Source: a bacterium (lineage in GTDB: Bacteria; Patescibacteriota; Microgenomatia; JAMCZE01). From it: 64,000 nucleotides of DNA. Made by a program: the position numbers and the translations under genes. Shown here one piece after another: positions 1-64,000 of this stretch; the first letter of the stretch is position 1; each line of letters starts with the position of its first letter. The stretch lies in NCBI GenBank assembly GCA_021836035.1, contig JAKBJL010000001.1, positions 138,142-202,141 of the forward strand. The letters run 5' to 3'. The notes beneath the pieces were generated by a model. The model saw only the letters and a program-made list of their open reading frames with translations. It had not been told where the DNA came from and ran no database searches.

Positions 1-1818
1 ACTAAATTTTACTTCCAAAAGCCGCTCCGGAATATCGGCGACAAAACGGCTGATCATCCCCTCCGACCGGGCACCAAAAAGCAGGCGCCGGCGGGCATAA
101 GTTAGGAAAAGCGTTTCTTTCGCCCGGGTAATCCCGACATAACAAAGGCGCCGTTCTTCTTCCATCTCCAGGTGATCCATAAGACTCCGGCTATGGGGGA
201 ATAACCCCTCTTCCATCCCGATCATAAATACCACCGGAAATTCCAAACCCTTAGCGGCATGTAGGGTCATTAATGTTACGGCTCCCCTGCCATCCGCGCT
301 TCTTCTGCGCGAGCCTTCCCGTTCCACCAGTGCCACGTTTTCCAGGAACTCTCCCGGATCCGGGAACTCGGCAGCGACCGACCGCAATTCCTTAATATTT
401 TCCAGACGCGCTGAATCCTCTTCTTTTTCTTCATCAAACAATTCCAAATAACCCGTGATTTCTAATACCCTATCTAATAGTTCTAGCGTCGCGCTGTCGA
501 TTCCCGGTTTGGGGTGGTCAGCTGCAAATTTCTGCCATTTTTCCGTCCTTCCTTTTCCTAATTTTGCAATCCGCCGGTAAGACACGGTGTCCTTGGGATT
601 ATGCCACAATCTTAAATAAGCCAGAACGTCCTTGATTTCTTTTCGCTCATAAAAGCGCGTGCCTCCGACCAGCGAATAGGGTACCCCTTCATGCAAAAAA
701 GCCTCCTCTAAAACCCGCGACTGGGCATTGGTCCGGTAAAGGACGGCAAAATCGCTAAATTTTATGCCCCTTATTGATTTAGCGATTAACTGATTTATGG
801 TTTTTATGATGTATCTTGCCTCGTCCTGCTCGTTTTCCGCTTCGTAGAGGATAATTTTCCCGCCCCGGTCCTTTTCCGTCCACAATTTTAAGATCGGGTG
901 GTTGCGGTTTTTGGAAATCACGCCGTATGCCGCATCCAGAATTTGCTGGGTAGAACGGTAATTCCGCTCCAGATGAAAAACCCGCGCATCGGGAAATTCC
1001 GTCCGGAAATAAGACAAATTCCGATAGTCCGCTCCCCGCCAGGAATAAATCGATTGCGAAAAATCGCCGACCACACAAATCTGGCGGTATCTTTTGGCTA
1101 GGAGCCGGGTAAGTTCAAACTGCGCATGGTTGGTATCCTGATACTCATCGATTAAAAGATAGCGGAATTTCTCCTGATAGTAAGCCAGCGCGGCCGGTGA
1201 TTTTTGAAACAGGCTGACGGCTTCCATGATCAAATCATCAAAGTCTAAAGCCTGGTTCTCCCGCAACTCTTTCTGATAAGAAAGGTAGATCTGGCTTACG
1301 GTTTCCTGGAAAAATCCCCGGGCATACTGCGGATATGCCAGCGCCGAAATCAGTTGGTTTTTAGCCTGGCTGATAGTAGCCAATACCGCTCCGGGGTTAA
1401 AATTTTTCGGGGAAATATTCATCCGGATCATGATCTGCTTCACTAAATCGGTGCTGTCCCCCTCGTCATAAATAATAAAATCCGGGCTAAGTCCGATTTC
1501 CCTTCCGTCCTGGCGCAAAATTTTAGCGCACAAACTGTGAAATGTTCCCGCCCATGGTTGGCCATTGGCTGTTTGGGTAGGGCTATTAGCCAGTAGCTTT
1601 AATACTCTTTCTTTCATCTCGCTGGCCGCCTTATTGGTAAAAGTAACTAAAAGAATGTTTTCCGGGCGGATTTGCTTGCGGCTGACCAGGTACGCTACCC
1701 GATAGGTTAAAACTTTAGTTTTACCGCTGCCGGCACCAGCTAAAACCAAAGAGGGCCCCTCGGTAAACTTGACCGCTTCAGCTTGTTGCGCGTTAAGATC
1801 ATCTAAAAAATCAGCCAT
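1..1818 (-). CDS. ATP-dependent DNA helicase, UvrD/PcrA/Rep family; the window covers the N-terminal ~600 aa only
   Basis: Reverse translation from the ATG at 1816-1818 reads MADFLDDLNAQQAEAVKFTEGPSLVLAGAGSGKTKVLTYRVAYLVS, with Walker A GAGSGKT. The ORF runs off the window edge. Confidence 0.85.
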   Translation of the reverse strand, partial: MADFLDDLNAQQAEAVKFTEGPSLVLAGAGSGKTKVLTYRVAYLVSRKQIRPENILLVTFTNKAASEMKERVLKLLANSPTQTANGQPWAGTFHSLCAKILRQDGREIGLSPDFIIYDEGDSTDLVKQIMIRMNISPKNFNPGAVLATISQAKNQLISALAYPQYARGFFQETVSQIYLSYQKELRENQALDFDDLIMEAVSLFQKSPAALAYYQEKFRYLLIDEYQDTNHAQFELTRLLAKRYRQICVVGDFSQSIYSWRGADYRNLSYFRTEFPDARVFHLERNYRSTQQILDAAYGVISKNRNHPILKLWTEKDRGGKIILYEAENEQDEARYIIKTINQLIAKSIRGIKFSDFAVLYRTNAQSRVLEEAFLHEGVPYSLVGGTRFYERKEIKDVLAYLRLWHNPKDTVSYRRIAKLGKGRTEKWQKFAADHPKPGIDSATLELLDRVLEITGYLELFDEEKEEDSARLENIKELRSVAAEFPDPGEFLENVALVEREGSRRRSADGRGAVTLMTLHAAKGLEFPVVFMIGMEEGLFPHSRSLMDHLEMEEERRLCYVGITRAKETLFLTYARRRLLFGARSEGMISRFVADIPERLLEVKFS

Positions 1819-1871
1819 AGAAAAAAAGCCTGGGTTATGGCCTTCGGTGGTGTTAAAATAATACCACAAAA

Positions 1872-2636
1872 ATGTTCTTTTCCGGCCAGCCAGCCAGGAC
1901 AGAAAGCGCTCTCCAAAACCTCCGTTCCCGTCTGACAAGCGACCGGGAGCGGGATTACTTTTTAACCCACCAAAACCGCTACCGTTTTATCTTAAAAAAA
2001 ATTGCTGCTCTGGGTCTGCCTCCCGGGGCAACCGTTTTGGATATCGTCTGTTTCCCCTTGCATCTTTTTAAGATGCTGGAAGGCTGGGGCTATCGCGTCT
2101 CGGGCGTCTCCTCCGACCACGAGAAAATAAAAACGGCTAAAATTCACAGCCTGAATATTGAAATCGGGCCCTTGCCTTATCCGGATAACCATTTCGATCT
2201 AATCATTTTTGCGGAAGTGATGGAACATCTCCTTTATAATCCCGGAAATTATCTGCAGGAGATCTATCGGGTACTTAAGCCGGGCGGAACGCTATTTATC
2301 ACCACCCCGAATAGTATCAACATCAAAAACCGCCTGCTGCTCTTGGGCGGCCGCTCCTGCTACCCGCCGCTTTTTCAGCTGTTAGAATCCGAACCGGATA
2401 ATGGTTATATTTATCACCGCCGCAATCGCGAATATACCCTGTCCGAGCTGGAACAACTCCTGAAGCCGCACTTATTTAAAATTAAATCCGGGGGACATTT
2501 TAACGCCTACAGTCCCCTGCGGGAGAAATTGCATCCGAACCCCCGGGCGGTTAGAATAATAAAAGGGGTGGTTTTCCTCCCCACGGTTTTTTTCAGCTCA
2601 TTAAGAGATACCAATTTTATTCTGGCCGCCAAATGA
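1872..2636 (+). CDS. Class I SAM-dependent methyltransferase-like protein with a degenerate motif I
   Basis: Shows a Methyltransf_11-like core (DLIIFAEVMEHL...VLKPGGTLFITTPN). The glycine-rich motif I reads VLDIVCFPLHL where VLDxGCGxG is expected. Confidence 0.55.
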   Translation: MFFSGQPARTESALQNLRSRLTSDRERDYFLTHQNRYRFILKKIAALGLPPGATVLDIVCFPLHLFKMLEGWGYRVSGVSSDHEKIKTAKIHSLNIEIGPLPYPDNHFDLIIFAEVMEHLLYNPGNYLQEIYRVLKPGGTLFITTPNSINIKNRLLLLGGRSCYPPLFQLLESEPDNGYIYHRRNREYTLSELEQLLKPHLFKIKSGGHFNAYSPLREKLHPNPRAVRIIKGVVFLPTVFFSSLRDTNFILAAK

Positions 2637-3319
2637 ATCCAAAATTGTTACTGGTAGCAAACTGGAAAGCTAATTTCCCCGCAGCCTGGTTCCGGGAATT
2701 TTCCCTTCTACCTGCCCAATTTTTAAGCTACCTGGATGTGGCTATCGCCCCGCCGTATCCCCATATTTCCGACGTTCCCCAAAATTTTATCCGCTGTGCC
2801 CAAGATCTATCGGCTTTTTCGCCCGGAGCCTACACCGGAGAGGTTCCGGCGAAACTATTGGCGGACTTAGGGGTTAAATATTGTCTGGTCGGCCATTCCG
2901 AGCGCCGAAAATACCTTGGCGAAACTACGGAAGCGATAGGGAAAAAGGCTCTACAAGCCCTAGAAAATCGGATTACCCCTATTGTTTGCGCCCGAAATTT
3001 TGAGGAAATCCCCCGGCTCGCTTCGCTGCCTCAGGACGGCCCGATGGTCATGTTTGAGCCCGAAGAAGCCATCAGCTCTCACGGCGAATATCACCCCGCA
3101 ACCCCGGAAGAAGTACGGCGGACCCTGGCGGAATGGCAACGGCAGCTTGGTCCGGGCATGCGTTTTCTTTACGGTGGGAGTATAAATCCCGATAACGTTT
3201 CCCGTTATCTGTCTTCCGATTTTCGTCCGCTGCTTTCCGGCTTCGTTATCGGCCATGCTTCCCTGGAAATGCAAACCTTTTTCGCGATTCTTAAACAATG
3301 TCTTCCTACCGTCTCTTAA
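2633..3319 (+). CDS. tpiA: Triosephosphate isomerase
   Basis: N-terminal VANWKAN and the catalytic GHSERR motif are present. Length is 228 aa. Start overlaps the upstream gene (ATGA). Confidence 0.85.
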   Translation: MNPKLLLVANWKANFPAAWFREFSLLPAQFLSYLDVAIAPPYPHISDVPQNFIRCAQDLSAFSPGAYTGEVPAKLLADLGVKYCLVGHSERRKYLGETTEAIGKKALQALENRITPIVCARNFEEIPRLASLPQDGPMVMFEPEEAISSHGEYHPATPEEVRRTLAEWQRQLGPGMRFLYGGSINPDNVSRYLSSDFRPLLSGFVIGHASLEMQTFFAILKQCLPTVS

Positions 3320-4425
3320 TCACCAAAACCCGACGGCGGATCGCCAAGCACGACCGCCTCTTAAAAGCCGCTTTGTCGGCCGGTTGCTTCTTTATTCTGT
3401 TTTTCCTGGCAACCACCTTTTTCCTGCCGGCGGCCAAACTATTAAAGGAAACCGTTTTCGGAACGGTTAATCCGCTGGCGGTTGTTTTAGGCACCGGCCC
3501 GGCCTTAAAAAGCGATGAGGGAAGGACCAATATTTTACTGCTGGGTATCGGCGGAGGATCTCATGAGGGCCCGGATTTAACGGATACAATGATTATCGTT
3601 TCCCTTCCCAATAGCTCTCGGCCGCCTGTCTCTTCCGCTGCCGGAACAATTTATCTGGTCACCATCCCCCGGGACATCTACCTCGCAGACCTCAACGATA
3701 AAATTAACTTTGCTTATTCCTTCGGTCAGGAAAAAAGAAGCGGGGGCGGCTTGACCCTCTCGGAAGCCGCCGTGCGACAGGTAACCGGTTTACCGATTCA
3801 CTACGGCATCCGCGTTGACTTTACCGCTTTTGAAAAAATCATTGACCTGGTGGGCGGAGTGGACATCGAAGTGGAACGGGCTTTTGACGATTTTCAATAC
3901 CCGCTTGCCGGTAGCGAAACCGACAACTGCGGTTTTACACCGTCAGAGCTGGCTGCCCGGGAAGCCACTATGTCTCTGGAAATTGCCTACCCCTGCCGCT
4001 ATGAGCATCTGCATTTTGCCGCCGGTCTGACGCATATGAACGGCGCGACGGCTTTAAAATTCGTCCGCAGCCGGCATGCGGAGGGAGAAGAAGGTTCCGA
4101 TTTCGCCCGCTCCCGCCGCCAGCAAAAACTTATACTGGCATTCAGAAATAAATTGCTTTCCCTGCCTAATTTGCTTTCACCGCAAAAAATGCTGGAGATT
4201 TATAAAACACTCAAAAGTCATGTGGATACCGATGTCGGCAGCGGGGAAATGAATACTTTTTTACGTTTGTGGCTAAAACTTAAAGACAGCCCGGTAAAAA
4301 ACATTAATATCGATGAGAATCTTCTGGTAAACCCGCCGATTGACCAGCGGGGCTGGATTTTACTGCCGCGGGATGCCGACTTCACCGAAGTTCACGACTT
4401 TCTCCGGAAACAAATCTTTCCTTAA
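3298..4425 (+). CDS. LytR-CpsA-Psr (LCP) family cell-envelope glycopolymer transferase
   Basis: N-terminal TM anchor followed by an LCP core (NILLLGIGGG...DLTDTMIIVSLP...TIPRDIY...INFAY). Confidence 0.75.
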   Translation: MSSYRLLITKTRRRIAKHDRLLKAALSAGCFFILFFLATTFFLPAAKLLKETVFGTVNPLAVVLGTGPALKSDEGRTNILLLGIGGGSHEGPDLTDTMIIVSLPNSSRPPVSSAAGTIYLVTIPRDIYLADLNDKINFAYSFGQEKRSGGGLTLSEAAVRQVTGLPIHYGIRVDFTAFEKIIDLVGGVDIEVERAFDDFQYPLAGSETDNCGFTPSELAAREATMSLEIAYPCRYEHLHFAAGLTHMNGATALKFVRSRHAEGEEGSDFARSRRQQKLILAFRNKLLSLPNLLSPQKMLEIYKTLKSHVDTDVGSGEMNTFLRLWLKLKDSPVKNINIDENLLVNPPIDQRGWILLPRDADFTEVHDFLRKQIFP

Positions 4426-4880
4426 AAAGCCAAAAGCCCCAGAAGGATTAAAATACCGCCGATACCGACAAAAAGGACCGTCGGCATTTCTATACCCGTC
4501 CGCGGCAGTGCCGGGGTCGGCACGGGAGTTGCCGCCGGCGGTAGCGCGGGCGTGGGAGTCGGTGCCGGTATCTCCGAAGGCGTTGGCGTGGGAGTCGGCG
4601 CGGGGGTGGCCGTGGGAGTCACGGTCGGCGTCACGCCTGGAGTTACCGAGGGGGTTATGGTGGGAGTCGGTGTTACGGAAACCGCCACCGTAAAAGTTAA
4701 GGAACAGGCAGGATTAGGTTCCGCGGCGCGGGGCTTTATCTGCGGAACGGTGGGGGCTACCGGTTTAGACGGTGCCTGTGAAAGCCTTAGGGCCGTAATA
4801 ATTGCCACGGTCGCTAAAACCGCCGCTAAAACCGTGGCTATTATTCCAATCAGTAATTTTTTATTTTGCCAAATAGGCAT
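4422..4880 (-). CDS. Pro/Thr-rich surface protein with a C-terminal LPRTG sortase-type sorting signal
   Basis: N-terminal signal/TM, a PT-rich low-complexity linker, and a C-terminus LPRTGIEMPTVLFVGIGGILILLGLLAF. Confidence 0.6.
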   Translation of the reverse strand: MPIWQNKKLLIGIIATVLAAVLATVAIITALRLSQAPSKPVAPTVPQIKPRAAEPNPACSLTFTVAVSVTPTPTITPSVTPGVTPTVTPTATPAPTPTPTPSEIPAPTPTPALPPAATPVPTPALPRTGIEMPTVLFVGIGGILILLGLLAF

Positions 4881-4881
4881 A

Positions 4882-7809
4882 TTATTCTAACCAGACGTTA
4901 GCGCTCTTCCAGTGCACCCGGATTTTGACACCATAATTCCCCGGTGCGCTAACAGTGTAGGCCTGGCTGGCTTGATAGAAAACATTGCCGCCGGTGTCTT
5001 TTCCCGGTGCCCGGACGGTATTAACTATCTCGTTGGATACCTCCGTTCCGTCTTTAGTAATAATAAAGTTGATCTGGTCAATGCTGTCGGTACCGGAACT
5101 GACCCAGCCGAAACCGGTAAACGTTACCAGATCCCCTACCCGTACGGTACTTAAATCTTTGTCCGCCTGAACCAGCTGGCAGGCGGCAGTAACTGTCGGT
5201 GGCGGACTGGTAGAGATTGTCGGGGTAACCGGCGGAGTAGGGGAAAGAGTGGGCGCGGCGGAAACGGGAGGTACTACCTGAGCCGTCAGTTTACAAGAGG
5301 ATGCGTGGCCGCAAAGGAACCGCGGCGGGGCATCAACACAATCCGCCCGGCATTCACTGATCGCGTCGTTCCAGACCCGGCCGTAAACAACCGTGGTCCC
5401 CGCCTGGGTTGGAGTCCAGGTAAAGGTATAGGTTCCGGGCCCGCCGTGCTGCTGGGCATAAGGAATAACATTGTTGGAACAGGAATTGATGTAGCCGCTT
5501 ATCGCGACATCGGTAACCGTCCCGGCGGCCTGCAGGGAAAAAGTATAAGGGGTTCCGATCACCAAATTATTCAAGTCGGCGGTAGTGGTAAGGCTTGTGC
5601 AGTCCGGCGGCGGCGGTTGGGTAGAAACCGACGGTACAACACAGTCGCAGTTGTAATAAATGCCGCCGGCCATAATACTTCCGCCCGGTGGATAGGGAGC
5701 ATTCAGACAATCGAGCTGTACCACGGCACAGGTGGGATAGGTCGAAGTAATGACGCAGGATCCGGTACTACTAGTACAGGTGCCTACCTGACTACAGGAA
5801 ATATCCGGATTTTGGCAAGTACTGAGCTCCCCTACCAAATTGGGTCCGCAATTGCTGTCGCGGCACTTTAAACATTGATTCCAGCCGGCTTCGTCATGGC
5901 TAAACTGTTTAACCACTAAAGCTCCGTAATAGGTTTCCGAACCGCTACCGTTTGGTTGCCCTCCGCCGAAACAGAGGGTAGAGGCAGTATTGGAATCGGC
6001 GCGACTTCTGGTCTCCTGCTTCCGCTGGGTTAAGAAAATACCGCCGGCCAGCCCGCTCAATAAAACCAAAGCCGCTAAGGCAATTAACACCGTATTTTTC
6101 CCGTAGGGTGAGCTTTTGATCGGCGGAAGAACCACGGAAGGCATCTCGCTGCTTCCTGCCGGGCTAACGGTAGGAACTGCCTGCGCGGGAGGCGTTACCG
6201 GCTCCGGGGGCGGCGGAAGCGCGTTGGCAGTCAACGGTTTAACTTCCGCTACCGGTGGATTTGTTTCCGGTAAATCAGCTATCGAAGGTTTTTCGGGCGT
6301 TTCCGTTTTGGTAGGCCGCAGGAGTCGGTATAAACTGATGAGCACGACGCCCAGGGCAACCACAAGAACCACCACGCCCAACTTCGGAACGAAAGCCAGC
6401 ATGGCGATCACTCCAATAGTATACAGTCGGTTTCCGGCGATTGCACGCCGGGAGATTAACATTCCTGCTCCGGTAAGAAAAAAACCCAATACCGCCAAAA
6501 GTATCGTTTGCGCGGTAGCTCCGGATGTCGGGGCCCGAGGCGATGAGACCGGAACGGCTACCGGTGTAGGGCTCGGAGTCGGAATAGGAGTCGGCGAAAG
6601 ACGCGGCGTAGGAGAGGGACGGGGGGTCGGTGTGGGTGAAATCGCCGCCAGGCTGATCTGCCGTGGGGTCGGAAGGGGCGCAGCGCTGGGAGTGGCTGTC
6701 GTTGCCGGCAAAAGCGGTTCCTGGCCGGCGTTACCGGCGGCCTGAACCGCAAAAGTTCGGGTAATGGTCTGTTTTATACCGGAAGCATCGAGAAAGCTAA
6801 CCGTAATCGTATGTATACCGGGCGTCAGAACGCTGGACAAAACATAAGACCAGTTGCCGTCGGGTGCGGATTTGACCGAAGCGGAGATAACTCCCGCGGA
6901 ATGGATTTCAATCTGTAAAACCTTATTAGGCGGGGCCTTGCCGCGGAAAGTCGGCAGGGGATCGTTGATTACACCCTGATCCGCAGGACTGGAAATGGTC
7001 AGACCGGCTGAGGGGCTGGCCCCGCCCCTGGCGGGGCTTGCAACCTCCGGTGTCGGGCCAGGAGAAGCTATCGGCGCTGCTGTACACTGACCGCTCTTCC
7101 CCAGGGTGATATCCGGAAAGGGCTTGTCCAGACCGACAGTACAGTTAAGGGTAGCGGTTCCGTCTGGGCCTGCCTCGACCGTTAAAACTTCCGGGGTCTG
7201 TGGTCCGATCTCCGCAAAACCGCTCAGGTCTGCCGTCCGACCGGCGTTGACCATCATGAGAAAATTACCGTTGCTTTTTACCCGGGCAGAAAGCGGAGCC
7301 ATTCCGGGAATATCCAGATAAACAATCGCTCCCGAAGCGGGCGACCCGTCGCTTTTATAAACCGTGCCGTAAGCCGGATTGCCGACAGAGTCTGCTGCGG
7401 CAGGTACCCTAGCAGTACTAGCCTCATAGGGTTTATTGGTCAGCGGTTCTTTGCTGAAGTTTTCCGTGCCACTGATAACGGCAAAGGCATATTTGCTAGC
7501 CGGTTTTAAACCCGTAACCACAAAATAGTGGGTGACGTATCCCTGGGTTTTGAATAACCCGGAATCGCGTTCGTCGTTAACTTTCCGGCCATCGGTCAGA
7601 GAAATCACTCCGGTGGTCGCAGCATCCGTAAGGTAAGAAACGGTAAAGGTGTTATCGCTGATGTTGGTAATCCGGACGCTTTTAGGAACAGATCCCGGTG
7701 CCGCCCGGGAGGACAATTGACGGACTTGGCTAATAGCATAAACCGCGACGCCCAAAGCGAAGAGCAAAACAAGAAGGGCCAGGATCGTGGGTATGCGTAT
7801 CGGTTGCAT
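4882..7809 (-). CDS. Large (975 aa) surface protein: signal peptide, FN3/Ig-like domains, Pro-rich linkers, internal hydrophobic segments, C-terminal Cys-rich domain
   Basis: N-terminal signal MQPIRIPTILALLVLLFALGVAVYA. FN3-like stretch FTVSYLTDAATTGVISLTDG...YFVVTGLKPASKYAFAV. PT-rich stretches. About 40 Cys in the C-terminal third. Sits directly upstream of the LPXTG gene on the same strand. Confidence 0.6.
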   Translation of the reverse strand: MQPIRIPTILALLVLLFALGVAVYAISQVRQLSSRAAPGSVPKSVRITNISDNTFTVSYLTDAATTGVISLTDGRKVNDERDSGLFKTQGYVTHYFVVTGLKPASKYAFAVISGTENFSKEPLTNKPYEASTARVPAAADSVGNPAYGTVYKSDGSPASGAIVYLDIPGMAPLSARVKSNGNFLMMVNAGRTADLSGFAEIGPQTPEVLTVEAGPDGTATLNCTVGLDKPFPDITLGKSGQCTAAPIASPGPTPEVASPARGGASPSAGLTISSPADQGVINDPLPTFRGKAPPNKVLQIEIHSAGVISASVKSAPDGNWSYVLSSVLTPGIHTITVSFLDASGIKQTITRTFAVQAAGNAGQEPLLPATTATPSAAPLPTPRQISLAAISPTPTPRPSPTPRLSPTPIPTPSPTPVAVPVSSPRAPTSGATAQTILLAVLGFFLTGAGMLISRRAIAGNRLYTIGVIAMLAFVPKLGVVVLVVALGVVLISLYRLLRPTKTETPEKPSIADLPETNPPVAEVKPLTANALPPPPEPVTPPAQAVPTVSPAGSSEMPSVVLPPIKSSPYGKNTVLIALAALVLLSGLAGGIFLTQRKQETRSRADSNTASTLCFGGGQPNGSGSETYYGALVVKQFSHDEAGWNQCLKCRDSNCGPNLVGELSTCQNPDISCSQVGTCTSSTGSCVITSTYPTCAVVQLDCLNAPYPPGGSIMAGGIYYNCDCVVPSVSTQPPPPDCTSLTTTADLNNLVIGTPYTFSLQAAGTVTDVAISGYINSCSNNVIPYAQQHGGPGTYTFTWTPTQAGTTVVYGRVWNDAISECRADCVDAPPRFLCGHASSCKLTAQVVPPVSAAPTLSPTPPVTPTISTSPPPTVTAACQLVQADKDLSTVRVGDLVTFTGFGWVSSGTDSIDQINFIITKDGTEVSNEIVNTVRAPGKDTGGNVFYQASQAYTVSAPGNYGVKIRVHWKSANVWLE

Positions 7810-7811
7810 GA

Positions 7812-8096
7812 TTATCTCCTGATACCGCTGGCGGTGGCAGTTGCGCTTTCGCTTGCCGTTCTGGCTGGAAACTCTGCAACAGTAATCAGCGACTGGAAAA
7901 TATTTACCGGTTCATGCCGCTCTTTTAGTTTTTGAATCACAGCTTTATCAATCTTCGGAGTCAGCGGCAAAGCGATCTCCTCTAAAACCGGAGTGATAGT
8001 GTTGGTCGTATAGGCATGGTAAGCGTCAAAGAACACCCAAGCAATAGCGGCCAAAAGCGTTAAGACAGAAATAAAAAGAAAGTTTTTGCTTCTCAT
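7812..8096 (-). CDS. Small membrane protein, last gene of the pilN/pilO operon
   Basis: 94 aa with one N-terminal TM helix. Translationally coupled to the upstream ORF (4-nt overlap). Confidence 0.4.
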   Translation of the reverse strand: MRSKNFLFISVLTLLAAIAWVFFDAYHAYTTNTITPVLEEIALPLTPKIDKAVIQKLKERHEPVNIFQSLITVAEFPARTASESATATASGIRR

Positions 8097-8725
8097 GGAT
8101 AATATAATCCTTTCACCGTGAGCTTCACCGGCAATTCATTGGCGGGCCGCTTGTTAATGGTGCCCGATTGGGTGTGCTGCCCGATGGTTATTTTGGAAAT
8201 AACAAATATCCGCGGCAGGTTAACCAGCTGTTTTAAGAAATAACTGACCACATCGTAGGTACCCGATAGCTGTAGATCGATAGGAATGGCGGTTACCGCC
8301 GATTGGTTGGCGGAAGAATAATAATTTACCTTGGACACGCTAACCGACTCCAAACGCACCCCACTGGAGCTGGCAGTATTTTCCAATAAAATGATCGCGG
8401 CGCCGAGATCTGGGCTGGCCGGCATCGCTTCGTCCACTAAACCCAGATCCGGTTCAATCTCCTGATACTCCGTTTGGAGAAGGGCCAAAGCGTTAATTTT
8501 GGTGTCCAATTTCTGGGCAAATGCCTTTTTGTCAGTAATCTGTTTTTGTAAACCGACAATCGTCGCAATTGTCGGTCTGATAGCAAAAACCAGAAAGATT
8601 GTCACGGTTACAACAGAAGCGATCAGGGAAAAATAAGCCCGTACCGCGGGGTCTTTTAATAAGGGGCCCGCCGCGCTGTAATAGCGCTTATAACGCCGGT
8701 ATTCGGATCGATAGTCTAAGGCCAT
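8093..8725 (-). CDS. pilO: Type IV pilus assembly protein PilO-like
   Basis: Topology is short cytoplasmic N-terminus, one TM, a coiled-coil, then a periplasmic domain. Lies immediately downstream of and overlapping pilN. Confidence 0.55.
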   Translation of the reverse strand: MALDYRSEYRRYKRYYSAAGPLLKDPAVRAYFSLIASVVTVTIFLVFAIRPTIATIVGLQKQITDKKAFAQKLDTKINALALLQTEYQEIEPDLGLVDEAMPASPDLGAAIILLENTASSSGVRLESVSVSKVNYYSSANQSAVTAIPIDLQLSGTYDVVSYFLKQLVNLPRIFVISKITIGQHTQSGTINKRPANELPVKLTVKGLYYP

Positions 8726-9258
8726 AAAGTAGCGGCGACGGAAAAATTCAGAGTTTTCCCGTCTTCTGCCTGCTCTAATTTATTGACGGCAATATTTTTA
8801 ATCTGGGGATTCTTCTCCAACTCGGTAATAATTGTTTGAATTCCTCCTTCGGATTTAACCGTACCGGTCAGCGTCAGCCGGTTCACATCCAAATTGACGG
8901 AGTCGATCACGGATTCCTCCGGCAGGGCCGTGGTTAAGATCGGCAGATATTTTTCCGGCATTAAAATACTGGCGGTCAGCTTATCAATATTTTGCAATTT
9001 GTCCTGCAATTTACGAACTTTATTTTCAAACGGAGCGGAGGCGGAGATGATGCTTTTCTTGCGGGCAATATCTTCGGAAAGGTCGGTAAGATCCCGATCC
9101 AGTTTAAAGCGGGATAAAAAGGCCAAAAGCACAATCAGTTCGGTAATAACCACAATATAGCGCCCGGCGGTTAAAGCCCAGGCAAGAAATTTTCCCAACG
9201 GCGCCTTTTCAATTTCCGCCTGGGGCAACAGGTTAATTTCCGGCGTCGCCGTCTCCAT
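8716..9258 (-). CDS. pilN: Type IV pilus assembly protein PilN
   Basis: Hallmark N-terminal INLLP motif (METATPEINLLPQAEIEK), a single TM helix and a coiled-coil, about 180 aa. Confidence 0.65.
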   Translation of the reverse strand: METATPEINLLPQAEIEKAPLGKFLAWALTAGRYIVVITELIVLLAFLSRFKLDRDLTDLSEDIARKKSIISASAPFENKVRKLQDKLQNIDKLTASILMPEKYLPILTTALPEESVIDSVNLDVNRLTLTGTVKSEGGIQTIITELEKNPQIKNIAVNKLEQAEDGKTLNFSVAATLWP

Positions 9259-9319
9259 ATTTCCAGAATATACTAAACTTTCGCGGGCTACAAGTCCGGT
9301 TTTTTAAAACTACCCGGGG

Positions 9320-9553
9320 CTATCTTACCAGGCGGGAAAGACGGGAGGTCAGGCGTGAAGCTTTATTTTTGTGAATAATATTCTGTTTGACCGCTTTGCC
9401 CAAAGTCGAAGCGACCCGGGCCAAACCCTTTGCCGAAGGCTTGCGGTGGAAAGCGGCCATAATTGACCGCAGGTTAGTCTTAACCTGGCGGTTTTGCTGG
9501 TACCTTTTCTGCGCCTGGCGCAATTGTTTTGTTGCTGACTTGATAACGGGCAT
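9320..9553 (-). CDS. rpsT: 30S ribosomal protein S20
   Basis: MPVIKSATKQLRQAQKR...GLIHKNKASR is typical of S20. Start placed at the internal Met of the listed ORF. Confidence 0.85.
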   Translation of the reverse strand: MPVIKSATKQLRQAQKRYQQNRQVKTNLRSIMAAFHRKPSAKGLARVASTLGKAVKQNIIHKNKASRLTSRLSRLVR

Positions 9554-9562
9554 AGTGTTACA

Positions 9563-11251
9563 ATGAGCCAAACAATTGTACCGCCAATGAAAAACCTTTT
9601 CAACAACGGAAAGAGCTTGCTGTTCTTACGCCAGACCAACATTCTTTCCGCTGCCACGGTGATCGCCGCCGCGGTTCTTGCGGCCAAAATACTGGGTATC
9701 ATCCGCTATTGGCTGCTGGCAGTTTATATCCACCCTATCGCCGACCTGGATCTGTTTTTTGCTGCTTTCCGTATCCCCGACTTTATCTTTCAGGTCCTGG
9801 TCATGGGTACGCTTACGACCGCTTTTATCCCCGTCATTGCCGGTTTTTTAAGCTGCGGACAGCAGGAGAAAGCCTGGCGCGCCGCTTCTACCGTCATCAA
9901 CGCGGCTCTGGTTATTTTTGTCGTTTTAGCCAGCATCGCTTTTTTCTTCGCCCGCGATCTCTCCATTATTGTTGCTCCCGGTCTTTCCCAAAATCCCCAA
10001 AACCTTGTCGCGCTGACAAACCTCACAAGAATTATGCTTTCCGCCCAAATCTTCTTTATTCTTTCCAATTTCCTCTCCGCAATCATCCAATCCACCAAGC
10101 GTTTTCTCATCCCGGCCCTGGCCCCGGTCGCTTACAATTTCGGAATTATTATCGGCATCGTTCTGCTTTCTCCCTATATCGGCATTTACGGTCCCGCTTG
10201 GGGTGTCGTTTTGGGGACGCTTTTGCATTTTTTAATTCAGGTTCCCCTGATTAAGCATATCGGCCTGCGTTATGAGGCCAAAATCAACCTTGCCGACCCG
10301 GGGGTCCGCGAAATCGGCCGTCTCCTGGGACCGCGCACTTTTGGCCTGGCGGTAGCCCAAATCAGCTTTACCGTAGATACCGCCCTGGCCTCGCTCCTGG
10401 CTACCTCCTCGATTACTATTATTAATCTCTCCCAAGCGCTTCAGCAATTCCCGATCGGAATTTTCGGCGCGACGATCGCCCAGGCAGCTCTTCCTACTTT
10501 GTCTGAGGAACAAGCAAGGGAAAATCTGGACAATTTTAAAACCACCCTCCTGAACTCCTTTCATCAAATTCTCTTTCTGACGCTGCCGGCAACCGCCCTG
10601 ATTATCGTTTTGCGCATTCCCGTCGTGCGGTTGGCTTTCGGCGTCGGCAACAGCAATTTTCCCTGGCCCTTAACCGTTCTCACCGGCAAAACTTTGGCGG
10701 TTTTCGGCTTGGGCATTGTAGCCCAAAGCTTAGTCAATCTCCTGGTCCGCGCTTTTTATGCCCTAAGAGACAGCATCACTCCTGTCAAAATCGCCGTGGT
10801 CTCCTTCCTGGTCAATATCGTCTTAAGCCTGACGTTTATTGTTGTTTATAAACTTCCCGTCTGGGCGCTGGCTATCAGTTCCGTCAGCGGAGACCTGGTT
10901 TACTTTTTATTGCTTTTGGCCCTTCTTGATTACCGCCTGCATTTCAACCACCGCCAGCTCCTGTTCCCTGCCGTCAAAATGTTTTTGGCGGCCCTGGCCA
11001 CCGGGATCGCTCTTTATATTCCCATGAAGCTTTTGGACCAATTGGTTTTTGATACGACAAAAACCATCCCCTTAATTATGCTTACCGGTGTCGCCGGCGC
11101 CGTCGGCCTTTCCGTCTATCTTTTCCTTACCTGGCTTTTAGATATTCCGGAGCTTAAGGCTTTCCTGGGGCTAGTCCAGCGCCTGGGACAAATCCGGCAA
11201 ATTTTTACACCTCCGGCCGAAGTCTTGGAAGTGGTTGAAGAACATGGATAA
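9563..11251 (+). CDS. murJ: Lipid II flippase MurJ (MviN)
   Basis: 562 aa polytopic protein. FRIPDFIFQVLVMGTLTTAFIPV matches the MurJ N-terminal signature. Confidence 0.8.
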   Translation: MSQTIVPPMKNLFNNGKSLLFLRQTNILSAATVIAAAVLAAKILGIIRYWLLAVYIHPIADLDLFFAAFRIPDFIFQVLVMGTLTTAFIPVIAGFLSCGQQEKAWRAASTVINAALVIFVVLASIAFFFARDLSIIVAPGLSQNPQNLVALTNLTRIMLSAQIFFILSNFLSAIIQSTKRFLIPALAPVAYNFGIIIGIVLLSPYIGIYGPAWGVVLGTLLHFLIQVPLIKHIGLRYEAKINLADPGVREIGRLLGPRTFGLAVAQISFTVDTALASLLATSSITIINLSQALQQFPIGIFGATIAQAALPTLSEEQARENLDNFKTTLLNSFHQILFLTLPATALIIVLRIPVVRLAFGVGNSNFPWPLTVLTGKTLAVFGLGIVAQSLVNLLVRAFYALRDSITPVKIAVVSFLVNIVLSLTFIVVYKLPVWALAISSVSGDLVYFLLLLALLDYRLHFNHRQLLFPAVKMFLAALATGIALYIPMKLLDQLVFDTTKTIPLIMLTGVAGAVGLSVYLFLTWLLDIPELKAFLGLVQRLGQIRQIFTPPAEVLEVVEEHG

Positions 11252-13211
11252 TCCTTCGACTGCGCTCAGGACGGGTCCTTCGACTTCGCTCAAGACAAGC
11301 CTTCCCCGGTCTCTTATCCGCAATTTTTGCATCATCGCCCATGTGGATCACGGCAAATCCACTCTGGCTGACCGCTTTTTAGAAATTACCGGATCGGTCA
11401 GCAAAAGCGGCCATGCTGAGCAACTTCTCGATAACCACCCAATCTCCCGCGCCCGCGGCATCACTATCCGCCTCGCCCCCGTTACCATGCATTATTCCTT
11501 AATTCGCAATTCGCAATTAGATAATTATCAATTAAATTTGATTGATACTCCCGGCCACGTCGATTTCAGTTATGAAGTGGAACGGACGCTTTCCGCCTGC
11601 GAAGGAGCGATTTTATTAGTTGACGCCACCCAGGGTATCCAAGCCCAGACCCTTTCCCATTTTCAGAAAGCGCAAAAGTTGGGATTAACTATTATTCCCG
11701 TGATCAACAAAATCGATATGCCTAACGCACGGACTGCTGAAACAGAGAAAGACTTACATGAATTATTCAATTCGCAACCCCGCAATAGCGAGGTTCCGAG
11801 TGAAAACGAGGGACTGGATAATTCGCAATTCCCAATTCTTAAGGTTTCTGCCAAGACCGGAGAGGGAGTGCAGGGCTTATTGGAAGAAGTGATTAGGAAA
11901 GTGCCGCCTCCGGCCGGTAATCCCGATGGTCCGGCGCGCGCTCTGGTTTTTTCTTCCCAATTTGCTGCCCAAAAAGGTGTGACCGCATTTGTCCGAGTCT
12001 TTGACGGCAAGTTAGAAGGCCGCGGAAAAATCCGTTTTTTGGCCGCCGGACTGGAAGCAGCTGTTTTAGACCTGGGCCACTTTTCCCCGGCCATGCTCCC
12101 CACGGAGGCCCTCGGAACCGGAGAAGTTGGTTACCTTACCACCAATCTTAAAGATCCGTCGCTCGTCCGTGTCGGCGATACCATCACCACGGAAAATTCG
12201 CAATTCGCAATCCCTCGACAAGCTCGGGATTATCCCGAGCGAAGCCGAAGGACAATTCACAATTCGCAATTGATTCCGTTACCCGGTTACCGCGAAATAA
12301 AGCCCATGGTTTTTATCAGTCTTTTCCCGGTCGACCAGAACGATTACGCGCTTTTGGAGGACGCCCTGGAAAAATTAAAACTCAACGATGCAGCGCTAGC
12401 TTTTTCTCCCATGGGCTCTAAAGTCTTAGGCCGCGGGTTCCGTGCCGGATTTTTAGGGCACCTTCATGCCGAAGTTTCCCGGGAACGGCTGGAAACCGAT
12501 TTCGGGCTGAATGTTCTCGCCACCACCCCCACCGTTGAATACCGAATTCGCAATTCGCAATCTCTCGACAAGCTCGGGATTATCCTGAGCGAAACCGAAG
12601 GACAATTTGCAATTCGCAACTATGAGGAACCTTGGGTTTTAGCTACCGTCATCCTCCCCCAAAATTATGTCGGCCCCATAATGTCCCTGAGCAAAGATCA
12701 CCGGGGAATTTTAAAGAATATGGTTTATCACGGCAATAATGTCACTCTAACTTACGAAATCCCGCTGGGGGAAATTATTACCGATTTTTTTGACGAGTTA
12801 AAGTCGCGCACTTCCGGTTACGGCAGTCTCGATTATGAATTTTTGGACTACCGTCCTTTCGATGCCGTTACCCTGGAAATTTTAATTAACCACGAGGCGG
12901 TCGATGCCTTTTCCCAAATTCTGCCAAAGGAAAAAGCGGAAAGCTACGGCCGTTTTTTGGTGGAGAGACTAAAAGAAGCTATCCCCCGCCAACAAATCCC
13001 CATTATCATTCAAGCAGCCATAGATAACCAGATTATTGCCCGCGCCGATATTGCCGCTTACCGCAAAGACGTAACGGCCAAACTTTACGGCGGGGACCGC
13101 ACCCGCCGGGATAAACTGCTGGAAGCGCAAAGAAAGGGCAAAAAGAAAATGCGGCAGATCGGCCGCGTGCAAATCCCCGGCGACACTTTCCTCAAAATCT
13201 TTAAAACCTAA
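11235..13211 (+). CDS. lepA: Elongation factor 4 (LepA), 658 aa with several in-frame repeat-derived segments
   Basis: G-domain motifs AHVDHGKST, DTPGH and NKID, then the LepA C-terminal region. About 55 aa longer than typical LepA because of the repeat segments described separately. Confidence 0.9.
   Translation: MKNMDNPSTALRTGPSTSLKTSLPRSLIRNFCIIAHVDHGKSTLADRFLEITGSVSKSGHAEQLLDNHPISRARGITIRLAPVTMHYSLIRNSQLDNYQLNLIDTPGHVDFSYEVERTLSACEGAILLVDATQGIQAQTLSHFQKAQKLGLTIIPVINKIDMPNARTAETEKDLHELFNSQPRNSEVPSENEGLDNSQFPILKVSAKTGEGVQGLLEEVIRKVPPPAGNPDGPARALVFSSQFAAQKGVTAFVRVFDGKLEGRGKIRFLAAGLEAAVLDLGHFSPAMLPTEALGTGEVGYLTTNLKDPSLVRVGDTITTENSQFAIPRQARDYPERSRRTIHNSQLIPLPGYREIKPMVFISLFPVDQNDYALLEDALEKLKLNDAALAFSPMGSKVLGRGFRAGFLGHLHAEVSRERLETDFGLNVLATTPTVEYRIRNSQSLDKLGIILSETEGQFAIRNYEEPWVLATVILPQNYVGPIMSLSKDHRGILKNMVYHGNNVTLTYEIPLGEIITDFFDELKSRTSGYGSLDYEFLDYRPFDAVTLEILINHEAVDAFSQILPKEKAESYGRFLVERLKEAIPRQQIPIIIQAAIDNQIIARADIAAYRKDVTAKLYGGDRTRRDKLLEAQRKGKKKMRQIGRVQIPGDTFLKIFKT
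11247..11295 (+). repeat. Imperfect ~20-bp tandem direct repeat inside the lepA N-terminus
   Basis: CCTTCGACTGCGCTCAGGAC / CCTTCGACTTCGCTCAAGAC encodes PSTALRTG-PSTSLKTS. It sits in front of the conserved IRNFCIIAHVDHGKST start of the G domain. Confidence 0.7.
11501..11518 (+). repeat. (AATTCGC)x2.5 heptanucleotide tandem repeat inside lepA
   Basis: aattcgcaattcgcaatt, translated in frame as LIRNSQL. Confidence 0.8.
11768..11837 (+). repeat. Degenerate AATTCGC-type repeats flanking a ~13-aa extra segment in lepA
   Basis: caattcgcaaccccgcaat ... aattcgcaattcccaatt encodes NSQPRNSEVPSENEGLDNSQFPI. This lies between NKID and SAKTG, a stretch about 13 aa shorter in typical LepA. Confidence 0.65.
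12195..12271 (+). repeat. 77-bp palindrome-containing mini-element, copy 1, in frame in lepA
   Basis: AATTCGCAATTCGCAAT, then ccctcgacaagCTCGGGATtATCCCGAGcgaagccgaagg, then ACAATTCACAATTCGCAATT. Heptad repeats flank a perfect 8+1+8 palindrome. Encodes NSQFAIPRQARDYPERSRRTIHNSQL, about 18 aa more than orthologs have between GDTIT and LPGY. Confidence 0.8.
12544..12620 (+). repeat. 76-bp mini-element, copy 2 (about 93% identical to copy 1), in frame in lepA but read in a different frame
   Basis: gaattcgcaattcgcaatctctcgacaagctcgggattatcctgagcgaaaccgaaggacaatttgcaattcgcaac encodes IRNSQSLDKLGIILSETEGQFAIRN. Confidence 0.8.
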
Positions 13212-13252
13212 GCCGTTTCCTCTGTCTGCAGTTTTATGTTATTCTAGAAATA

Positions 13253-14113
13253 ATGCGGCGGTTGTTAATTTGTTCTTTATTTCTCGTCCTTAGCGGTTAC
13301 ATTATTAATTTAGCCAAAAATGATCATGTAGCATTAGCGGCAGAAAACCCCGGCCAATTCCGTTGTCTCTGGTACACATCCGGTTCGAGCTATTGTGGCA
13401 CGGACATAAACGGAAATTCCTGTCAGTCGGGATATAGTGAAGTTCCCCAAATTTGTCTGGAAATAAAAAACCCCTCGGAATGTGACTCCGCTTCCTTTGG
13501 TTGTGTAGAAAAAGCCGGACCCCGGTATAGTTGTAAAAAGAATCAGGGGTGTGTACAGGACCCAAACGGTTACGATAGTTTGACTTCTTGCCAAAATACC
13601 TGTAAAGAACTCGGGGCTGTTAAATGTCCTGAAGGGTGTACCACATATGGCTTGGGTAGCGTCTGCTATGCAGAACCATTAGATATACTTCTTCCGAAAC
13701 CCTGCGAGAGCACTCTCTGTATCCCCTCGGCCGGAGATAAATACACTCAGTATTACTATGATCAAAAAAGTAAGTTTTGTTACTCCGTCAGGCGTGATTT
13801 GAGTCCGGTTTTTCTTTGCGTCGAAGACGGTAGTTGCCAAACCGCTATCGGCACAATATTCGCCAGCCCCGAGGATTTGGTTAAAGTCATTATGCAACTA
13901 GTGATAGGGTTGGTCGGGGGCGTTGCGCTTCTAGTGCTAATTTTAACCGGTTATCAGCTAATGACCTCCTCCGGTGATCCGCAAAAATTAGCGGTTGCTA
14001 AAGAACTAATTGTTTCCGTTATAACCGGTATTCTCATGATCGTTTTTTCCATGGTATTATTACAGGCAATCGGAGTGGATATCTTAAAAATTCCCGCGCT
14101 GGTCGCGCCCTAA
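13253..14113 (+). CDS. Secreted Cys-rich protein with a C-terminal two-helix VirB2/TrbC-like pilin module
   Basis: Signal peptide and about 26 Cys, then GLVGGVALLVLILTGYQLMTSSGDPQKLAVAKELIVSVITGILMIV. This C-terminus is paralogous to the three downstream small proteins. Confidence 0.5.
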   Translation: MRRLLICSLFLVLSGYIINLAKNDHVALAAENPGQFRCLWYTSGSSYCGTDINGNSCQSGYSEVPQICLEIKNPSECDSASFGCVEKAGPRYSCKKNQGCVQDPNGYDSLTSCQNTCKELGAVKCPEGCTTYGLGSVCYAEPLDILLPKPCESTLCIPSAGDKYTQYYYDQKSKFCYSVRRDLSPVFLCVEDGSCQTAIGTIFASPEDLVKVIMQLVIGLVGGVALLVLILTGYQLMTSSGDPQKLAVAKELIVSVITGILMIVFSMVLLQAIGVDILKIPALVAP

Positions 14114-14114
14114 A

Positions 14115-14465
14115 ATGAGATTCCCGGGTTTTAGAACCATCGAGCTGCCCAACGGCTTCCCTACCGGAGGCTTGAGTATTATTGCTACGATCATCGTCAA
14201 TTTAGTATTGCTAGCCCTGATTATTATCTTTATTCTCGCCTTTTCTTACCTGGTTATCGGCGGTCTTAAGTGGATTGCCTCCGGCGGCGACAAACAAGCC
14301 CTTGCTTCCGCCCGGTCTGCTATTACTTATGCTGTACTTGGACTTGTACTTGCGCTGGTTTCTTTTGCCATAATTAACTTTGTCTCCTGCTTTTTTGGCA
14401 TTTATCTTGGTTTAGGAGGTGGCTGTTGGTCTACTGCCCAAATTACCCATGGGCTTACTCCATAA
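14115..14465 (+). CDS. Small two-helix membrane protein, VirB2/TrbC-like pilin candidate (paralog 2)
   Basis: A hydrophobic helix, a loop (IGGLKWIASGGDKQALASARSAI), a second helix, and a GLTP terminus. Starts 1 nt after the upstream stop. Confidence 0.5.
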   Translation: MRFPGFRTIELPNGFPTGGLSIIATIIVNLVLLALIIIFILAFSYLVIGGLKWIASGGDKQALASARSAITYAVLGLVLALVSFAIINFVSCFFGIYLGLGGGCWSTAQITHGLTP

Positions 14466-14485
14466 AACTATTATTAGTCACTTCT

Positions 14486-14518
14486 TGACAGCCTCCGAAA
14501 ATCATGCCATATTAAATA
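14486..14518 (+). promoter_or_regulatory. Candidate sigma70-like promoter for the third pilin-like gene
   Basis: TTGACA at 14486-14491 and an extended TATTAAAT -10 element about 17-19 nt downstream. A GAAGGGGG ribosome-binding site sits ahead of the ATG at 14575. Confidence 0.3.
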
Positions 14519-14574
14519 TAGACGAGAAGCAGGGTCCAGTTATGCTACAACCATAAGTGGCGAAGGGGGTGAAT

Positions 14575-15003
14575 ATGAGAGATTTAAGAAAATTAATTAC
14601 TACCGCTACAATATTAGCCAGCGGCTTATATTTTGCTGCGCCCGTTTTTGCCCAAAATATAAATCTTTGCCCCACTAACGGTGGTAACCTATGCTCGCTC
14701 ACGATCCCTGCGGTTATTACCGGTCTTATCCAATTTGTTTTAATAGTCGCTTTCCTTCTGGCCTTTGCCTTTCTAGTCATGGGAGGCATTAGGTGGATTT
14801 TAAGCGGTGGCGATAAAGCAGGAACGGAAGCGGCCAAGGGGACTATCACTGCGGCTCTTATCGGCCTAATTGTTGTCCTGGTTGCTTGGGCTATTCTCAA
14901 TTTGGTTAAAACTTTCTTTGGCATTAATTTTGATCTCGGTTCATTGGCCATACCAACCATAACCAATCCGGCAACAAATCCTAACCACGGAATAACCCCA
15001 TAG
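14575..15003 (+). CDS. VirB2/TrbC-like pilin candidate (paralog 3) with a cleavable signal peptide
   Basis: MRDLRKLITTATILASGLYFAAPVFA signal, then FLVMGGIRWILSGGDKAGTEAAKGTITAALIGLIVVLVAWAI. Start moved to the ATG that has a ribosome-binding site; the listed ORF starts at an upstream GTG. Confidence 0.5.
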   Translation: MRDLRKLITTATILASGLYFAAPVFAQNINLCPTNGGNLCSLTIPAVITGLIQFVLIVAFLLAFAFLVMGGIRWILSGGDKAGTEAAKGTITAALIGLIVVLVAWAILNLVKTFFGINFDLGSLAIPTITNPATNPNHGITP

Positions 15004-15015
15004 GCCCGTTCGGTA

Positions 15016-15048
15016 AAAACCCGCCCGAATATCAAAGGCGGGTTTTTG
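15016..15048 (+). terminator. Rho-independent terminator
   Basis: aaaacccgcc - cgaatatcaaag - ggcgggtttt followed by a T-rich run. It lies directly after the TAG stop at 15003. Confidence 0.6.
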
Positions 15049-15066
15049 GTGTGTTATACTAAAAAG

Positions 15067-15396
15067 GTGAACGGTTGTGATTGGAATGCATTAAAAGGTG
15101 GCGGAGGTACGGTTCCAACACTTCCCTGCCTAGCGGAGTTTTTTGTGCGGATTATCGGCGCCCTTTTTCTCTTTTTGGGAGCGGTAAGCTTGCTATTTTT
15201 ACTTTATGGTGCCGGGCGTTTCGTTATTTCTTCAGGGGATCCAAAGGCTATAGCCGGAGCCCGTAACACTATGACTTACGCTCTCCTTGGTCTTGTGCTT
15301 ATACTTATCTCCTTCGCCATTCTCCGTTTCGTCGGGGGTTTCCTGGGGCTTCCCGAAGATACCCTCTTAAACTTCAGGCTCTGGGTCGGTCCTTAA
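15067..15396 (+). CDS. VirB2/TrbC-like pilin candidate (paralog 4); start codon uncertain
   Basis: LYGAGRFVISSGDPKAIAGARNTMTYALLGLVLILISFAIL matches the paralog consensus. The listed GTG start at 15046 lies inside the upstream terminator, so a downstream start is more likely. Confidence 0.4.
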   Translation: MNGCDWNALKGGGGTVPTLPCLAEFFVRIIGALFLFLGAVSLLFLLYGAGRFVISSGDPKAIAGARNTMTYALLGLVLILISFAILRFVGGFLGLPEDTLLNFRLWVGP

Positions 15397-15442
15397 TATA
15401 TTCTCCTTGACACCTACCGCTTCCTTAGCCATAATGTAACTA

Positions 15443-17089
15443 ATGAAAAAACTGGGAACGGTCGCGATCCTGGTCCTGTCTTTTTTCTTTTTGACAGCTT
15501 CTTCTGTTTTGGCCCAAACCAACGCCCAACGAAGGACAACTTGCGTCCAGGCCTGTCCAGCCGGAAACGGGGCCGCAGCCTGTGTAGCTAATTGCTATCA
15601 ACTTTACCCCCAAAACCAGAATAATACGCCTATCGAAAACCGCGCTGCGGAAGGCCTTTGGCAGGGAACTCCTATTGATCCGACGCTCCCCCTTTATCAA
15701 AAACAGGTTGAGGAACAGCAGCAAAAAGGCGGTGCTTATGAATGGATGAGCCAGGTAACTTTTAACTATCTGGCTTTGGCGATCACTAATAAAATTGCCG
15801 GCAGCCCCGTGACCGGACCTAACGGCAACGTTACCGGTTATCGGGGGGGGGCGATTAATCTTTTTGCTTCCCTGACCGGAACAATGTATGCTAATAAGCC
15901 GGCTTCTACAGGACAATATGTCCAATATTTGGCGCAAAACGCCGGCTTTCCCAATCTTGTTCCGGTAGCTTACGCCCAAAGCGGCGGAATTGGTTTTCAA
16001 GGATTAAATCCGATCCTACAAATTTGGCAGGTGGTCCGTAATTTAGCTTACCTGGCTTTTGCCGTGATCTTTGTTATTATCGGTTTGATGATCATGCTCC
16101 GGGTGAAGATTGATCCCAAGACTGTAGTTTCCATCCAAAACGCCCTGCCGAAAATCTTTTTGTCCTTAATTTTAATTACTTTTTCCTACCCTATCGCCGG
16201 ATTTCTAATTGATTTAATGTATGTATTAATTGGCGTGATTATCAGTCTTTTTGCCGGCGCTTTCGGTTCTTTTGATGTCACGGGTTTTAGACAAAATATA
16301 CAATATAAAACCATTTTTGAGTTTGTCGGTACCAACCTTTTTATCATGCCATCTTTCCAGAGCGGAAAATCCATCAATGATATTATTGTCGCCTTAACCG
16401 GAAACATCCCCGGTGTTTCTAATCTTTTTGGTTTTGTCGGCGGGGTTATTGGCGGGCTCATAATCTCTCTTGCCATTCTTTACGCCCTTTTTAGAACCTG
16501 GTTGATGCTTCTGGGCGCTTATATCAATATTATTATCGGCGTGATCCTTTCGCCCCTGGCGATGCTTGCCGACGCTATTCCCGGCCAGAGCGGCTTTTCC
16601 GCCTGGCTTCGTTCCATGCTTTCTAATCTCTTGCAGTTCCCTCTGGTTATTACTTTGCTCCTTTTTGGCGGCGGTTTGGTTTCCATGTCTAACCAATTCC
16701 AGCCTTCTCAAAACCCGGGTGGACCTTTTGTTCCGCCACTTATCGGAGGCAGCGATCCCAATGCGATCCCCGCCCTTATCGGTATTGGTATACTACTGAT
16801 GATCCCGAAAGCGGGAGCCATGTTGCAAGAATGGTTAAAATCTCCGCCGTTTAAACACGGTATGGCCTGGGCCGAAGCAGTAGGCTGGGCTTATTCTCCG
16901 TACGCAGGGGGTCTATTAGGGCAACCAAGGGGTAGAGAGGCTGCTGCGCAAGCAGAACGCGGTGGTTTACCACGAGGAATTTGGGATCGTTTATCCCCCC
17001 TGCCCGGAGCTGCTGCCACTGCAGCTAGCGGAGCATTAGCCCGAAGAAGATCTCCCACTGGTGGTTCGCCTTCAGCTACTACACCTTAA
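15443..17089 (+). CDS. VirB6/TrbL-like polytopic membrane protein
   Basis: Signal peptide, an extracytoplasmic domain of about 180 aa, at least six TM helices and a hydrophilic C-terminal tail. Lies immediately downstream of the pilin-like paralog array. Confidence 0.5.
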   Translation: MKKLGTVAILVLSFFFLTASSVLAQTNAQRRTTCVQACPAGNGAAACVANCYQLYPQNQNNTPIENRAAEGLWQGTPIDPTLPLYQKQVEEQQQKGGAYEWMSQVTFNYLALAITNKIAGSPVTGPNGNVTGYRGGAINLFASLTGTMYANKPASTGQYVQYLAQNAGFPNLVPVAYAQSGGIGFQGLNPILQIWQVVRNLAYLAFAVIFVIIGLMIMLRVKIDPKTVVSIQNALPKIFLSLILITFSYPIAGFLIDLMYVLIGVIISLFAGAFGSFDVTGFRQNIQYKTIFEFVGTNLFIMPSFQSGKSINDIIVALTGNIPGVSNLFGFVGGVIGGLIISLAILYALFRTWLMLLGAYINIIIGVILSPLAMLADAIPGQSGFSAWLRSMLSNLLQFPLVITLLLFGGGLVSMSNQFQPSQNPGGPFVPPLIGGSDPNAIPALIGIGILLMIPKAGAMLQEWLKSPPFKHGMAWAEAVGWAYSPYAGGLLGQPRGREAAAQAERGGLPRGIWDRLSPLPGAAATAASGALARRRSPTGGSPSATTP

Positions 17090-17092
17090 ATT

Positions 17093-18958
17093 CTATTTCG
17101 GTTGAGCATACCTACCGAAATACATTTTAAGCACTTCGCTTTCGAGGACAACTGTTGAATTCCTGCTCAAAAAATTACCCTGTTTCATCGCTTGTAATAC
17201 CGCCCTTACTTGCTGATTCGTCCAATACGCCCGCTTATAAGGATTAATAGGATTATCCGGTACCGCCTCAGGAGAGCCACACCAAAAAACTCCTAGAATA
17301 TAATTGAAGCGCATTTTGTCTAAAGTAGCCTCTTGGAATTCTTTTAATGAAGCTCTTGTGTCGGGCATACCTGGCGGTACTCTTAAAAGGGTAGGGCAAA
17401 AAGCGGTAACCCGGTTAATCAGCTTATGCATAGAATCCCAATAACCCGGGTCAACCAGTTTTTTAAGATCCTGGCCTCTTTCTTTGAAGGTGCTGACAAT
17501 GGTGTTAGCAAAAGCTAAATCATAACCGAAATAGCCCGCATATTGGGTGGGTTCCAATTGCCAGAAAGGCATTTGTTTCCAAGTATAATCAGAAAGCCTC
17601 CGCGGTTGCCCAGCGTCTGCAACCTGCACTGAGCGGAAAAAGTCCCCGACTATCTCTGCCCTGGTCACATCAGCGGGGTTAAAAACAAAAACCGCCTTGG
17701 AAGTTTTATTTTTTTTCAAAATATCAATTCTCCTTTTGGCCATATCCTTCGCGCGGCCTTCCCGCGGCCAACCGCCGTAAGTGGCAATATTATCCTGTTC
17801 CGGTGCCGCCCAGTAAGCCCCGACAGTAATATCCGGTCCGGCCGGGTCGCCTTTCATAAAATCGTTGCGCCGCTTGTATTCAAAGTGCATAAGATCCCGA
17901 TCTTCACCGATGGTCGTATGTTGTTCCCTTTCTTTGTCCCACATAGACATGGTTAAATTGCAGGTTAAATAATCGCCAGCTAGTTCGGTAGCCCAGCGAG
18001 CTTGGAAACGGGTGTAATGGTCCTCGTCAACCAATTTATTCTCAATCTGTGCTTTAAAATAAGCCATATACGCGTCTGATTGAATCGCGTCTTTAAAGGA
18101 AATGGTTCCGCGATAAGGATCGGTATAGGCTTCCCCCGCCGCTTTCCATTCGTTCAAAGCGGCGCTAACAGGAATTTTTGCATCCGTGTTACTGACGAAA
18201 GGAAAAATTTCATCCAGATGGGTTATCGTCCAATGATCTTCGGGAGTAAGGTTGGTAAACTTAATCGTGGTTTGCGCTTGAACTTCCGGTGAAACCACCC
18301 CCATAACCGCCAGCGATCCTTTGGACGATTCAATTTCTACTTTGCGATTTCTGATGCGACACAAAGCCCAAAGGGTAGATTTCAATGCTTCCTGATATGG
18401 AACTTGGCGTTCATAACCGAGTCCGGCACCTCGAAACACAGTTACAAAGTTGAGTTTTAAATCTTCCGGCATCGCATCCAAGCCGTTGACTATTGAAGAT
18501 AGTTCTAAATTCTCAGAAATCCTCTCCTGAAATAGTTTACCGTTGATATTTTCGTATTGTTCAAAAACGGTGCCTAAAACCGCTTCCATCCAGCCGTCAA
18601 CACTATTCGGATCCTGCGGGCCTATTTCTAAACGATAGGGTGCCGCTACGGGGCGATTGGTAGCGGACCTGCCTGAAAAAGTCGTTCCTCCGGCAACCGG
18701 GCCCTTACCCTTTTTCATCAATTCATCGATATCGTCCAATTCCTCAGGTTTTAACTCCCCGCCGGACCCCACTATCTCACGAATATAGTTTCCCCAGGCA
18801 ATTTTAATATTAGGCAAGGTTGCCTTTTCCCGCGGGCGCGCAATTTCCTTACAAGGCGCTTCCTGTGATTTGCCCGTTTGTACTCCCGATAATATCTCAG
18901 GAGATCTGGTAGAGGCTCCTGCTTCCGGCGGCCGATATACTCCTTCTCCTTCTGCCAT
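17093..18958 (-). CDS. Hypothetical cytoplasmic protein (621 aa), no recognisable domain
   Basis: Long ORF with no signal peptide, TM helix or Walker motifs. Trp/Tyr-rich. Convergent with the VirB6-like gene. Confidence 0.5.
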   Translation of the reverse strand: MAEGEGVYRPPEAGASTRSPEILSGVQTGKSQEAPCKEIARPREKATLPNIKIAWGNYIREIVGSGGELKPEELDDIDELMKKGKGPVAGGTTFSGRSATNRPVAAPYRLEIGPQDPNSVDGWMEAVLGTVFEQYENINGKLFQERISENLELSSIVNGLDAMPEDLKLNFVTVFRGAGLGYERQVPYQEALKSTLWALCRIRNRKVEIESSKGSLAVMGVVSPEVQAQTTIKFTNLTPEDHWTITHLDEIFPFVSNTDAKIPVSAALNEWKAAGEAYTDPYRGTISFKDAIQSDAYMAYFKAQIENKLVDEDHYTRFQARWATELAGDYLTCNLTMSMWDKEREQHTTIGEDRDLMHFEYKRRNDFMKGDPAGPDITVGAYWAAPEQDNIATYGGWPREGRAKDMAKRRIDILKKNKTSKAVFVFNPADVTRAEIVGDFFRSVQVADAGQPRRLSDYTWKQMPFWQLEPTQYAGYFGYDLAFANTIVSTFKERGQDLKKLVDPGYWDSMHKLINRVTAFCPTLLRVPPGMPDTRASLKEFQEATLDKMRFNYILGVFWCGSPEAVPDNPINPYKRAYWTNQQVRAVLQAMKQGNFLSRNSTVVLESEVLKMYFGRYAQPK

Positions 18959-19013
18959 AAGCTGATTTTATCATACTTTTCCTCAATTTAGGAAAATATG
19001 GTATAAAATAGCC

Positions 19014-19580
19014 ATGCCGAGAAAACATTCCACGGAAACCCCTCGCAAAGTTGCTCTTCTTTCCCCGCAGATTTCCCGCATATTTACCGAGGGGTTTAAA
19101 AAATTCGGCATGATGATGCTCGCGGCGGTGATTATAGCCTTACTCACGGTCAACCTCTTCTTCTCCGGTAAGGAAGCTTACGACCTGGCTAAAGAGCAAG
19201 CCCAGCTTTATCCGCAAAACCCCCAACCCCATTTACTCCTGGCGACGTTTTATCAGCAGAATAACGACCTTGACCGGGCGGAAACGGAACTAAAATTAGC
19301 AGTTAGGGATCGGGGGCTGGGGGCTAGTTCAATTGCGGACAATGAGCTCCGGAAAATTCAGCAGCTACGGGTGCAGCCGGGAGAAATGGAAACGGAAATC
19401 ATCCGCTGGGAAAAAACCGTGGCCAAATATTCCGGCTACCGGGACGGCTACCTGAAGCTGGCTTACCTCAATTGGAAACTCTACCGGAATAAATTGGCCA
19501 AATCCTACTGGGAAAAAGCGTTCTTTCTGGACCCCAATAATGAAACGGTGAGGAGAATCGGAGAACTGGTTAATAAATAA
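19014..19580 (+). CDS. Membrane-anchored TPR-repeat protein
   Basis: One TM helix (MMMLAAVIIALLTVNLFF) followed by TPR-like helical repeats. Confidence 0.5.
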   Translation: MPRKHSTETPRKVALLSPQISRIFTEGFKKFGMMMLAAVIIALLTVNLFFSGKEAYDLAKEQAQLYPQNPQPHLLLATFYQQNNDLDRAETELKLAVRDRGLGASSIADNELRKIQQLRVQPGEMETEIIRWEKTVAKYSGYRDGYLKLAYLNWKLYRNKLAKSYWEKAFFLDPNNETVRRIGELVNK

Positions 19581-20019
19581 ATTAATTCCAAATAATAAAG
19601 CTGATAAAATTAATAAAGGGGGTTTAATCATCACGGGGGAGAATCGTCAGCTACAAAAAAGAATTGAAATTTTGCTGTTAATTATATAAATCCGGCTAAT
19701 AAACTTCCCCATATCATTTCTATTCTTAAAATTGGGCCCCGGTTAATTGCTGCGACTGGAAGTATTGGGGCAAAGTATCAGGGGGCTTATATGGCGGGAA
19801 GCTCTATAGATTTTGTTCGTAAAATAAAAATTTCGGAGAAAGAAGGAAGCAGGCCAGGTCGCGGGTTAAGATTTCTCTATCGCGCAAATTCCGCCCTAAA
19901 GAAAAATATCGAAGATTTAGGAAAGGAGTCGGGGGAAATTGTCAAAATGTTTTCAACTATTCTCTATTAATTTAAATGCCCCGACAACCGGTTTGTTAAC
20001 CTTATTATTTTTATTAATT

Positions 20020-20712
20020 TTATTTCTCTCCGGACTTTTCTTCGTTAGGAGATTCCGGCTTCGGGGTTGCTTCTGCTACCGTTTCCCCCGCGGCTTCTTC
20101 CGCAGCTTTTGCCGCTTCCGCGGCGGCTGCGGCCTCCGCTTCTTTCTTGGCTTCTTCGGAAACTGCCGGAGCAACACGGACAACAATTTCTTCCGCCGGA
20201 GTAAGAACGGACACCCCCTTAGGGATTGTCAAACCCCCAACCGTGATCTGTTGATCAACCTCCGTAAGTTTACCGGCATCGATCACGATTCTCTCCGGCA
20301 AATCCGTTGGTAAAGCTTCAACTTCCACCTCGTTTAGGGTTTGGAGTAACAATCCAATCCCGGCAGTAACCGCCGGCGAGTTGTTTTCCAAGATCAAGGG
20401 TACGTTGGCCCGCAGCTTCTCGGTTAAGGAAACGGCGTGAAATTCCGCATGCAGGGGGTAACGCGTTACTGGATGTACCTGGAGCCCGCTGATCAAGGTG
20501 TGGTGGGTCTTCCCGTCTACCAATAGTTCTACCAATCCCGTTTCTCCGGCTTGACTGTATACGATTAAAAAATCCTTAACCGGCAGTTCTAAAGCCACGG
20601 ACTTTAATCCCTTACCGAAAAGATTAGCCGGCAGTAAGCCGGACTTTCTTAAATTTTTAACCTTCTTTCCGACGGTTTTCCGCACCCCGGCTTTTAAAAC
20701 TGTTTTTTCCAT
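20020..20712 (-). CDS. rplY: 50S ribosomal protein L25 / general stress protein Ctc
   Basis: An L25/Ctc-like body (KAGVRKTVGKKVKNLRKSGLLPANLFGKG...) followed by an acidic, Ala-rich tail. Confidence 0.75.
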   Translation of the reverse strand: MEKTVLKAGVRKTVGKKVKNLRKSGLLPANLFGKGLKSVALELPVKDFLIVYSQAGETGLVELLVDGKTHHTLISGLQVHPVTRYPLHAEFHAVSLTEKLRANVPLILENNSPAVTAGIGLLLQTLNEVEVEALPTDLPERIVIDAGKLTEVDQQITVGGLTIPKGVSVLTPAEEIVVRVAPAVSEEAKKEAEAAAAAEAAKAAEEAAGETVAEATPKPESPNEEKSGEK

Positions 20713-23700
20713 AGCAAATTAAATTCCCGATCCCGGGATAGATTTGTATTGTAACTTATTCTCTCCTGTCCGACAAGAGGAGACGGCAAATCGGGACTTG
20801 GCAAATCCGCCGGAACCAAAAAGGCCGGAAAGTTAATTTTTAGACTCAAGGGGTCGTTGTCCGTTCCCGCCTGTTTGCGGACATAAAAACGGTAGGCAAC
20901 TTTGTCGTTTTTATAACTTACCGCCTGGGGAAGGCTATAACGGAAAGTGACCGTCTTTTGGGAATGAATGGGAATTTCTACCAGGGTTCCAAAGGCTAAA
21001 AGTCCCGATTCGCTGCTTTGATAAACCAAAAAGCGATCCTTGGGCAATTTTTTAAGGATTGTTTCGTCCAGCTTGCTGCTGATAGTGGCCAGGCGGCTGT
21101 CCCCGATATCCAGGGAAATGTTTTGGGCTGTCCGGGGAACATAAAACCGCAGATAATTTTTATAGCGGCCCGCCGGCCAGGTGTCGGTGGCACTGTTATT
21201 TTCATAATTAACGGTGACGGTACTGGCGGCGTCGCCGCCTTTATTTAACTCCGTGACGATATTGATCTTCCGCTTCACGAAATAATTAGCTTTGTTGGCT
21301 CCCAGGTTTGCTTCGACAATCCCTAAACCGTTGTCCGCCCCCTCCGGAAAAACCAGTTTGCCGGTCCAGTTGTTTTGCGCCAGAATTTCTTCCGCCCGGG
21401 GATTTTGCAAATAAATTTGCAGGTGTTTTTCCGCAAGAGCTTCGTAGGCTGCCTGGGCCAGAAGTTGGAAATTCTTTTCCCGGTTACCGGAGAGCTTAAC
21501 CCAAAGCGCCTGAGCTACTGAACTTAGATAATCTTTCTTCTGGGTGCTGCCTGGGAAAAAATTAATTTCGGCATGGTATTCTGTCCGGTTAAAAAAATCA
21601 GCCGCGCTCACCGTCTCATTATAGTCATCCAGTTTGACCGGACCGACTGCCGCTAATAGTTTTTGGACGAAAAAGAGATCTATCCCGATAACGCCGTCCA
21701 CTTTTTCACCGGTTTCCTTTTCCAAAAACCAGGCAGCACGCTTGGCAGAAAGAGCAAAGTCGGGCGACCAATTGGAATCGCGCATAAACCAGCTCGGCTG
21801 TCCCAGAAAGTGTAAAATTTCATCCGGGGGGGTAATTTTGCCGCGCAGTTGTCCGTCGGCAGCATAAATATCCTTAATCTGGTAATCCAGCATCCGTCCG
21901 TTTTCCAGTGTCAGCACGGCAAAAGAACCCAAAAAGCCGCCGCTGGGCCGCAGCTCCGCGTTGTTTTGCAAAAGGACCAGGTATTTTTTCCGGCCGTTAA
22001 CCGCCAAGAGATCCGGCGTCAGGGGTAAAAACTGTTGACCGAAAACCAGAGCTTGCTGAATCTGCGGCAGAACAGTTAGATACTGCTGGCCGGGGAAAAA
22101 GGCCGGAAAGCGGACCAGATCTTTTTCCGCCTGCACAAAAGCCAGTCTGTCGGCAGCCATCCCCAGCTGCAAACCAATCCGGGAAAAATTGGCCGCCAAA
22201 TCCGGGGGAGCAGAATTGTCCGCAGAAGCAAATACCTGTTTTTCCATAGTTAATAGGTCGGCACCGGCCCGGGTTAGAGATAATCCCGCCCCGCTCCCCT
22301 TCTCCGCAATATCCAATAAACGGTAAAAATTATCCGCGGAAGTTTTCTGCCCGACCAGATCGGGAAACCACATAAGACTACGCCATAATTCCCGGGAACC
22401 GGCGAAACGATTTTCCGCCAATTCTATTGCTGCCGCCGCTTCCGTCATTTTCCCCTGTTCCAGGCGGTTGCGGGCAACTAACAGGGCTGCTCCCCCAACC
22501 AGAGTATTGCCGATCATGGCAGAAAAGGGAATAAAAATACTGCCGGCTAACACGATTAAACCGAGGAGAATACTCCGGGGAAAACGCCAGCGCGGCGTAG
22601 GGGGGGTTCTTTTCCCCGGTTTTTCCGGAGTCGTTTCCGTGGAAATTTTTACCGGCACCGGTTCCGTTTTCGAAATTGCCGTCGAAACCGGTGCTTGCTC
22701 TATGGGCCTTTTTTCTGCCGGCGCTTCCGTAGTGGTGGGTACTTGAGCCCCGAAAAAAGCCAGCGTTTGAGTCATCCCTTCCCTAACAAAGGTGTTCTCC
22801 CGCCATCCCAATTCCTCCTGGGATTTTTCAATATCCGCTCCCAAATAGGGGGAAGCCTTTATTCCCTGGCCGTTGCTGAACTTAATCTCTAAATTCTGAC
22901 CGCTCAGCTCGTTTAAAAGATGTGCTAAGCTGACGGTGGTGACTTTTTCCGTCCCCAAAAGCGAAAATATTTTTCCGTCCGTCTCCTGCCGGAACATGGC
23001 CTTGGACAAACCATAAATAAGATCGGTAATAAAAGTTGGATGCAGCTCCTGCAGGCCGTCGCCGGGCAGTTCCATGCTCTCCCCCCTTAACGCTTTCCTT
23101 AGAAGTGCGGCGATCATCGATTGGTCCGTAATCCGCATTCCCGGTCCGTAAACGTCGGCAACCCGGACAACTACCGCTCTGAGGCCAAATTTTTTAACAT
23201 ATTCTGAAAGTATGGTTTCCGCAAACCTTTTAGCTTCGTGGAATGCGTATTGGTGGGTCCCCTGGGCTGCCGGTTCTGCCGGTGCGGAATAGGACGTTAA
23301 AGACTTATTACTCATCACTCCCTGATATACATCAGCGCTGCTGGCTAATAAAAATTTCGCCTGGCATTTGACTGCCAGATCCAAGAGGTTTTTGGTCCCG
23401 TATGCATTAACGGTTAAACTATCCAGGGACCCCTGGCCGGGGTCCTTATTTTCTTCCGCGCCTGCTAGATGAAATATATAGGTGGGGTTCGGACAGTCAG
23501 CCGGCAAGGGAAAATTCAAATCATATTCGAGGAAGCGGAAATTGGCGTGGGTTTTAAAGGCGGCAATGTTTTCGTATTTGCCGGTCTGGAAATTATCAAC
23601 GCAAAATACCGCGAGGTTTTGGCTTAAAAGCGCTTCACAAAGACGGCTGCCGATAAATCCCGCTCCGCCCGCGACTAATGCTACGGGCATTTCTGCTAGT

Positions 23701-23741
23701 TCTTCGGTTTTAAAAATCCTTTGGGGCAGTTCACTTTCCAC
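20694..23741 (-). CDS. Fusion of an NAD-dependent sugar epimerase/dehydratase, a TM helix and a DUF4012 domain (1015 aa)
   Basis: N-terminal Rossmann GGAGFIGSRLCEALL (UDP-sugar decarboxylase/epimerase-like). A Pro-rich linker and one TM helix. A C-terminal domain carrying the NAELRPSGGFLGSFA motif typical of DUF4012. Confidence 0.65.
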   Translation of the reverse strand: MESELPQRIFKTEELAEMPVALVAGGAGFIGSRLCEALLSQNLAVFCVDNFQTGKYENIAAFKTHANFRFLEYDLNFPLPADCPNPTYIFHLAGAEENKDPGQGSLDSLTVNAYGTKNLLDLAVKCQAKFLLASSADVYQGVMSNKSLTSYSAPAEPAAQGTHQYAFHEAKRFAETILSEYVKKFGLRAVVVRVADVYGPGMRITDQSMIAALLRKALRGESMELPGDGLQELHPTFITDLIYGLSKAMFRQETDGKIFSLLGTEKVTTVSLAHLLNELSGQNLEIKFSNGQGIKASPYLGADIEKSQEELGWRENTFVREGMTQTLAFFGAQVPTTTEAPAEKRPIEQAPVSTAISKTEPVPVKISTETTPEKPGKRTPPTPRWRFPRSILLGLIVLAGSIFIPFSAMIGNTLVGGAALLVARNRLEQGKMTEAAAAIELAENRFAGSRELWRSLMWFPDLVGQKTSADNFYRLLDIAEKGSGAGLSLTRAGADLLTMEKQVFASADNSAPPDLAANFSRIGLQLGMAADRLAFVQAEKDLVRFPAFFPGQQYLTVLPQIQQALVFGQQFLPLTPDLLAVNGRKKYLVLLQNNAELRPSGGFLGSFAVLTLENGRMLDYQIKDIYAADGQLRGKITPPDEILHFLGQPSWFMRDSNWSPDFALSAKRAAWFLEKETGEKVDGVIGIDLFFVQKLLAAVGPVKLDDYNETVSAADFFNRTEYHAEINFFPGSTQKKDYLSSVAQALWVKLSGNREKNFQLLAQAAYEALAEKHLQIYLQNPRAEEILAQNNWTGKLVFPEGADNGLGIVEANLGANKANYFVKRKINIVTELNKGGDAASTVTVNYENNSATDTWPAGRYKNYLRFYVPRTAQNISLDIGDSRLATISSKLDETILKKLPKDRFLVYQSSESGLLAFGTLVEIPIHSQKTVTFRYSLPQAVSYKNDKVAYRFYVRKQAGTDNDPLSLKINFPAFLVPADLPSPDLPSPLVGQERISYNTNLSRDREFNLLWKKQF

Positions 23742-23771
23742 GGTTATTCAATTTTAAGATAGGCTCTTGTC

Positions 23772-24209
23772 CTATACAAGAGAAATTTGGTCCAGCGTTT
23801 CGTTAACGAGCTTGTCGGCAAGGTAATTTTTGCTGCGGGGAATGTGCAAGAATTTGATTGATAAGGGAACGAAATTGTTCGCCAGTTCCGCCAGCATAAA
23901 GTTAACTTTCGCCGAAAGCTCTCTCAGGTTACGGTCTTTAATTTTCCAGCGTCCATTGATCTGGGAAACGGCCAGCAAGGAATCGGAATGGAAGTGAATT
24001 GTTTTATATTTCGCAGCCAATCCGCTTTTGAGTAAATACCCCAAGGCCAGGATAACCGCCTGGTATTCGGCGATATTGTTAGTAGATTTACCCAAGTATT
24101 TCCCGCACTTTTCTAAAAATTCCCCCTGATCATTAAGAATAACATAGGCGGCAGCTGCGGGACCGGGGTTTCCTCTTGCTCCCCCATCGGTAAAAATATT
24201 TAATTTCAT
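23772..24209 (-). CDS. rnhA: Ribonuclease HI
   Basis: IFTDGGARGNPGPAAAAYVI...NNIAEYQAVILAL...FHSDSLLAV matches the RNase H active-site region. Confidence 0.85.
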   Translation of the reverse strand: MKLNIFTDGGARGNPGPAAAAYVILNDQGEFLEKCGKYLGKSTNNIAEYQAVILALGYLLKSGLAAKYKTIHFHSDSLLAVSQINGRWKIKDRNLRELSAKVNFMLAELANNFVPLSIKFLHIPRSKNYLADKLVNETLDQISLV

Positions 24210-24315
24210 AATAATCTCGTACTGTGCTTGTTTCCCGTGAGGTAATTATATTTTCTTCACGGGAAAATAATTCTTTTAGATTATACTGTTGGCCTGTACA
24301 AAATCGTGCCCGGGT

Positions 24316-25611
24316 TTAAAAGATCTGTCCTCTTTTTCTGACGATTTCCCCTATCGTTTCGCGAAAATCTCTGAAACCCGGGATTCTCCCTAAATCCCGC
24401 CGCAAAACATACAGGCTTAATACCACAATTAAAGCTTCGGTTATAAAGGTAATAAAAGAAGCGGCATAAAAGGAATAGAGGGGAATAAAAACTATATTTA
24501 AAAAGACGTTGATGGCCAAGGCAACACAGGCAATTAGGAAAGAGGCCCATTGTTTTCCCAAAGCCACAATCGTGTAGCCGTTAATATGATTAAAATAGGA
24601 AACGACAATCGCCAGTGATAAAATCCTTAAGGAGCCGATCGACCCGGCAAAATCCGGTCCGGCGATAATATTAATCGCCAGGGGCGCGAAAATATAATTG
24701 GCGACGGCGACAGCCACCCCCATTATCAGCAGGATGATGAAAGATTTCCGGTAAACATCGCCGAGTTTAAATTTATCGGAGATAGCCAATTGAGAAATTA
24801 ATGGCAAAACGGAATTAGCAAAATAAGCCGCCCCCAAAACCAGGACCTCATAAACTTTATATGAAGCTCCATACAAACCTACCGCCTCCTGTCCTTTATA
24901 TAGGGAGAGAATTACCGTATCGATGCGATTGTAAATGGTAAAGACGACTAAAATTCCGCCCATGGGGATAGCTTCAATCAGTAAAAAGCGGGTTTTGGGA
25001 TGGATGAGGGAATATTTAAGCGGCAATAGTTTAAATCCCAGGAATGCGGCTACCCCGGCAGCAAAGGAATCGGAAAGAACAAAAGCTAAAATTATCATCA
25101 ATAAAGAGGTTTGGTTTTGGATTAAAAAAAGGAGGAGTGCTAAAAAAAGAGCGTTGCCGGCAATTTCGGAAAGAGCCCAGTTTTGCATTTGTAATTTGAC
25201 ATTGAAAATAATTTGAAAAGAGGTCTTTAAGGAGAGGGCGAGCAACATCAATGAGGCAACGCTGACCAAAAGTCTTATCTGTGGATCATAAGGCAAAAGG
25301 TAAATTACCAAAACGGTAATAATAGCCGCGATAAAGGCCAAGCCCAGGCGGATCACTAATACATTGCCGATTATTTCCCGAGCTAAAGCATCATTACGGC
25401 TGGCCTCCCGGACCGTAATCAGTGTCAGACCCCAGTCTGCCAACGTCCCGAACATAGTGACAAAAACCAAAACAAAAGTGTAGGTGCCGAAACCCGCCGG
25501 CCCCAAATGTCGGGTGAGAAGAATGGTAATCAAAACCCCCAAGCCGGCAGAAAAAGATTTCCCGATAATTTGGATAAGCGTATTCCAGGCAATTTTATGC
25601 GATAAGGACAT
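24316..25611 (-). CDS. Polysaccharide/oligosaccharide flippase (Wzx/MOP superfamily)
   Basis: 431 aa with about 12 TM helices. N-terminus IAWNTLIQIIGKSFSAGLGVL is typical of Wzx-type flippases. Confidence 0.65.
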   Translation of the reverse strand: MSLSHKIAWNTLIQIIGKSFSAGLGVLITILLTRHLGPAGFGTYTFVLVFVTMFGTLADWGLTLITVREASRNDALAREIIGNVLVIRLGLAFIAAIITVLVIYLLPYDPQIRLLVSVASLMLLALSLKTSFQIIFNVKLQMQNWALSEIAGNALFLALLLFLIQNQTSLLMIILAFVLSDSFAAGVAAFLGFKLLPLKYSLIHPKTRFLLIEAIPMGGILVVFTIYNRIDTVILSLYKGQEAVGLYGASYKVYEVLVLGAAYFANSVLPLISQLAISDKFKLGDVYRKSFIILLIMGVAVAVANYIFAPLAINIIAGPDFAGSIGSLRILSLAIVVSYFNHINGYTIVALGKQWASFLIACVALAINVFLNIVFIPLYSFYAASFITFITEALIVVLSLYVLRRDLGRIPGFRDFRETIGEIVRKRGQIF

Positions 25612-25619
25612 AAGCCTTG

Positions 25620-26927
25620 TTAATTATAAGTTGCTGGTTTGGCTATTACCAGGCGGGACCAGAAAAGACCAAAAGTAAAAGCCAATAGCATTTGTGTTTG
25701 TTGTAAAGTAAATAAATAGTGGTCAAAAAGACCCAGGAAGAATATTGCCAGGAAAATAATAAGCTGCGGGGAGTGAAACCGCCAGAGGCGTTTTGCGGTC
25801 AGAAACAAAATATAGAAAAAAGCCGTCATGCCAATAATTCCGGTTTCTGCCAACAAAAGAAGAAAAATATTATGGACCGGCTGCCCGATTAAATAAAAAC
25901 TATTGCCTAAAAATTGTTGATCGGCAGAAAGTATTGAAAAATTTCCCAAACCGATACCGGCAAGAGGGGAATGGTAAAAATATTTTATCGCCTCTTGATT
26001 CAGAAGTCGGCGGTTCAGAATCGTATACTTATCGGAGCTAAACAAAGCTCCAAAACGAAAGTAAAGGGTGGGTAAGAAAAAGGTAAACATGGCCAGCGCC
26101 GCAATTACCGCCGCGCCATAATTTCTTCTGAGGCCATACCGAAATACCCCCGGATGGTTAAGGATATGGAGCGCGACAATGCTGCAAACAAAGACTGCTA
26201 AAGCACTACGTGAAAGTGAGAGAAGAATAATTAAAAAAGAAATCAAAACTTCGATATAAATTAATTTCCTAAAAACTTCATTTTTAAAAACAAATTCCTG
26301 CCAGGAAAAAATAATTAATCCGCTGATTAAAAAATAGCCCGCCATTTGGTTGGGGTGGGAAAAAAAGGAATAAGGGCGGAAATATAAATAGCCGTTGATT
26401 ACTGCCGTCGCAATTCCGGGGGTAGCGATATTAAAACTTCTTTCCCCCAACCAATACCAAAAACCACCGAGAGCTGACTGCCGGTATATTTGACCGAGAG
26501 CGGAAATTAAAATAACTATCGACTGGATAAAAAAAATAGCGATCAGCGGCTTAATATTTTTAATGTTTAAAATTTTTCGACTAATAATAAAAATAAAAGT
26601 TAGTTCTAAAACTTTCAGCCATTTATATAAAGAAACCTGGGGCGATCGGGAAGAATAAATATTTAATCCCGCTGTCGCGAAAAATATCAGGACGGCGATT
26701 AGGTTGGTAATCTTTATTTTTCCCGAACTCTTTACGGTAAATAGACAAACAATAATTAAGGCGGCCGCCAGGATATCGGTAAGGTAAACAGTGGGGGAAA
26801 GGTAATCAATTCGTAATCCCCGGACGTAAGCAAAGGGTGGCCAGAAATGCATACCCAGCTGGGTCGGTAAAAATAAAAACCATAAATAAAAAAGGGGAAT
26901 AATTAGTTTTAGGAAATTGACTGCCAC
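25620..26927 (-). CDS. O-antigen ligase / polymerase-like (Wzy_C family) membrane protein
   Basis: Polytopic, 435 aa, with a large loop between later helices. Adjacent to the flippase gene. Confidence 0.5.
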   Translation of the reverse strand: MAVNFLKLIIPLFYLWFLFLPTQLGMHFWPPFAYVRGLRIDYLSPTVYLTDILAAALIIVCLFTVKSSGKIKITNLIAVLIFFATAGLNIYSSRSPQVSLYKWLKVLELTFIFIISRKILNIKNIKPLIAIFFIQSIVILISALGQIYRQSALGGFWYWLGERSFNIATPGIATAVINGYLYFRPYSFFSHPNQMAGYFLISGLIIFSWQEFVFKNEVFRKLIYIEVLISFLIILLSLSRSALAVFVCSIVALHILNHPGVFRYGLRRNYGAAVIAALAMFTFFLPTLYFRFGALFSSDKYTILNRRLLNQEAIKYFYHSPLAGIGLGNFSILSADQQFLGNSFYLIGQPVHNIFLLLLAETGIIGMTAFFYILFLTAKRLWRFHSPQLIIFLAIFFLGLFDHYLFTLQQTQMLLAFTFGLFWSRLVIAKPATYN

Positions 26928-26936
26928 GTGGGATTG

Positions 26937-27431
26937 TTATTCCTGTCCGGTCTTGGGTTTGACAATTAACCTGCGCTGTTCACCTTCTCCGATTGATTCA
27001 GCGGTTATCTGAGGATGATCTTTTAGGGCGATGTGTATTACCCGACGGTCGGCGGCCGTTAAATAGGGAAAAGTTACCGGGGAATTGGTGGTAATCGCCC
27101 GGTTGGCAAAACCCGTCGCCATCTCTTTTAACTGCTCTTCTCTTTTGGCACGGTAATCGCCGACTTCGACGACAATCTTCTCCCATTGCCCCAGTTTTTT
27201 ATATACCATAATTCCTAAGATTAATTGGAAAGAAGATAGTGTGTCCCCGTGGAAACCGATTAGCAAGCCGGAGTCGGGAGTGTTAATGCTTACCTGATAA
27301 GTGTCTTCTTCTAAAAGCTTTACTTCCGCCTCGCCGTCAAGTTGTAAAGCCGACAGCAATTCTACGGCGATATCTTTGATTACGCGGTCAGTTTTATTTT
27401 TATTTTCACTGATTTTTTTGGTGCGTGCCAT
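26937..27431 (-). CDS. khpB: Jag/KhpB RNA-binding protein (KH + R3H domains)
   Basis: An R3H region (RVIHIALKDHPQITAESIGEGEQRRLIV). Lies downstream of yidC, the conserved origin-region gene order. Confidence 0.75.
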   Translation of the reverse strand: MARTKKISENKNKTDRVIKDIAVELLSALQLDGEAEVKLLEEDTYQVSINTPDSGLLIGFHGDTLSSFQLILGIMVYKKLGQWEKIVVEVGDYRAKREEQLKEMATGFANRAITTNSPVTFPYLTAADRRVIHIALKDHPQITAESIGEGEQRRLIVKPKTGQE

Positions 27432-27434
27432 AAG

Positions 27435-28178
27435 CTACCTTCCTCCTAATTTTCTGAATTTTATCACGTATTGTTCCAGTCCGCCAAGACCGGAGATACG
27501 AAACTGTTGATAAATAGCCAATAAACTGCTTACCGACCAATATAAAGCCAGTCCCGCGGGCCATTGTGTCCCCAAGAACAGAAACATCAGGGGGAACATC
27601 CAGATCATGGAAGACTGCGCTTCGGCAAATTCGCCCATGAAATCACTTTTCTCTTGTTTTTCTGCGGGCTTATCTTCTTTTCTAATCTTGGGGGCTGTGG
27701 GCATCATCATTTTGGTCTGGATAAATTGAGTCAGGGCGGCGATGACTACTAAAATTCCGGGTACGGCAATCGGTATGCCGGTAAGATGATAAGCGTCAGG
27801 TTTAGCCATATTCCAAACAAAAAACTCCGTATTTACTTTCATACTCAAAATTCTACTGAGAGCACCTAAAAGACCGAAAAGAATAACTATCTGGACAATA
27901 CTGGGAAGGCAGCCGGCCGCGGGGTTAACTCCGTGTTGTTTAAAAAGATCCATTTGGGCGGTAGCGAATGCCTGCTGGTTGCCTTTATGTTTTTCCTTGA
28001 GGGCATTAATATGCGGCTGCAGCTCAGACATTTTTTTACTGTATTGCACTTGCTGTTTGATAACCGGATAAAAAATAAGGCGGGAAAGAACGGCAATCTC
28101 CACAATAGCAACTCCCAGATTATGAAAACCCACCGTGCTGTAAATGAAGAGAACAATTTGTAAAAAAAACTCCGTCAT
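27435..28178 (-). CDS. yidC: Membrane protein insertase YidC/Oxa1 (short Gram-positive type)
   Basis: 247 aa with 5 TM helices. Conserved gene context yidD-yidC-jag. Confidence 0.8.
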   Translation of the reverse strand: MTEFFLQIVLFIYSTVGFHNLGVAIVEIAVLSRLIFYPVIKQQVQYSKKMSELQPHINALKEKHKGNQQAFATAQMDLFKQHGVNPAAGCLPSIVQIVILFGLLGALSRILSMKVNTEFFVWNMAKPDAYHLTGIPIAVPGILVVIAALTQFIQTKMMMPTAPKIRKEDKPAEKQEKSDFMGEFAEAQSSMIWMFPLMFLFLGTQWPAGLALYWSVSSLLAIYQQFRISGLGGLEQYVIKFRKLGGR

Positions 28179-28191
28179 TAAAATTTAGTAA

Positions 28192-28443
28192 TTATAAATT
28201 AGAAATTCCCGGAACCGGGTCGTTGCCTCCTTTGTTCCAGGGATGGCAGCGGATAATACGTTTTAGGCCCAGCCAAAGCCCCGGAATTGTACCATATTTT
28301 TCTACCGCTAGATAGGTATATTCACTGCAGGTTGGAATGAAACGGCAGGCCTTGTCGGTTAAAAACAATAAACGGAAGACTCCGCCGTCAAAAGAGAGAT
28401 ACTTCTGGTAAAAACGAATTAGGAACAAAACGAGATTCCGCAC
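28192..28443 (-). CDS. yidD: Membrane protein insertion efficiency factor YidD
   Basis: CRFIPTCSEYTYLAVEKYG...RCHPWNKGGNDPVP matches the YidD signature. Confidence 0.8.
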   Translation of the reverse strand: MRNLVLFLIRFYQKYLSFDGGVFRLLFLTDKACRFIPTCSEYTYLAVEKYGTIPGLWLGLKRIIRCHPWNKGGNDPVPGISNL

Positions 28444-28463
28444 TCCTGTATTATAATAGTTTT

Positions 28464-28805
28464 TTAAGAAAGAAGCTGGGCGCGGTGCAAAATCTTTTCC
28501 ACCTCCTGAGTTATCTCGATTCTGGCAGTCGTCGCCGCTTTAGTTTTTGCTAAAAAAACCAGTTCGGTGTTTTGGGGTATCCGGTTAAGAAAAGGGTCTA
28601 CGGCGTCCGCTAGTTTCCTTTTAATCTCATGGCGAACCACGGATTTTTTATCCACCTTTTTACTGACGATAAAGGCAGCTTGGCGGCCTGGGACTTTGCC
28701 GTAAGAAACCAGCAAACCAAAAGAGGGGGAATCATACAATTTCCCGGATTTACGGATGCGCTTAAATTCTCTCCTTAAAGGAATCAGATTTTTACGGGGA
28801 AGCAT
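28464..28805 (-). CDS. rnpA: RNase P protein component
   Basis: 113 aa basic protein. LRREFKRIRKSGKLYDSPSFGLLV...AAFIVSKKVDKKSVVRHEIKRKLA is RnpA-like. Confidence 0.8.
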   Translation of the reverse strand: MLPRKNLIPLRREFKRIRKSGKLYDSPSFGLLVSYGKVPGRQAAFIVSKKVDKKSVVRHEIKRKLADAVDPFLNRIPQNTELVFLAKTKAATTARIEITQEVEKILHRAQLLS

Positions 28806-28870
28806 TTATAACTACTAATGGCAAATAGCCGTTGGCCAACAGCCTTGGGCCGCCTGCCTTAAACTGTTTA

Positions 28871-29008
28871 CTATATGGTTATTCGTTTTCTTCCTTTAAG
28901 CGTTCTCCGATGCATGAGCTTGCGCCCGCTATGTGTAGCGTTGCGCTGAAGAAAGCCGTGTTTTCTCTGTCTTTTTAATTTTTTCGGCTGCCAGACTCTT
29001 TTGGGCAT
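28871..29008 (-). CDS. rpmH: 50S ribosomal protein L34
   Basis: MPKRVWQPKKLKRQRKHGFLQRNATHSGRKLMHRRTLKGRKRITI, 45 aa, too short for the ORF track. Found by manual translation upstream of rnpA. Confidence 0.8.
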   Translation of the reverse strand: MPKRVWQPKKLKRQRKHGFLQRNATHSGRKLMHRRTLKGRKRITI

Positions 29009-29087
29009 AGCCTAATTATATCCGGCCGTTCTCTGCGAGACAATAGTGTCTTTGGCAATTTGTTATAGTTCTGCCCACTTGAAAAAA

Positions 29088-29096
29088 TGTGGATAA
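29088..29096 (-). promoter_or_regulatory. Consensus DnaA box in the dnaA promoter region
   Basis: tgtggataa, the reverse complement of TTATCCACA, lies 19 nt upstream of the dnaA start. Confidence 0.55.
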
Positions 29097-29114
29097 CTTG
29101 TAAGATGCCGTCGT

Positions 29115-30503
29115 ATGAACCCCGGCGATATTTGGAAAACGGTTCTGGCGGAAATTGAAGTAGACCTGGGGAAAAGCACGACCAAAATTAACTTCAGTAA
29201 CAGCCGGCTTTTATCCCTGGAAAAAGGTATTGCCAGGATATCGCTGGCAACCAATTTAGCCCGGGAAACCGTGGAAAAAAGATATTATGTTCTGCTGCAA
29301 AATGCCCTCGAACGACAAAGCAAAGAAAAATTATCGCTTGTTTTTGAAGTAATCAAACCGGAGCTGGCCGCTCCCGCCGGACCACTCTTTGAAACCCTCA
29401 ACTTTCCGGAACAGGTCAATAAACCGGATATCAGCCGGACAGACAGTTTTAATCTGTCCAATACCGAAGAACAATACCGTAAAACCGGTCTCAATCCCAA
29501 GTACAGTTTAAAATCTCTGGTGGTCGGCGCCAGCAACAATTTTGCACACGCCGCGGCTATGACCATCTGTAAAAACCCCGGGAAAGAATATAATCCCTTC
29601 TTTATTTACGGCGGAGTCGGAGTTGGTAAAACCCACCTTATGCAGGCCATCGGCAATGAACTTTTTGTCCGCAACTCTAATCTGCGGATTTTATACATAA
29701 CCGCCGAGCATTTTATGAACGATCTAGTCGCCTCTTTACAACAAAAAACTATGCCTGCTTTCAAGAAACGCTATCGGGAAGTCGATGTTTTATTAGTGGA
29801 CGATATCCAGTTTATTTCCAAAAAAGAAGCTATGCAGGATGAGTTTTTCTATACTTTTAATTCCTTATTTATGGGCGAGAAGCAGATTATTCTTACCTCC
29901 GATCGGCCGCCGCAAGAAATCCAGGTCGAGGACCGGCTTCTTTCGCGCCTGATGGGCGGTTTAGCCGCAGATATTCAAACTCCTGATCTGGAAATGCGCA
30001 TCGCTATTATTAAACAAAAATTATCCGCCCGGCGAGAAAACTGGGATGAGGCTTCGATAGAATACCTGGCTACCCGTTTGGAAAACAACATCCGGGAAAT
30101 TGAAGGTGCTATGCAAAAAATTATGGCCGTCTCCCAGTCCGCAAACACGCCGGTAAATTTGGATTTGGTTAAAAAAGCCCTGGGAGTAGCCAACGGCCTC
30201 GATAAGCCCCCGGTTCCGGCTTCGCCGCAAAAAATTATCTCCGCGGTTTCCAAAGTCTTCGGGATTAAACAGGGAGATATTCTTTCCGATAAGCGCGATG
30301 CGGAATTTGTTTTACCCAGGCAGGTAATCATGTTCCTTTTACGGACGGATTGCCGGATTAAACTGGAAGAGGTTGCCCGGATTATGAAACGCAAAGACCA
30401 TACGACGGTTATCCACGCCGTGGGGAAAATTGAGAAACAGTTTGCGGATAATCAACAGCTAAGGCAACAGATTTTGTTGATAAAACGGGAAGTTTGGGGA
30501 TAA
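29115..30503 (+). CDS. dnaA: Chromosomal replication initiator DnaA
   Basis: AAA+ Walker A GGVGVGKTHL, Walker B LLVDDIQF, and a C-terminal DNA-binding domain (TDCRIKLEEVARIMKRKDHTTVIHAV). Confidence 0.9.
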   Translation: MNPGDIWKTVLAEIEVDLGKSTTKINFSNSRLLSLEKGIARISLATNLARETVEKRYYVLLQNALERQSKEKLSLVFEVIKPELAAPAGPLFETLNFPEQVNKPDISRTDSFNLSNTEEQYRKTGLNPKYSLKSLVVGASNNFAHAAAMTICKNPGKEYNPFFIYGGVGVGKTHLMQAIGNELFVRNSNLRILYITAEHFMNDLVASLQQKTMPAFKKRYREVDVLLVDDIQFISKKEAMQDEFFYTFNSLFMGEKQIILTSDRPPQEIQVEDRLLSRLMGGLAADIQTPDLEMRIAIIKQKLSARRENWDEASIEYLATRLENNIREIEGAMQKIMAVSQSANTPVNLDLVKKALGVANGLDKPPVPASPQKIISAVSKVFGIKQGDILSDKRDAEFVLPRQVIMFLLRTDCRIKLEEVARIMKRKDHTTVIHAVGKIEKQFADNQQLRQQILLIKREVWG

Positions 30504-30761
30504 CTTACCCAAACTGTCCACAAACTGCCGGGAATTATCCACAAAGATATCAACAAGAAAAGTTCAATTATCAACAGAGATAATCTTAAGCTTAAAGCTA
30601 ATAGTTAATGGCTAATAGGTTAATAGATGACAAGAACAAAATAAAATGCATTTATCAACATTATAAATCAGACTGGCCAGGCTGGGCTGCCCACAAATAC
30701 ACAAAGACTACTAACAAACAAATACTAATTGTAAATAGGAAAGGGGGCGGCTAAGATTACA
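30504..30761 (+). promoter_or_regulatory. Candidate oriC: a DnaA-box cluster plus an AT-rich unwinding region in the dnaA-dnaN spacer
   Basis: Perfect TTATCCACA at 30537-30545. Box variants TGTCCACAA (30516-30524), TTATCAACA (30569-30577 and 30652-30660) and ATATCAACA. An AT-rich tract at 30585-30670. Confidence 0.6.
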
Positions 30762-31901
30762 ATGATGAAACTAGAAATATTACAGGAAAATTTGCTGAAG
30801 GGTCTCTCTATGGTAGGACGGGTGATCACTTCCAAGCCGCAAATGCCCGTACTGGCAAACATTCTATTGGAAACCGATAACGGCAGATTAAAACTCAGCG
30901 CTACGGATTTGGAAATCAGCATTACCACCTTAATCGGAGTCAAAATTCTTAAAGAAGGCAAATATACCATTCCGGCTAAAACTTTCGCGGAACTGGTCGG
31001 TAGCCTGCCTCCCGGGAAAGTGGAGATGGAATTAGAAGAAGGCCAGTTGGCGATAACCGCCGGCCGGTTTAAAGCCAAAGTTAACGGTGTACCGGCGCAG
31101 GAGTGGCCACTAAAGGCGATGGAAGGTAAAAAAACCGCAGGTTGGAAATTGGAAATCGCCGCGGAGGAATTCATTGTCGGTGTTGCCTGTACTTCCTTTG
31201 CTGCCGCCGCAGACGAGGGTCGGCCTGTACTTACCGGAATCTTATTTAAATTAACCGATTCCGGTTTAACCATGGTGGCTACTGACGGTTTTCGCTTATC
31301 GGTAAAAAAACTGGCAGCCGTAAAGGCGGAAGGAAAAGGGGAAGAAACAAGATCCTTTATTATTCCAGTGAAAGCGCTACAGGAGGTTGCCCGCATTTTG
31401 AGCGAGAATAAAGAATTAAAGATATTAAAAATCAATCTTACGGAAAACAGCGCGGATTTTGATTTGGGAGATACCCAGCTTTCTGCCCGTTTAATTGAGG
31501 GGCTTTATCCTGCATATGAAAAGATTATTCCCGGCGCTCCGGTGATTAAAGCCCGGGTCGGACGGGAAGAATTAGCTTCCGGGATCCGGACAGCCGGGGT
31601 TTTTGCCCGCGACAGCGCTAATATCGTCAAATTTGTTTTAAACAAATCTCAATTTTTAGTCAAAGCGGTAGCCGCTCAAGTAGGAGAGAATGAAAGCGAA
31701 ATTGACGCTAAAATCGAAGGGATAGAAGAGGAATTGGCAATTGCTTTTAATTTCCACTATCTATTGGATCTTTTAAATTGTGCCGGGAAAAGCGAAGAAC
31801 TGACTTTGGGTTTTTCCGGTCCTCTGGCCGCCGGGATGTTTAAAATCTCCGACGATCAGAGCTTCCTGCATATTATTATGCCTGTTCGGGTGCAGAGCTA
31901 G
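30762..31901 (+). CDS. dnaN: DNA polymerase III beta sliding clamp
   Basis: MKLEILQENLLKGLSMVGRVI...LANILLE...LKLSATDLE, a three-domain 379-aa protein. Lies next to dnaA. Confidence 0.85.
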   Translation: MMKLEILQENLLKGLSMVGRVITSKPQMPVLANILLETDNGRLKLSATDLEISITTLIGVKILKEGKYTIPAKTFAELVGSLPPGKVEMELEEGQLAITAGRFKAKVNGVPAQEWPLKAMEGKKTAGWKLEIAAEEFIVGVACTSFAAAADEGRPVLTGILFKLTDSGLTMVATDGFRLSVKKLAAVKAEGKGEETRSFIIPVKALQEVARILSENKELKILKINLTENSADFDLGDTQLSARLIEGLYPAYEKIIPGAPVIKARVGREELASGIRTAGVFARDSANIVKFVLNKSQFLVKAVAAQVGENESEIDAKIEGIEEELAIAFNFHYLLDLLNCAGKSEELTLGFSGPLAAGMFKISDDQSFLHIIMPVRVQS

Positions 31902-33729
31902 CCTCTTTTTCCCTTTGTTTTTTAGCGGCGATGAGCTCCTCGGGCTTACTGGTGATGAGTTCGTGTTCTTCGGGGGAGGCGACCACCTGTATGGCGACAT
32001 GCGAGGAGCCGGCAAAGAAAAGGCCTTGGCCGACATTGGCTGAAAGCAGAAGGCTTTTTTCTCCCTCGGAAAGATAAAATATCTGCGCCACTTTATCAAT
32101 CGCCGCCGGTGACTGTTTCATCAGCATTTGAATACTGCTGTTGGTAACAATGGTTTTACCCAGGTCGGTGGCGAGGAAATCTTCGATGTCCTGGGTAATC
32201 GTCGTTAGCCCCAGGTAATATTTGCGGGCGCGTTTAGCAAAACCCCATAAAAATTCGGCGCTGTTCTGGTTTTTCATTAAATACCAGCCTTCATCGACGA
32301 TTAAAATCCGCCTTTTCATTTTCCTTTTTATCTGGCTCCAGACATAATCCATAATGATAAAAATTGCCAAGCTGCGCATTTGATCCTCCAGGTTTTTAAA
32401 GGAGAATACGGTAAAAGAATTATTGAGATTCACGGTCGAGCGCTGGTTAAAGACGCCGCCGAAACTGCCTTTGACAAATTTTTCCAGGCGCAAAGCCAGA
32501 TTTTGGGCTATTTGCGTTTCCATCCCGATCAGTGTCCGATAAAGGTCTTCGAGAAGCGGCGGTTCGTTTCTGTGGGTAGCCGGATCATAGGTGATCCCTT
32601 TTTGTTTATAAGTCAGCTCCAGGGCGTTGTGCAAAATAGCATCTTCTTCGGCGGATTTTGTTTCGACCATAATTTTAAGAAGCCGCGCCAGGGTAAAACC
32701 GATTTTTAGCTGCAGTTCGTTCTCTGCTTCTTCACCGGAGCCGGATAAATCGAAAGGGTTGATATGGGTATCGCTGCCGAAAGCAAAGGAAATATAATCG
32801 CCGCCCACAGAATCGGACAGGCTTTTATATTCCTCTTCCGGATCGACAATAATCACATCCGTACCGAACATCAGAGAACGCAAAGCTTCTAATTTGACTA
32901 AAAAACTTTTTCCGCTGCCGCTTTTTCCTAAAACTACTTCATTGGCGTTTTCTAAAGAAAAACGGTCAAAGATAATCAGCGATCCGTTATGTTCGTTGAG
33001 GCCGTATAAAATTCCAGAATTAGCGGTTAGTTCCGAAGAGGTAAAAGGAAAGGTGGTAGCGAGCGACGTGGTATCCATATTGCGGGTGATCATCAGTTTG
33101 TCCAGACAAGTAGGAGAAGTAGTTTTAAAACCGTCCTCCATCTGGAGGGTCGCCGGCTTGCTGATAATCAAAAGCGCTCCTAGGGTGGAGGAGACCTCTT
33201 TAGTTAACTGGTTTAACTGTTCGATGCTGTCGCTGCTGATAGTGACATAAAGCCCGAATTGGTAAAACTTTTCCGCACCTTTGGCCAGTTGTTCCTGAAG
33301 ATTTAACGCGTCATCAAGAGCTACCTGGACATTGGGGTCAATTACTTTGCCGCGCTTGATATCGCTTTCAATGGTTGCTTCCATTTCTGCAATTTTCCGT
33401 TTCATATCGGAGAGGATCTCCTTGGACTCAACGGGATAAATAAAGATGGAAACGTCCAGACTGCTGTTGAAATTAATAAGCGGCGCCAGCCAATTGGCGC
33501 TGACAAACCGCGGGTAGCCGGCGACAAAAAGGGTGCGGTAAAATTTTTCCCCGATTTTTAAATAATCAAAATCAACTTCGATGGCGGCCGGGGCGATGAT
33601 ATCCTGGACGGTAACCATCCCGGCAGCCAGGGATTTGTCAGGGCCTTCCGGTACGCTTTCGGGCTGGAAGCGCTTTACCAGAGGGATGTTAATTTTGGGC
33701 AGTTTAACCATAAGAGAATCTTTAATCAT
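31876..33729 (-). CDS. VirB4/TrbE/CagE-family T4SS ATPase (C-terminal two thirds)
   Basis: CagE/TrbE/VirB4 signature IIAPAAIEVDFDYLKIGEKFYRTLFVAGYPRFV. Walker A GKSGSGKS. Walker B RRILIVDEGW. RKYYLGLTTITQ. Confidence 0.75.
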   Translation of the reverse strand: MIKDSLMVKLPKINIPLVKRFQPESVPEGPDKSLAAGMVTVQDIIAPAAIEVDFDYLKIGEKFYRTLFVAGYPRFVSANWLAPLINFNSSLDVSIFIYPVESKEILSDMKRKIAEMEATIESDIKRGKVIDPNVQVALDDALNLQEQLAKGAEKFYQFGLYVTISSDSIEQLNQLTKEVSSTLGALLIISKPATLQMEDGFKTTSPTCLDKLMITRNMDTTSLATTFPFTSSELTANSGILYGLNEHNGSLIIFDRFSLENANEVVLGKSGSGKSFLVKLEALRSLMFGTDVIIVDPEEEYKSLSDSVGGDYISFAFGSDTHINPFDLSGSGEEAENELQLKIGFTLARLLKIMVETKSAEEDAILHNALELTYKQKGITYDPATHRNEPPLLEDLYRTLIGMETQIAQNLALRLEKFVKGSFGGVFNQRSTVNLNNSFTVFSFKNLEDQMRSLAIFIIMDYVWSQIKRKMKRRILIVDEGWYLMKNQNSAEFLWGFAKRARKYYLGLTTITQDIEDFLATDLGKTIVTNSSIQMLMKQSPAAIDKVAQIFYLSEGEKSLLLSANVGQGLFFAGSSHVAIQVVASPEEHELITSKPEELIAAKKQREKEASSAPEQA

Positions 33730-33759
33730 TATTATATATGAAGAAGGGAACCTTGAGAA

Positions 33760-34437
33760 TTACTGGGTTGAGATTGCCGGAGAAGTGTAAGGGACGCTGC
33801 CGACCAGCTCTGTTCCTTCGGCGCCGGGATTATAAATAGTGTAAAAAAGCTCGATCAATTCCTGGGTGTTAAGCTGCCGGGCGCGCAGTCCCAGGCGCCC
33901 GAGCTGTCGGTAGATATGTTCTGCCTTAGGGGCTAAAGCGACCTTGGCCTTTTCGATGATCGTTTCTACCGGCAAAGGCAAGCCGGTTTGTTTAATCAAA
34001 AGCTTTGCCGAGCTGGAAACCCCCAATTCCAGGGAGCTGAAAGGGATGCAAATGTAGAATTTTTTGTCCAGGACGTTGTTTTCTTTGACTGTTTTGACGA
34101 TAAAATCACGGTATTTGGCAATCTGGTTTTTAAGAAGGGCGTTCTGTTGTTCATCCTCTGCTTTCTGAAGCTGGGATACGTAGGAGGAAATATCTTTACG
34201 TTTACTCCTGATGACGATCTGAATGGGGAAAGTGAGTGAATTTAAAAGGCCGGCATAAGCGTAAATAATTGCGTCCTGTTCCATTTCGGACAAAAGGCCG
34301 AAGTTGACGGCGGTAGTCTGGATGGTCAGGGTAACGGAACCGTCTTTAAGAATGATTAAATTATCCCGGATATCATAGATTTCCAGGTGTTCCTGAGTAG
34401 CCCCGCGGATAGCAACTTTACTAAGGTCGACGGGCAT
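33760..34437 (-). CDS. VirB4 N-terminal-domain-like protein, encoded separately 30 nt upstream of the ATPase ORF
   Basis: Soluble 225 aa protein (DIRDNLIILKDGSVTLTIQTTAVNFGLLSEMEQDAIIYAYAGLL), resembling VirB4/TraC N-terminal regions. The gap to the next ORF contains a stop codon and a possible AAGG ribosome-binding site. Confidence 0.45.
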   Translation of the reverse strand: MPVDLSKVAIRGATQEHLEIYDIRDNLIILKDGSVTLTIQTTAVNFGLLSEMEQDAIIYAYAGLLNSLTFPIQIVIRSKRKDISSYVSQLQKAEDEQQNALLKNQIAKYRDFIVKTVKENNVLDKKFYICIPFSSLELGVSSSAKLLIKQTGLPLPVETIIEKAKVALAPKAEHIYRQLGRLGLRARQLNTQELIELFYTIYNPGAEGTELVGSVPYTSPAISTQ

Positions 34438-34476
34438 TGGTAACAGTATGCCATAAGTTTATGCTATCATCAAGCC

Positions 34477-35205
34477 GTGTTGGGACTTTTCTTTGCCCTG
34501 CTAACTTTTATTTCCACCTTAAGCGGCGGTTGGGCGGCCATCCGTTTTCGCGACCGGCTCCATTTGGTTTTGGGTTTTGCTTCCGGGGCAGTAATAGCCA
34601 CGGCCCTATTTGAAATTCTGCCGGAGGTTATTAGCGAAGCGCAAAAAATGCTCCTGCCCCTCAATAATCTCCTGTTTTTCAGCGCTGTCGGTTTTTTATT
34701 TTTCCATTCTTTAGAGAGAATTATTGTCTTTCGCTCGGGAAATCATTCGGAGGAAGGCGGTAACCGCCACGTCGGTACTTTATCGGCAACCGGTTTTTCC
34801 GTACATTCTTTTTTTGACGGGCTGGGCATCGGTTTAGGCTTTTTAACCAGCATTCAGTTGGGATTGGTTATTTCCCTGGCGGTTCTGGCTCACGATTTTT
34901 CCGACGGCCTCAATACAGCTACGGTGATATTAAAAAATCAGGGGAAAAAGTCCCAGGCTTGGCGTTGGCTTTTAATTGATGCGCTGGCCCCGCTTTTGGG
35001 GCTGGCGGTGTCTTTTTATTTCAACGGTCTTACCGCGATCCTGCCGTACATTTTGGCATTCTACTTCGGCTTTTTTCTTTATCTGGGCGCGGCTGATCTT
35101 TTACCCGAAGCCCACCATCGTCATAGCTCTTATCTGACACTGTTTACTACCGTTTTGGGATTTGCCGCGGTTTTTATTATCTCCGCCCTGCTCCGCGGTT
35201 TATAA
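34477..35205 (+). CDS. ZIP-family divalent metal transporter (ZupT-like)
   Basis: Eight TM helices and a histidine-rich loop. AVLAHDFSDGLNTA resembles the ZIP signature helix. Confidence 0.65.
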   Translation: MLGLFFALLTFISTLSGGWAAIRFRDRLHLVLGFASGAVIATALFEILPEVISEAQKMLLPLNNLLFFSAVGFLFFHSLERIIVFRSGNHSEEGGNRHVGTLSATGFSVHSFFDGLGIGLGFLTSIQLGLVISLAVLAHDFSDGLNTATVILKNQGKKSQAWRWLLIDALAPLLGLAVSFYFNGLTAILPYILAFYFGFFLYLGAADLLPEAHHRHSSYLTLFTTVLGFAAVFIISALLRGL

Positions 35206-35229
35206 TAAGGGTTGTCGGAGGCGAGAAAG

Positions 35230-35385
35230 ATGACGGGTTATGGCCGCACCTACGGAATGATGAGCGGATTCGGCGGACCCGTATCTTATTGGGAATTTCT
35301 TTTAGAAACGATTACCTGGCTTTTGGTGATTGCCGCGCTAACCGCTTGCGTTCGCTATTTCTGGAAAAAGGGCAATGGAAAATAA
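35230..35385 (+). CDS. Small (51 aa) Gly-rich membrane protein; its 3' end overlaps the mpg start
   Basis: MTGYGRTYGMMSGFGGPVSYWEFLLETITWLLVIAALTACVRYFWKKGNGK. The ORF is too short for the track. Confidence 0.3.
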   Translation: MTGYGRTYGMMSGFGGPVSYWEFLLETITWLLVIAALTACVRYFWKKGNGK

Positions 35386-35938
35386 TGCTCCATTACCGCG
35401 CCGTTTCTTCGCCCGGTCGGCGGAAATCGTGGCCCGGGAACTTTTAGGAAATTATTTAATCCGTGAGGAAGAGGGGAAATGCCTGATTGTCAAAATTGTA
35501 GAAACGGAAGGATATTTAGGTCCGCAGGACTTAGCCGCGCATAGCCGCTTCGGAGAAACGCAAAGAAACCGGGTGATGTTTGGCCCGCCGGGATTTGCTT
35601 ACGTTTATTTAATTTACGGCATGTACTATTGCCTTAATGTAGTTACGGAAAAAGAGGGAATAGGGGCAGCGGTATTGCTAAGGGCTGCGGAGCCGGTAAA
35701 AAACGTGGCCGAAAAAACATCCGGCCCCGGCTTGCTCTGTAAAGCATTACATATTAATAAATCTTTATACGGGACGGATATGGCGAAATTCGGGCCTTTG
35801 TATTTTGTTTTGGGGAAGAACGTCCCCGAAGAACAAATTGCCGCGGCTCCGCGTGTCGGAGCGGCTTATGCCGGGATCTGGGCGGAGGAAAAATTGCGCT
35901 TTTACCTTAAAAACAATCCTTTTGTGTCGAGAAGATAG
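35375..35938 (+). CDS. mpg: DNA-3-methyladenine glycosylase (MPG/AAG family)
   Basis: PRRFFARSAEIVARELLG...GRIVETEAY-type N-terminus. MFGPPGFAYVYLIYGMYYCLNVV core. Confidence 0.8.
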   Translation: MENNAPLPRRFFARSAEIVARELLGNYLIREEEGKCLIVKIVETEGYLGPQDLAAHSRFGETQRNRVMFGPPGFAYVYLIYGMYYCLNVVTEKEGIGAAVLLRAAEPVKNVAEKTSGPGLLCKALHINKSLYGTDMAKFGPLYFVLGKNVPEEQIAAAPRVGAAYAGIWAEEKLRFYLKNNPFVSRR

Positions 35939-35953
35939 GAATCGGTAAAATTG

Positions 35954-37171
35954 TTAAGCCGCAGCCGATTGCTTTTCCTGAAGGCCTTCGGTTTGACTGC
36001 CGTCTGCTTCCGCGCTTTCCTTGGCCTCAATTTCTAACGGGGTAACGACATTGCCGTCTAATTTAATTTCTAAAATGTCGAAATGATAACCCTCTTTATC
36101 CATTTCCAAATAATAAGTGCCGCTTTCCAGCGGGGTGCTGGCTAAAAACTGGCCGACTTTATTAGTCCGCAGGGCCCGGACGCTAGTTCCCTGGATGTTT
36201 TTAATAATAACGATAACCCCGGGAAGAATTTGGTCCTGGGCATCTTTAACTACCCCGGAAATCAGGTTGGGAGTGGTAATTTGGAAAATGCCGGCGTAGG
36301 CCGGCTTGGGCGGTTTCTTTTCCGTTTTGGGCTGGGCGGGCTTGGCGTAAGGCGAATATCTTTTGGGGAAGGTCAGGTTTGCCGCTTTAATTTCCGTTGC
36401 CTCCTTGATTGTCGACTGCGGCAGCTTGGCTTGCTCCCGGATTTTTACCATCTCGTCGATGGTAATTGTCGCCTTTGGGGCCGTCTCTTTTGGTGCTTCT
36501 TGAACCCGCGCCTGTACCTGTTCTTCTAGCGGGGGTATTTTTTCCTCCGGCGACGGCTCTTCCGACGGGACTTTCGCGTTTTGATCACCGGAAAATTCCT
36601 TTAACAAATCTTCGCGGATGCGGATGAGGTCCTCGATGCCCATCTGTCGTTTTTCGTTGGGTTTTTCTTCAGGCGGGGGCAGGGGATTTAGCGCTACCTG
36701 CGGAGCCTCTTCCGCCGCCGCTTCTTCCGGTTCGGTCTGGGGCAGGGTTTGCAGATACTCCTGCAGGCGGGTGTCAGTAGGCGCCGAAGCCGCGGCTTGC
36801 TCTAAAGACACCGGCGGGGCTAAAGGTTCTTCGGTGGTCTCGGGAATATTCCAGACTCCCGCCTGTTTGCGCCCGCTTTTTTTCCAAAGATAAAGTGTCG
36901 GGCGGTAGATAGAGCGGAAGAAATTGATGACCCAGATGTCCAGCGGCCGCTCATTGACCGGGACAAAGGCAAAAGTGACCCCGGAAACAATAAAAAGGAT
37001 TGCCAGGGGGAATTTGATAATAGCATACCAATCGGAAGCATAGAAGATAAAAGCGGTAATAAATCCGGCCGCCAGGTAGCCGAATTGTTTCAGGGTCATA
37101 TCGCCGACCAGCTTAAACTCAAAACCGGTAATGTTCTGAGGGACAGGATGCTGCTCCATGGCAAATTTCAT
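35954..37171 (-). CDS. PrgI/VirB3-like two-TM N-terminal module fused to a Pro/Glu-rich linker and a C-terminal CarboxypepD_reg-like beta-sandwich domain
   Basis: N-terminus FKLVGDMTLKQFGYLAAGFI...FVPVNERPLDIWVINFFRSIYRPTLYLW resembles PrgI-family (VirB3-like) proteins of Gram-positive T4SS. C-terminus VKDAQDQILPGVIVIIKNIQG...GTYYLEMDKEGY. Confidence 0.4.
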   Translation of the reverse strand: MKFAMEQHPVPQNITGFEFKLVGDMTLKQFGYLAAGFITAFIFYASDWYAIIKFPLAILFIVSGVTFAFVPVNERPLDIWVINFFRSIYRPTLYLWKKSGRKQAGVWNIPETTEEPLAPPVSLEQAAASAPTDTRLQEYLQTLPQTEPEEAAAEEAPQVALNPLPPPEEKPNEKRQMGIEDLIRIREDLLKEFSGDQNAKVPSEEPSPEEKIPPLEEQVQARVQEAPKETAPKATITIDEMVKIREQAKLPQSTIKEATEIKAANLTFPKRYSPYAKPAQPKTEKKPPKPAYAGIFQITTPNLISGVVKDAQDQILPGVIVIIKNIQGTSVRALRTNKVGQFLASTPLESGTYYLEMDKEGYHFDILEIKLDGNVVTPLEIEAKESAEADGSQTEGLQEKQSAAA

Positions 37172-37443
37172 TGTAAAGGCAAAACGATGAAAAACAAGAG
37201 GGTCACCTTTTCATAGAAAGACTAATTAGGATTTGATACGCACCTGGGCTACCCGGCCGCTGGATTTTAAAATATCACCCTTCTTTACAAAATAACACTA
37301 TTCCTATCTGTTCCGGAAACCTTGCCATTTCTTCCGGCGGCGACTTCCACCCTGTTTCTAAAAAAGATAGAATTGCAAAGCTTTTTTCCTACCCTACCTG
37401 AATATCCTCAATTTTTCGAAATGCCGGGCTATCCAATTCCTTC

Positions 37444-37668
37444 TTATACGCAGATGGTTCTGAGAGAACCAAAATAGATTAATTTTCCCCCCGGCTTGAT
37501 TGCCCTGGCGGTTTTCGCTTCTGCTTTCCTTTGCGATTCTTTGTCCGCGAGCATATGACTACAACCAAAATCTGAAGCCGTGTCAAGGTGTTTGTCGGGA
37601 AAGGGTAATTTTGTGATGTCCGCTTGAAGACATACCGGTTTTACTCCGAGCCCTTCGGCTTTTTACCT
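37444..37668 (-). pseudogene. Remnant of a class I SAM-dependent methyltransferase gene
   Basis: Minus-strand translation reads LQADITKLPFPDKHLDTASDFGCSHMLADKESQRKAEAKTARAIKPGGKLIYFG (motifs II-III and post-II of a Methyltransf_11 fold). No start codon and no N-terminal half. Confidence 0.5.
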
Positions 37669-37697
37669 AGCTTCAACAACTTCTTCCTCGTGAATAT

Positions 37698-37961
37698 TTA
37701 TCGTACTTCTGGTCTTTTGCGGGCCAGCCGATTAGCAATCCTGCCGAAACCGCCACCGGTATCTGGAACCCTATCGCCGGTTTTTAATAATCCGCCCCAA
37801 TAGCTTTTTATAATTATCCCTGTCGGTTCGTTTCCTAGCCAGGCGATATTTGCGGGAGCAGCCACTATTTGGTTCCAGGTTGCACCCCCGTTATTATCCG
37901 GGGAATTAAGGCGGGTAGAGATGTGACCGCTCGCAACAAATACTACCGGGCGGATACCCAG
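37698..37961 (-). pseudogene. Remnant of a BNR (Asp-box) repeat protein gene
   Basis: An 87-codon open frame with no start codon reads ...RLNSPDNNGGATWNQIVAAPANIAWLGNEPTGIIIKSYWGGLL..., and SPDNNGGATW fits the SxDxGxTW Asp-box. Bounded upstream by an in-frame stop. Confidence 0.4.
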
Positions 37962-38003
37962 TTAGTAATAATCGGATTATTGATCTTATGGTAAGATGAA
38001 TTT

Positions 38004-40706
38004 ATGGCCCAGACGAAAGCGGATACACCGATCGTTTCTGTTCCGGCAGGAAACGGTCCTGTTTTTAAGATTTCCGAATTGCAAAAATTGCGGGCACGCC
38101 GTCACGGTCCGGCGAAAAATAGATTAGCCGAAGCGCTCCGCCGGTCTATTTTAACTTACAACAAAAATCTTTTCCGGCGTCTGGCTTTAGCTCCCGGCGA
38201 CGAAAATGTGCAGACAGTGGTGGACAACTATATCGATGACGTTACGGATAATGTGGCCCAGGAACTGGCAAACGGCCGGGGACTGGAAGAAACGGTAGCG
38301 GAAACCCTGCGGGAGAATATTACGGAAGAAGAAAATATTTCCTGGGAGCCGCAGGCGGTTGCGGAAACGGCCAAGGAAGTAGCCGAAGTTGTCGACCCGG
38401 CGACAATTGCAGAGACTATTGCCGAGGAAAGAGCCCAGGAGCAAACACAGGAGGAAGAACAAGTTCCAGCACAAGGGCAAGCGGAGGGGGAAAAAGAAAA
38501 CATTCCGCCCTTAATCTTTCGGGGCTATACGCCGCCGACCAGCCAGAGACAGGAGGCCCGGACTGCGGCACCGAAAGAAGCACCTATTCACTATACCCCG
38601 GGGGTAGGTACCGGAGCCGGTGAGAAAAAACTGACGAAAGCCCGGGAGGAGATCAAAAGCCTACGGGAACGTTACGAGAAAGAGGAGCCCTCCCTTTTAC
38701 AGTCGCCGGGTCGGAGTTTGGGGCGGATCGCCGGCAGATTTGGGATTCAACTGGGACGCCGTGGACAGGTTGTTTCTCCAGAGCCGGAAGAAGGGTTTTT
38801 ACCCGGAGTACCTATGGCTCCGGTTTCTGCAGCAGCGGCAGGGAAGGAAGCCGGAAGACCCGGAACCCTTCCCGCGAAAATGCCGGATATCCAACCGGCG
38901 CAAACGGAAACAGCCCGCGAGAAAACGGCGGCAAAAGTGGCAAAAATCCAAGCCCGGCGCGAAGCCATGCTCCGCCCGGAAACCCAGGAAGCTTTGGGCG
39001 AACCGGAAGGTATCTACGGGGCTGTCCCGGGGGAACGGCCCCGAACGGCTCAGGAATTTATCCGCCAAACCCACCGCGAAAGCCCTGAGGAAATCAGGAT
39101 ACGGGCCCCGGGACCTGCCGGCTGGCTAAGCAGTATCAAAGACCGGATTTTTACCAGCCTGGGGTTGGGAAAGAAAAAAACCGCGGAAAAAGTCGCCGGT
39201 ACGGTAACGGCAGCCGCTAAGATCGCCGCCGGTAAAGAAGCACTGGCCGGGACGGGGAAAATTTTAATTTCGGCAGCGGCTAAGAAATTTGCCGGAACTG
39301 CATTGGGGACAATTCTGGGGGGACCGGTAGGGGCTGCTCTGGCCTGGGGGATCACGCTGGTAGCCGATAGACTATGGCCCGAAATTAAAAAACTATTAAA
39401 GGTTTTGGGCGGAGCGGCCGGTGCGGCATTTATGATGCTTATGACCCTTCTGGCCAAAGCCGGTTTGGCCGGTTGGGTTGCAGGCGGAGCCTTAACAGGA
39501 GCCTTAATTGGTAGTTTTATTCCTGGTGTCGGGACCATCGGCGGTTTTATCATCGGTGGTTTTGTCGGCGGGGTAGCGGGATATATTTCCCAGATGGTGG
39601 CGGCTACTAGCGCTGCCGGGGCGGGAGCAGGAGGGGTTGCGGCAACGGCGGCGACGGCTATCAGCGGTACCGTTCCTTCCCTGATGGGAATTGCGACCGG
39701 CTTAGGGGGAACGGGTCTTTTGGGAACTGCCGCCGTTTCTATTACTACGGGCCTGTCGGCAACTTTTCTTACCGCTACGATGCTTTTGGGCCTGCGCGAT
39801 GCGGTTTATCAGGATCCGGTTTATAACGCTCAGGTCGGAGCTGATATCGCCGCGCCGGTCGGGGTTTATGTAAAGAAGGTTGGTTCACCGGATACGGTAG
39901 CAAATGATCAGATCGGCAAAACGGAAATTGCCTATCTAGCCGATGTCGTTCAGGCCAGGCAAATTAAAAGCGCGACCGTCAAAGACGAAATTATTATTAA
40001 TAAAAAGGGAACTCCCGGCACCCCGATCGTTATTTTCGGTCCGCAACCATACCAGCAGGGCAAAATGTACGATTATAAAATGCCTCTGACTCCCCAAATG
40101 CAGGATTCGTTGGTAATTAATAAATTCACCATTGAAGGAACTATGGTTAATTCTGTCGGAAAGGAAGAACAGTTTACCGCCTCCGCTTCTTTCCCGATCA
40201 AAGTCGGTACGCCGTCTATGGAAGTTTTTTCCTGCCCGGTAATTAGCGGCCGGCTGTGCGAACACTCCTTAAGTAATGGTTCACCGGCTCATTGCGACAC
40301 CAATTATCGGAGCAATCCGGAACTAGATCGGATTTGCCCGGGAGGAACGAATTATTGGCAGGGCAACGAAACGGCTATTGATGTTTGTTCCACCCAGGGC
40401 GCGCCTGTTTATTTACCCTCAATTGACGGGCAGGCGGTTAATTGGCATTATGAACATGACGGCAATGATAATAATTACCCCGGCCAAAAGTACCGCCAAT
40501 TTTCGGCGACGGTTAACGGCGTTCCCTATGTTTTACAATTGCACCACATGATTAATGAGCAGGTAACCGCCAGCACTCTGGCTTCCGGGACAGTGGTAGG
40601 ACACTTGGCAGCATTTCCCGGCGGCAATACGCCGCATTCCCATATTCAGATCAAACGTAACGGCACTTTTATCTCCGCCGAAGAAGTTTTTAAAGGCTGC
40701 CTGTAA
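38004..40706 (+). CDS. Large membrane protein: acidic cytoplasmic N-terminal region, a Gly/Ala-rich multi-helix membrane region, and a C-terminal M23 (LytM-type) peptidase domain
   Basis: C-terminal NWHYEHDGND (HxxxD-like) ... LQLHHMINEQV ... PHSHIQIKRNG (HxH) matches M23 metallopeptidase motifs. A central run of glycine-zipper helices (GGPVGAALAWGITL..., GGFIIGGFVGGVAGYI). Confidence 0.55.
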   Translation: MAQTKADTPIVSVPAGNGPVFKISELQKLRARRHGPAKNRLAEALRRSILTYNKNLFRRLALAPGDENVQTVVDNYIDDVTDNVAQELANGRGLEETVAETLRENITEEENISWEPQAVAETAKEVAEVVDPATIAETIAEERAQEQTQEEEQVPAQGQAEGEKENIPPLIFRGYTPPTSQRQEARTAAPKEAPIHYTPGVGTGAGEKKLTKAREEIKSLRERYEKEEPSLLQSPGRSLGRIAGRFGIQLGRRGQVVSPEPEEGFLPGVPMAPVSAAAAGKEAGRPGTLPAKMPDIQPAQTETAREKTAAKVAKIQARREAMLRPETQEALGEPEGIYGAVPGERPRTAQEFIRQTHRESPEEIRIRAPGPAGWLSSIKDRIFTSLGLGKKKTAEKVAGTVTAAAKIAAGKEALAGTGKILISAAAKKFAGTALGTILGGPVGAALAWGITLVADRLWPEIKKLLKVLGGAAGAAFMMLMTLLAKAGLAGWVAGGALTGALIGSFIPGVGTIGGFIIGGFVGGVAGYISQMVAATSAAGAGAGGVAATAATAISGTVPSLMGIATGLGGTGLLGTAAVSITTGLSATFLTATMLLGLRDAVYQDPVYNAQVGADIAAPVGVYVKKVGSPDTVANDQIGKTEIAYLADVVQARQIKSATVKDEIIINKKGTPGTPIVIFGPQPYQQGKMYDYKMPLTPQMQDSLVINKFTIEGTMVNSVGKEEQFTASASFPIKVGTPSMEVFSCPVISGRLCEHSLSNGSPAHCDTNYRSNPELDRICPGGTNYWQGNETAIDVCSTQGAPVYLPSIDGQAVNWHYEHDGNDNNYPGQKYRQFSATVNGVPYVLQLHHMINEQVTASTLASGTVVGHLAAFPGGNTPHSHIQIKRNGTFISAEEVFKGCL

Positions 40707-40738
40707 AAGGCTCCTTATCGTAGCCAAGGGACGGATTA

Positions 40739-41488
40739 TCAATATTCCGGCAGCGGCCCACTATTAGCTATAGGGGTAGCCATCTCGCTCCGTTTTTTAC
40801 GGAAGGGTTTTACTGCGGTAAGGAGGAAATAATTAGACAGCAATGAGACTCCCATAGCAGCCTGAACCAGTAAACGTCTCAGGGGAGAACGGTTCGGGAA
40901 AAGCCTAAAAACGTTGGGGTCGACTAATTTAATTCCTTCAGGAGCTAGGAATAAATTGTAGGAATTTCTTAAGGGGAAAATAATTCTTTTCGCTCTTTGG
41001 CTGAGGGTTCGGGATTTAGAATCTTCCGCATCGCTTCCGATAAGATCGTAGAACACCCCCGTTTTTATAAAGCAGCGAAGGGAATCCAGGCAAAGAGAAC
41101 GCAAGGTGTCGAGGTTGTTTTGGTCTAAACTTAAAATTCCTTGAAAACCAAGATTTTTTAAAGGGACTCCTTTCACAAATTTTTGTGTCCGGACAATATG
41201 GGAGCTTTCCGGTTCTGTACCCTGGGCGAGGACATATTCTTGCGGAACGATGGCTTTCTGACTATGGGGGCTTGCTATTTCCCGGGCAATTTCTTCCAGG
41301 CGCCTGAACTCTAGGGTTTTATTCAGAGCTTCCTGTACCGGTTTAGCCGGTACTTTTTGCTTGCCAATTTTTACGACCGGTTTTTCCTTTTGGGCGGGAA
41401 GGAAGACGTTGGTACCGACGCTTTCTGTTTGCCGGGGGTGCCCGGAGAGATCAAAAGGCAGAAAGGGATTTTCCCCAGAATGATCCAT
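40739..41488 (-). CDS. Hypothetical protein (249 aa)
   Basis: Open frame with typical codon usage and no confident domain. Confidence 0.4.
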   Translation of the reverse strand: MDHSGENPFLPFDLSGHPRQTESVGTNVFLPAQKEKPVVKIGKQKVPAKPVQEALNKTLEFRRLEEIAREIASPHSQKAIVPQEYVLAQGTEPESSHIVRTQKFVKGVPLKNLGFQGILSLDQNNLDTLRSLCLDSLRCFIKTGVFYDLIGSDAEDSKSRTLSQRAKRIIFPLRNSYNLFLAPEGIKLVDPNVFRLFPNRSPLRRLLVQAAMGVSLLSNYFLLTAVKPFRKKRSEMATPIANSGPLPEY

Positions 41489-41499
41489 AATTTATTGTA

Positions 41500-43758
41500 C
41501 TAGATTTTGTCTGTCCGGTGAATCGGGGGCCAGGAAGTACTTATCAGCAGTTTTTCCGGGGAGAACTGGTCCCAAACCGCCTCGGTGACAAAAGGGATAA
41601 AAGGGTGGAGCAGTTTAAGGATAGTAAGATAGGAATTTTTCAGTACCGAATAAGAAAGCAGGCCCTTTTTATACTCCTCAATATATTTGTCAGCCAGTTC
41701 GTGCCAGGTAACGCGATAAAGTTCTTCAGCGGCCTGGCCGAAACGGTAAGTCCTTAAATAGTCTGTGGTTTGCCTTACCAAATTTTTAACCAGCAATTCC
41801 AGGGCGGCATCGCCCGGCGATTTGGCCGTTAAATCCTTTTTTATTTTATCACTGCTTAAAAACCGTCCCATGTTCCAGATTTTATTAGCAAAGTTGCGGT
41901 AACCGATAATTTTTTCCTCGCTTAGGGCAATATCGCCGCCGGGGGTGACGCCGGCTGTAAGGGCCATGCGGAGCGCATCGGCGCCGTATTTATCGACCAT
42001 AATAATCGGGTCAATGACATTGCCGCGGCTTTTGCTCATTTTTTGACCGGTCCGGTCTACCACACGGGCATGAAGGTGGATTACCCGGAAAGGGGCCTCA
42101 CCGGTTAGGTAAAGCCCGAACATCATCATTCGTCCGACCCAGAAAAATAATATGTCCCACAGCGTATCTAAAACAGAAGTAGGATAGAAATATTCAAAAT
42201 CCCCGGAGCTTTCCTCGGGATGCGCAACATTATAACCCAGAGTAGTTAAAGGCCACTGGCCGGAGAGAAACCAGGTATCAAAAGTATCGGTCTCCTGGAG
42301 GGTCTGTTCGCTGTGGCATTTTTGGCACGGACCCGGTTCCAACTGGTAAACCGCGTCCTGAGGAGCTATCAGGGTTTGAAGTCCCCGGCTTATTTCCGCG
42401 AAGGGATAATTTTCTTTTAATACCCGGTAAGGACCGCTGACTTTCTCGCCCCGGGAACTGATAAAACCGATTTGAATTTCCGCGTTGCAGTCCAGGCAGT
42501 ACCAAACGGGAATACGTGGCCCCCAGACAATCTGACGGGAAATATTCCAGTCTTTTATGTTTTCCATCCAGTCGAAGTACATTTTGGCAAAGCGTTTTTG
42601 GGGGACGATTTTGGTTTTGCCCGTTTTGATCGCGGCAATCGCCGGTTCAGCCAGCGATTTGGTTTTAACAAACCACTGCGGCAAAAGCAGGGGTTCAATG
42701 ACGGTCCCACAGCGGTAGCAGATGCCGACAGCGTGCGTCAGCGGCTCTTTTTTGATAAGCGCTCCGCTTTTTACCAGGAGTTCCAGGATCTTTTCCCGGG
42801 CGGCCGGGATTTTTAATCCGGAAAGCGTTTCTAATATCGCTTTCTCGCGCAGCCCGTTAAAACGCGGGTCCGAAAAATCCAGGCGGCCGGCACGGTCGAC
42901 TATGGAAATTACCGGAAGATGATGGCGGCTGCCGATTTCGAAATCCAGCGGGTCATGGCCCGGGGTTACTTTTAGGGCGCCGCTACCGAATTTAATATCG
43001 ATCGCCGGGTCGGTAATGATGGGAATGGTTAAATTAAGAAGGGGAATGGTAGCTTGTTGTCCCGGGAGTTTCAGATAGCGTTTGTCCTTGGGGTTAATCG
43101 CAACGGCCGTATCGGCAAATATAGTCTCCGGACGGGTGGTAGCTACAGAGACGGGGCCGTAGTTTAGATAGTATAAAAAGTCAGACCGTTCCTGGTAATC
43201 CACTTCCAGCTCTGAGAAAGCCGTGCCGCAGCGGGGACAATAATTTACCAGGCGCTGTCCGCGGTAGAGTAATTTATCATGGTATAATTTCCGGAATGTA
43301 GCCAGAACGTTTTCCACGATCTGCGGCTCCAGGCTGTAGTGGTAACGGGTCCAGTCCAGGGAAAAACCCAGACGCTTGAGTTGGTTTTTGTTTAACTCCC
43401 GGTTTTTTTCCACAAACCCCCAAACCATCTTAAAGAGCGTCTCCCGGTCGAAATCAAAGCGGCTTTTGCCCTCTTTTGCCAGATGTTTCTCATAAACATA
43501 CTGTGTTTCGATACCGGCATGATCGGCCCCGGGCAGCCATAAAGTGGGATCGCCAAGCATACGGTGGTAGCGGGCCAAGATATCCCCAACGGTAAAAAGG
43601 GCATGGCCCATATGCATCGGGTCATTGGCATTCGGCAGCGGCAGGAGAATGGTGAAAGGTTTTTTTTGTGGATTTATTTGCGGCGTAAAAGCTCCGCTTT
43701 CTTCCCAGCGGTGATAAATTTTTTCTTCTATTGCCCGGTGATCATATTTTGGTTCCAT
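41500..43758 (-). CDS. valS: Valine--tRNA ligase (short form)
   Basis: Class I HMGH (PMHMGHAL) and KMSKS (KMSKSRGNV) motifs. WLPGADHAGIETQYVYEKHL matches the ValRS signature. Confidence 0.8.
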   Translation of the reverse strand: MEPKYDHRAIEEKIYHRWEESGAFTPQINPQKKPFTILLPLPNANDPMHMGHALFTVGDILARYHRMLGDPTLWLPGADHAGIETQYVYEKHLAKEGKSRFDFDRETLFKMVWGFVEKNRELNKNQLKRLGFSLDWTRYHYSLEPQIVENVLATFRKLYHDKLLYRGQRLVNYCPRCGTAFSELEVDYQERSDFLYYLNYGPVSVATTRPETIFADTAVAINPKDKRYLKLPGQQATIPLLNLTIPIITDPAIDIKFGSGALKVTPGHDPLDFEIGSRHHLPVISIVDRAGRLDFSDPRFNGLREKAILETLSGLKIPAAREKILELLVKSGALIKKEPLTHAVGICYRCGTVIEPLLLPQWFVKTKSLAEPAIAAIKTGKTKIVPQKRFAKMYFDWMENIKDWNISRQIVWGPRIPVWYCLDCNAEIQIGFISSRGEKVSGPYRVLKENYPFAEISRGLQTLIAPQDAVYQLEPGPCQKCHSEQTLQETDTFDTWFLSGQWPLTTLGYNVAHPEESSGDFEYFYPTSVLDTLWDILFFWVGRMMMFGLYLTGEAPFRVIHLHARVVDRTGQKMSKSRGNVIDPIIMVDKYGADALRMALTAGVTPGGDIALSEEKIIGYRNFANKIWNMGRFLSSDKIKKDLTAKSPGDAALELLVKNLVRQTTDYLRTYRFGQAAEELYRVTWHELADKYIEEYKKGLLSYSVLKNSYLTILKLLHPFIPFVTEAVWDQFSPEKLLISTSWPPIHRTDKI

Positions 43759-43832
43759 TCTGGGCTAATTGTAACAACTAGATCTGAACTTGACAAACAG
43801 CAATCCGGTACTTATGATCGGCCTAACTACCG

Positions 43833-45080
43833 ATGAAGAAGATACCGGGGGTGAATTTTTATTTTTTCCGCCATTGGCGGGTCAGCCTTGGGCTGATATT
43901 TTTTATTTTTTATTTAGTGCCGGCCCCGGTGCTAGCCCAGGGCTATGAGCTGCTTCCCGCCGGGCAGGTTATTGGCTCCGATTTTATCAGAGCCGCCGAT
44001 ACGGTCCAAATTGACGGCGAAATCAAAGGCGACGCTTTTTTAGCCGGCGGGTTGGTGACGGTAAACGGCCCCGTAGACGGCGACCTGTTTGTTGTCGGCG
44101 GCAAAGTCAATATCAACGGCCCGGTGGGTAACAGCATCCGGGTTCTAGCCGGAGATGTTTCCGTTAATAGTACGGTGGGGCGGAATGTCCTCCTCTTGTG
44201 CGGCAATTGTACCGTAACCCGCAGGGCGACAATCTCCGGGAGTTTACTAACCGCCGGCGGCAATCTGGAGTTATCGGCGGCCAAAATCGGCCGCGGCTTT
44301 CGCTTTTTGGGCAGCCGTTTATATTTAAATTCGGAGATTGCCAACGAAGCTTTTGTCGTCGCCGACAGGGAATTTTTACTGGGGCCAATGGCTTCAATTT
44401 CCGGCAGTTTAAAATATACCGGAAGCACCGAAGCGGTTTTGGAACCGGGGGCTACCGTTGCCGGCAATATTGCTTATCAGAAAACAACCAGGGATGAAAC
44501 TTTCCCGCGCTTTTTCGGTGCCCGGACGGTGCTTTCCTCGTATCAGCGGATTAAACCGCTGACCGACTTCCTGGGTTTTGTCGTTTCGGCAATCATCGGC
44601 TTTATTCTGCTCGGACTTTTTCCCAGGGGTTTTGAGAAAGTGGTATCGGCGATAGAAAATCGGCCTTATGCCAGTTTTGGCTGGGGCATTGTCGTTGTCT
44701 TAATGGTCCCTACTTTAGCCCTGTTGTTTGCGATTACTCTCATCGGGATCCCCGTATCGCTGGTTATTTTACTTCTGGCCTATCTGGCGTGGATTTTAGC
44801 CCAGTATCTGATGGCTTTTTTTATCGGCCGGCGTATTTTATTTGCCCGCTTCGGGGAGCGGCGCGGTTGGGCTCTCGTTTTGGGCCTGTTTTTAATTTAT
44901 TTGGTGGGTCTTGTCCCGATTATCGGAGGGATTGTGAAGCTTATATTGGTGCTCTTTGCCTTAGGAGCGATAATCCTGGCTTACCGGCAACCGGAAATCT
45001 ATATTCAGAAACAATTACCCTTCGATTACCACCCGGCTCCCGAGCGCTCACGAAAAATAAGATTTAAAAACAAAATATAA
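43833..45080 (+). CDS. Membrane protein with N-terminal signal, a bactofilin-like beta-helical repeat region and a C-terminal multi-TM domain
   Basis: Repeats DGEIKGDAFLAGGLVTVNGPVDGDLFVVGGKVNINGPVGNSIRVLAGDVSVN, followed by four hydrophobic helices. Confidence 0.4.
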   Translation: MKKIPGVNFYFFRHWRVSLGLIFFIFYLVPAPVLAQGYELLPAGQVIGSDFIRAADTVQIDGEIKGDAFLAGGLVTVNGPVDGDLFVVGGKVNINGPVGNSIRVLAGDVSVNSTVGRNVLLLCGNCTVTRRATISGSLLTAGGNLELSAAKIGRGFRFLGSRLYLNSEIANEAFVVADREFLLGPMASISGSLKYTGSTEAVLEPGATVAGNIAYQKTTRDETFPRFFGARTVLSSYQRIKPLTDFLGFVVSAIIGFILLGLFPRGFEKVVSAIENRPYASFGWGIVVVLMVPTLALLFAITLIGIPVSLVILLLAYLAWILAQYLMAFFIGRRILFARFGERRGWALVLGLFLIYLVGLVPIIGGIVKLILVLFALGAIILAYRQPEIYIQKQLPFDYHPAPERSRKIRFKNKI

Positions 45081-45094
45081 GAAGGCCCCCCGCT

Positions 45095-45595
45095 TTAAGG
45101 CGTGTTGATTCTTACGCTTTGGGCGGAGACAGAGCTATTAGCGGTTCTGGTGCCGAAAATAGTCACATTTTCCCCGGCCCTCAGGCTTTGTTGGGTGGCA
45201 GAACTAACCTGGGAGTAAGCGGTACCGGTATTAAGCGTCACGTTTAGCGTTTGGCCGTTGGGAAGGGTGACCTGCAGCTGGTTACCGTTAACGTTACTTA
45301 CCTGGCCGCTTAAGCCCCCGGCGCCGCTTCGTAAGCCCAAAGCTCTTCCGCGCCGCCTCAAGGCGCCGTTTCCGAAGGGCTGCATCATCCGCCCGAAGAG
45401 AGCTGGCCGCCTGGAAAGCGCGCCGTTTCTTAAGGCTTGGAATCTTTGTATGCGCCAACCGACAAAAAACGCCAGGGCAGCGATCAGGATAACTAGCAGG
45501 ATGCCCAATAATCCCTTTGTCCAATTACTGGTCTGCCTAACATCCCGCACGTCGGCCGGTTTGTTATTTACTTCAGCGGTGGTTGTGGTGTCCAT
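45095..45595 (-). CDS. Membrane-anchored hypothetical protein (166 aa)
   Basis: One TM helix (LLGILLVILIAALAFFVGW) and a beta-rich C-terminus (LQVTLPNGQTLNVTLNTGTAY). Confidence 0.4.
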   Translation of the reverse strand: MDTTTTAEVNNKPADVRDVRQTSNWTKGLLGILLVILIAALAFFVGWRIQRFQALRNGALSRRPALFGRMMQPFGNGALRRRGRALGLRSGAGGLSGQVSNVNGNQLQVTLPNGQTLNVTLNTGTAYSQVSSATQQSLRAGENVTIFGTRTANSSVSAQSVRINTP

Positions 45596-45643
45596 ATATT
45601 TATTTACTTATACTGTAGAATTCTGAAAAAACGCTGAAGAATA

Positions 45644-46021
45644 TTATTCTTGGGGGGGAGTTTCCTCGGCCAGGTCTTTGACCATGGCGAAATAGAGATA
45701 TTGTACATCGCGGCTATGGCGCCCGTAAGAGGTTACCCTCAGGCGCAACATATCACCGTGAAGCTCATAATATCTGGCTTCATTGATGGGAATAGCAGTT
45801 CCTTCCTTCGTAACCGGATCTTCACCACCGGAACGTTCATAATAAACATCTCCGACCCTAGGCAAGACTTCTACCCTTAAATTTCCGATCCAATGTAAAC
45901 TGGCGTTCCTATAGAGAGGAAGCCGCTCTCTCTCAATTTCAAAAACTTCCCGTCTGATCTCGCCATGCAAGAGCCTAGCGGCTTTTCCTTTTACTCCCCG
46001 GACAAGCTCGGAAATTAACAT
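45644..46021 (-). CDS. Hypothetical protein (125 aa)
   Basis: ORF with typical composition and no recognisable motifs. Confidence 0.35.
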   Translation of the reverse strand: MLISELVRGVKGKAARLLHGEIRREVFEIERERLPLYRNASLHWIGNLRVEVLPRVGDVYYERSGGEDPVTKEGTAIPINEARYYELHGDMLRLRVTSYGRHSRDVQYLYFAMVKDLAEETPPQE

Positions 46022-46193
46022 GGGTAGACATTAACACCGGGCACAGGGCTTGTCAATGGTTGGCACCCAAATTTTAAATAACAGGCAATCCCTAACCCAA
46101 TTTAGTAACCCAGATATTAATTGACACATACTAAAAAGCTGTTAATATGGCCATAACCACACGATATAAAGTGTTGAACGGCAACAGAAAATC

Positions 46194-46535
46194 TTGCAAA
46201 GGGCCCTGCGGGAAATAAAAGCCACCCCCAATATTAAAAGCATATCCCTACCGGAAGAATTATCGACCGCGCGGTGTTGGAGATATGGGATTGATTTGTT
46301 AATTGAAGCTACAGAAAATAATGGGAAAACAGCCCATAAAGCAATTTTAAAAGCATTTTCCGGTGCTGAACCGCCAATTGTTCATAATCGCGGCGAGCCC
46401 CATTGGGGCGGGCAACCCATCGCCGATCCCCACGGCGTCCGACCGTTAGTTTATGACGAGGAGCTTCTGAGTAAATCGCCGGGAGTGAAAGAATCGTTTA
46501 TCAGAGCAAAGAGGCTATTCCCGGACCACGAATAA
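46194..46535 (+). CDS. Hypothetical protein (113 aa)
   Basis: ORF only. Confidence 0.3.
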   Translation: MQRALREIKATPNIKSISLPEELSTARCWRYGIDLLIEATENNGKTAHKAILKAFSGAEPPIVHNRGEPHWGGQPIADPHGVRPLVYDEELLSKSPGVKESFIRAKRLFPDHE

Positions 46536-46543
46536 GCCGACTT

Positions 46544-47629
46544 TTAACTGTTAAAGTCCAACCCCGGGTCAGCGTCAACTTTTCCGACAGGAACCGGATG
46601 GTGATTAAAATAAGCCGCGGAGGCGATATAGGCTGCGTTGTCGGTGCATAACTTTATCTTGGGAACATGAATTGCGAATTGCGAACCGTCAAATTGCGAA
46701 TTAAGTTTCTCGCGGAGGCGGGAATTAGCTGCGACGCCGCCGGCCAACAGAACGGACCGGGTACGGAATTTTTCCGCCGCCCGGAGGGTTTTATATACCA
46801 GGACATCGGTGACGGACTCCTGCAGCTCAGCAGCCAGGGCTGATGAAAAGAAGATTTCTTCTGCAGAAGAAATCTTCTTTTTTAGCTCATTAGCCACCGC
46901 AGTTTTGAGGCCGCTGAAACTGAAGTCAAATTGCTTGTCATAAAGCAACGGACGGGGCAATTTAATTTGGAATTTGGAATTTGGAATTTGGAATTTGGAA
47001 GCCGCAGCTTCTATTGCCGGGCCGCCGGGGTAGCCGAGGTTTAACAGCCGGGCACATTTGTCAAAACATTCGCCCGCAGCATCGTCCCGGGTCCCCCCAA
47101 GCCGTTTAAATTTTCCATGGTTTTCCATAAGCACTAATTCCGTATGGCCGCCGCTGACAATAAGAACGACGGCGGGGAATTCCGGCCTCGGGCTATTTGC
47201 CCCGCCCAGCCAATTCGCATAAATGTGGCCGACCAAATGGTTAACGGGAACAAGCGGTTTATTCCAGGCAAGGGCTAAGGCCTTGGCTGTTTCCACGCCG
47301 ACGAGTAAACTGCCGATCAGACCGGGACCGACGGTCACGGCAAGGGCATCTATATCAGAGGCTAGCGGATGGCGGTAAGTATATAGACCGGGTAATATTT
47401 TTTCTTTACGCTTTACGCTAAACGCTTTACGCTCCGGATTTAAGGCTTCATTTATCACCGGAATAATCGCCCTAATTTGTTCCCGCGCGGCTTGTTCGGG
47501 AATAATCCCGCCGTATTTGGCGTGAATTTCCTGCGAACTGGCAACCACATTAGAAACAATTTCCGTGCCATCTTTTACGATAGCAGCTGCCGTTTCGTCA
47601 CAGGAGGTCTCGATAGCGAGGATTGTCAT
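46544..47629 (-). CDS. tsaD: tRNA N6-adenosine threonylcarbamoyltransferase TsaD (Kae1/Qri7 family), with in-frame heptad-repeat segments
   Basis: MTILAIETSCDETAAAIV start. HxxGH metal site (NHLVGHIYANWL). SGGHTELV, GYPGGPAIE, LCTDNAAYIA. 361 aa against about 335-340 for typical orthologs. Confidence 0.85.
   Translation of the reverse strand: MTILAIETSCDETAAAIVKDGTEIVSNVVASSQEIHAKYGGIIPEQAAREQIRAIIPVINEALNPERKAFSVKRKEKILPGLYTYRHPLASDIDALAVTVGPGLIGSLLVGVETAKALALAWNKPLVPVNHLVGHIYANWLGGANSPRPEFPAVVLIVSGGHTELVLMENHGKFKRLGGTRDDAAGECFDKCARLLNLGYPGGPAIEAAASKFQIPNSKFQIKLPRPLLYDKQFDFSFSGLKTAVANELKKKISSAEEIFFSSALAAELQESVTDVLVYKTLRAAEKFRTRSVLLAGGVAANSRLREKLNSQFDGSQFAIHVPKIKLCTDNAAYIASAAYFNHHPVPVGKVDADPGLDFNS
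46669..46702 (-). repeat. (GCAATTC)-type heptad repeats inside tsaD, the same family as the lepA repeats
   Basis: Plus strand gaattgcgaattgcgaaccgtcaaattgcgaatt; the minus strand encodes LNSQFDGSQFAI. Confidence 0.75.
46964..46998 (-). repeat. (AATTTGG)x5 heptanucleotide tandem repeat inside tsaD
   Basis: Five perfect tandem units; the minus strand encodes SKFQIPNSKFQIK. Confidence 0.85.
47404..47433 (-). repeat. (CTTTACG)x4 heptanucleotide tandem repeat inside tsaD (one unit CTAAACG)
   Basis: Encodes ERKAFSVKRKEK. It lies within a segment of about 24 aa that is absent from typical TsaD, between the ALNP and DIDALAVTVGPG regions. Confidence 0.8.
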
Positions 47630-47670
47630 ATTATATAGGCAAATTCTACTACAAATGGTAAGATAAAATT

Positions 47671-47898
47671 ATGGAGCCGGGAAAATATCTTGAGGGTAGA
47701 ACCGAGGAAGAACAACGCAATTTTTGGTTGGAAGAAATGCGGGAAAAATCACCGGAAGAGCTGAAAAAAGAGCTAACGGCAGAAATTAAGTTTGCCACCG
47801 AAGATTATCCTAAGATCAACAGCAGCGGGCGGGTTGGTGCCCCCTCTGCTTCTAATTGGAAAATAAACGCTTTAAGAGAGCTACTTAACGAGGGTTAA
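47671..47898 (+). CDS. Small hypothetical protein (75 aa)
   Basis: ORF in the tsaD-glycosyltransferase spacer; acidic and Lys-rich. Confidence 0.3.
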   Translation: MEPGKYLEGRTEEEQRNFWLEEMREKSPEELKKELTAEIKFATEDYPKINSSGRVGAPSASNWKINALRELLNEG

Positions 47899-49737
47899 AT
47901 CCCCATTAATTTTATAAACCGTATCTTCTCCCCGGGAATAGATTGTCGGGTAGTTGGTGTCGAAGAAGGCTTTGTTAAACCCCCGGGAAATTTCTACCGG
48001 TCCGATAAATACGTAATCAATCCCATTTTGGGCCAAAAGCCTTTTGGCTTCCGGTCCGCCTTCCTTAATTTGTGCGACGATTTGCTGGCGCGGAGCATAA
48101 TCAATCCCGTAGGACCAGAGCCAGCCGGGGAAACCCAAAAAAATTTTGCGCCCGGCCAGCGACGCGACCGGGTTGTCATGATTGTCGGCGGTTAAAAAAA
48201 CCGCGTCGGAAGGCGTGTTCTCTTTAATAAACTCAGCGGCCGTTACCTGTTGGCGGCCGAAAAGACGCTGTTTATTTTTCTCAAACCGGAAAAGCTGGCT
48301 GACATCGTAAAAACCGGAAACGGTACTCAGCGCAAAGAGTACAAGCGCAAATACAAGAAAAAAAGGATTTTTAGAAGCAAACATTTTTTGGAGAAGGATG
48401 CCGGCAGAAATGGCAGCCCCCAGATACCAATAGGTTAATAACTTGGAATTGTCCCAATCCCAGGGTTGGAAAAGAAAAAGGTGGGCCAGGATAAAAAGAG
48501 AAAAAAACGGCAATAGAAAAAGACGCAGCGTTCGGGGCATGAAGAATAAGCCGACAAGAGACAAAAAGAGCATCGGGCAGAAGTTTTTTAACCAAAAAAG
48601 GAAAATATTGCCACGGGCCATCCAGCCGGGCTTAAACTGAAAAAAACTATTGAGACGGCTGCCGAAATAAAAATAATATATTGCCGGCAGGGCCAGGATA
48701 AGAATAGGCAGGGCAAATCCGAGCCAGAGAAAAACCCGCCGCCGGCTCCTTAAAAAATCTTTGAGAAATACCCAGCCGGAAACCAGGATGATTACTAGGA
48801 AGCTGTGGGCGTGGACTAAAACAACTAAGGCAGTGAGCGTGCCGGCTAAAAAATAAAGCCGGAAACCGGCTTTTCCTTGCCAGATTTGCCAGAGGAGATA
48901 AAAAACTATCAGGGCCAACGGAAAAGCGAGGGCAAAACCGCGCTGGGGAACGAACTGGGTGGTCAGAACGTTAGCCCACTGGATATTTTGGCTATCGATT
49001 TTTGTCGCCTGGGAATAAATATCCGGTTGCTGCAGGACATAATAGATTCCTAAACCGCCGTTGCCCAAGAAGAGAAGGGCAGCCAGAGCCGCGCTCCCGA
49101 ATTTACCGCTTAAATTTGCCGCCAGCCGGGTAAGGAGAATGATAGCGCTGAGGGTAAACAAAAGGCTGGGGAAAACCAGGGCGGCCGTAATGTCGAGGTT
49201 CAGCTTAAGCAGGAAAGCGGAAAAGAGGTCAGTTAAGAAAGGGTAGGAAAGAACCTGCCCGGCGAAAATAGGCATCTGCGGGGGAAAATTGCGGCCATAA
49301 ACAAATCCGGTGGTATAGGCCAAATGGGCCGCCCAATCACCCCAGACGGTAATCCAACCGGAAAAAAGTTCCCCGCTTTGCCAAAACAAGAGACGGGGGA
49401 AAATAAAAAATCCCAAAACAGTCAACCCCCCAAAAAAACAGGTTTTACCCAGAGTTTTCCGGGAAAGCGGGGGAGCTATAAAGCGTTTTCTTATTAAATA
49501 AAAGAAAGAAAGAAGAGTTGCACCGAAGAGGAAAAGAAGAAGCGGCCGAGCAGCGATTTGTCCTAGGGCTAAGGACAGCCCGAGAACGACCCAGGTGAAA
49601 AATACGGTGCCGATAACAAAACCGCCGACCAAATCATAAGTGTTCCATTTTTTCTGCCCCGAACCCCAAACCCAGAGGGCTAATCCGCTGGTGGTTAGCG
49701 GCAAAAGCAGCGAAATAAATATCAGGATTTCAGCCAT
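47881..49737 (-). CDS. GT-C-fold glycosyltransferase (PMT/ArnT-like dolichyl-phosphate-mannose-protein mannosyltransferase family)
   Basis: 618 aa, with about 12 TM helices and a C-terminal soluble domain, the typical GT39/GT83 architecture. Confidence 0.5.
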   Translation of the reverse strand: MAEILIFISLLLPLTTSGLALWVWGSGQKKWNTYDLVGGFVIGTVFFTWVVLGLSLALGQIAARPLLLFLFGATLLSFFYLIRKRFIAPPLSRKTLGKTCFFGGLTVLGFFIFPRLLFWQSGELFSGWITVWGDWAAHLAYTTGFVYGRNFPPQMPIFAGQVLSYPFLTDLFSAFLLKLNLDITAALVFPSLLFTLSAIILLTRLAANLSGKFGSAALAALLFLGNGGLGIYYVLQQPDIYSQATKIDSQNIQWANVLTTQFVPQRGFALAFPLALIVFYLLWQIWQGKAGFRLYFLAGTLTALVVLVHAHSFLVIILVSGWVFLKDFLRSRRRVFLWLGFALPILILALPAIYYFYFGSRLNSFFQFKPGWMARGNIFLFWLKNFCPMLFLSLVGLFFMPRTLRLFLLPFFSLFILAHLFLFQPWDWDNSKLLTYWYLGAAISAGILLQKMFASKNPFFLVFALVLFALSTVSGFYDVSQLFRFEKNKQRLFGRQQVTAAEFIKENTPSDAVFLTADNHDNPVASLAGRKIFLGFPGWLWSYGIDYAPRQQIVAQIKEGGPEAKRLLAQNGIDYVFIGPVEISRGFNKAFFDTNYPTIYSRGEDTVYKINGDLTLVK

Positions 49738-50960
49738 AAAGTTAGTTCGGTAAGAAAAATAAACAAAACCAGGAGCAGACAGTTGCGTAGGGCCAGAAGC
49801 CAGAAGACCCAGGCATCGTTGCCGGAAGTATAAAAGACTCCCAGTAACTCATTGTAACGCAGGGGGTAAATATATTGGCTCAGGAGCGAAATAAAAAGAA
49901 TTAGAAAAAAACCGAGAGACCAAAGGCGGGTTTCCCGATTATTCCCGCTCTCGGTGGGCGGGGTGAGCGCCGGGAAAAGAAGGAAAGCCCAGAGAAGATA
50001 TTGGGCGGTGAGGATTTTAGAAAAAGTTAAAAAAAGCAGAATGATAGTTATTGCCGGCAGCAACGGAGAGATTTGACGCGGCGCTTTAAAAATCAGCCAG
50101 AAATAATAGAGGCCCAGAGGAACGAGCCAGAAGAAGTTATAAAAAAACAAGGGGCCGGGAGTATACTGCGGCGCAATTCCGAAAATACCGGTAGCCCCTT
50201 TACCCAAAGCATACGTACCGGTTGTCAGCCAGGGAATGAGGGTAAGAATCGTGCCCCAAAGACTTTCCGCATGGACCGGTTTTAAAGCGTGAACGTCGGC
50301 GTTAGTAATAAGGTCGGCGGGGGGTACCTGGAAAAACAAGAGGTAAAGAAGGATAACCGCGGCTGCGCCCATCAGAAAGATTGCCGTCTGGACCGCGGCC
50401 GTCTTAATATGCCGGCTTTTGACCGCCGGAAGGAGATAGTAGGGCAAAAGCAGGGCGGGGTAGATTTTGATACTGGTCGCTATTCCTAGCAGGAAAAAAG
50501 CCCGTCCCGCCTTTCGTTTTACTAAAAACCAGAGGGATAACAAGGTAAAAAAGACGACATAAAGATCAAAACGATAGAGAACAATCGGTCCCATAAAAAG
50601 CAGGATTAAAGCGAAGACCAGGATGCTTAAATTGTTTCCCGAAAATTTCCGGTAAAGACCGGCCAAAGCGATGATAAAAAGAATATTGGCGGCGAACAAG
50701 CCTGCCAGATATAAATTATTGCTGTTTTGCCAAAGAAGTAAAGGGGAAAGCGCCAGAAAAAAAAGAACCGCGCCCGGCTGGTACTCATTGTAGCCCAGAC
50801 CGGTGAGATTATGGTTGACTAAAAAATAACGTGCGCGGGAGAGATAAAAACCGTCAGCATCAACCCGTAGGTGGTAGGACCAGGCGGGGTGGGTAGCCAG
50901 GAGAACCAGAGTAATTATGGTCAGGGATAAAAATAATTTGCTGAAATGTTTATCGGGCAT
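49722..50960 (-). CDS. Polytopic membrane protein, probable glycosyltransferase (GT-C-like)
   Basis: 412 aa, with more than 10 TM helices. Overlaps the downstream glycosyltransferase gene by 16 nt. Confidence 0.4.
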   Translation of the reverse strand: MPDKHFSKLFLSLTIITLVLLATHPAWSYHLRVDADGFYLSRARYFLVNHNLTGLGYNEYQPGAVLFFLALSPLLLWQNSNNLYLAGLFAANILFIIALAGLYRKFSGNNLSILVFALILLFMGPIVLYRFDLYVVFFTLLSLWFLVKRKAGRAFFLLGIATSIKIYPALLLPYYLLPAVKSRHIKTAAVQTAIFLMGAAAVILLYLLFFQVPPADLITNADVHALKPVHAESLWGTILTLIPWLTTGTYALGKGATGIFGIAPQYTPGPLFFYNFFWLVPLGLYYFWLIFKAPRQISPLLPAITIILLFLTFSKILTAQYLLWAFLLFPALTPPTESGNNRETRLWSLGFFLILFISLLSQYIYPLRYNELLGVFYTSGNDAWVFWLLALRNCLLLVLFIFLTELTLWLKS

Positions 50961-50981
50961 CTGCGGTTAGTTTTTATGAAT

Positions 50982-52409
50982 CTAATTTGCTTTGGTTCCC
51001 CTGAGAAAACGGGCGGGCCAGGGGACGTAATCGGAAGTCACGGTTTCATCGATAAGAACCTCTCCGTTTCTCGTTACCGTCCGCTTAAAGAAGACCTTGG
51101 CACCGCTGTGGGCGGTATCAACTTGCTGGACAATACCCACGGGAAGGTTGGGGGCGTCTTCGTAAATGGGGTCGGGCGGAGGGGTGGAGGAGAGAATAAC
51201 CGGATCGGAAATTTTAGTTTTTCGCCCGTCGGCAGTGCCGAAAAGATCAAAGGTTAGTTGCGATTTTTCCTGGTCAAAAGTTGCCTGGAGGAGAATCCAG
51301 CCGGGCGTATCATTTTCAAATTTTAAATCCGGGGAAGGGGGATAAACAGTTGCGTCTAAGCCCGGCTTAAAGCCGCCTTGTTCATAAAATCCTACCCGGT
51401 AGCTGTGAGCTACCCGTTCAATAATGGGTAATCCGGCGTTAAGGGCGGCTCGATAGAGAGTGGTTGAAACCTGGCAGACGCCGCCGCCGTCGTCTAAAAC
51501 GGTTTTATTATTTTTAATAATATAGGCTTTTTGAAAACCGAAAACGGCGGAAATGGTTCCGATGGAATTGTCAAAGGAAAAAGTTTCCCCGGGGGCGATG
51601 AGGGAGCCGGAAATCTTTTCCGCGCCGATACGGATATTATCCACCCTGCCCGGTATAGAGTCATAAAAATAGGAAGTGCCGCTGCCGAGGAGATCTTTAA
51701 GGCCCAGGGAGTCGGCCGCGGTAGAGTTGACCTTCGGCGTTATGGTAGTTACCGGCAGGGGCAAAAGGCATTCCGTTTCCCCGGCGCAGGTTTGGCCCGT
51801 AATTAAAGAGGTAAAGATGTTTAATAGTTTTTCGTGATCGATTTCCCGACCGTTTCGGGAGGGAGCAAAGGCGACCACCCGTCCTTTGTGGTCCGGTCCG
51901 GCTTCGGGTTCAAATTTAAATTGGGCATCAACGGGGGTAACGGCAATGCTGCGGTTATAAAGGCCCTCGGTCTCCGATAGCAGATTGCCGTCGTAAGCAA
52001 TTTCCGCCGGCAGGTCAATACCGCCGCTGAAAGCGGCAATTTTCTGCACCAGGTTGTTATAAAAGTTATCCGTTTGCCGGCCGACGGAATAAGCGCGGCT
52101 GCTCATTTGCCGGGTATTAAAATGCAGATTAAGCGCCGGCAGGTCTAAGGGATAAGAGTTGTCTTCATAAATAAAAGCGACCCCTGACGGTAGTACCAAG
52201 CGGGCCCGGAAATAAGCGGTGAGCTCTTCGGGCGTCCGGCCGCCGAAATTTACCCCCGCGACTTTTACCCCGGGATAGATTTTCCCCCGGAAGGAATATT
52301 CAAAAAGGTAATTTGCTCCGACGGCCAAGAAGAGGAGAATTAAAATAAAAATCTCGCTAACCAAAATCAGCTTCTTGAGCAGTTTTTCAATTTGTGATAA
52401 CTTAACCAT
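50982..52409 (-). CDS. VanW-family protein
   Basis: N-terminal TM helix, then IYPGVKVAGVNFGGRTPEEL. A C-terminal VanW-like region. Confidence 0.6.
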   Translation of the reverse strand: MVKLSQIEKLLKKLILVSEIFILILLFLAVGANYLFEYSFRGKIYPGVKVAGVNFGGRTPEELTAYFRARLVLPSGVAFIYEDNSYPLDLPALNLHFNTRQMSSRAYSVGRQTDNFYNNLVQKIAAFSGGIDLPAEIAYDGNLLSETEGLYNRSIAVTPVDAQFKFEPEAGPDHKGRVVAFAPSRNGREIDHEKLLNIFTSLITGQTCAGETECLLPLPVTTITPKVNSTAADSLGLKDLLGSGTSYFYDSIPGRVDNIRIGAEKISGSLIAPGETFSFDNSIGTISAVFGFQKAYIIKNNKTVLDDGGGVCQVSTTLYRAALNAGLPIIERVAHSYRVGFYEQGGFKPGLDATVYPPSPDLKFENDTPGWILLQATFDQEKSQLTFDLFGTADGRKTKISDPVILSSTPPPDPIYEDAPNLPVGIVQQVDTAHSGAKVFFKRTVTRNGEVLIDETVTSDYVPWPARFLRGTKAN

Positions 52410-52428
52410 ACAGTCTCTATTTTAATCT

Positions 52429-53736
52429 ATGGCGGTCGGAAAATTAATTGCTGTTCTTTTGGGGGTGCTGGCTTTTTTAATTGTGGTCGTTTTGATCCTG
52501 GCCAAGGTTTTTTTTGGCGGCCTCTCCCCGGTTACCTTAGAGTATTGGGGCCTTTGGGAACCGGAATCGGTGATGAATGTGGCGATTACCGATTACGAGC
52601 GACTTCACCCTAATATTAAAATCAATTACAAAAAACAATCGCCGATTCAGTACCGGGACCGGCTGGCTCTGCTTTTGGCCGGCAATAGCAGCCCGGATAT
52701 CTTTCGCTTTCATAATAGTTGGCTGCCGATGCTAAAAGACGATCTTTCTCCCGTGCCGGGCAGTGCTTATACGACTACAGCCTTCCAGAGCACTTTTTAT
52801 CCCGTTGCCCAAAAAGACCTTTATTTAAACGGCCGCTATTACGGGATTCCCCTGGAGGTTGACACCTTGCTTCTCTATATAAATAATGACATTTTTACCG
52901 AAAGGGGGATGGTAGCCCCGCTTCTTTGGCAGCCGGATTTTATTGATGCCGCTAAAAATCTGAAAGTGGAAAACGGGGACCTACTAATCCGCGGCGGAGC
53001 GGCTTTAGGTAACGCCGGCAATGTCACCCACTGGCAGGATATTTTAGCCCTGATATCGCTGCAGAACCGAGCAGACTTTGGAAAATACACGGACAGCAGC
53101 GCTAAAAACGCCCTCGGCTTTTATACTGATTTTGAAAAAGTGGACAAGGTTTGGGATCAGTCTCAGGACGAGAGCAAAATGGCTTTTGCCCGGGGGAACC
53201 TGGCGATGTTTTTCGGTTATTCCTGGGACTATTTTGATATTGTCGAAATGGCGAAAAATAGGAACACCCCGCTGAATTTTAAAGTGGTTCCCGTTCCGCA
53301 ATTACCGGGCGGAAATGTTAATTATGCTTCGTATTGGGTAGAGGGGGTAGCGAAGCGATCCCCGCACCAGCAGGAAGCCTGGGAGTTTTTAAAGTTCTTA
53401 AGCTCTAAAGAGGAATTGGCCAAGCTATATGAAGCGGAAACTAAGCTGCGGGGATTCGGGGAACCTTACGGGAGAGTGGACATGGCCGGTTTGGTTGCTG
53501 ACCAGCCGGTGGTGTCGGTAGTTTTGAATCAGGCGAAAACGGCGCAAAGCTGGTATTTAGACAGCCTTACCTGGGATGGGGATACGGGAATTAACAGCCG
53601 GATCGGCAATTATTTTGCCGATGCCGTCAATTCCCTTCTCCATGGCGGGCAGATCGAAAGCGCGCTGGATACCGTTTCCCAGGGAATTGGCCAGGTTCTT
53701 ACCTCTTATGGTGTAACCCCGGCAGCCGCAAGATAA
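52429..53736 (+). CDS. Extracellular solute-binding protein (ABC transporter, family 1-like) with an N-terminal membrane anchor
   Basis: TM anchor, then a two-lobe periplasmic-binding-protein-like sequence (e.g. WGLWEPE...YKKQ). Confidence 0.55.
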   Translation: MAVGKLIAVLLGVLAFLIVVVLILAKVFFGGLSPVTLEYWGLWEPESVMNVAITDYERLHPNIKINYKKQSPIQYRDRLALLLAGNSSPDIFRFHNSWLPMLKDDLSPVPGSAYTTTAFQSTFYPVAQKDLYLNGRYYGIPLEVDTLLLYINNDIFTERGMVAPLLWQPDFIDAAKNLKVENGDLLIRGGAALGNAGNVTHWQDILALISLQNRADFGKYTDSSAKNALGFYTDFEKVDKVWDQSQDESKMAFARGNLAMFFGYSWDYFDIVEMAKNRNTPLNFKVVPVPQLPGGNVNYASYWVEGVAKRSPHQQEAWEFLKFLSSKEELAKLYEAETKLRGFGEPYGRVDMAGLVADQPVVSVVLNQAKTAQSWYLDSLTWDGDTGINSRIGNYFADAVNSLLHGGQIESALDTVSQGIGQVLTSYGVTPAAAR

Positions 53737-53919
53737 TTTTTTTAGCTTAGGGTCCCGGTAACCGCTTTTCCCGGAAAGATATCCTGTCGCGCGGCAGTTT
53801 TAGAAGGCTTCTATTTGTTTTTTACTTTTTCCTGATTTTATAAAAAGAGGGGGGGCAAGCTGCGACCATCCGGGGTTCTCTGCGGTTGCTGCCCTTTCTG
53901 GGGTTAAAGTAGTTGGCAA

Positions 53920-54915
53920 TTATCTTCTGTCTGCCTCCTCTTTCCAGTAGAGGAGAAGGTCGCGGATAATAATGACCAAAGCGGAAATGACCGGGACGGA
54001 AAAGACAGCACCCCAAACCCCGGCTATTTTATAGCCAACCAAAAAAGAAATTAAGATGATAATCGGGTGGATTTTTAGGGCGGTGCCCAAAAGCTTCGGA
54101 GCCCAGACGTTATAAACTATCTGGGCGGCGATAACAATAATAATCACGGCAATAAACATTTTTTGGAGCGAGACGGTAAGTGTGGCTAAAATTACCGGCA
54201 GGAGAAAAATAATGGGGCCGACTACGGGGATGAAAGCTAATATGGCGGCGATGACGGCGGTGGAGAAGGAATAATTAATACCCAGGGCAAAAAGAGTTAA
54301 AAAGACCAGCAGGCCCAAAAAAGCGCCCATTAACGCCTGAACGCGTAAAAAAGTGGCAAAGGTGGTGTTTAAAACGTTTTCCAGGAAGCGGTAGTCGCTT
54401 TTATACGCCTCGGGGATAACTCTTAAAATAAATTGGGAAATTTCCTCGCGGGAGATAAGAACGTAAAATGAGAGAATAAAAACGAGCAACAGGCTGGTGG
54501 CAGTGGAGGCGACTCCGGTAGCCAAAGGAGCGAAGTTGGCGGTTAAAGAGGTGAGGAAATTTTCCAGGCGGATAGCCCAGACGGAATTTTCGGGAAAATA
54601 TTGCGAGAGGAGGGGAACGGCTTGGGAAAATTGAGTCACCGTCGCCGGAATAGCGACCCAGATAAGGATAATGGTAATGATAGCCAGGATAAGATAAATA
54701 GTGGCTGCCGCCCAGACGCGCGGGAAACTCTTGGCAGAAAGTTGAGTGACAAATGGTTCCAGAATAAAGGCGAGAATCCAGGAAAGAAAAAGGATCAGAA
54801 AAATGTCCGCAAAAATTGCCAGGAACGAGCCGAAAATAGACAAAAGGTATATGCTAAGAGCAATGATGCCTAAAAAGCCTAAAATTCGCCACTCGGGAAA
54901 CCGCGATAAATTCAT
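53920..54915 (-). CDS. AI-2E family transporter (PerM/UPF0118)
   Basis: 331 aa, with 7-8 TM helices and the length and topology typical of the family. Confidence 0.6.
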   Translation of the reverse strand: MNLSRFPEWRILGFLGIIALSIYLLSIFGSFLAIFADIFLILFLSWILAFILEPFVTQLSAKSFPRVWAAATIYLILAIITIILIWVAIPATVTQFSQAVPLLSQYFPENSVWAIRLENFLTSLTANFAPLATGVASTATSLLLVFILSFYVLISREEISQFILRVIPEAYKSDYRFLENVLNTTFATFLRVQALMGAFLGLLVFLTLFALGINYSFSTAVIAAILAFIPVVGPIIFLLPVILATLTVSLQKMFIAVIIIVIAAQIVYNVWAPKLLGTALKIHPIIILISFLVGYKIAGVWGAVFSVPVISALVIIIRDLLLYWKEEADRR

Positions 54916-54955
54916 AGTTTCACATCCGCCTTGTACTTAATGGATAATAACGCCA

Positions 54956-55807
54956 ATGCAGTTAAAGCGCAACCAGATTAAAACCCTGGCCTATTCCGAC
55001 TTATTTAACTATCCCCTAAGCGGCAAAGAGCTGAAACTTTGGGAAATCTCCGTGGGCCAGAAGGAGTCGGGTGAAAGCAAAATAAAAACCGGGCACCGCG
55101 ACGGCTTTTATTTTTTGCCCGGAAGAGCGGGCTTAGTGAATTTGCGCCGGGAGAGAGAAAAATATACGGCGGAGAAAAGGGTAAAAGGACAGGATGTTGC
55201 CAGGGTTCTGCAACGGATTCCTTTTGTTCGGGCAATATTTTTAACCGGCTCGGTTGCCGCCGGCAGCGCGGAGGAAAACGCAGATATTGATTTAATGATT
55301 GTGGTTCAACCCGGAGCCTTATGGCTGACCAGGCTTTCCGTCGTTACCTACCTGAAAATTAAAGGAATTTATTCGGGCCGGACTGGCCATAACCGGAATA
55401 AAATTTGCCCGAATATTTTTTTAGACCTAAATCATTTGCCAATTGCCGAGAGAAATTTATTCACGGCGCATGAAGTGTTACAGGCCCAGTGTCTTTTCGA
55501 TCGGGGAGGAATAGAAAAGCTGTGGTTTAAGAAAAACCCCTGGACAAGGGAATTTTTACCGAACATTTTTCAGCTTAAAGTAAAAGGCTTAAAGCAAATA
55601 GCCAAAACCAGGAATGCAGGCAGGGGGGACTTTTTGTGGTATCTAATTCTCCCCCTTGAGCTTTTAGCCTTTAGCCTCCAGTTGGTTTATATGAAGCCGA
55701 AGATGACAAACGAAAATGTTGGACTGGGTTTTGCTTTCTTCCATCCGCGGAATATTTCCGCTATTATTTTGCAACAATGGCAAAAAAGACTAGAATTACT
55801 AAAGTGA
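54956..55807 (+). CDS. Nucleotidyltransferase-fold protein
   Basis: A GS...D.D signature (FLTGSVAAGSAEENADIDLMIVV). Confidence 0.5.
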   Translation: MQLKRNQIKTLAYSDLFNYPLSGKELKLWEISVGQKESGESKIKTGHRDGFYFLPGRAGLVNLRREREKYTAEKRVKGQDVARVLQRIPFVRAIFLTGSVAAGSAEENADIDLMIVVQPGALWLTRLSVVTYLKIKGIYSGRTGHNRNKICPNIFLDLNHLPIAERNLFTAHEVLQAQCLFDRGGIEKLWFKKNPWTREFLPNIFQLKVKGLKQIAKTRNAGRGDFLWYLILPLELLAFSLQLVYMKPKMTNENVGLGFAFFHPRNISAIILQQWQKRLELLK

Positions 55808-57543
55808 AAAAGCTCGCCGCCGTTGTTGGCATTCTCTTTGCGCTTTCCGCTTTCCGCCTTACGCTTTCCGCTCCGATTTTTTCTGCCGAGTGTTCCTCTT
55901 CCTGTTCTAATGATGATTTGGATAACTGCATTAAAGAATGCAATAAGCTCTTGGATATATCTATCAATGCCACCAAGCCGCACGAACAGCGGATGGAGCA
56001 GCTGCAGGAAACGATCGCTAACATTGACGCAAACGTCGAGACTTTAACCGGACTGATTGCCCGCAAAAAAGCCCAGATTGAAACCCAGGAAAAAAAGCTC
56101 GGGGGACAGCAAAAGGATTTTGAGGTAAAAGTCCGTAATTATTATGAAAAAAGCTACCAGTTCGGAACCAATTATTTATATACCGTATTATTTTCCCACC
56201 ACAATACCGGGGATGCCGTGCGCAACATTTCCTACCGCCAGAATTTTATTAACAGCGATAAACAGACAATTACCAATTTGGTTTTGCAGTTGATTGATCT
56301 AAATAAAGCCCGGGAAACCCTGGAGGAAAACCAAAATCAATTAACAAATCAAAAAGCGCAGCTGGAAACGATTTTGGCCCCGATCCGGGATCTCGTTAAG
56401 GGAGCAAAAGCTTATCAGTCGCAATTGTCGCAGACAGCAGCGGGCTTGACGAAACGCCAGGAGGAATTGTTGGCGCAGAAAACCGGCAATTTCCAGACCA
56501 GCGTCGGGGATGTGCCGCCCGCGGATGATCCGGCCTCCCGTCCGGACTATAATCCCGGTTTTAGCCCTGCATACGCCGGCTTTTCTTTCGGCGCCCCGCA
56601 CCGCAAGGGGATGAGCCAATATGGAGCTTTCGGCCGGGCCAAACAGGGGCAAAGCGCCGAAGATATTTTGAAAGCTTATTATGGCGGCAGCATCGAGATT
56701 AAAAAAGATTATTCCACTTCCGTAAATATTGCCGTTCAGGGTTACGGGACATATAAAATTGAAGATTACGTTAAAAGAATTTACGAAGTGCCGAACTCCT
56801 GGGGCGACGAGGGCGGTTACGAAGCGCTCAAGGCGCAGGCAGTTGCGGCCCGCTCTTATGCTTTGGCATATACCAGTAACGGTTCCGGTTCCATTTGCGC
56901 GAGCGAATCCTGCCAGGTTTTCCAGGCTGGAGAAAAAGGCGGGAACTGGGGAAGGGCGGTAGATGAAACGCGCGGTTGGGTACTGGTAGCAAACGGCCAG
57001 CCGTTTTCCGCCTGGTACGCCGCTACCTCCGGCGGGTATAACTACTCTTATGCAGCTAATGGTTATAGTACTCCCGGCGGCTGGGATACCAAATGCGGCA
57101 ACCAATCCTGCTGGACTAACGACGCTTATGAAAAAATCGCGGGCAGCCCCTGGTTTTATAAAGCTTGGTACCGGCCGCGCTACACAAGTCCCAGCCGTTC
57201 CCACCCGTGGCTTAATAAGGAGGAGTTTGTCGATATTGTTAATGCGGTACTCTTGTTTGTCAAAGATAACGGTACCCTTTCTCATTTATCCCAGACCGAC
57301 AAATCCAATCCCGATACCTGGTCACGCGACGAGGTCCGCAGCCACCTGGGCGGCGATGCCGTTTCCGAAGTAAACGGTATTTCCGTAACTTATAGTACCG
57401 GCGGCTATACCAGCAGCGTGCATCTGGAAACGGATAAGGGGGGAAAAGACATAGGCGGCGATATTTTTCGCCAGATTTTTAATATCCGGGCTCCGGGCGA
57501 AATCTGGCTGGCCAGCGCTCTTTTTAATATCGAGAAAAAATAG
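55777..57543 (+). CDS. SpoIID/LytB-domain protein with N-terminal anchor and coiled-coil
   Basis: AVAARSYALAYTS...CASESCQVFQAG...SAWYAATSGGYN matches the SpoIID amidase-enhancer domain. Confidence 0.7.
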   Translation: MAKKTRITKVKKLAAVVGILFALSAFRLTLSAPIFSAECSSSCSNDDLDNCIKECNKLLDISINATKPHEQRMEQLQETIANIDANVETLTGLIARKKAQIETQEKKLGGQQKDFEVKVRNYYEKSYQFGTNYLYTVLFSHHNTGDAVRNISYRQNFINSDKQTITNLVLQLIDLNKARETLEENQNQLTNQKAQLETILAPIRDLVKGAKAYQSQLSQTAAGLTKRQEELLAQKTGNFQTSVGDVPPADDPASRPDYNPGFSPAYAGFSFGAPHRKGMSQYGAFGRAKQGQSAEDILKAYYGGSIEIKKDYSTSVNIAVQGYGTYKIEDYVKRIYEVPNSWGDEGGYEALKAQAVAARSYALAYTSNGSGSICASESCQVFQAGEKGGNWGRAVDETRGWVLVANGQPFSAWYAATSGGYNYSYAANGYSTPGGWDTKCGNQSCWTNDAYEKIAGSPWFYKAWYRPRYTSPSRSHPWLNKEEFVDIVNAVLLFVKDNGTLSHLSQTDKSNPDTWSRDEVRSHLGGDAVSEVNGISVTYSTGGYTSSVHLETDKGGKDIGGDIFRQIFNIRAPGEIWLASALFNIEKK

Positions 57544-57594
57544 AAAAGCGCCGATCTTGTCAATCTGATTCCGATCTGCTAATCTCAGATTGTT

Positions 57595-58296
57595 ATGGCT
57601 CGCATCAAATTGGCCCCGGCTGCTGAGTCGGAATCGGCCCCTCCGGAACCTACGGCCTCGCCGGTTGCCGCGCCCGCGGAAGTCACCGCGTCGCCTGCAA
57701 ACGGCGTGGACCGGGAATTAAAACAAAAATCCGGGGGCCGCTTTTCCGCTTTTGCTGCTTTTCCCGACGGGGTGAGTTTTACCGGCGAGGAGACCGGTGA
57801 AAATGTAATTTTACTTTTACGCCAACATATAATTACCAACGTTCCTTGGATTTTGGTAACAACCCTCCTTCTCTTAGCCCCGCTGGTTTTATTTCCCGCC
57901 TTTTTTATGGCGGGTATTATTCCGCCTGTTCCCGCCGGTTTTCGCCTGGTAGCTCTGCTTTTTTGGTATTTGGCAACGGGCACCTATGTCCTTTTAAATT
58001 TTCTCTATTGGTACTTTAATGCTTATCTTTTGACCAACGAACGGGTGGTGGATATCGATTGGTTTTCCATTATCTACCGTCGGGTAAGTTCTGCGCAGGT
58101 GAGTAAAATTCAGGATATCAGCGCGACGCAAAGCGGGGTGGTTGCCGGTATTTTTGATTTCGGCGATGTCGTGATCCAAACCGCAGGGGAGTTGCCGAAT
58201 TTTGATTTTGAAAACGTCCCGCATCCCCAGTTGGTAGCCAAAAAACTGAACGAAATGACGGAAAAGGAAGAAAAGCAATGGGAGGCTAATCCGTGA
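57595..58296 (+). CDS. Bacterial PH-domain (YdbS/YdbT-like) membrane protein
   Basis: Pro/Ala-rich N-terminus, two TM helices, then a bPH_2-like region (TNERVVDIDWFSIIYRRVSSAQVSKIQDI). Confidence 0.55.
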   Translation: MARIKLAPAAESESAPPEPTASPVAAPAEVTASPANGVDRELKQKSGGRFSAFAAFPDGVSFTGEETGENVILLLRQHIITNVPWILVTTLLLLAPLVLFPAFFMAGIIPPVPAGFRLVALLFWYLATGTYVLLNFLYWYFNAYLLTNERVVDIDWFSIIYRRVSSAQVSKIQDISATQSGVVAGIFDFGDVVIQTAGELPNFDFENVPHPQLVAKKLNEMTEKEEKQWEANP

Positions 58297-58529
58297 CCGT
58301 AGAGAATATTGCCGCCATTATTGCCTTGTTAAATATCTGGCTGTTTATCAAGTTGTTTGTTTTAGTTTTATTGTTTTTCTATTTTGTTCTTTCGCTGATT
58401 ATTACCCGGCAGGTTGACCTCATGAACCAGGTATTGGGGACGAGAATTTCGCCGGCCATTCAAACAGCTGTGGTTTTCCACGCGATTGCCGTGGGCATTC
58501 TTTTTTTCCTGGCGGTAGTCTTAATATAG
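58293..58529 (+). CDS. Small membrane protein (78 aa, 2 TM)
   Basis: Translationally coupled to the upstream gene (ATGA overlap). Confidence 0.4.
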   Translation: MTVENIAAIIALLNIWLFIKLFVLVLLFFYFVLSLIITRQVDLMNQVLGTRISPAIQTAVVFHAIAVGILFFLAVVLI

Positions 58530-58564
58530 GTTTTTTGCCTTGCTCCGTTGCGTTATACTAAGAT

Positions 58565-60577
58565 ATGCGAAAGCTCCTGTCCCAGACCTGCGTTAAGGTT
58601 TCCGGTAACCCCGCTCCCGGCAAGCTTTCTCTTGCTTTTGAATTTTCTCCGGAGGCGGAAGAAATCAGAACCACCCGGGGCAAACTTTTCGGGGCTCTGG
58701 AAATTTTTGACGGAGGAGAAGAAATCGATACGGCCCTGGGTAAAAGCGCCGTCGATTTTCTGGAGGAAACTTATTTTACCAACCTGGCTGGTTCCAATCT
58801 CACGGCGCTTAAGGAAGCTCTGGGTAAAGCGGTGGAATATGTTCGGGAACGGTTTCACGGCGGGACGGTCAATATCAATGTCGCCCTGGCGGTAGTCTGG
58901 GGAGAAATTGTGTATTTAGCGATTGCCGGGAGAGGGAAGGTAAACCTGTTGCGTCAGGGAAATTTAACCACTCTTCTGTGTGATGATAAAAGCGAATTTG
59001 TCCAGGGGGCTTCCGGATATGCCGGCGATCGGGACATCCTGGTTTTACAGACCGACAGCTTCGGGCAGATTGTTTCCGGGGAACAGCTTAAGAGCTTGCT
59101 GACCGAGAGAGATCCGGCGGAAGCAGCGGAAGCTTTGGTGCCGCTGATTCACAGCGAAGCGGCGGAAGGCGGGGGGGCGGGGGCCGCGGCGGTAATTTTG
59201 CAGTTTAAAGTAGCCGAAGTTCCGTCCGAAGAGGAGATGATTCGTTTTACGGTTCCGGAGGAAATGGTTCCCCAGCAGATTATCCCGACGGCTTTACCGG
59301 TTGCGGAATCGGGGGTGAAACTTGCGGCGCAAATGACCGGTATCCGGCAGAAAATAATAGGGAAGACGGAAAATTTTTTGCATACCCTTTTTGCCAAAAC
59401 CCCGGCGCGTCGTCCGGTTTATCTAATCTCCGGTTACCAAAAAACAAGCAATAAAAAAGCCATCCTTCTGGTTTTGGCGGTCCTGGTTTTTCTGGTTCTG
59501 ATTATTGCCGTCGTGCAACAGTTATTTATCCGCCAGAGTATCAACCGCTCCGGTTTGTTAAAAGAAGGCATGGCGCGGGTAGAGAAAAAAATGGACATCG
59601 GGATGTCGCTTAAGGGACTGAACGACCCGCTCGCTCGCAGTACCCTTTTAGAAGCTAAGGGGGACCTGACGGAGCTGGCGGTCCGCTTGTACGGGAAGGA
59701 GTGGGAAAGCAGTAAAAATGCCGATTTGGCTTCGGTGCGCTTATTGCAGGAAAAGATTGGGAACAATATTGCGGAAATTGCCCGGATTTATAAAGTCGAC
59801 TCCCCTACCACGTTTTACGACGTTAGCTTTTTAAAGGATAACGCCAAAATTTCCGCTGCCGTGCTGCGCGACGGGAGAATTACAGCGATAGATCGCGATT
59901 CCGGAACCGTTTTTCAGGTTGATGATAAAACTAAAGCTGGAACGCTCATTGCCGGGGACGAAAACTTTCGCGGAGCCAAATTTGTCGGCGTTCGGGCGGA
60001 TCTGGTTTATATTTTTGCGGACAAGGGCATTTATCAGATTAATACCTTAAATAATAAAAAGAGCCTGGCCATATCTTCCGATTCTCAATGGCAGGAAATT
60101 GGCGATTTGGCGACTTATGCGGGAAATATTTATTTATTGGATAAGAAAGCCGGGCAGATCTGGAAATATATGGCGACGGAAAACGGCCTCAGTACCGTCC
60201 GCAATTACCTTAATACTGATATCAAACCGGATTTTAGCCAAGCCCTGTCGCTGGCCATCGACGGCTCAGTCTACGTTTTACGTGCTGATGGGAATATCGT
60301 GAAATATACCCAGGGGCAACCGGATCCCCTAACGCTTTCCGGTTTGGACAAACCCCTTTCCAATCCCCGGAAAATCATCGCGGCCGACGATTTGGATAAA
60401 ATCTATCTTTGGGATGCGGGGAATAACCGGATAGTGACTTTTGACCAAAAAGGAGAGTACTTTTCCCAATATCAGTTTAAAAACGATTTTAAACCCGCTG
60501 ACTTTTTAGTTGACGAAGCGGCAAAGAAGCTCTTTCTCCTCTCCGGCAGCAAAATTTATAGCGTGGATTTGAAATAG
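58565..60577 (+). CDS. Hypothetical membrane protein: N-terminal globular domain, one TM helix, C-terminal beta-propeller-like repeats
   Basis: TM helix ILLVLAVLVFLVLIIAVV at about residue 300. Repeats IYLLDKKAGQIWKY / VYVLRADGNIVKY / IYLWDAGNNRIVTF suggest NHL/YVTN-like blades. Confidence 0.45.
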   Translation: MRKLLSQTCVKVSGNPAPGKLSLAFEFSPEAEEIRTTRGKLFGALEIFDGGEEIDTALGKSAVDFLEETYFTNLAGSNLTALKEALGKAVEYVRERFHGGTVNINVALAVVWGEIVYLAIAGRGKVNLLRQGNLTTLLCDDKSEFVQGASGYAGDRDILVLQTDSFGQIVSGEQLKSLLTERDPAEAAEALVPLIHSEAAEGGGAGAAAVILQFKVAEVPSEEEMIRFTVPEEMVPQQIIPTALPVAESGVKLAAQMTGIRQKIIGKTENFLHTLFAKTPARRPVYLISGYQKTSNKKAILLVLAVLVFLVLIIAVVQQLFIRQSINRSGLLKEGMARVEKKMDIGMSLKGLNDPLARSTLLEAKGDLTELAVRLYGKEWESSKNADLASVRLLQEKIGNNIAEIARIYKVDSPTTFYDVSFLKDNAKISAAVLRDGRITAIDRDSGTVFQVDDKTKAGTLIAGDENFRGAKFVGVRADLVYIFADKGIYQINTLNNKKSLAISSDSQWQEIGDLATYAGNIYLLDKKAGQIWKYMATENGLSTVRNYLNTDIKPDFSQALSLAIDGSVYVLRADGNIVKYTQGQPDPLTLSGLDKPLSNPRKIIAADDLDKIYLWDAGNNRIVTFDQKGEYFSQYQFKNDFKPADFLVDEAAKKLFLLSGSKIYSVDLK

Positions 60578-60579
60578 TC

Positions 60580-60852
60580 TTATTCGGTATTGAATTCGCG
60601 AAAATTTCTTTGGGATGTCTCCAATTTAACGGCTGCCTCCTCTACCCTAGCCGCCGGCGGGCCTTTTTTTAATAGCCCGAGAAACTTTGCTAGATTTTCT
60701 TTTTTTCCTTCGGCAATAATTTCTACCCGCCCATCGGGAAGATTTCTTGCCAGACCTGTTAATCCTAATTTATCCGCCTGCGTTTTTGCCCAGGCGCGAA
60801 GGAATACTCCCTGGACCCGGCCGGAAAGGAAAACATGAAGACGGGAAGGCAT
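60580..60852 (-). CDS. acyP: Acylphosphatase
   Basis: MPSRLHVFLSGRVQGVFLRAWAKTQADKLGLTGLARNLPDGRVEIIAEG matches the AcyP signature. Start moved to the internal Met because the longer ORF overlaps the tRNA. Confidence 0.7.
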   Translation of the reverse strand: MPSRLHVFLSGRVQGVFLRAWAKTQADKLGLTGLARNLPDGRVEIIAEGKKENLAKFLGLLKKGPPAARVEEAAVKLETSQRNFREFNTE

Positions 60853-60856
60853 AAGG

Positions 60857-60943
60857 CGGAAGGTACAGGATTCGAACCTGTGTGAGCCTATTCGGCTCAA
60901 GGGGTTAGCAACCCCTCGCTTTGGGCCACTCAGCCAACCTTCC
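60857..60943 (-). tRNA. tRNA-Ser (anticodon GCU)
   Basis: Manual fold: acceptor GGAAGGT/ACCTTCC, a Ser-type D-arm, anticodon loop TTGCTAA, a long variable arm (TGAGCCGAATAGGCTCAC), T-arm ACAGG-TTCGAAT-CCTGT, discriminator G. 87 nt. Confidence 0.8.
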
Positions 60944-60959
60944 AGACCCCAAGATTATA

Positions 60960-61646
60960 TCATCTAGCTTTTATCAGTTCTCCAATAAAGCATTCGTATA
61001 TCCCTAATAATTTCAATTGGACTTTGTAATCACCATACTTTAAAGTGCAGGTTCCCTTATAATCTTCTCGATGTTTTCCTCCATGAGGGGTGGTAATTGT
61101 AGGCTTGATGAAAACCTCCGTTGGAAGCTTAAGTAAATTTGACCAATAACTTTTTAGGGAATCAAAATCATGATTCGAATGGATTTGCAGATGAACCGAA
61201 AATTTTTCCTCATTTAGGTAAAACGATCTCCTCAGAAGATTTATAAAGGTTGCAACAAGGAAAGGGTTACTATTGGAAAAAGCTACTCCGCGATTGTTTG
61301 GATATTTCGATCCCTCACAACCATATAATAAACCCGCAAGTAACTTGGCCTTTGGCGAGGATAGAGAACAAACTTTGGGAACTATCCCAATCTCTGACTC
61401 TTTGATCTCACCACACTGTTTCCTATGTCGCCCAATTAAATAATCTCTAGATGTTCCGACCAATTCAAGATTCCAATTGCCAATGGTAGTATCGGGAATA
61501 TTAAATCTTTTACCAAGCTCAGAAAACGAGAGTTTTTCCTTTATTCTTGTTTCTTTGATTTGATTAACCAAGCTGTCGCTATATCTTTTTAGTGGCTTAG
61601 AATTCATAATGGTATATAAACCATTATTATATGACAAAGATATCAT
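60960..61646 (-). mobile_element. Free-standing LAGLIDADG homing endonuclease gene (228 aa), AT-rich relative to its surroundings
   Basis: Single LAGLIDADG motif (KAKLLAGLLYGCEGSK) plus the second signature FLVATFINLLR. GC content is visibly lower (about 35%) than the neighbours (about 50%). Wedged with 2-17 nt spacers between comFC and tRNA-Ser. Confidence 0.7.
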
Positions 61647-61649
61647 GTC

Positions 61650-62315
61650 AACGGGCTAAAGTAAGCGCGAAGACTTTCGGAAATCCCACATGTTTTAAGA
61701 CTGACCCGCAGCTTTTTAGGGTCGTCCCTGTTGTCCAAATGCCATCGACAAGAATGAGCGTATAACGGTTAGCGGAAAGCGTAAAGTTGAAACTGGGATT
61801 AATAGCGAAAATACCGGCCACATTTTTTGCCGCTCCTTTTCGGAAAGGCCCCGCTGTGATTCGGTCAGTGTGGTTCCGTTGAGTAAATTTTCCGCGACCG
61901 GAATACTTAGTTGTTTACTTAATTCCCGCGCCAAACTCGTTGACTGATTAAATCCGCGCTGTTTTTCCTTCCACCAATGCAGCGGTACCGGAATAAGAAG
62001 AAGATTGTCAAACTGTCTTTTTAAAATTGTGATCTACGGCTGAACAGCGCTTTGCTCCAATAAAATTTTTATCAGCCCTGCGGAAGCCGCGAAAGTGAAC
62101 GGCCGGAATTTTAAACGGCTGATAGCGTTTTTGATCGGTTGCTGATAAATAAATCCCGATAACAATCCGTCGAGGGAATATTTTGTCTGACAGCGGAAAT
62201 GGGTCCGGCCATGAATCGCGGGATATTCACAAACCGGGCAAACCCGGGGATTAACCGAATAATTTTCCCGGCAATCCTGACAAAAATAAACCCCGGTTTT
62301 CCACGCCCCAAACAC
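61650..62315 (-). pseudogene. comFC: comFC-like (ComF amidophosphoribosyltransferase family) gene disrupted by an in-frame TAG and a frameshift
   Basis: N-terminal zinc finger (CQDCRENY...CPVCEYP). A TAG stop at 62034-62036 (minus strand), then the in-frame IPVPLHWWKEKQRGFNQS ComF motif. A later +1 shift within an A6 run is needed to reach the PRTase motif LVDGIWTTGTTL...ALTLAR. Confidence 0.6.
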
Positions 62316-62379
62316 CCCAGGAGAAACAGAAAATTTAATCTTCTTCCCCCAAAAGGATCGACTGTTATAATCATATTAT

Positions 62380-62817
62380 ATGCGCGTAATTAATCGCACC
62401 GCCAACTATAATTATGACATTTTGGAAAAATTAGAAGCCGGGATTGATTTGTTGGGGCCGGAGGTAAAATCCGTGCGCGCCGGCCAAGTTTCTTTAAACG
62501 AAGCTTTTGTGCACATTCGGGACGGCCAGGCGTATTTGGTTAACGCCCACATTCACCCTTACCAAAATTCCCAGGAATCGATCCTTCCTACCCGGGCGCG
62601 CCGGTTGCTTTTCCATAAAAAAGAAATCATAAGTTTAGCAAGTAAAGCCGCCACAGAAGGTTTGACCCTTATACCCCTGGCGCTGTATAATAAGGGCAAC
62701 ATCTTTAAGGTTGAGGTGGGACTAGGCAAGGGGAAAAAGAAGTGGGATAAGCGGGAAGCCTTAAAGAAAAAAGCCCAGGAAAGAGAAATCGATATCGCAT
62801 TACGAGGAAAAGAGTAA
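62380..62817 (+). CDS. smpB: SsrA-binding protein SmpB
   Basis: NYDILEKLEAGIDLLGPEVKSVRAGQVSL...LLFHKKEI and a basic C-terminal tail. Confidence 0.85.
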   Translation: MRVINRTANYNYDILEKLEAGIDLLGPEVKSVRAGQVSLNEAFVHIRDGQAYLVNAHIHPYQNSQESILPTRARRLLFHKKEIISLASKAATEGLTLIPLALYNKGNIFKVEVGLGKGKKKWDKREALKKKAQEREIDIALRGKE

Positions 62818-62842
62818 TTAGAGCAAGCGATTAAAAATTATC

Positions 62843-63201
62843 GTTTGGGGATGTACGAATCGACGGGAGAGCACTTTGAAAACGGCAAGCCGAAGAAGAA
62901 ACCTACTTCGTAAAAGATGGTTTCAAAACTTAAGTGCTGATAATCATCAGTACGCGTACGCTTACGCTTAAAAACGTAGACTAACGCTGTTCCCTAAATC
63001 TTTTTCCGGTGAGATTTTCGGAGCATAAACAAAGCCGGGATGCTGAAGACAAAGTTTGATTCTCTTTATCTTTATAAGCCGAACAATCACGCAATAATTT
63101 TCTTGTCGGCCCGACCAATTATTGCAAGAGTAAGAACCGAATAAGCTTGTAGATGTTTAGAAGTCACTTTCTCGCACGGGAGCTCACCCTCCCCATCTCC
63201 A
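62843..63201 (+). ncRNA. ssrA: tmRNA (ssrA); 3' end approximate
   Basis: 5' end GGGGATGTACGAATCGACGGGAG matches the conserved tmRNA 5' region. The 3' acceptor CATCTCC-A pairs with GGGGATG and gives a G3:U70 pair and discriminator A. Candidate tag frame GCT GAT AAT CAT CAG TAC GCG TAC GCT TAC GCT TAA (ADNHQYAYAYA). About 359 nt, directly downstream of smpB. Confidence 0.55.
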
Positions 63202-63446
63202 CATCGCGGAAACCCAGTTCAGAAACCCTCTGGATTAGCTGTATCGAATAAGACAAACCAGGAGATCCAAACCCATTGCCGACAAATAGCCAGCAACCTA
63301 ATCTCTGTCGGGGTTTCTAACACGAACATCCTCCACCTGTATCCCCCGAAAACAATCGGTGTAGTCAATAATCCGACCGCAATTAGGAATAGACCGGAAG
63401 CACCGATTGATTTGACCAAGGAAACTAAATATACTATTCATAGTTC

Positions 63447-63929
63447 ATGAAAAATTTTGGAACTATCTTCTTGGTTGCAATGGCTATTTTAATGGCATTG
63501 CTGGCGTTTGGAAGCCTCAGTACGCCTGTTCCTGCCGCCGAGAAAGCGATAACGTTTCGTGATTTTATGATAATGTCCGGGTCGCTTTTAGCGATGTTGG
63601 TAATCTTTAATGTTGTCAAGACGCCTGCAGCCCCTCTTAAAATTTGTCCAAAATGCGGGACAAACAACCTCCGGACTGCAACTATTTGCGTACAATGCGG
63701 GCAACAGCTTGGCGATGTTACCACTACTACTGTCCAAGGCGTAGCAACACCCATTCAATATCTAAGCTCACCGCAAATGATTGTGGGAATTGTCTGCATG
63801 GCGTTTCTGGTAAATAGCGGCTTACTCGACAAAGACCTTACCGGCTTCTTTGCCCTCACGGGGGCGATCCTTGTAATCAAGACATGTGCTTTGATGATCT
63901 GGGGTTTTATAAAAGCCAGGCCAAAATAA
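63447..63929 (+). CDS. Membrane protein with a central zinc-ribbon (CPKCG...CVQCG)
   Basis: Two N-terminal and two C-terminal TM helices flank a CxxC...CxxC loop. Confidence 0.4.
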   Translation: MKNFGTIFLVAMAILMALLAFGSLSTPVPAAEKAITFRDFMIMSGSLLAMLVIFNVVKTPAAPLKICPKCGTNNLRTATICVQCGQQLGDVTTTTVQGVATPIQYLSSPQMIVGIVCMAFLVNSGLLDKDLTGFFALTGAILVIKTCALMIWGFIKARPK

Positions 63930-63936
63930 CCCTCTT

Positions 63937-64000
63937 ATGAAGTGTCCAAATTGCCAATTTGAAAATAATCCAGACACAAAATTTTGTGTCAAGTGCGGAA
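63937..64000 (+). CDS. Zinc-ribbon protein, 5' fragment (window edge)
   Basis: MKCPNCQFENNPDTKFCVKCG; the ORF continues beyond the window. Confidence 0.35.
   Translation, partial: MKCPNCQFENNPDTKFCVKCG

Follow-up and report, generated by a model that had tools for sequence, protein, structure and literature searches.

VirB1 analogs of Gram-positive T4SS are membrane-anchored proteins with extracellular enzymatic domains (PMC12857230). In one of them, PrgK, the LytM domain is regulatory and is not the active enzyme (PMC12857230); having the M23 fold is therefore no guarantee that such a hydrolase uses it for catalysis. Epibiotic growth requires the Patescibacteria T4SS in the single species where this has been examined; the machine otherwise lacks an assigned role (PMC10633639, PMC11665869). 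VirB1 homologs in this phylum show little linkage to virB4 in the majority of classes, and the survey reporting this did not settle which enzyme opens the wall (PMC12102498). By that survey's account, peptidase and lysozyme homologs downstream of virB4 are essential for epibiotic growth of Ca. Southlakia epibionticum ML1 (PMC12102498, citing PMC10633639).

Here we analyse a 64,000-nucleotide stretch of the genome of an ultrasmall bacterium of the Microgenomatia (Patescibacteria/CPR) (contig JAKBJL010000001.1; hereafter the window), which encodes a 900-aa membrane protein close to genes for T4SS-like components. We consider this protein most probably to be the subunit that hydrolyses the cell wall for a chromosomally encoded T4SS-like apparatus of the Patescibacteria (Gram-positive-like) type, specifically an M23-only, sequence-divergent hydrolase of the VirB1/PrgK type that would be a functional analog rather than a sequence homolog of VirB1. 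The gene is complete and has an ATG start, with the boundaries and length given in the initial annotation, and an identical protein (P0001) is recorded in the MAG GCA_027371575.1. The features of the locus and of the protein are as follows.

13253..15396, plus strand: four T4SS pilin (VirB2-like) genes at 13253-14113, 14115-14465, 14557-15003 and 15046-15396 (Pfam T4SS_pilin 1.1e-7, 1.8e-6 and 5.5e-4; the fourth from the ORF list)
15443..17089, plus strand: 548-aa multi-TM protein with 8-9 hydrophobic segments, candidate VirB6/PrgH-type translocon subunit
31876..33729, minus strand: VirB4-like ATPase of the Gram-positive CD1110/MPF_FATA type (NCBIfam conju_CD1110 E 1.3e-117; Pfam P-loop_TraG 3.9e-33)
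33760..34437, minus strand: TraC-like 225-aa protein (precomputed PF26593)
35954..37171, minus strand: PrgI-like (VirB3-type) membrane protein with a C-terminal CarboxypepD_reg beta-sandwich (Pfam PrgI 1.4e-6, CarboxypepD_reg 1e-7)
38004..40706, plus strand: target gene, 900-aa membrane-anchored M23-type hydrolase, stop codon at 40704-40706
38004..39203, plus strand: residues 1-400, predicted cytoplasmic region (composition, 8-homolog alignment, full-length model)
39204..39803, plus strand: residues 401-600, Gly/Ala-rich hydrophobic membrane region with glycine-zipper motifs (hydropathy, GxxxG enrichment, hhalign)
39864..40205, plus strand: residues 621-734, extracytoplasmic beta-sandwich stalk, CARDB/DUF11/adhesin-repeat-like (model m363cb2c2a24f, Foldseek, Pfam in relatives)
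40218..40703, plus strand: residues 739-900, Cys-rich divergent M23/LytM-fold metallopeptidase module
40290-40292, 40380-40382, 40545-40547, 40635-40637 and 40641-40643, plus strand: invariant codons for H763, D793, H848, H878 and H880, respectively

These neighbours largely bear out the minimal T4SS-like set that had been proposed for the window: VirB4, PrgI and pilin genes are confirmed, as is a TraC-like gene, and the VirB6-like component remains a candidate. The 548-aa protein matches no Pfam entry and no family model; its orthologs (E 3e-87 to 3e-122) adjoin pilin arrays that hold target homologs, and orthologs of the window pilin genes flank target homologs in four loci (L085, L087, L089 and L094). 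The TraC-like gene always lies between PrgI and VirB4 in relatives and is kept in approximately 70 of 80 loci. The PrgI-like gene is divergent from the target gene, a pairing that recurs in the genome of the closest homolog (L082). The target gene, with PrgI 832 nt and VirB4 4.3 kb away, is located within a conserved origin-proximal region of the chromosome that includes the housekeeping genes ValRS, MPG and dnaA/dnaN. A methyltransferase pseudogene fills the 832-nt gap and separates the target from PrgI; an RNA element in this gap was considered and rejected, as Rfam gave no matches. With this pseudogene intervening, PrgI on the opposite strand and VirB4 at a distance, co-transcription with the T4SS genes is not assured.

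The N-terminal 400 residues comprise, in order, a basic N-terminus (net +10), an acidic tract at residues 61-170 (29 D+E vs 5 K+R, net -24) and short conserved motif islands, which in an alignment of eight homologs include RERYEKEE..LLQSPGRSLGRIAGRFG and the juxtamembrane IKDRIFTSLGLGKKK. The acidic tract of the previously described cytoplasmic head is thus real, but a folded head is not supported: residues 1-400 are mostly disordered, helical or of low confidence, and the full-length model, with pLDDT mostly <50, shows no confident fold across residues 1-620. The following 200 residues contain 40 Gly and 44 Ala, with hydrophobic windows spanning approximately 420-598 and the anchor placed at approximately 417-598. 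GxxxG motifs are enriched here (14 vs 7.6 +/- 2.2 in shuffled sequences, 0.35% of which reach 14), in agreement with the glycine zipper proposed earlier. Its helices, however, are predicted at low confidence, with an uncertain number of TM segments, and homologs P0006 and P0010 retain approximately one TM segment each; a conserved helix bundle is therefore unsupported. Comparison with the membrane region of VirB4-adjacent hydrolases gave an hhalign probability of 93.9%, a value that TM composition can inflate.

Beyond the membrane region lie the stalk (residues 621-734, pLDDT 85-95), with Foldseek matches to CARDB and adhesin repeats and Pfam DUF11 matches in relatives, and the C-terminal module. 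We predict an N-in/C-out topology from the lack of an N-terminal signal peptide, the K/R-rich segment that precedes the first hydrophobic stretch, and the position of all six cysteines (744, 752, 764, 778, 795 and 899) within the ectodomain M23 module; three of these cysteines are kept in every family member. In this predicted topology, the anchor (aa ~420-598) and folded ectodomain (aa 621-900) reproduce the VirB1-like arrangement of a membrane anchor bearing an extracellular enzyme domain.

The assignment of the C-terminal module to M23, made in the initial annotation, holds by fold, catalytic residues and profile-profile homology, and not by direct domain search. Searched over its full length, the protein matches no Pfam family at E<=1 and falls short of the PF01551 gathering score; NCBIfam and PHROGs gave no M23 match, the sole PHROG match being weak (E 0.005) and to a family of unknown function; and neither single-sequence nor family-profile searches of PDB sequences retrieved an M23 entry. 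The ectodomain model (pLDDT 85.5, pTM 0.83) adopts an M23/LytM beta-fold, its best Foldseek PDB matches are M23 peptidases, and the structural matches include ShyA, Csd1-3 and DipM. H763, D793, H848, H878 and H880 are shared without exception by 58 family members, and D793 (AIDV), H848 (LHHM) and H878-x-H880 (HSH) align with the AIDI, YxH and HLH motifs of Pfam-verified M23 domains. Profile-profile alignment of the target subfamily with the Pfam-verified M23 regions of VirB4-adjacent proteins gave an hhalign probability of 94.4% (E 8.8e-8, 94 columns), and 9 of the 58 relatives themselves reach Pfam Peptidase_M23 (PF01551; best 3.8e-23). The link from target to M23 is transitive and structural, and is confirmed through the modelled fold, the invariant residues and this profile homology.

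In place of the canonical HxxxD motif, the target has H763-x29-D793: the D-4 position is occupied by Glu789 rather than His, and the invariant H763 precedes D793 by 30 residues and is followed by a Cys-rich insert. The H...D spacing is also variable in related Pfam-positive CPR domains. Zinc is putatively bound by H763, D793 and H880, with H763 as the presumed first ligand, and from the sequence and the model we predict peptidoglycan endopeptidase activity. A look for SLT or CHAP domains had been suggested as a further check; Pfam detects no SLT, lysozyme or CHAP domain in the target, whose ectodomain model contains only the beta-sandwich and the M23 fold. SLT or CHAP domains do occur in some relatives and in proteins encoded in the slot after VirB4, and relatives other than those that reach Peptidase_M23 add SLT, Amidase_2 or M14 domains.

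Relatives of the target were recovered solely by an exhaustive HMMER scan, which yielded 59 matches among 1.84 billion representative proteins, indicating a rare family. In a word-index homology search, the full-length query retrieved itself alone, probably because its Gly/Ala-rich region flooded the candidate list, and the C-terminal domain and family alignment retrieved nothing, though true relatives exist. Searching 185,579 species genomes with the target located no relative's locus, and the scan was repeated with VirB4. A metagenome scan with a 5-sequence alignment returned a single locus, which nearly duplicates the context of P0003.

Every informative homolog context adjoins PrgI, VirB4 or T4SS pilin genes, in four different arrangements, in line with the synteny expected from the initial annotation. 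In the window and for P0002, the gene is divergent from PrgI and near the TraC-like and VirB4 genes; P0003, P0004, P0007 and P0010 are encoded inside or beside pilin arrays; the genes for P0013 and P0020 directly follow VirB4, with overlapping stop and start codons; and P0014 shares its downstream genes with P0013 and P0020. Across 80 VirB4 loci we found 23 M23-like proteins, 13 of them encoded just after VirB4 (11 directly, 2 offset by ~160-780 nt) and 7 upstream of PrgI. In Microgenomates, the slot after VirB4 is occupied by proteins with M23 (10), CHAP (5), SLT_3 (2), Amidase_3, VanY or Peptidase_C39_2 domains, that is, by membrane-anchored proteins with interchangeable wall hydrolase domains. 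Secreted versions of the M23 module, approximately 200 aa in length, are encoded 2-3 kb downstream of VirB4 in L071, L077, L035 and L036. The closest VirB4 relatives (L005-L011) have no such hydrolase gene within 10 kb.

We propose that the anchor and cytoplasmic motifs would hold the enzyme at the VirB4/PrgI/pilin machine, from where the stalk would bring the M23 domain up to the peptidoglycan of the producing cell. Local cleavage of peptide cross-links could then open the wall for passage of the channel and/or the VirB2-like pilus. This function, with its catalytic activity, substrate bond, docking to T4SS partners and choice of the producer's wall as target, is inferred from the fold and the gene neighbourhood. 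Alternatively, working with the same machine, the M23 domain could cut host peptidoglycan at the epibiont-host contact, opening a route for pilus, effectors or nutrients. This possibility accounts equally well for the T4SS association and the intact catalytic residues, draws on the requirement for the Patescibacteria T4SS in epibiotic growth (PMC10633639, PMC11665869), and is consistent with the small secreted modules, which show that free, diffusible forms exist. We regard it as unlikely for the target itself, since an anchored protein with ~300 extracellular residues and a single stalk would have a short reach, its own wall being the nearest substrate, and known Gram-positive analogs act in cis (PMC12857230). 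In its fullest form, this reading would have the target placed at the VirB4/PrgI/pilin machine by its long cytoplasmic tail, as the part that breaches the wall for an essential T4SS-like 'feeding or attachment' apparatus of the epibiont. Were host-cutting to hold for the target and the small secreted paralogs of its relatives, the Patescibacteria T4SS would gain a concrete, assayable biochemical step.

The same gene contexts bear on the possibility that the target is a general growth or division endopeptidase, of the ShyA/MepM or LytM-like kind, whose proximity to T4SS genes is without functional meaning. Growth and division are common roles of M23 enzymes, ShyA, Csd1-3 and DipM are among the structural matches, and ValRS, MPG and dnaA/dnaN surround the gene in the window. 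Such a role is nevertheless improbable: T4SS-like neighbours recur in four arrangements across divergent genomes, including the start/stop overlap with VirB4, and 59 representatives in 1.84 billion proteins are fewer than a core growth enzyme would be expected to have. About as improbable, in our judgement, is a non-catalytic LytM scaffold or regulator, comparable to EnvC, DipM, SpoIIQ or the LytM domain of PrgK, that would form part of a channel wall or activate another hydrolase. Degenerate LytM domains characteristically lose metal or catalytic residues; in the present family all 58 sequences retain the five metal/catalytic positions unchanged, and the target contains no other hydrolase domain to regulate. 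Finally, we reject a phage tape-measure protein or tail-lysin remnant as exceedingly improbable: the length, Gly-rich hydrophobic middle and C-terminal M23 module of the protein, its weak PHROG match, and fold matches to, among others, phage tail proteins, lysins and a single tape-measure protein are suggestive of such an origin, but phage genes are absent from all contexts examined, as the initial annotation had noted for the window, no homolog in these contexts lies in a prophage tail module, tblastn against 50,697 phage records gave only two marginal matches to unannotated fragments (E 3e-3 and 7e-3), the viral fold matches share only the generic M23 fold at 14-20% identity, and the origin-proximal chromosomal location is conserved. 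No tblastn match was found in plasmids.

A wall hydrolase beside a monoderm T4SS is what specialists would expect, and the cell-wall-hydrolase assignment that we favour overturns nothing. It does offer, for Microgenomates, one answer to the question of which enzyme opens the wall, in the form of a membrane-anchored family whose members join a long cytoplasmic tail to one of several interchangeable wall-enzyme ectodomains, and of which the target would be an M23-only member invisible to current domain models. The assignment improves on a 'hypothetical protein' annotation, adds a probable missing subunit to the parts list of the machine and supplies a predicted soluble, well-folded ectodomain for expression and assay.

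Turning to the comparison with known systems, the target differs from canonical M23 enzymes (LytM, lysostaphin, ShyA, StM23 and NMB0315) in having six cysteines and neither an HxxxD motif nor a Pfam match. Long H-D spacing is also known from the LasA/beta-lytic subfamily M23A. SpoIIQ of the Bacillus subtilis SpoIIIA-SpoIIQ 'feeding tube' is a membrane protein with a degenerate, non-catalytic LytM domain that serves as a channel scaffold, whereas the target keeps the full catalytic set. PrgK of the Enterococcus faecalis plasmid pCF10, a DELTA-class VirB1-like protein, carries three ectodomains, LytM, muramidase and CHAP, of which the muramidase is active; the target instead combines a single M23 domain retaining all catalytic residues with a beta-sandwich stalk and a Gly-rich multi-segment anchor, and lacks SLT, muramidase and CHAP domains.

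TraG (pIP501), TcpG (pCW3) and Orf14 (Tn916), of the ALPHA/BETA classes, have the same presumed role as the target, and are encoded at T4SS loci and anchored outside the monoderm membrane (PMC12857230). Their catalytic domains, SLT/lysozyme-like together with CHAP or NlpC/P60, are all absent from the target, and their intracellular part is short or missing. The likeness to PrgK/TcpG-type hydrolases drawn in the initial annotation is upheld by fold and gene neighbourhood, and does not extend to the SLT and CHAP domains of the TcpG/TraG type. The peptidase and lysozyme homologs that directly follow virB4 in ML1, and the M23-containing VirB1 homologs of Patescibacteria, share both phylum and T4SS type with the target. 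The target itself has an M23 module that passes no HMM threshold and contains a Cys-rich insert of 29 residues, and its gene has shifted to the other side of PrgI. Its Microgenomates relatives encode M23 proteins in exactly the ML1-type slot beside virB4.

The protein under study is encoded at window positions 38004–40706 (+ strand, ATG start, 900 aa), exactly where the initial annotation had placed it, and an identical protein is on record in a metagenome-assembled genome (GCA_027371575.1, contig DAHXMT010000002.1). The domain search for M23 suggested in the initial annotation was negative: searches of the protein against Pfam, NCBIfam and PHROGs returned nothing meaningful, a PDB sequence search gave no match, and word-index homology searches recovered no relatives. 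With residues 590–900 as the query, exhaustive HMMER scanning of 1.84 billion representative proteins yielded only 59 relatives at E ≤ 1e-3. Seven of these (P0002–P0008; 35–48% identity) match across the whole ectodomain and are built like the target, with a long, charged stretch at the N-terminus, a hydrophobic segment rich in Gly, and the matching region at the C-terminal end. Nine family members reach Pfam Peptidase_M23 (best 3.8e-23), and others carry SLT, Amidase_2 or M14 domains (Pfam). By profile–profile comparison, the target subfamily aligns with Pfam-verified M23 regions at 94.4% probability (E 8.8e-8), pairing AIDV, LHHM and HSH with AIDI, YAHL and HLH. Built from 10 aligned sequences, an AlphaFold model of residues 590–900 reaches high confidence (pLDDT 85.5, pTM 0.83) and places a beta-sandwich (aa 621–734) before the C-terminal module, on which Foldseek is in agreement.

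Invariant columns among 58 aligned members include H763, D793, H848, H878 and H880, together with C744, C778, P805, W814 and C899. At the level of sequence, the five His/Asp positions match those of the M23 signature: motif-1 His and Asp, catalytic His, and HxH. The spacing departs from the canonical HxxxD (H763-x29-D793, with a Cys-rich insert between), and H763 is only a presumed metal ligand. Because of these invariant residues, the profile–profile match and the confident model with its Foldseek matches, the C-terminal module is identified as an M23-fold domain that keeps the full set of catalytic residues. The M23 domain proposed in the initial annotation thus stands by structure, profile homology and catalytic residues, but not by family models: the Pfam HMM does not report it and the HxxxD spacing is absent. 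All six cysteines of the target lie in this module, which fits an extracytoplasmic, disulfide-stabilised domain. In the stalk beta-sandwich (window 39864–40205), K667, D701 and T709 are invariant in the eight closest homologs, and fold matches are to CARDB and adhesin repeat domains carrying intramolecular ester bonds; a stabilising intramolecular cross-link is conceivable there, as pure speculation.

Turning to the remainder of the protein, residues 61–170 carry a net charge of −24 and follow a basic N-terminus, a composition that bears out the acidic region described earlier. The first 400 residues hold only short conserved islands in an alignment of 8 homologs, and residues 1–620 are of low confidence in the full-length model; we infer that the N-terminal part is largely a disordered cytoplasmic tail with docking motifs. 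The suggested glycine-zipper bundle holds in part: residues 401–600 contain 40 Gly, 44 Ala and 14 GxxxG motifs (7.6 ± 2.2 in shuffles), but this membrane region is modelled as helical without confidence. It is cut to approximately one TM segment in two homologs, and hhalign matches it to the membrane region of VirB4-adjacent hydrolases at 93.9%, a type of score that TM composition can inflate.

Gene order in the window runs from yidC, rnpA, dnaA and dnaN to a VirB4-like ATPase (NCBIfam conju_CD1110, E 1.3e-117), a TraC-like gene, a ZIP transporter, a methylpurine glycosylase (MPG) and a PrgI-like gene, then across an 832-nt gap to the target, an orphan ORF and a class I aminoacyl-tRNA synthetase. 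Individual features are as follows.

13.2–17.1 kb: four-gene T4SS pilin array and 548-aa multi-TM protein
14557–15003, + strand: fourth pilin gene, 148 aa, with signal peptide and pilin core GG.KW..SGGD
15443–17089, + strand: 548-aa protein with signal-like N-terminus and about 8 hydrophobic segments
34477–35205, + strand: ZIP transporter gene, between the TraC-like and MPG genes
35954–37171, − strand: PrgI-like (VirB3-type) gene, with C-terminal CarboxypepD_reg beta-sandwich after a Pro/Glu-rich linker
37447–37850, − strand: methyltransferase pseudogene (class I SAM, frameshifts and stop codons), inside the 832-nt gap (37172–38003)
40739–41488, − strand: 249-aa ORF directly downstream of the target, with no family match

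The fourth pilin gene makes the VirB2-like array (13253–15396) one of four genes; it is masked by a longer, spurious antisense ORF (14502–15035, − strand). The 548-aa protein has no Pfam match, and its orthologs (E 3e-87 to 3e-122) always lie beside pilin arrays in three loci holding target homologs (L085, L087, L089). It is a candidate VirB6/PrgH-type translocon subunit, a type described as 'scarce' in Microgenomatia (PMC12102498). In the 80 VirB4 loci of related genomes (L002–L081), the PrgI-like proteins are long (263–799 aa), and several end in the linker and CarboxypepD_reg beta-sandwich seen in the window; such a protein is a VirB3 fused to a large domain that is presumably extracellular. 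The stitched pseudogene fragments match Pfam Methyltransf_11 (E 1.2e-9). In L082, the locus of the closest homolog P0002, the window arrangement is repeated with only 85 nt between PrgI and the hydrolase, so the pseudogene is a lineage-specific insertion in decay, which may have separated two divergent promoters. The ZIP gene and the 249-aa ORF are both missing from the otherwise collinear L082 and are hence recent local insertions.

Synteny among relatives agrees with a T4SS association, family members P0002, P0003, P0004, P0007, P0010, P0013 and P0020 adjoining PrgI, VirB4 or pilin genes. P0003, P0004, P0007 and P0010 are found within or at the side of pilin arrays, where clear orthologs of the 548-aa protein are their neighbours (best E 3e-122). 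For P0013 and P0020, VirB4 is the preceding gene, and its stop codon overlaps their start codons. The hydrolase start overlaps the VirB4 stop by 4 and 8 nt in L091 (8001–11060) and L093 (4871–7783), respectively, suggesting translational coupling; a small protein with a Big_5 domain or of an uncharacterised family then precedes dnaN. P0014 has the same downstream genes, its contig ending upstream.

The closest VirB4 relatives (54–83% identity) belong to Patescibacteria in the Microgenomates group (Shapirobacteria, Curtissbacteria and Levybacteria among them), which identifies the source of the window as a CPR bacterium. PrgI, TraC-like and VirB4 genes form a near-universal operon in the 80 loci, most often in convergent orientation to dnaN and dnaA. 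Among the MAG records with this operon, many bear the title 'uncultured Gammaproteobacteria/Pseudomonadales bacterium', in conflict with gene content and other titles, and look like mislabelled submissions. In a large proportion of Microgenomates genomes, the operon lies beside replication-origin genes (window 28464–34437; most of L002–L081), a position unusually stable for a T4SS-like system; it is chromosomal core, not a mobile element.

An iterated profile of the C-terminal module found 23 proteins in the 80 loci: 13 on the strand of VirB4 and shortly downstream of it (11 directly, 2 offset by ~160–780 nt) and 7 upstream of PrgI, with 9 of 10 tested reaching Pfam M23. Same-strand ORFs in the slot after VirB4 (44 in all) carry M23 (10), CHAP (5), SLT_3 (2), Amidase_3, VanY and Peptidase_C39_2 domains (Pfam); the slot thus holds wall hydrolases with interchangeable catalytic domains. 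In the window lineage, the target has shifted from this slot to the far side of PrgI. Proteins of ~200 aa comprising a signal peptide and the M23-like module alone occur 2–3 kb downstream of VirB4 (L071 13951–14544; L077 14823–15458; L035 14472–15086; L036 14583–15215), so free, secreted forms exist alongside anchored ones. Within the 80 loci, the best sequence matches to the target are those of L071 and L077, which have its Cys-rich variant.

The best explanation is that the target is a membrane-anchored peptidoglycan endopeptidase serving the Patescibacteria T4SS-like machine; we infer its catalysis, its substrate, its topology and that it acts on the wall of its own cell. As the wall hydrolase of this machine, it would act on the cell's own peptidoglycan. 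Rival readings would direct the cutting at a host, make the protein a housekeeping M23 enzyme, or reduce its LytM domain to a non-catalytic scaffold. A phage remnant fares worst: as the initial annotation had noted for the window, no phage genes occur in any context of the target or its family, placing them outside prophage tail modules; tblastn gave two marginal hits in a phage collection and none in a plasmid collection, and viral fold matches are generic M23 lysins.

A T4SS-serving, membrane-anchored endopeptidase would be a functional analog of VirB1/PrgK, and a wall hydrolase here is what specialists would expect. Published work fits: the S. epibionticum T4SS is essential, with no recognisable coupling protein or relaxase and no known function (PMC10633639, PMC11665869). 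Also essential in this species are 'peptidase and lysozyme homologues' encoded downstream of virB4, and the association of VirB1 homologs with virB4 is poor in Patescibacteria (PMC12102498). The result closes an acknowledged gap in the parts list of the Patescibacteria T4SS and lends itself to direct testing. Gram-positive VirB1 analogs combine a membrane anchor with extracellular enzymatic domains, and PrgK, much of which is intracellular, includes a LytM domain (PMC12857230). The target contains neither an SLT nor a CHAP domain and is therefore no sequence homolog of VirB1, TrsG or CD419. It is distinctive in being M23-only and unseen by current family models, with a Cys-rich insert and a beta-sandwich stalk, and it agrees in position and architecture with the hydrolases of monoderm T4SSs.

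What the first reader, a model, noticed from the sequence alone, without database searches (positions are those of the whole stretch)
46544..47629. Essential gene tsaD carries three in-frame heptanucleotide tandem-repeat tracts, including (AATTTGG)x5 and (CTTTACG)x4
Heptamer repeat units change the reading frame with every gain or loss of a unit. Such tracts are typical of phase-variable contingency genes, not of an essential tRNA-modification enzyme. Here they are embedded so that the frame is maintained. They encode SKFQIPNSKFQIK, LNSQFDGSQFAI and an extra segment of about 24 aa (ERKAFSVKRKEK...) relative to orthologs. The GCAATTC tract matches the lepA repeat family. Either the protein tolerates these inserts in loops, or slippage switches tsaD on and off, which would be remarkable.
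Basis: partly seen in the sequence, partly recalled or inferred. Interest (0 to 1): 0.75.

Follow-up and report, generated by a model that had tools for sequence, protein, structure and literature searches.

The report
Slippage-prone 7-base repeats inside tsaD
The tRNA-modification gene tsaD of this Patescibacteria (CPR) genome really carries three 7-base tandem repeats in tolerated protein segments, as do its relatives and the neighbouring gene lepA, and one otherwise identical assembly has lost one repeat unit and so breaks the gene.

Summary
tsaD (46544-47629, minus strand) is a full-scoring TsaD with three period-7 tracts. Only one is long and perfect: (CCAAATT)x5.3 on the sense strand.

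Period-7 tracts are about 70 times commoner in the window than in shuffles. They are concentrated in tsaD and lepA.

The tracts are not private to this gene. TsaD and LepA homologues from related Patescibacteria carry many different 7-residue-periodic peptides (3 x 7 nt) at the same few hot spots. Four related tsaD genes read as DNA carry heptamer arrays at those sites.

Site 1 is a disordered insert of about 22-26 residues. Site 2 is a loop. Site 3 is folded and adds no length. All catalytic and tRNA-binding motifs are intact.

One ENA assembly is identical to the window over 20.7 kb except for one missing CCAAATT unit. That splits tsaD into 246- and 117-residue ORFs. A Shapirobacteria pair shows a similar frameshift through a 16-nt repeat unit.

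Against a switch, 119 of the 120 listed cluster representatives cover at least 98% of the query, and one relative's TsaD is identical on 8 contigs.

Best reading: lineage-wide, slippage-prone heptamer microsatellites tolerated in variable segments and kept in frame by selection. They are a mutational liability, not a proven switch.

The parts
46544..47629 (-). tsaD coding sequence, 361 aa, intact allele
   Evidence: ORF list. TIGR03723 scores 378 bits. Foldseek TM-score normalised to target 0.92-0.94 to E. coli and Salmonella TsaD. The identical protein is on 3-4 other contigs, including NCBI GCA_027371575.1.
46964..47000 (-). Site 2 array: sense (CCAAATT)x5.3, perfect, encoding SKFQIPNSKFQI. 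This is the demonstrably variable tract.
   Evidence: TRF score 74, 100% matches. ENA contig k141_542298 has one unit fewer, which is the only difference in 20,748 nt. Model pLDDT is about 78 here.
47404..47433 (-). Site 1 array: sense (CGTAAAG)x4.3, imperfect, encoding ERKAFSVKRKEK
   Evidence: TRF 82% matches. Related arrays lie at 55836-55872 and 61756-61786. A similar unit, AAGCGTG, sits at the same site in relative L084.
47363..47440 (-). Whole site 1 insert, residues about 64-89 (PERKAFSVKRKEKILPGLYTYRHPLAS), absent from T. maritima TsaD and from many CPR homologues
   Evidence: phmmer alignment gaps. Alignment of homologues. pLDDT below 50 at residues 69-76 and 82-84.
46669..46702 (-). 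Site 3 array: sense AATTCGC family, two short arrays split by a 6-nt spacer, encoding NSQFDGSQFAI. No net insertion.
   Evidence: TRF. Ungapped against T. maritima TsaD. Helix 303-313 and strand 319-321 at pLDDT about 95. Same unit as the lepA arrays.
11501..11518 (+). lepA solo (AATTCGC)x2.6 array
11766..11838 (+). lepA composite insert, diverged: array, then about 42-nt core, then array. A 14-aa insert relative to Aquifex LepA.
   Evidence: Sequence. phmmer gap.
12195..12269 (+). lepA composite element, copy A: (AATTCGC)2.4, then a 40-nt core with an 8-bp hairpin, then (ACAATTC)2.9. A 21-aa insert.
   Evidence: Direct-repeat family D2. Fold. phmmer gap.
12545..12619 (+). lepA composite element, copy B, 93% identical to copy A
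55836..55872 (+). (CTTTCCG)x5.3 imperfect array encoding the hydrophobic N-terminus of a SpoIID-family protein

Best explanation
The three tracts are heptanucleotide microsatellites of a kind common in this Patescibacteria lineage (hits named by their sources are Microgenomates-group taxa).

**Inferred origin.**
- Short 7-nt arrays arise and are kept homogeneous by replication slippage. A bias towards 7-nt units has been reported for many bacteria.
- They may be seeded or moved by small array-core-array elements like those in lepA.

**Shown.**
- In conserved proteins the arrays are found at a few structurally permissive positions. In TsaD these are about five hot spots.
- Three heptamers make 21 nt, so an array is read in all three frames and gives a 7-residue-periodic peptide.

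**Inferred selection.**
- A gain or loss of 1 or 2 units destroys the frame. Purifying selection on TsaD removes such alleles, leaving arrays whose net length keeps the frame.

**Shown at assembly level, not at read level.**
- The perfect (CCAAATT)5 tract is still mutable. A sibling genome carries 4 units and hence a truncated, almost certainly inactive TsaD.

Overall the tracts are tolerated, self-renewing low-complexity DNA and a mutational liability, not an evolved regulator of tsaD.
For: **Abundance and distribution.**
- Period-7 excess: 7 tracts against 0.1 in shuffles.
- Density is 0.125 per kb in the window and 0.31 per kb in relative L164, against 0.022 per kb in 1.1 Mb of non-CPR loci.
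- Arrays occur in several genes: lepA, tsaD, a SpoIID-family gene, an NTase and a ComF-like gene.

**Same phenomenon in relatives.**
- TsaD homologues at 55-66% identity show 62 runs with a 7-residue offset, 56 of them distinct strings, in 45 of 120 proteins. Offsets 3 and 9 give 5 each.
- LepA homologues show 33 distinct offset-7 runs. Other offsets have mostly 2-4 distinct strings; the larger counts at offsets 9-11 (up to 12) are dominated by variants of a few conserved motifs.
- DNA of four relatives shows heptamer arrays at the same TsaD sites, some with different units.
- Every indel between TsaD pairs that are 80-93% identical falls in five hot spots.

**Structure and function.**
- Low pLDDT occurs only at sites 1 and 2.
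- All motifs used for catalysis and tRNA contact are present: ETSCD, GGIIPE, HxxxH, SGGH, K191/R194, SFSGLKT and CTDN.

**Selection for frame.**
- 119 of 120 listed cluster representatives cover at least 98% of the query.
- P0016 is identical on 8 contigs from several samples.

**Mutability.**
- A 7-nt gap is the sole difference in 20,748 nt.
- A 16-nt repeat-unit gap frameshifts tsaD in a Shapirobacteria MAG.

**Literature.** Heptamer over-representation and the polymerase-slippage idea are described in PMC4692102.
Against: - Perfect arrays of at least 4.4 units sit in tsaD in 4 of 5 lineages examined. tsaD holds 3 of 8 tracts in the window and 4 of 6 in L164 (P about 1e-4 each). That concentration and persistence are not obviously expected of neutral junk in a selected gene.
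- All AATTCNN arrays are in sense orientation, which pure slippage does not predict.
- The two 93%-identical 75-nt composite elements in lepA suggest copying, not only slippage.
- If the 4-unit allele is the majority in its sample, loss of TsaD is tolerated better than 'liability' implies.
Confidence: 0.6

Rival explanations
1. tsaD is a true repeat-controlled phase-variable locus. Reversible gain or loss of a CCAAATT unit switches t6A synthesis off and on, giving subpopulations with altered translation. This would work as in heptanucleotide-controlled neuO.
For: - The tract is a perfect non-triplet repeat inside the ORF.
- A clonal sibling, with 0 mismatches in 20.7 kb, carries the -1-unit OFF allele.
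- A second lineage has a repeat-unit frameshift in tsaD.
- Perfect arrays of 4.4 units or more are kept in tsaD in 4 of 5 lineages, and tsaD is enriched for arrays.
- t6A genes are dispensable in some bacteria.
- A precedent exists for a coding heptamer switch that is ON when the unit count is divisible by 3 (PMC13001214).
Against: - 119 of 120 cluster representatives cover at least 98% of the query, and 4 of 5 assemblies of this species are ON. By contrast neuO is OFF in 66% of genomes, with 3-53 units.
- The tract has only 5 units and lies 58% into the gene.
- P0016 is invariant on 8 contigs.
- The same arrays occur in lepA and in LepA of relatives, so nothing singles out tsaD as a target of regulation.
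- No reversion or +1 allele was seen.
Confidence: 0.15
2. The arrays are the ends, targets or footprints of a very small mobile element (array, hairpin core, array) that inserts in frame into conserved genes. This would resemble Rickettsia palindromic elements or the small dispersed repeats found inside heptamer arrays in Nostoc. The tsaD tracts would be solo or internally deleted copies.
For: - lepA has two 75-nt copies at 93% identity, plus a third diverged one, all with array-core-array layout and a central 8-bp hairpin.
- tsaD site 3 looks like two arrays joined by a 6-nt remnant.
- Array-core-array peptides occur at TsaD site 2 of other lineages, for example KFEIRNS-HSEGISRSE-QFEIK.
- P0007 and P0100 carry the same 20-40-aa insert twice in one protein.
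- All the arrays are in sense orientation.
- Rickettsia palindromic elements provide a precedent (PMC10969869).
Against: - The core is found only twice in 64 kb, both times in lepA, and in no other fetched locus.
- The hairpin is not significant against shuffles (z = -1.9 and -1.0).
- No terminal inverted repeats, target-site duplication or candidate transposase was seen.
- The long perfect tsaD tract has no core.
- Unit sequences differ between lineages at one site, as expected from in-place drift.
Confidence: 0.15
3. The tract, or the difference between assemblies, is an assembly or sequencing artefact.
For: - The variant allele is the one-unit collapse that a de Bruijn graph cycle at k=29 would yield.
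- The two assemblies share 0 mismatches, so they may come from the same reads.
- Low-k Logan contigs do break at such arrays.
Against: - The 5-unit intact allele is in 3-4 independent assemblies.
- The tract is 37 nt, far shorter than the final k of 141. From my own understanding of assemblers, unitig-based assemblers break rather than collapse at such cycles.
- Arrays at the same sites occur in many unrelated assemblies and sources.
Confidence: 0.1

Closest known systems
neuO of E. coli K1 prophage CUS-3 (heptanucleotide AAGACTC repeat in the coding region)
   Same: A 7-nt tandem repeat lies inside an ORF. The frame is kept only for certain unit numbers. The repeat is translated into a 7-residue-periodic peptide. 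Strand slippage changes the unit number (PMC13001214).
   Different: - neuO has 3-53 units at the 5' end, is OFF in about two thirds of genomes, and is a surface-modification gene.
- Here there are 5 units in mid-gene, nearly all alleles appear intact, and the gene is a housekeeping tRNA-modification enzyme.
Over-represented heptamer simple repeats of bacteria: STRR repeats of Calothrix/Nostoc and GGGAATC repeats of Xanthomonas
   Same: A lineage-specific excess of period-7 tandem repeats, with length and sequence turnover between relatives, attributed to polymerase slippage (PMC4692102).
   Different: Those repeats are overwhelmingly intergenic and often G-rich. Here all the arrays are inside coding sequence, A/T-rich, and sit at fixed protein positions.
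Rickettsia palindromic elements and other in-frame MITE insertions
   Same: Short repeated DNA is inserted in frame into unrelated conserved genes at positions compatible with the fold (PMC10969869). The lepA composites fit this picture.
   Different: - Those elements are about 150 bp, palindromic, and present in tens of copies.
- Here the elements are 17-75 nt, bounded by direct heptamer arrays, with few copies seen. The tsaD tracts themselves are plain microsatellites.
Tandem repeats of Borg elements that create disordered protein regions
   Same: Fast-evolving tandem repeats inside ORFs add low-complexity or disordered segments (PMC9879509 abstract).
   Different: From memory, Borg in-gene repeat units are multiples of 3 nt. 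Here the unit is 7 nt, so single-unit changes break the frame.

Membership tests
TsaD/Kae1/Qri7 (t6A transferase) | Full-length match above the curated cutoff, and the family fold | tested here: met
   TIGR03723 scores 378 bits against a cutoff of 296. The best PDB match is T. maritima TsaD at 1.8e-73. Foldseek TM-score normalised to target is up to 0.94.
TsaD/Kae1/Qri7 (t6A transferase) | Catalytic and tRNA-contact motifs: E-T/S-SCD, GG(V/I)(V/I)PE hairpin tip, HxxxH, SGGH, the Lys/Arg of helix alpha5, S-F-x-G-L-K of helix alpha7, and CTDN | tested here: met
   E7, S9, C10, D11, G41, P44, H131, H135, S159-H162, K191, S237-T243, C328 and D330 are invariant in the alignment; G40 and R194 are nearly invariant (90% or more). 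All are present in the window protein. Their roles are taken from PMC13276492.
Repeat-mediated phase-variable (contingency) locus | Perfect tandem repeat, unit not a multiple of 3, inside the ORF or promoter | tested here: met
   (CCAAATT)x5.3 at 100% matches within codons 210-222.
Repeat-mediated phase-variable (contingency) locus | Unit-number differences between otherwise identical genomes that toggle the frame | tested here: inconclusive
   One 4-unit allele against the 5-unit allele in 3-4 assemblies, with 0 other differences in 20.7 kb. Reads could not be examined. No +1 or revertant allele was seen.
Repeat-mediated phase-variable (contingency) locus | ON and OFF alleles both common across strains | tested here: not met
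   119 of 120 cluster representatives cover at least 98% of the query. P0016 is identical on 8 contigs. For comparison, 66% of genomes are OFF for neuO.
Repeat-mediated phase-variable (contingency) locus | High-frequency, reversible switching measured in a clone | not testable with these tools
   This needs culture or deep read data.
Repeat-mediated phase-variable (contingency) locus | Tract near the 5' end, and a gene for a surface, host-interaction or restriction function | tested here: not met
   The tract lies 58% into the ORF, and the gene is a tRNA-modification enzyme.
In-frame miniature mobile elements (Rickettsia palindromic element / MITE-like) | Multiple dispersed, near-identical copies in one genome | tested here: inconclusive
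   Two 75-nt copies at 93% identity, both in lepA. No others were found in 64 kb or in the fetched loci. The rest of the genome was not available.
In-frame miniature mobile elements (Rickettsia palindromic element / MITE-like) | Terminal inverted repeats or overall palindrome, and a target-site duplication | tested here: not met
   The ends are direct heptamer arrays. Only an internal 8-bp hairpin is present, with z = -1.9 and -1.0.
Cyanobacterial STRR-type heptamer repeats | Tandem heptamers, predominantly intergenic | tested here: not met
   All 9 arrays found in the window lie inside ORFs.

The most novel reading that the evidence does not exclude
Heptamer slippage in tsaD, and perhaps lepA, is an evolved and reversible switch. 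It would let these ultra-small bacteria generate subpopulations lacking t6A, meaning altered decoding of ANN codons and altered translational fidelity, as a bet-hedging state. The arrays would then be maintained perfect in tsaD across lineages for that reason.
Probability: 0.12. Interest if true: 0.85.

Novelty: new variant of a known kind. Interest (0 to 1): 0.55.

Why it matters
**Annotation and assembly.**
- Non-triplet microsatellites can live for long evolutionary periods inside conserved housekeeping genes of Patescibacteria. They shape the variable segments of those proteins.
- Heptamer arrays explain several artefacts in genomes assembled from metagenomes of this group: 'extra' low-complexity segments, split genes, and contig breaks.

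**Biology.**
- The finding offers a natural experiment on how much insertion TsaD and LepA tolerate.
- It raises a directly testable question: can these organisms live without t6A? The test is to count repeat alleles in reads.

**If the arrays prove to be mobile or selected for mutability,** this would be a new mode of genome and protein evolution in a major, poorly understood bacterial radiation.

Tried and rejected
1. **Scans for relatives.** The genome contigs and metagenome-contig scans for close tsaD relatives returned almost only Bacteroidota at 38-46% identity. Only L084, at 53%, was useful. The automatically chosen peptide patterns were poor, and both scans are now spent.

2. **Short TsaD fragments as frameshift alleles.** Fragments P0130/P0131 (134 aa) looked like further frameshift alleles just after site 2. 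DNA showed otherwise. The Logan k=31 contigs simply start inside the (CAACAGT)4.4 tract, and ENA contig L170 has a point stop near its end with an unchanged tract. This lead is rejected. P0125/P0127 (124 aa) start at the equivalent position on contigs of about 1 kb and were not checked at DNA level; I assume the same explanation.

3. **Quantised loop lengths.** I tested whether loop lengths step by 7 residues across homologues. This holds only partly. Site 2 has series 13/20/27/34 and 14/21/28, but its main modes are 14 and 20. Site 3 has 17/23/25/27.

4. **t6A-dependent codons.** Enrichment of ANN codons in the arrays, as a possible feedback idea, was 32% against 24% in the rest of the gene. 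This is unconvincing.

5. **Secondary structure of the tsaD tracts.** None was found: z = +0.4 to +1.0.

6. **Rescue of the 4-unit allele.** Rescue by a downstream start or by ribosomal frameshifting is unlikely. The second ORF starts after the SFSGLKT motif, and I see no canonical slippery site. This is inference.

7. **Other RNA genes.** Rfam finds no RNA family overlapping tsaD.

8. **Other t6A genes.** No Sua5 homologue or TsaD paralogue such as TsaB was found in the window by tblastn; TsaE was not searched for.

9. **Literature.** Searches found no description of heptamer arrays in Patescibacteria genes.
Full report
**1. Observation**

Window 46544-47629 (minus strand) is an intact 361-codon ORF. 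It scores 378 bits on the NCBIfam TsaD equivalog, against a cutoff of 296. It aligns end to end with solved TsaD proteins, the best being T. maritima at E = 1.8e-73.

Tandem Repeats Finder reports three period-7 arrays inside it:
- 46964-47000: AATTTGG x5.3, perfect. The sense-strand unit is CCAAATT.
- 47404-47433: CTTTACG x4.3, 82% matches.
- 46669-46702: GAATTGC x4.7, 71% matches. This is really two short arrays of the AATTCGC family separated by 6 nt.

No ORF of 60 aa or more lies on the opposite strand. No Rfam family overlaps the gene.

**2. More than chance, and not only in tsaD**

Perfect period-7 tracts of at least 17 nt number 7 in the window, against 0.1 in dinucleotide-preserving shuffles. 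No other period above 4 shows such an excess. All the arrays found lie in ORFs:
- lepA has four to six.
- tsaD has three.
- A SpoIID-family gene, a nucleotidyltransferase and a ComF-like gene have one each.

AATTCNNAATTC occurs 10 times against 0.49 expected. It occurs only in lepA and tsaD, and always on the sense strand.

tsaD holds 3 of the 8 perfect tracts of at least 16 nt in 1.7% of the window (P = 2.6e-4). tsaD and lepA together hold 6 of 8 (P = 3e-7).

**3. The organism and its relatives**

Homologues named by their sources are Patescibacteria: Microgenomates group, and Candidatus Shapirobacteria, Daviesbacteria and Gottesmanbacteria. The window matches NCBI GCA_027371575.1, contig DAHXMT010000002.1.

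Among 120 TsaD homologues at 55-66% identity:
- Runs of 3 or more residues repeated at an offset of 7 number 62, in 45 proteins. 56 of the repeated strings are distinct.
- Offsets 3 and 9 give 5 runs each. The larger counts at other offsets come mainly from a few conserved motifs.

The runs fall at the same places as in the window protein:
- after helix 44-63 (site 1)
- after ANWL (site 1b)
- before LPRP (site 2)
- after REK(F/L) (site 3)

All indels between TsaD pairs that are 80-93% identical fall in five hot spots: residues about 64-70, 143-148, 210-221, 248-261 and 313.

At the DNA level, four relatives carry heptamer arrays at these sites:

| Locus | Site | Array |
|---|---|---|
| L164 | 2 | GAATCAR x4.6 |
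| L164 | 3 | AAATTTC x4.6, perfect |
| L084 | 1 | AAGCGTG x3.7 |
| L084 | 3 | AAATTTC x4.9, perfect |
| L168 | 2 | AAGTTAA x4 |
| L173 | 2 | CAACAGT x4.4, perfect |

LepA homologues show the same signature. There are 18 and 15 distinct offset-7 strings in the closer and more distant halves of the hit list. Other offsets have mostly 2-4 distinct strings; offsets 9-11 reach up to 12 and are largely variants of a few conserved motifs. Many of the offset-7 strings sit at one hairpin just before the LIDTPGH motif.

Non-CPR loci carry 0.022 perfect heptamer tracts per kb. The window carries 0.125 per kb and L164 carries 0.31 per kb.

The phenomenon is therefore lineage-wide. It affects at least two conserved proteins and is not a peculiarity of this tsaD.

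**4. Where the tracts sit in the protein**

An AlphaFold2 model built on the 120-sequence alignment has mean pLDDT 91.7 and pTM 0.90. It superposes on E. coli and Salmonella TsaD with TM-score 0.92-0.94, normalised to the target.

- Confidence collapses only at residues 64-87, which is the site 1 insert. Residues 69-76 and 82-84 fall below 50.
- Confidence dips to about 78 around residues 212-222, which is site 2.
- Site 3 is confidently folded, with helix 303-313 and strand 319-321. It aligns without gaps to T. maritima TsaD. There the heptamer-periodic DNA encodes native structure rather than an insertion.

Against T. maritima, site 1 adds about 22 residues and site 2 adds about 4. The site 2 length, 20 residues between PGGP and PRP, is the modal length in the clade: 60 of 120 homologues.

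The elements shown by the tRNA-bound TsaBD structure to trap the anticodon loop and read the D-stem lie outside the arrays and are intact. These are:
- the alpha1-alpha2 hairpin with the GGVVP tip (T. maritima residues 31-50)
- Lys166 and Arg169
- helix alpha7 with Ser208, Gly211 and Lys213

The intact allele therefore very probably encodes a working enzyme. This is an inference.

**5. Evidence that the long tract is unstable**

The best database hit, P0003, is a 246-residue protein that is 99% identical to the window protein. Its sequence leaves the TsaD frame inside the array (...SKFQIPNSK|LNCPVR...).

It lies on ENA contig ERZ27233560:k141_542298, which is 344 kb long. There tsaD is called as two ORFs of 246 and 117 residues.

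blastn of 20,748 nt of that contig against the window gives 0 mismatches and one gap. The gap is exactly one CCAAATT unit, so 4 units instead of 5. The frameshift precedes the invariant SFSGLKT and CTDN motifs, so this is a null allele.

The intact protein is on 3-4 other large contigs from NCBI and ENA. LepA is identical on all five contigs.

A second case was found among members of 90%-identity clusters. The Shapirobacteria MAG protein P0137 (NCBI PJE67334.1) is frameshifted at site 3 relative to P0141. The two loci differ by 3 mismatches and one 16-nt gap in 4,073 nt. The gap removes one unit of an AATTATCCAATCATCT tandem repeat.

Two further apparent cases were examined and rejected. They are contig breaks inside the array in k=31 assemblies, plus a point stop near a contig end.

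Caveats:
- Reads were not available.
- The variant allele is the one-unit contraction.
- The two assemblies may share reads.
- I judge an assembler collapse unlikely, because the tract is 37 nt and the final k is 141. This rests on my own understanding of assemblers, and I cannot exclude it.

**6. Switch or liability?**

The closest known mechanism is neuO. This is a heptanucleotide repeat in a coding region, ON when the unit number is divisible by 3, with 3-53 units, and OFF in 66% of sequenced genomes (PMC13001214).

Points against a free-running switch in tsaD:
- 119 of 120 listed cluster representatives cover at least 98% of the query.
- 4 of 5 assemblies of this species are intact.
- One relative's protein is identical on 8 contigs from several samples, despite a perfect 4.6-unit array.
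- The tract is short and lies in mid-gene.
- The same arrays populate lepA.

These facts indicate strong selection for an in-frame tsaD, which argues against free switching.

Points in favour of something more than junk:
- Perfect arrays of 4.4 units or more persist in tsaD in 4 of 5 lineages.
- tsaD is strongly enriched for arrays.
- Null alleles reached assembly consensus twice.
- t6A genes are dispensable in some bacteria (PMC12632869).

I put the tolerated-microsatellite reading at 0.6 and an evolved switch at about 0.15.

**7. Origin of the arrays**

A general excess of heptamer repeats in bacteria has been noted. It has been tentatively ascribed to the length of DNA held in the polymerase active site (PMC4692102). 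Those repeats are mostly intergenic.

Here lepA also contains two 93%-identical 75-nt units. Each is built as an array, then a 40-nt core with an 8-bp hairpin, then an array. A third, diverged unit is also present.

The same layout is visible as peptides at TsaD site 2 in other lineages. Some homologues carry one insert twice.

This recalls Rickettsia palindromic elements (PMC10969869). From memory, it also recalls the small dispersed repeats found inside heptamer arrays in Nostoc. However, the core has only two copies in the data available. No terminal inverted repeats or target-site duplications were seen.

Whether arrays are seeded by such elements or merely attract them is open.

**8. Verdict**

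The feature is a new variant of known things, namely hypermutable simple repeats and in-frame selfish or low-complexity DNA. Its setting is unusual: non-triplet arrays fixed at hot spots in conserved housekeeping proteins across a candidate-phyla lineage, with a documented natural null allele of tsaD.

It is not shown to regulate anything.

Noticed in passing
window 12195-12269 and 12545-12619 (also 11766-11838), in lepA: Two 93%-identical 75-nt composite units lie in frame in lepA. Each is a heptamer array, then a 40-nt core with the hairpin CTCGGGAT/ATCCCGAG, then a heptamer array. A third, diverged unit is also present. This suggests copying of a very small element.
   Followed up: partly
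window 61648-62315 (-): A ComF-like gene appears split over three reading frames. It has a weak double zinc ribbon hit, and by eye a phosphoribosyltransferase-like C-terminus. One frame change sits at an A6 run near 61815. It also contains a CTTTNCG-family heptamer array at 61756-61786. It may be a pseudogene or contain sequencing errors.
   Followed up: partly
window about 22000-30000: Cumulative GC skew has its minimum at about 22-26 kb, next to an AT-rich stretch (GC 0.42-0.43). This may be a replication origin. If so, lepA and tsaD are both on the lagging strand, and the AATTCNN arrays share one orientation relative to fork movement.
   Followed up: no
window 55836-55872, in SpoIID-family gene 55777-57543: The hydrophobic, signal-peptide-like N-terminus (LFALSAFRLTLSA) is encoded by an imperfect (CTTTCCG)x5.3 array. 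Heptamer arrays therefore also build functional-looking segments.
   Followed up: no
L174 3386 versus L175 3387-3402 (Candidatus Shapirobacteria tsaD): A 16-nt tandem unit (AATTATCCAATCATCT) is present 2.4 times in a JGI contig and 1.4 times in NCBI MAG GCA_002793695.1. The deposited TsaD (PJE67334.1) is therefore frameshifted and loses the CTDN motif.
   Followed up: yes
L169, L171, L172 position 1 (Logan contigs of a relative): Contigs from k=31 assemblies begin exactly inside the (CAACAGT)4.4 array of tsaD. Heptamer arrays fragment low-k assemblies and create spurious 'C-terminal fragment' proteins in databases.
   Followed up: yes
P0063 versus P0096 (TsaD, 92% identical): At sites 1 and 1b these two close homologues carry entirely different array peptides: EIRNPKSEIRN versus SSKFQIPN, and ANGEWRMANGKTINYTPL versus KVSKCKSLK. 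Array content therefore turns over much faster than the rest of the protein.
   Followed up: partly
window 62847-63204 (+) and 60857-60943 (-): A tmRNA gene lies directly after the ORF at 62380-62817, which from its position I take to be smpB (not verified). A tRNA gene is also present. Both are ordinary.
   Followed up: no
window 11244-11310, lepA N-terminus: LepA has an N-terminal extension of about 20 aa of low complexity (MDNPSTALRTGPSTSLKTSLPRS) with an 8-residue internal repeat. It is absent from solved LepA proteins.
   Followed up: no
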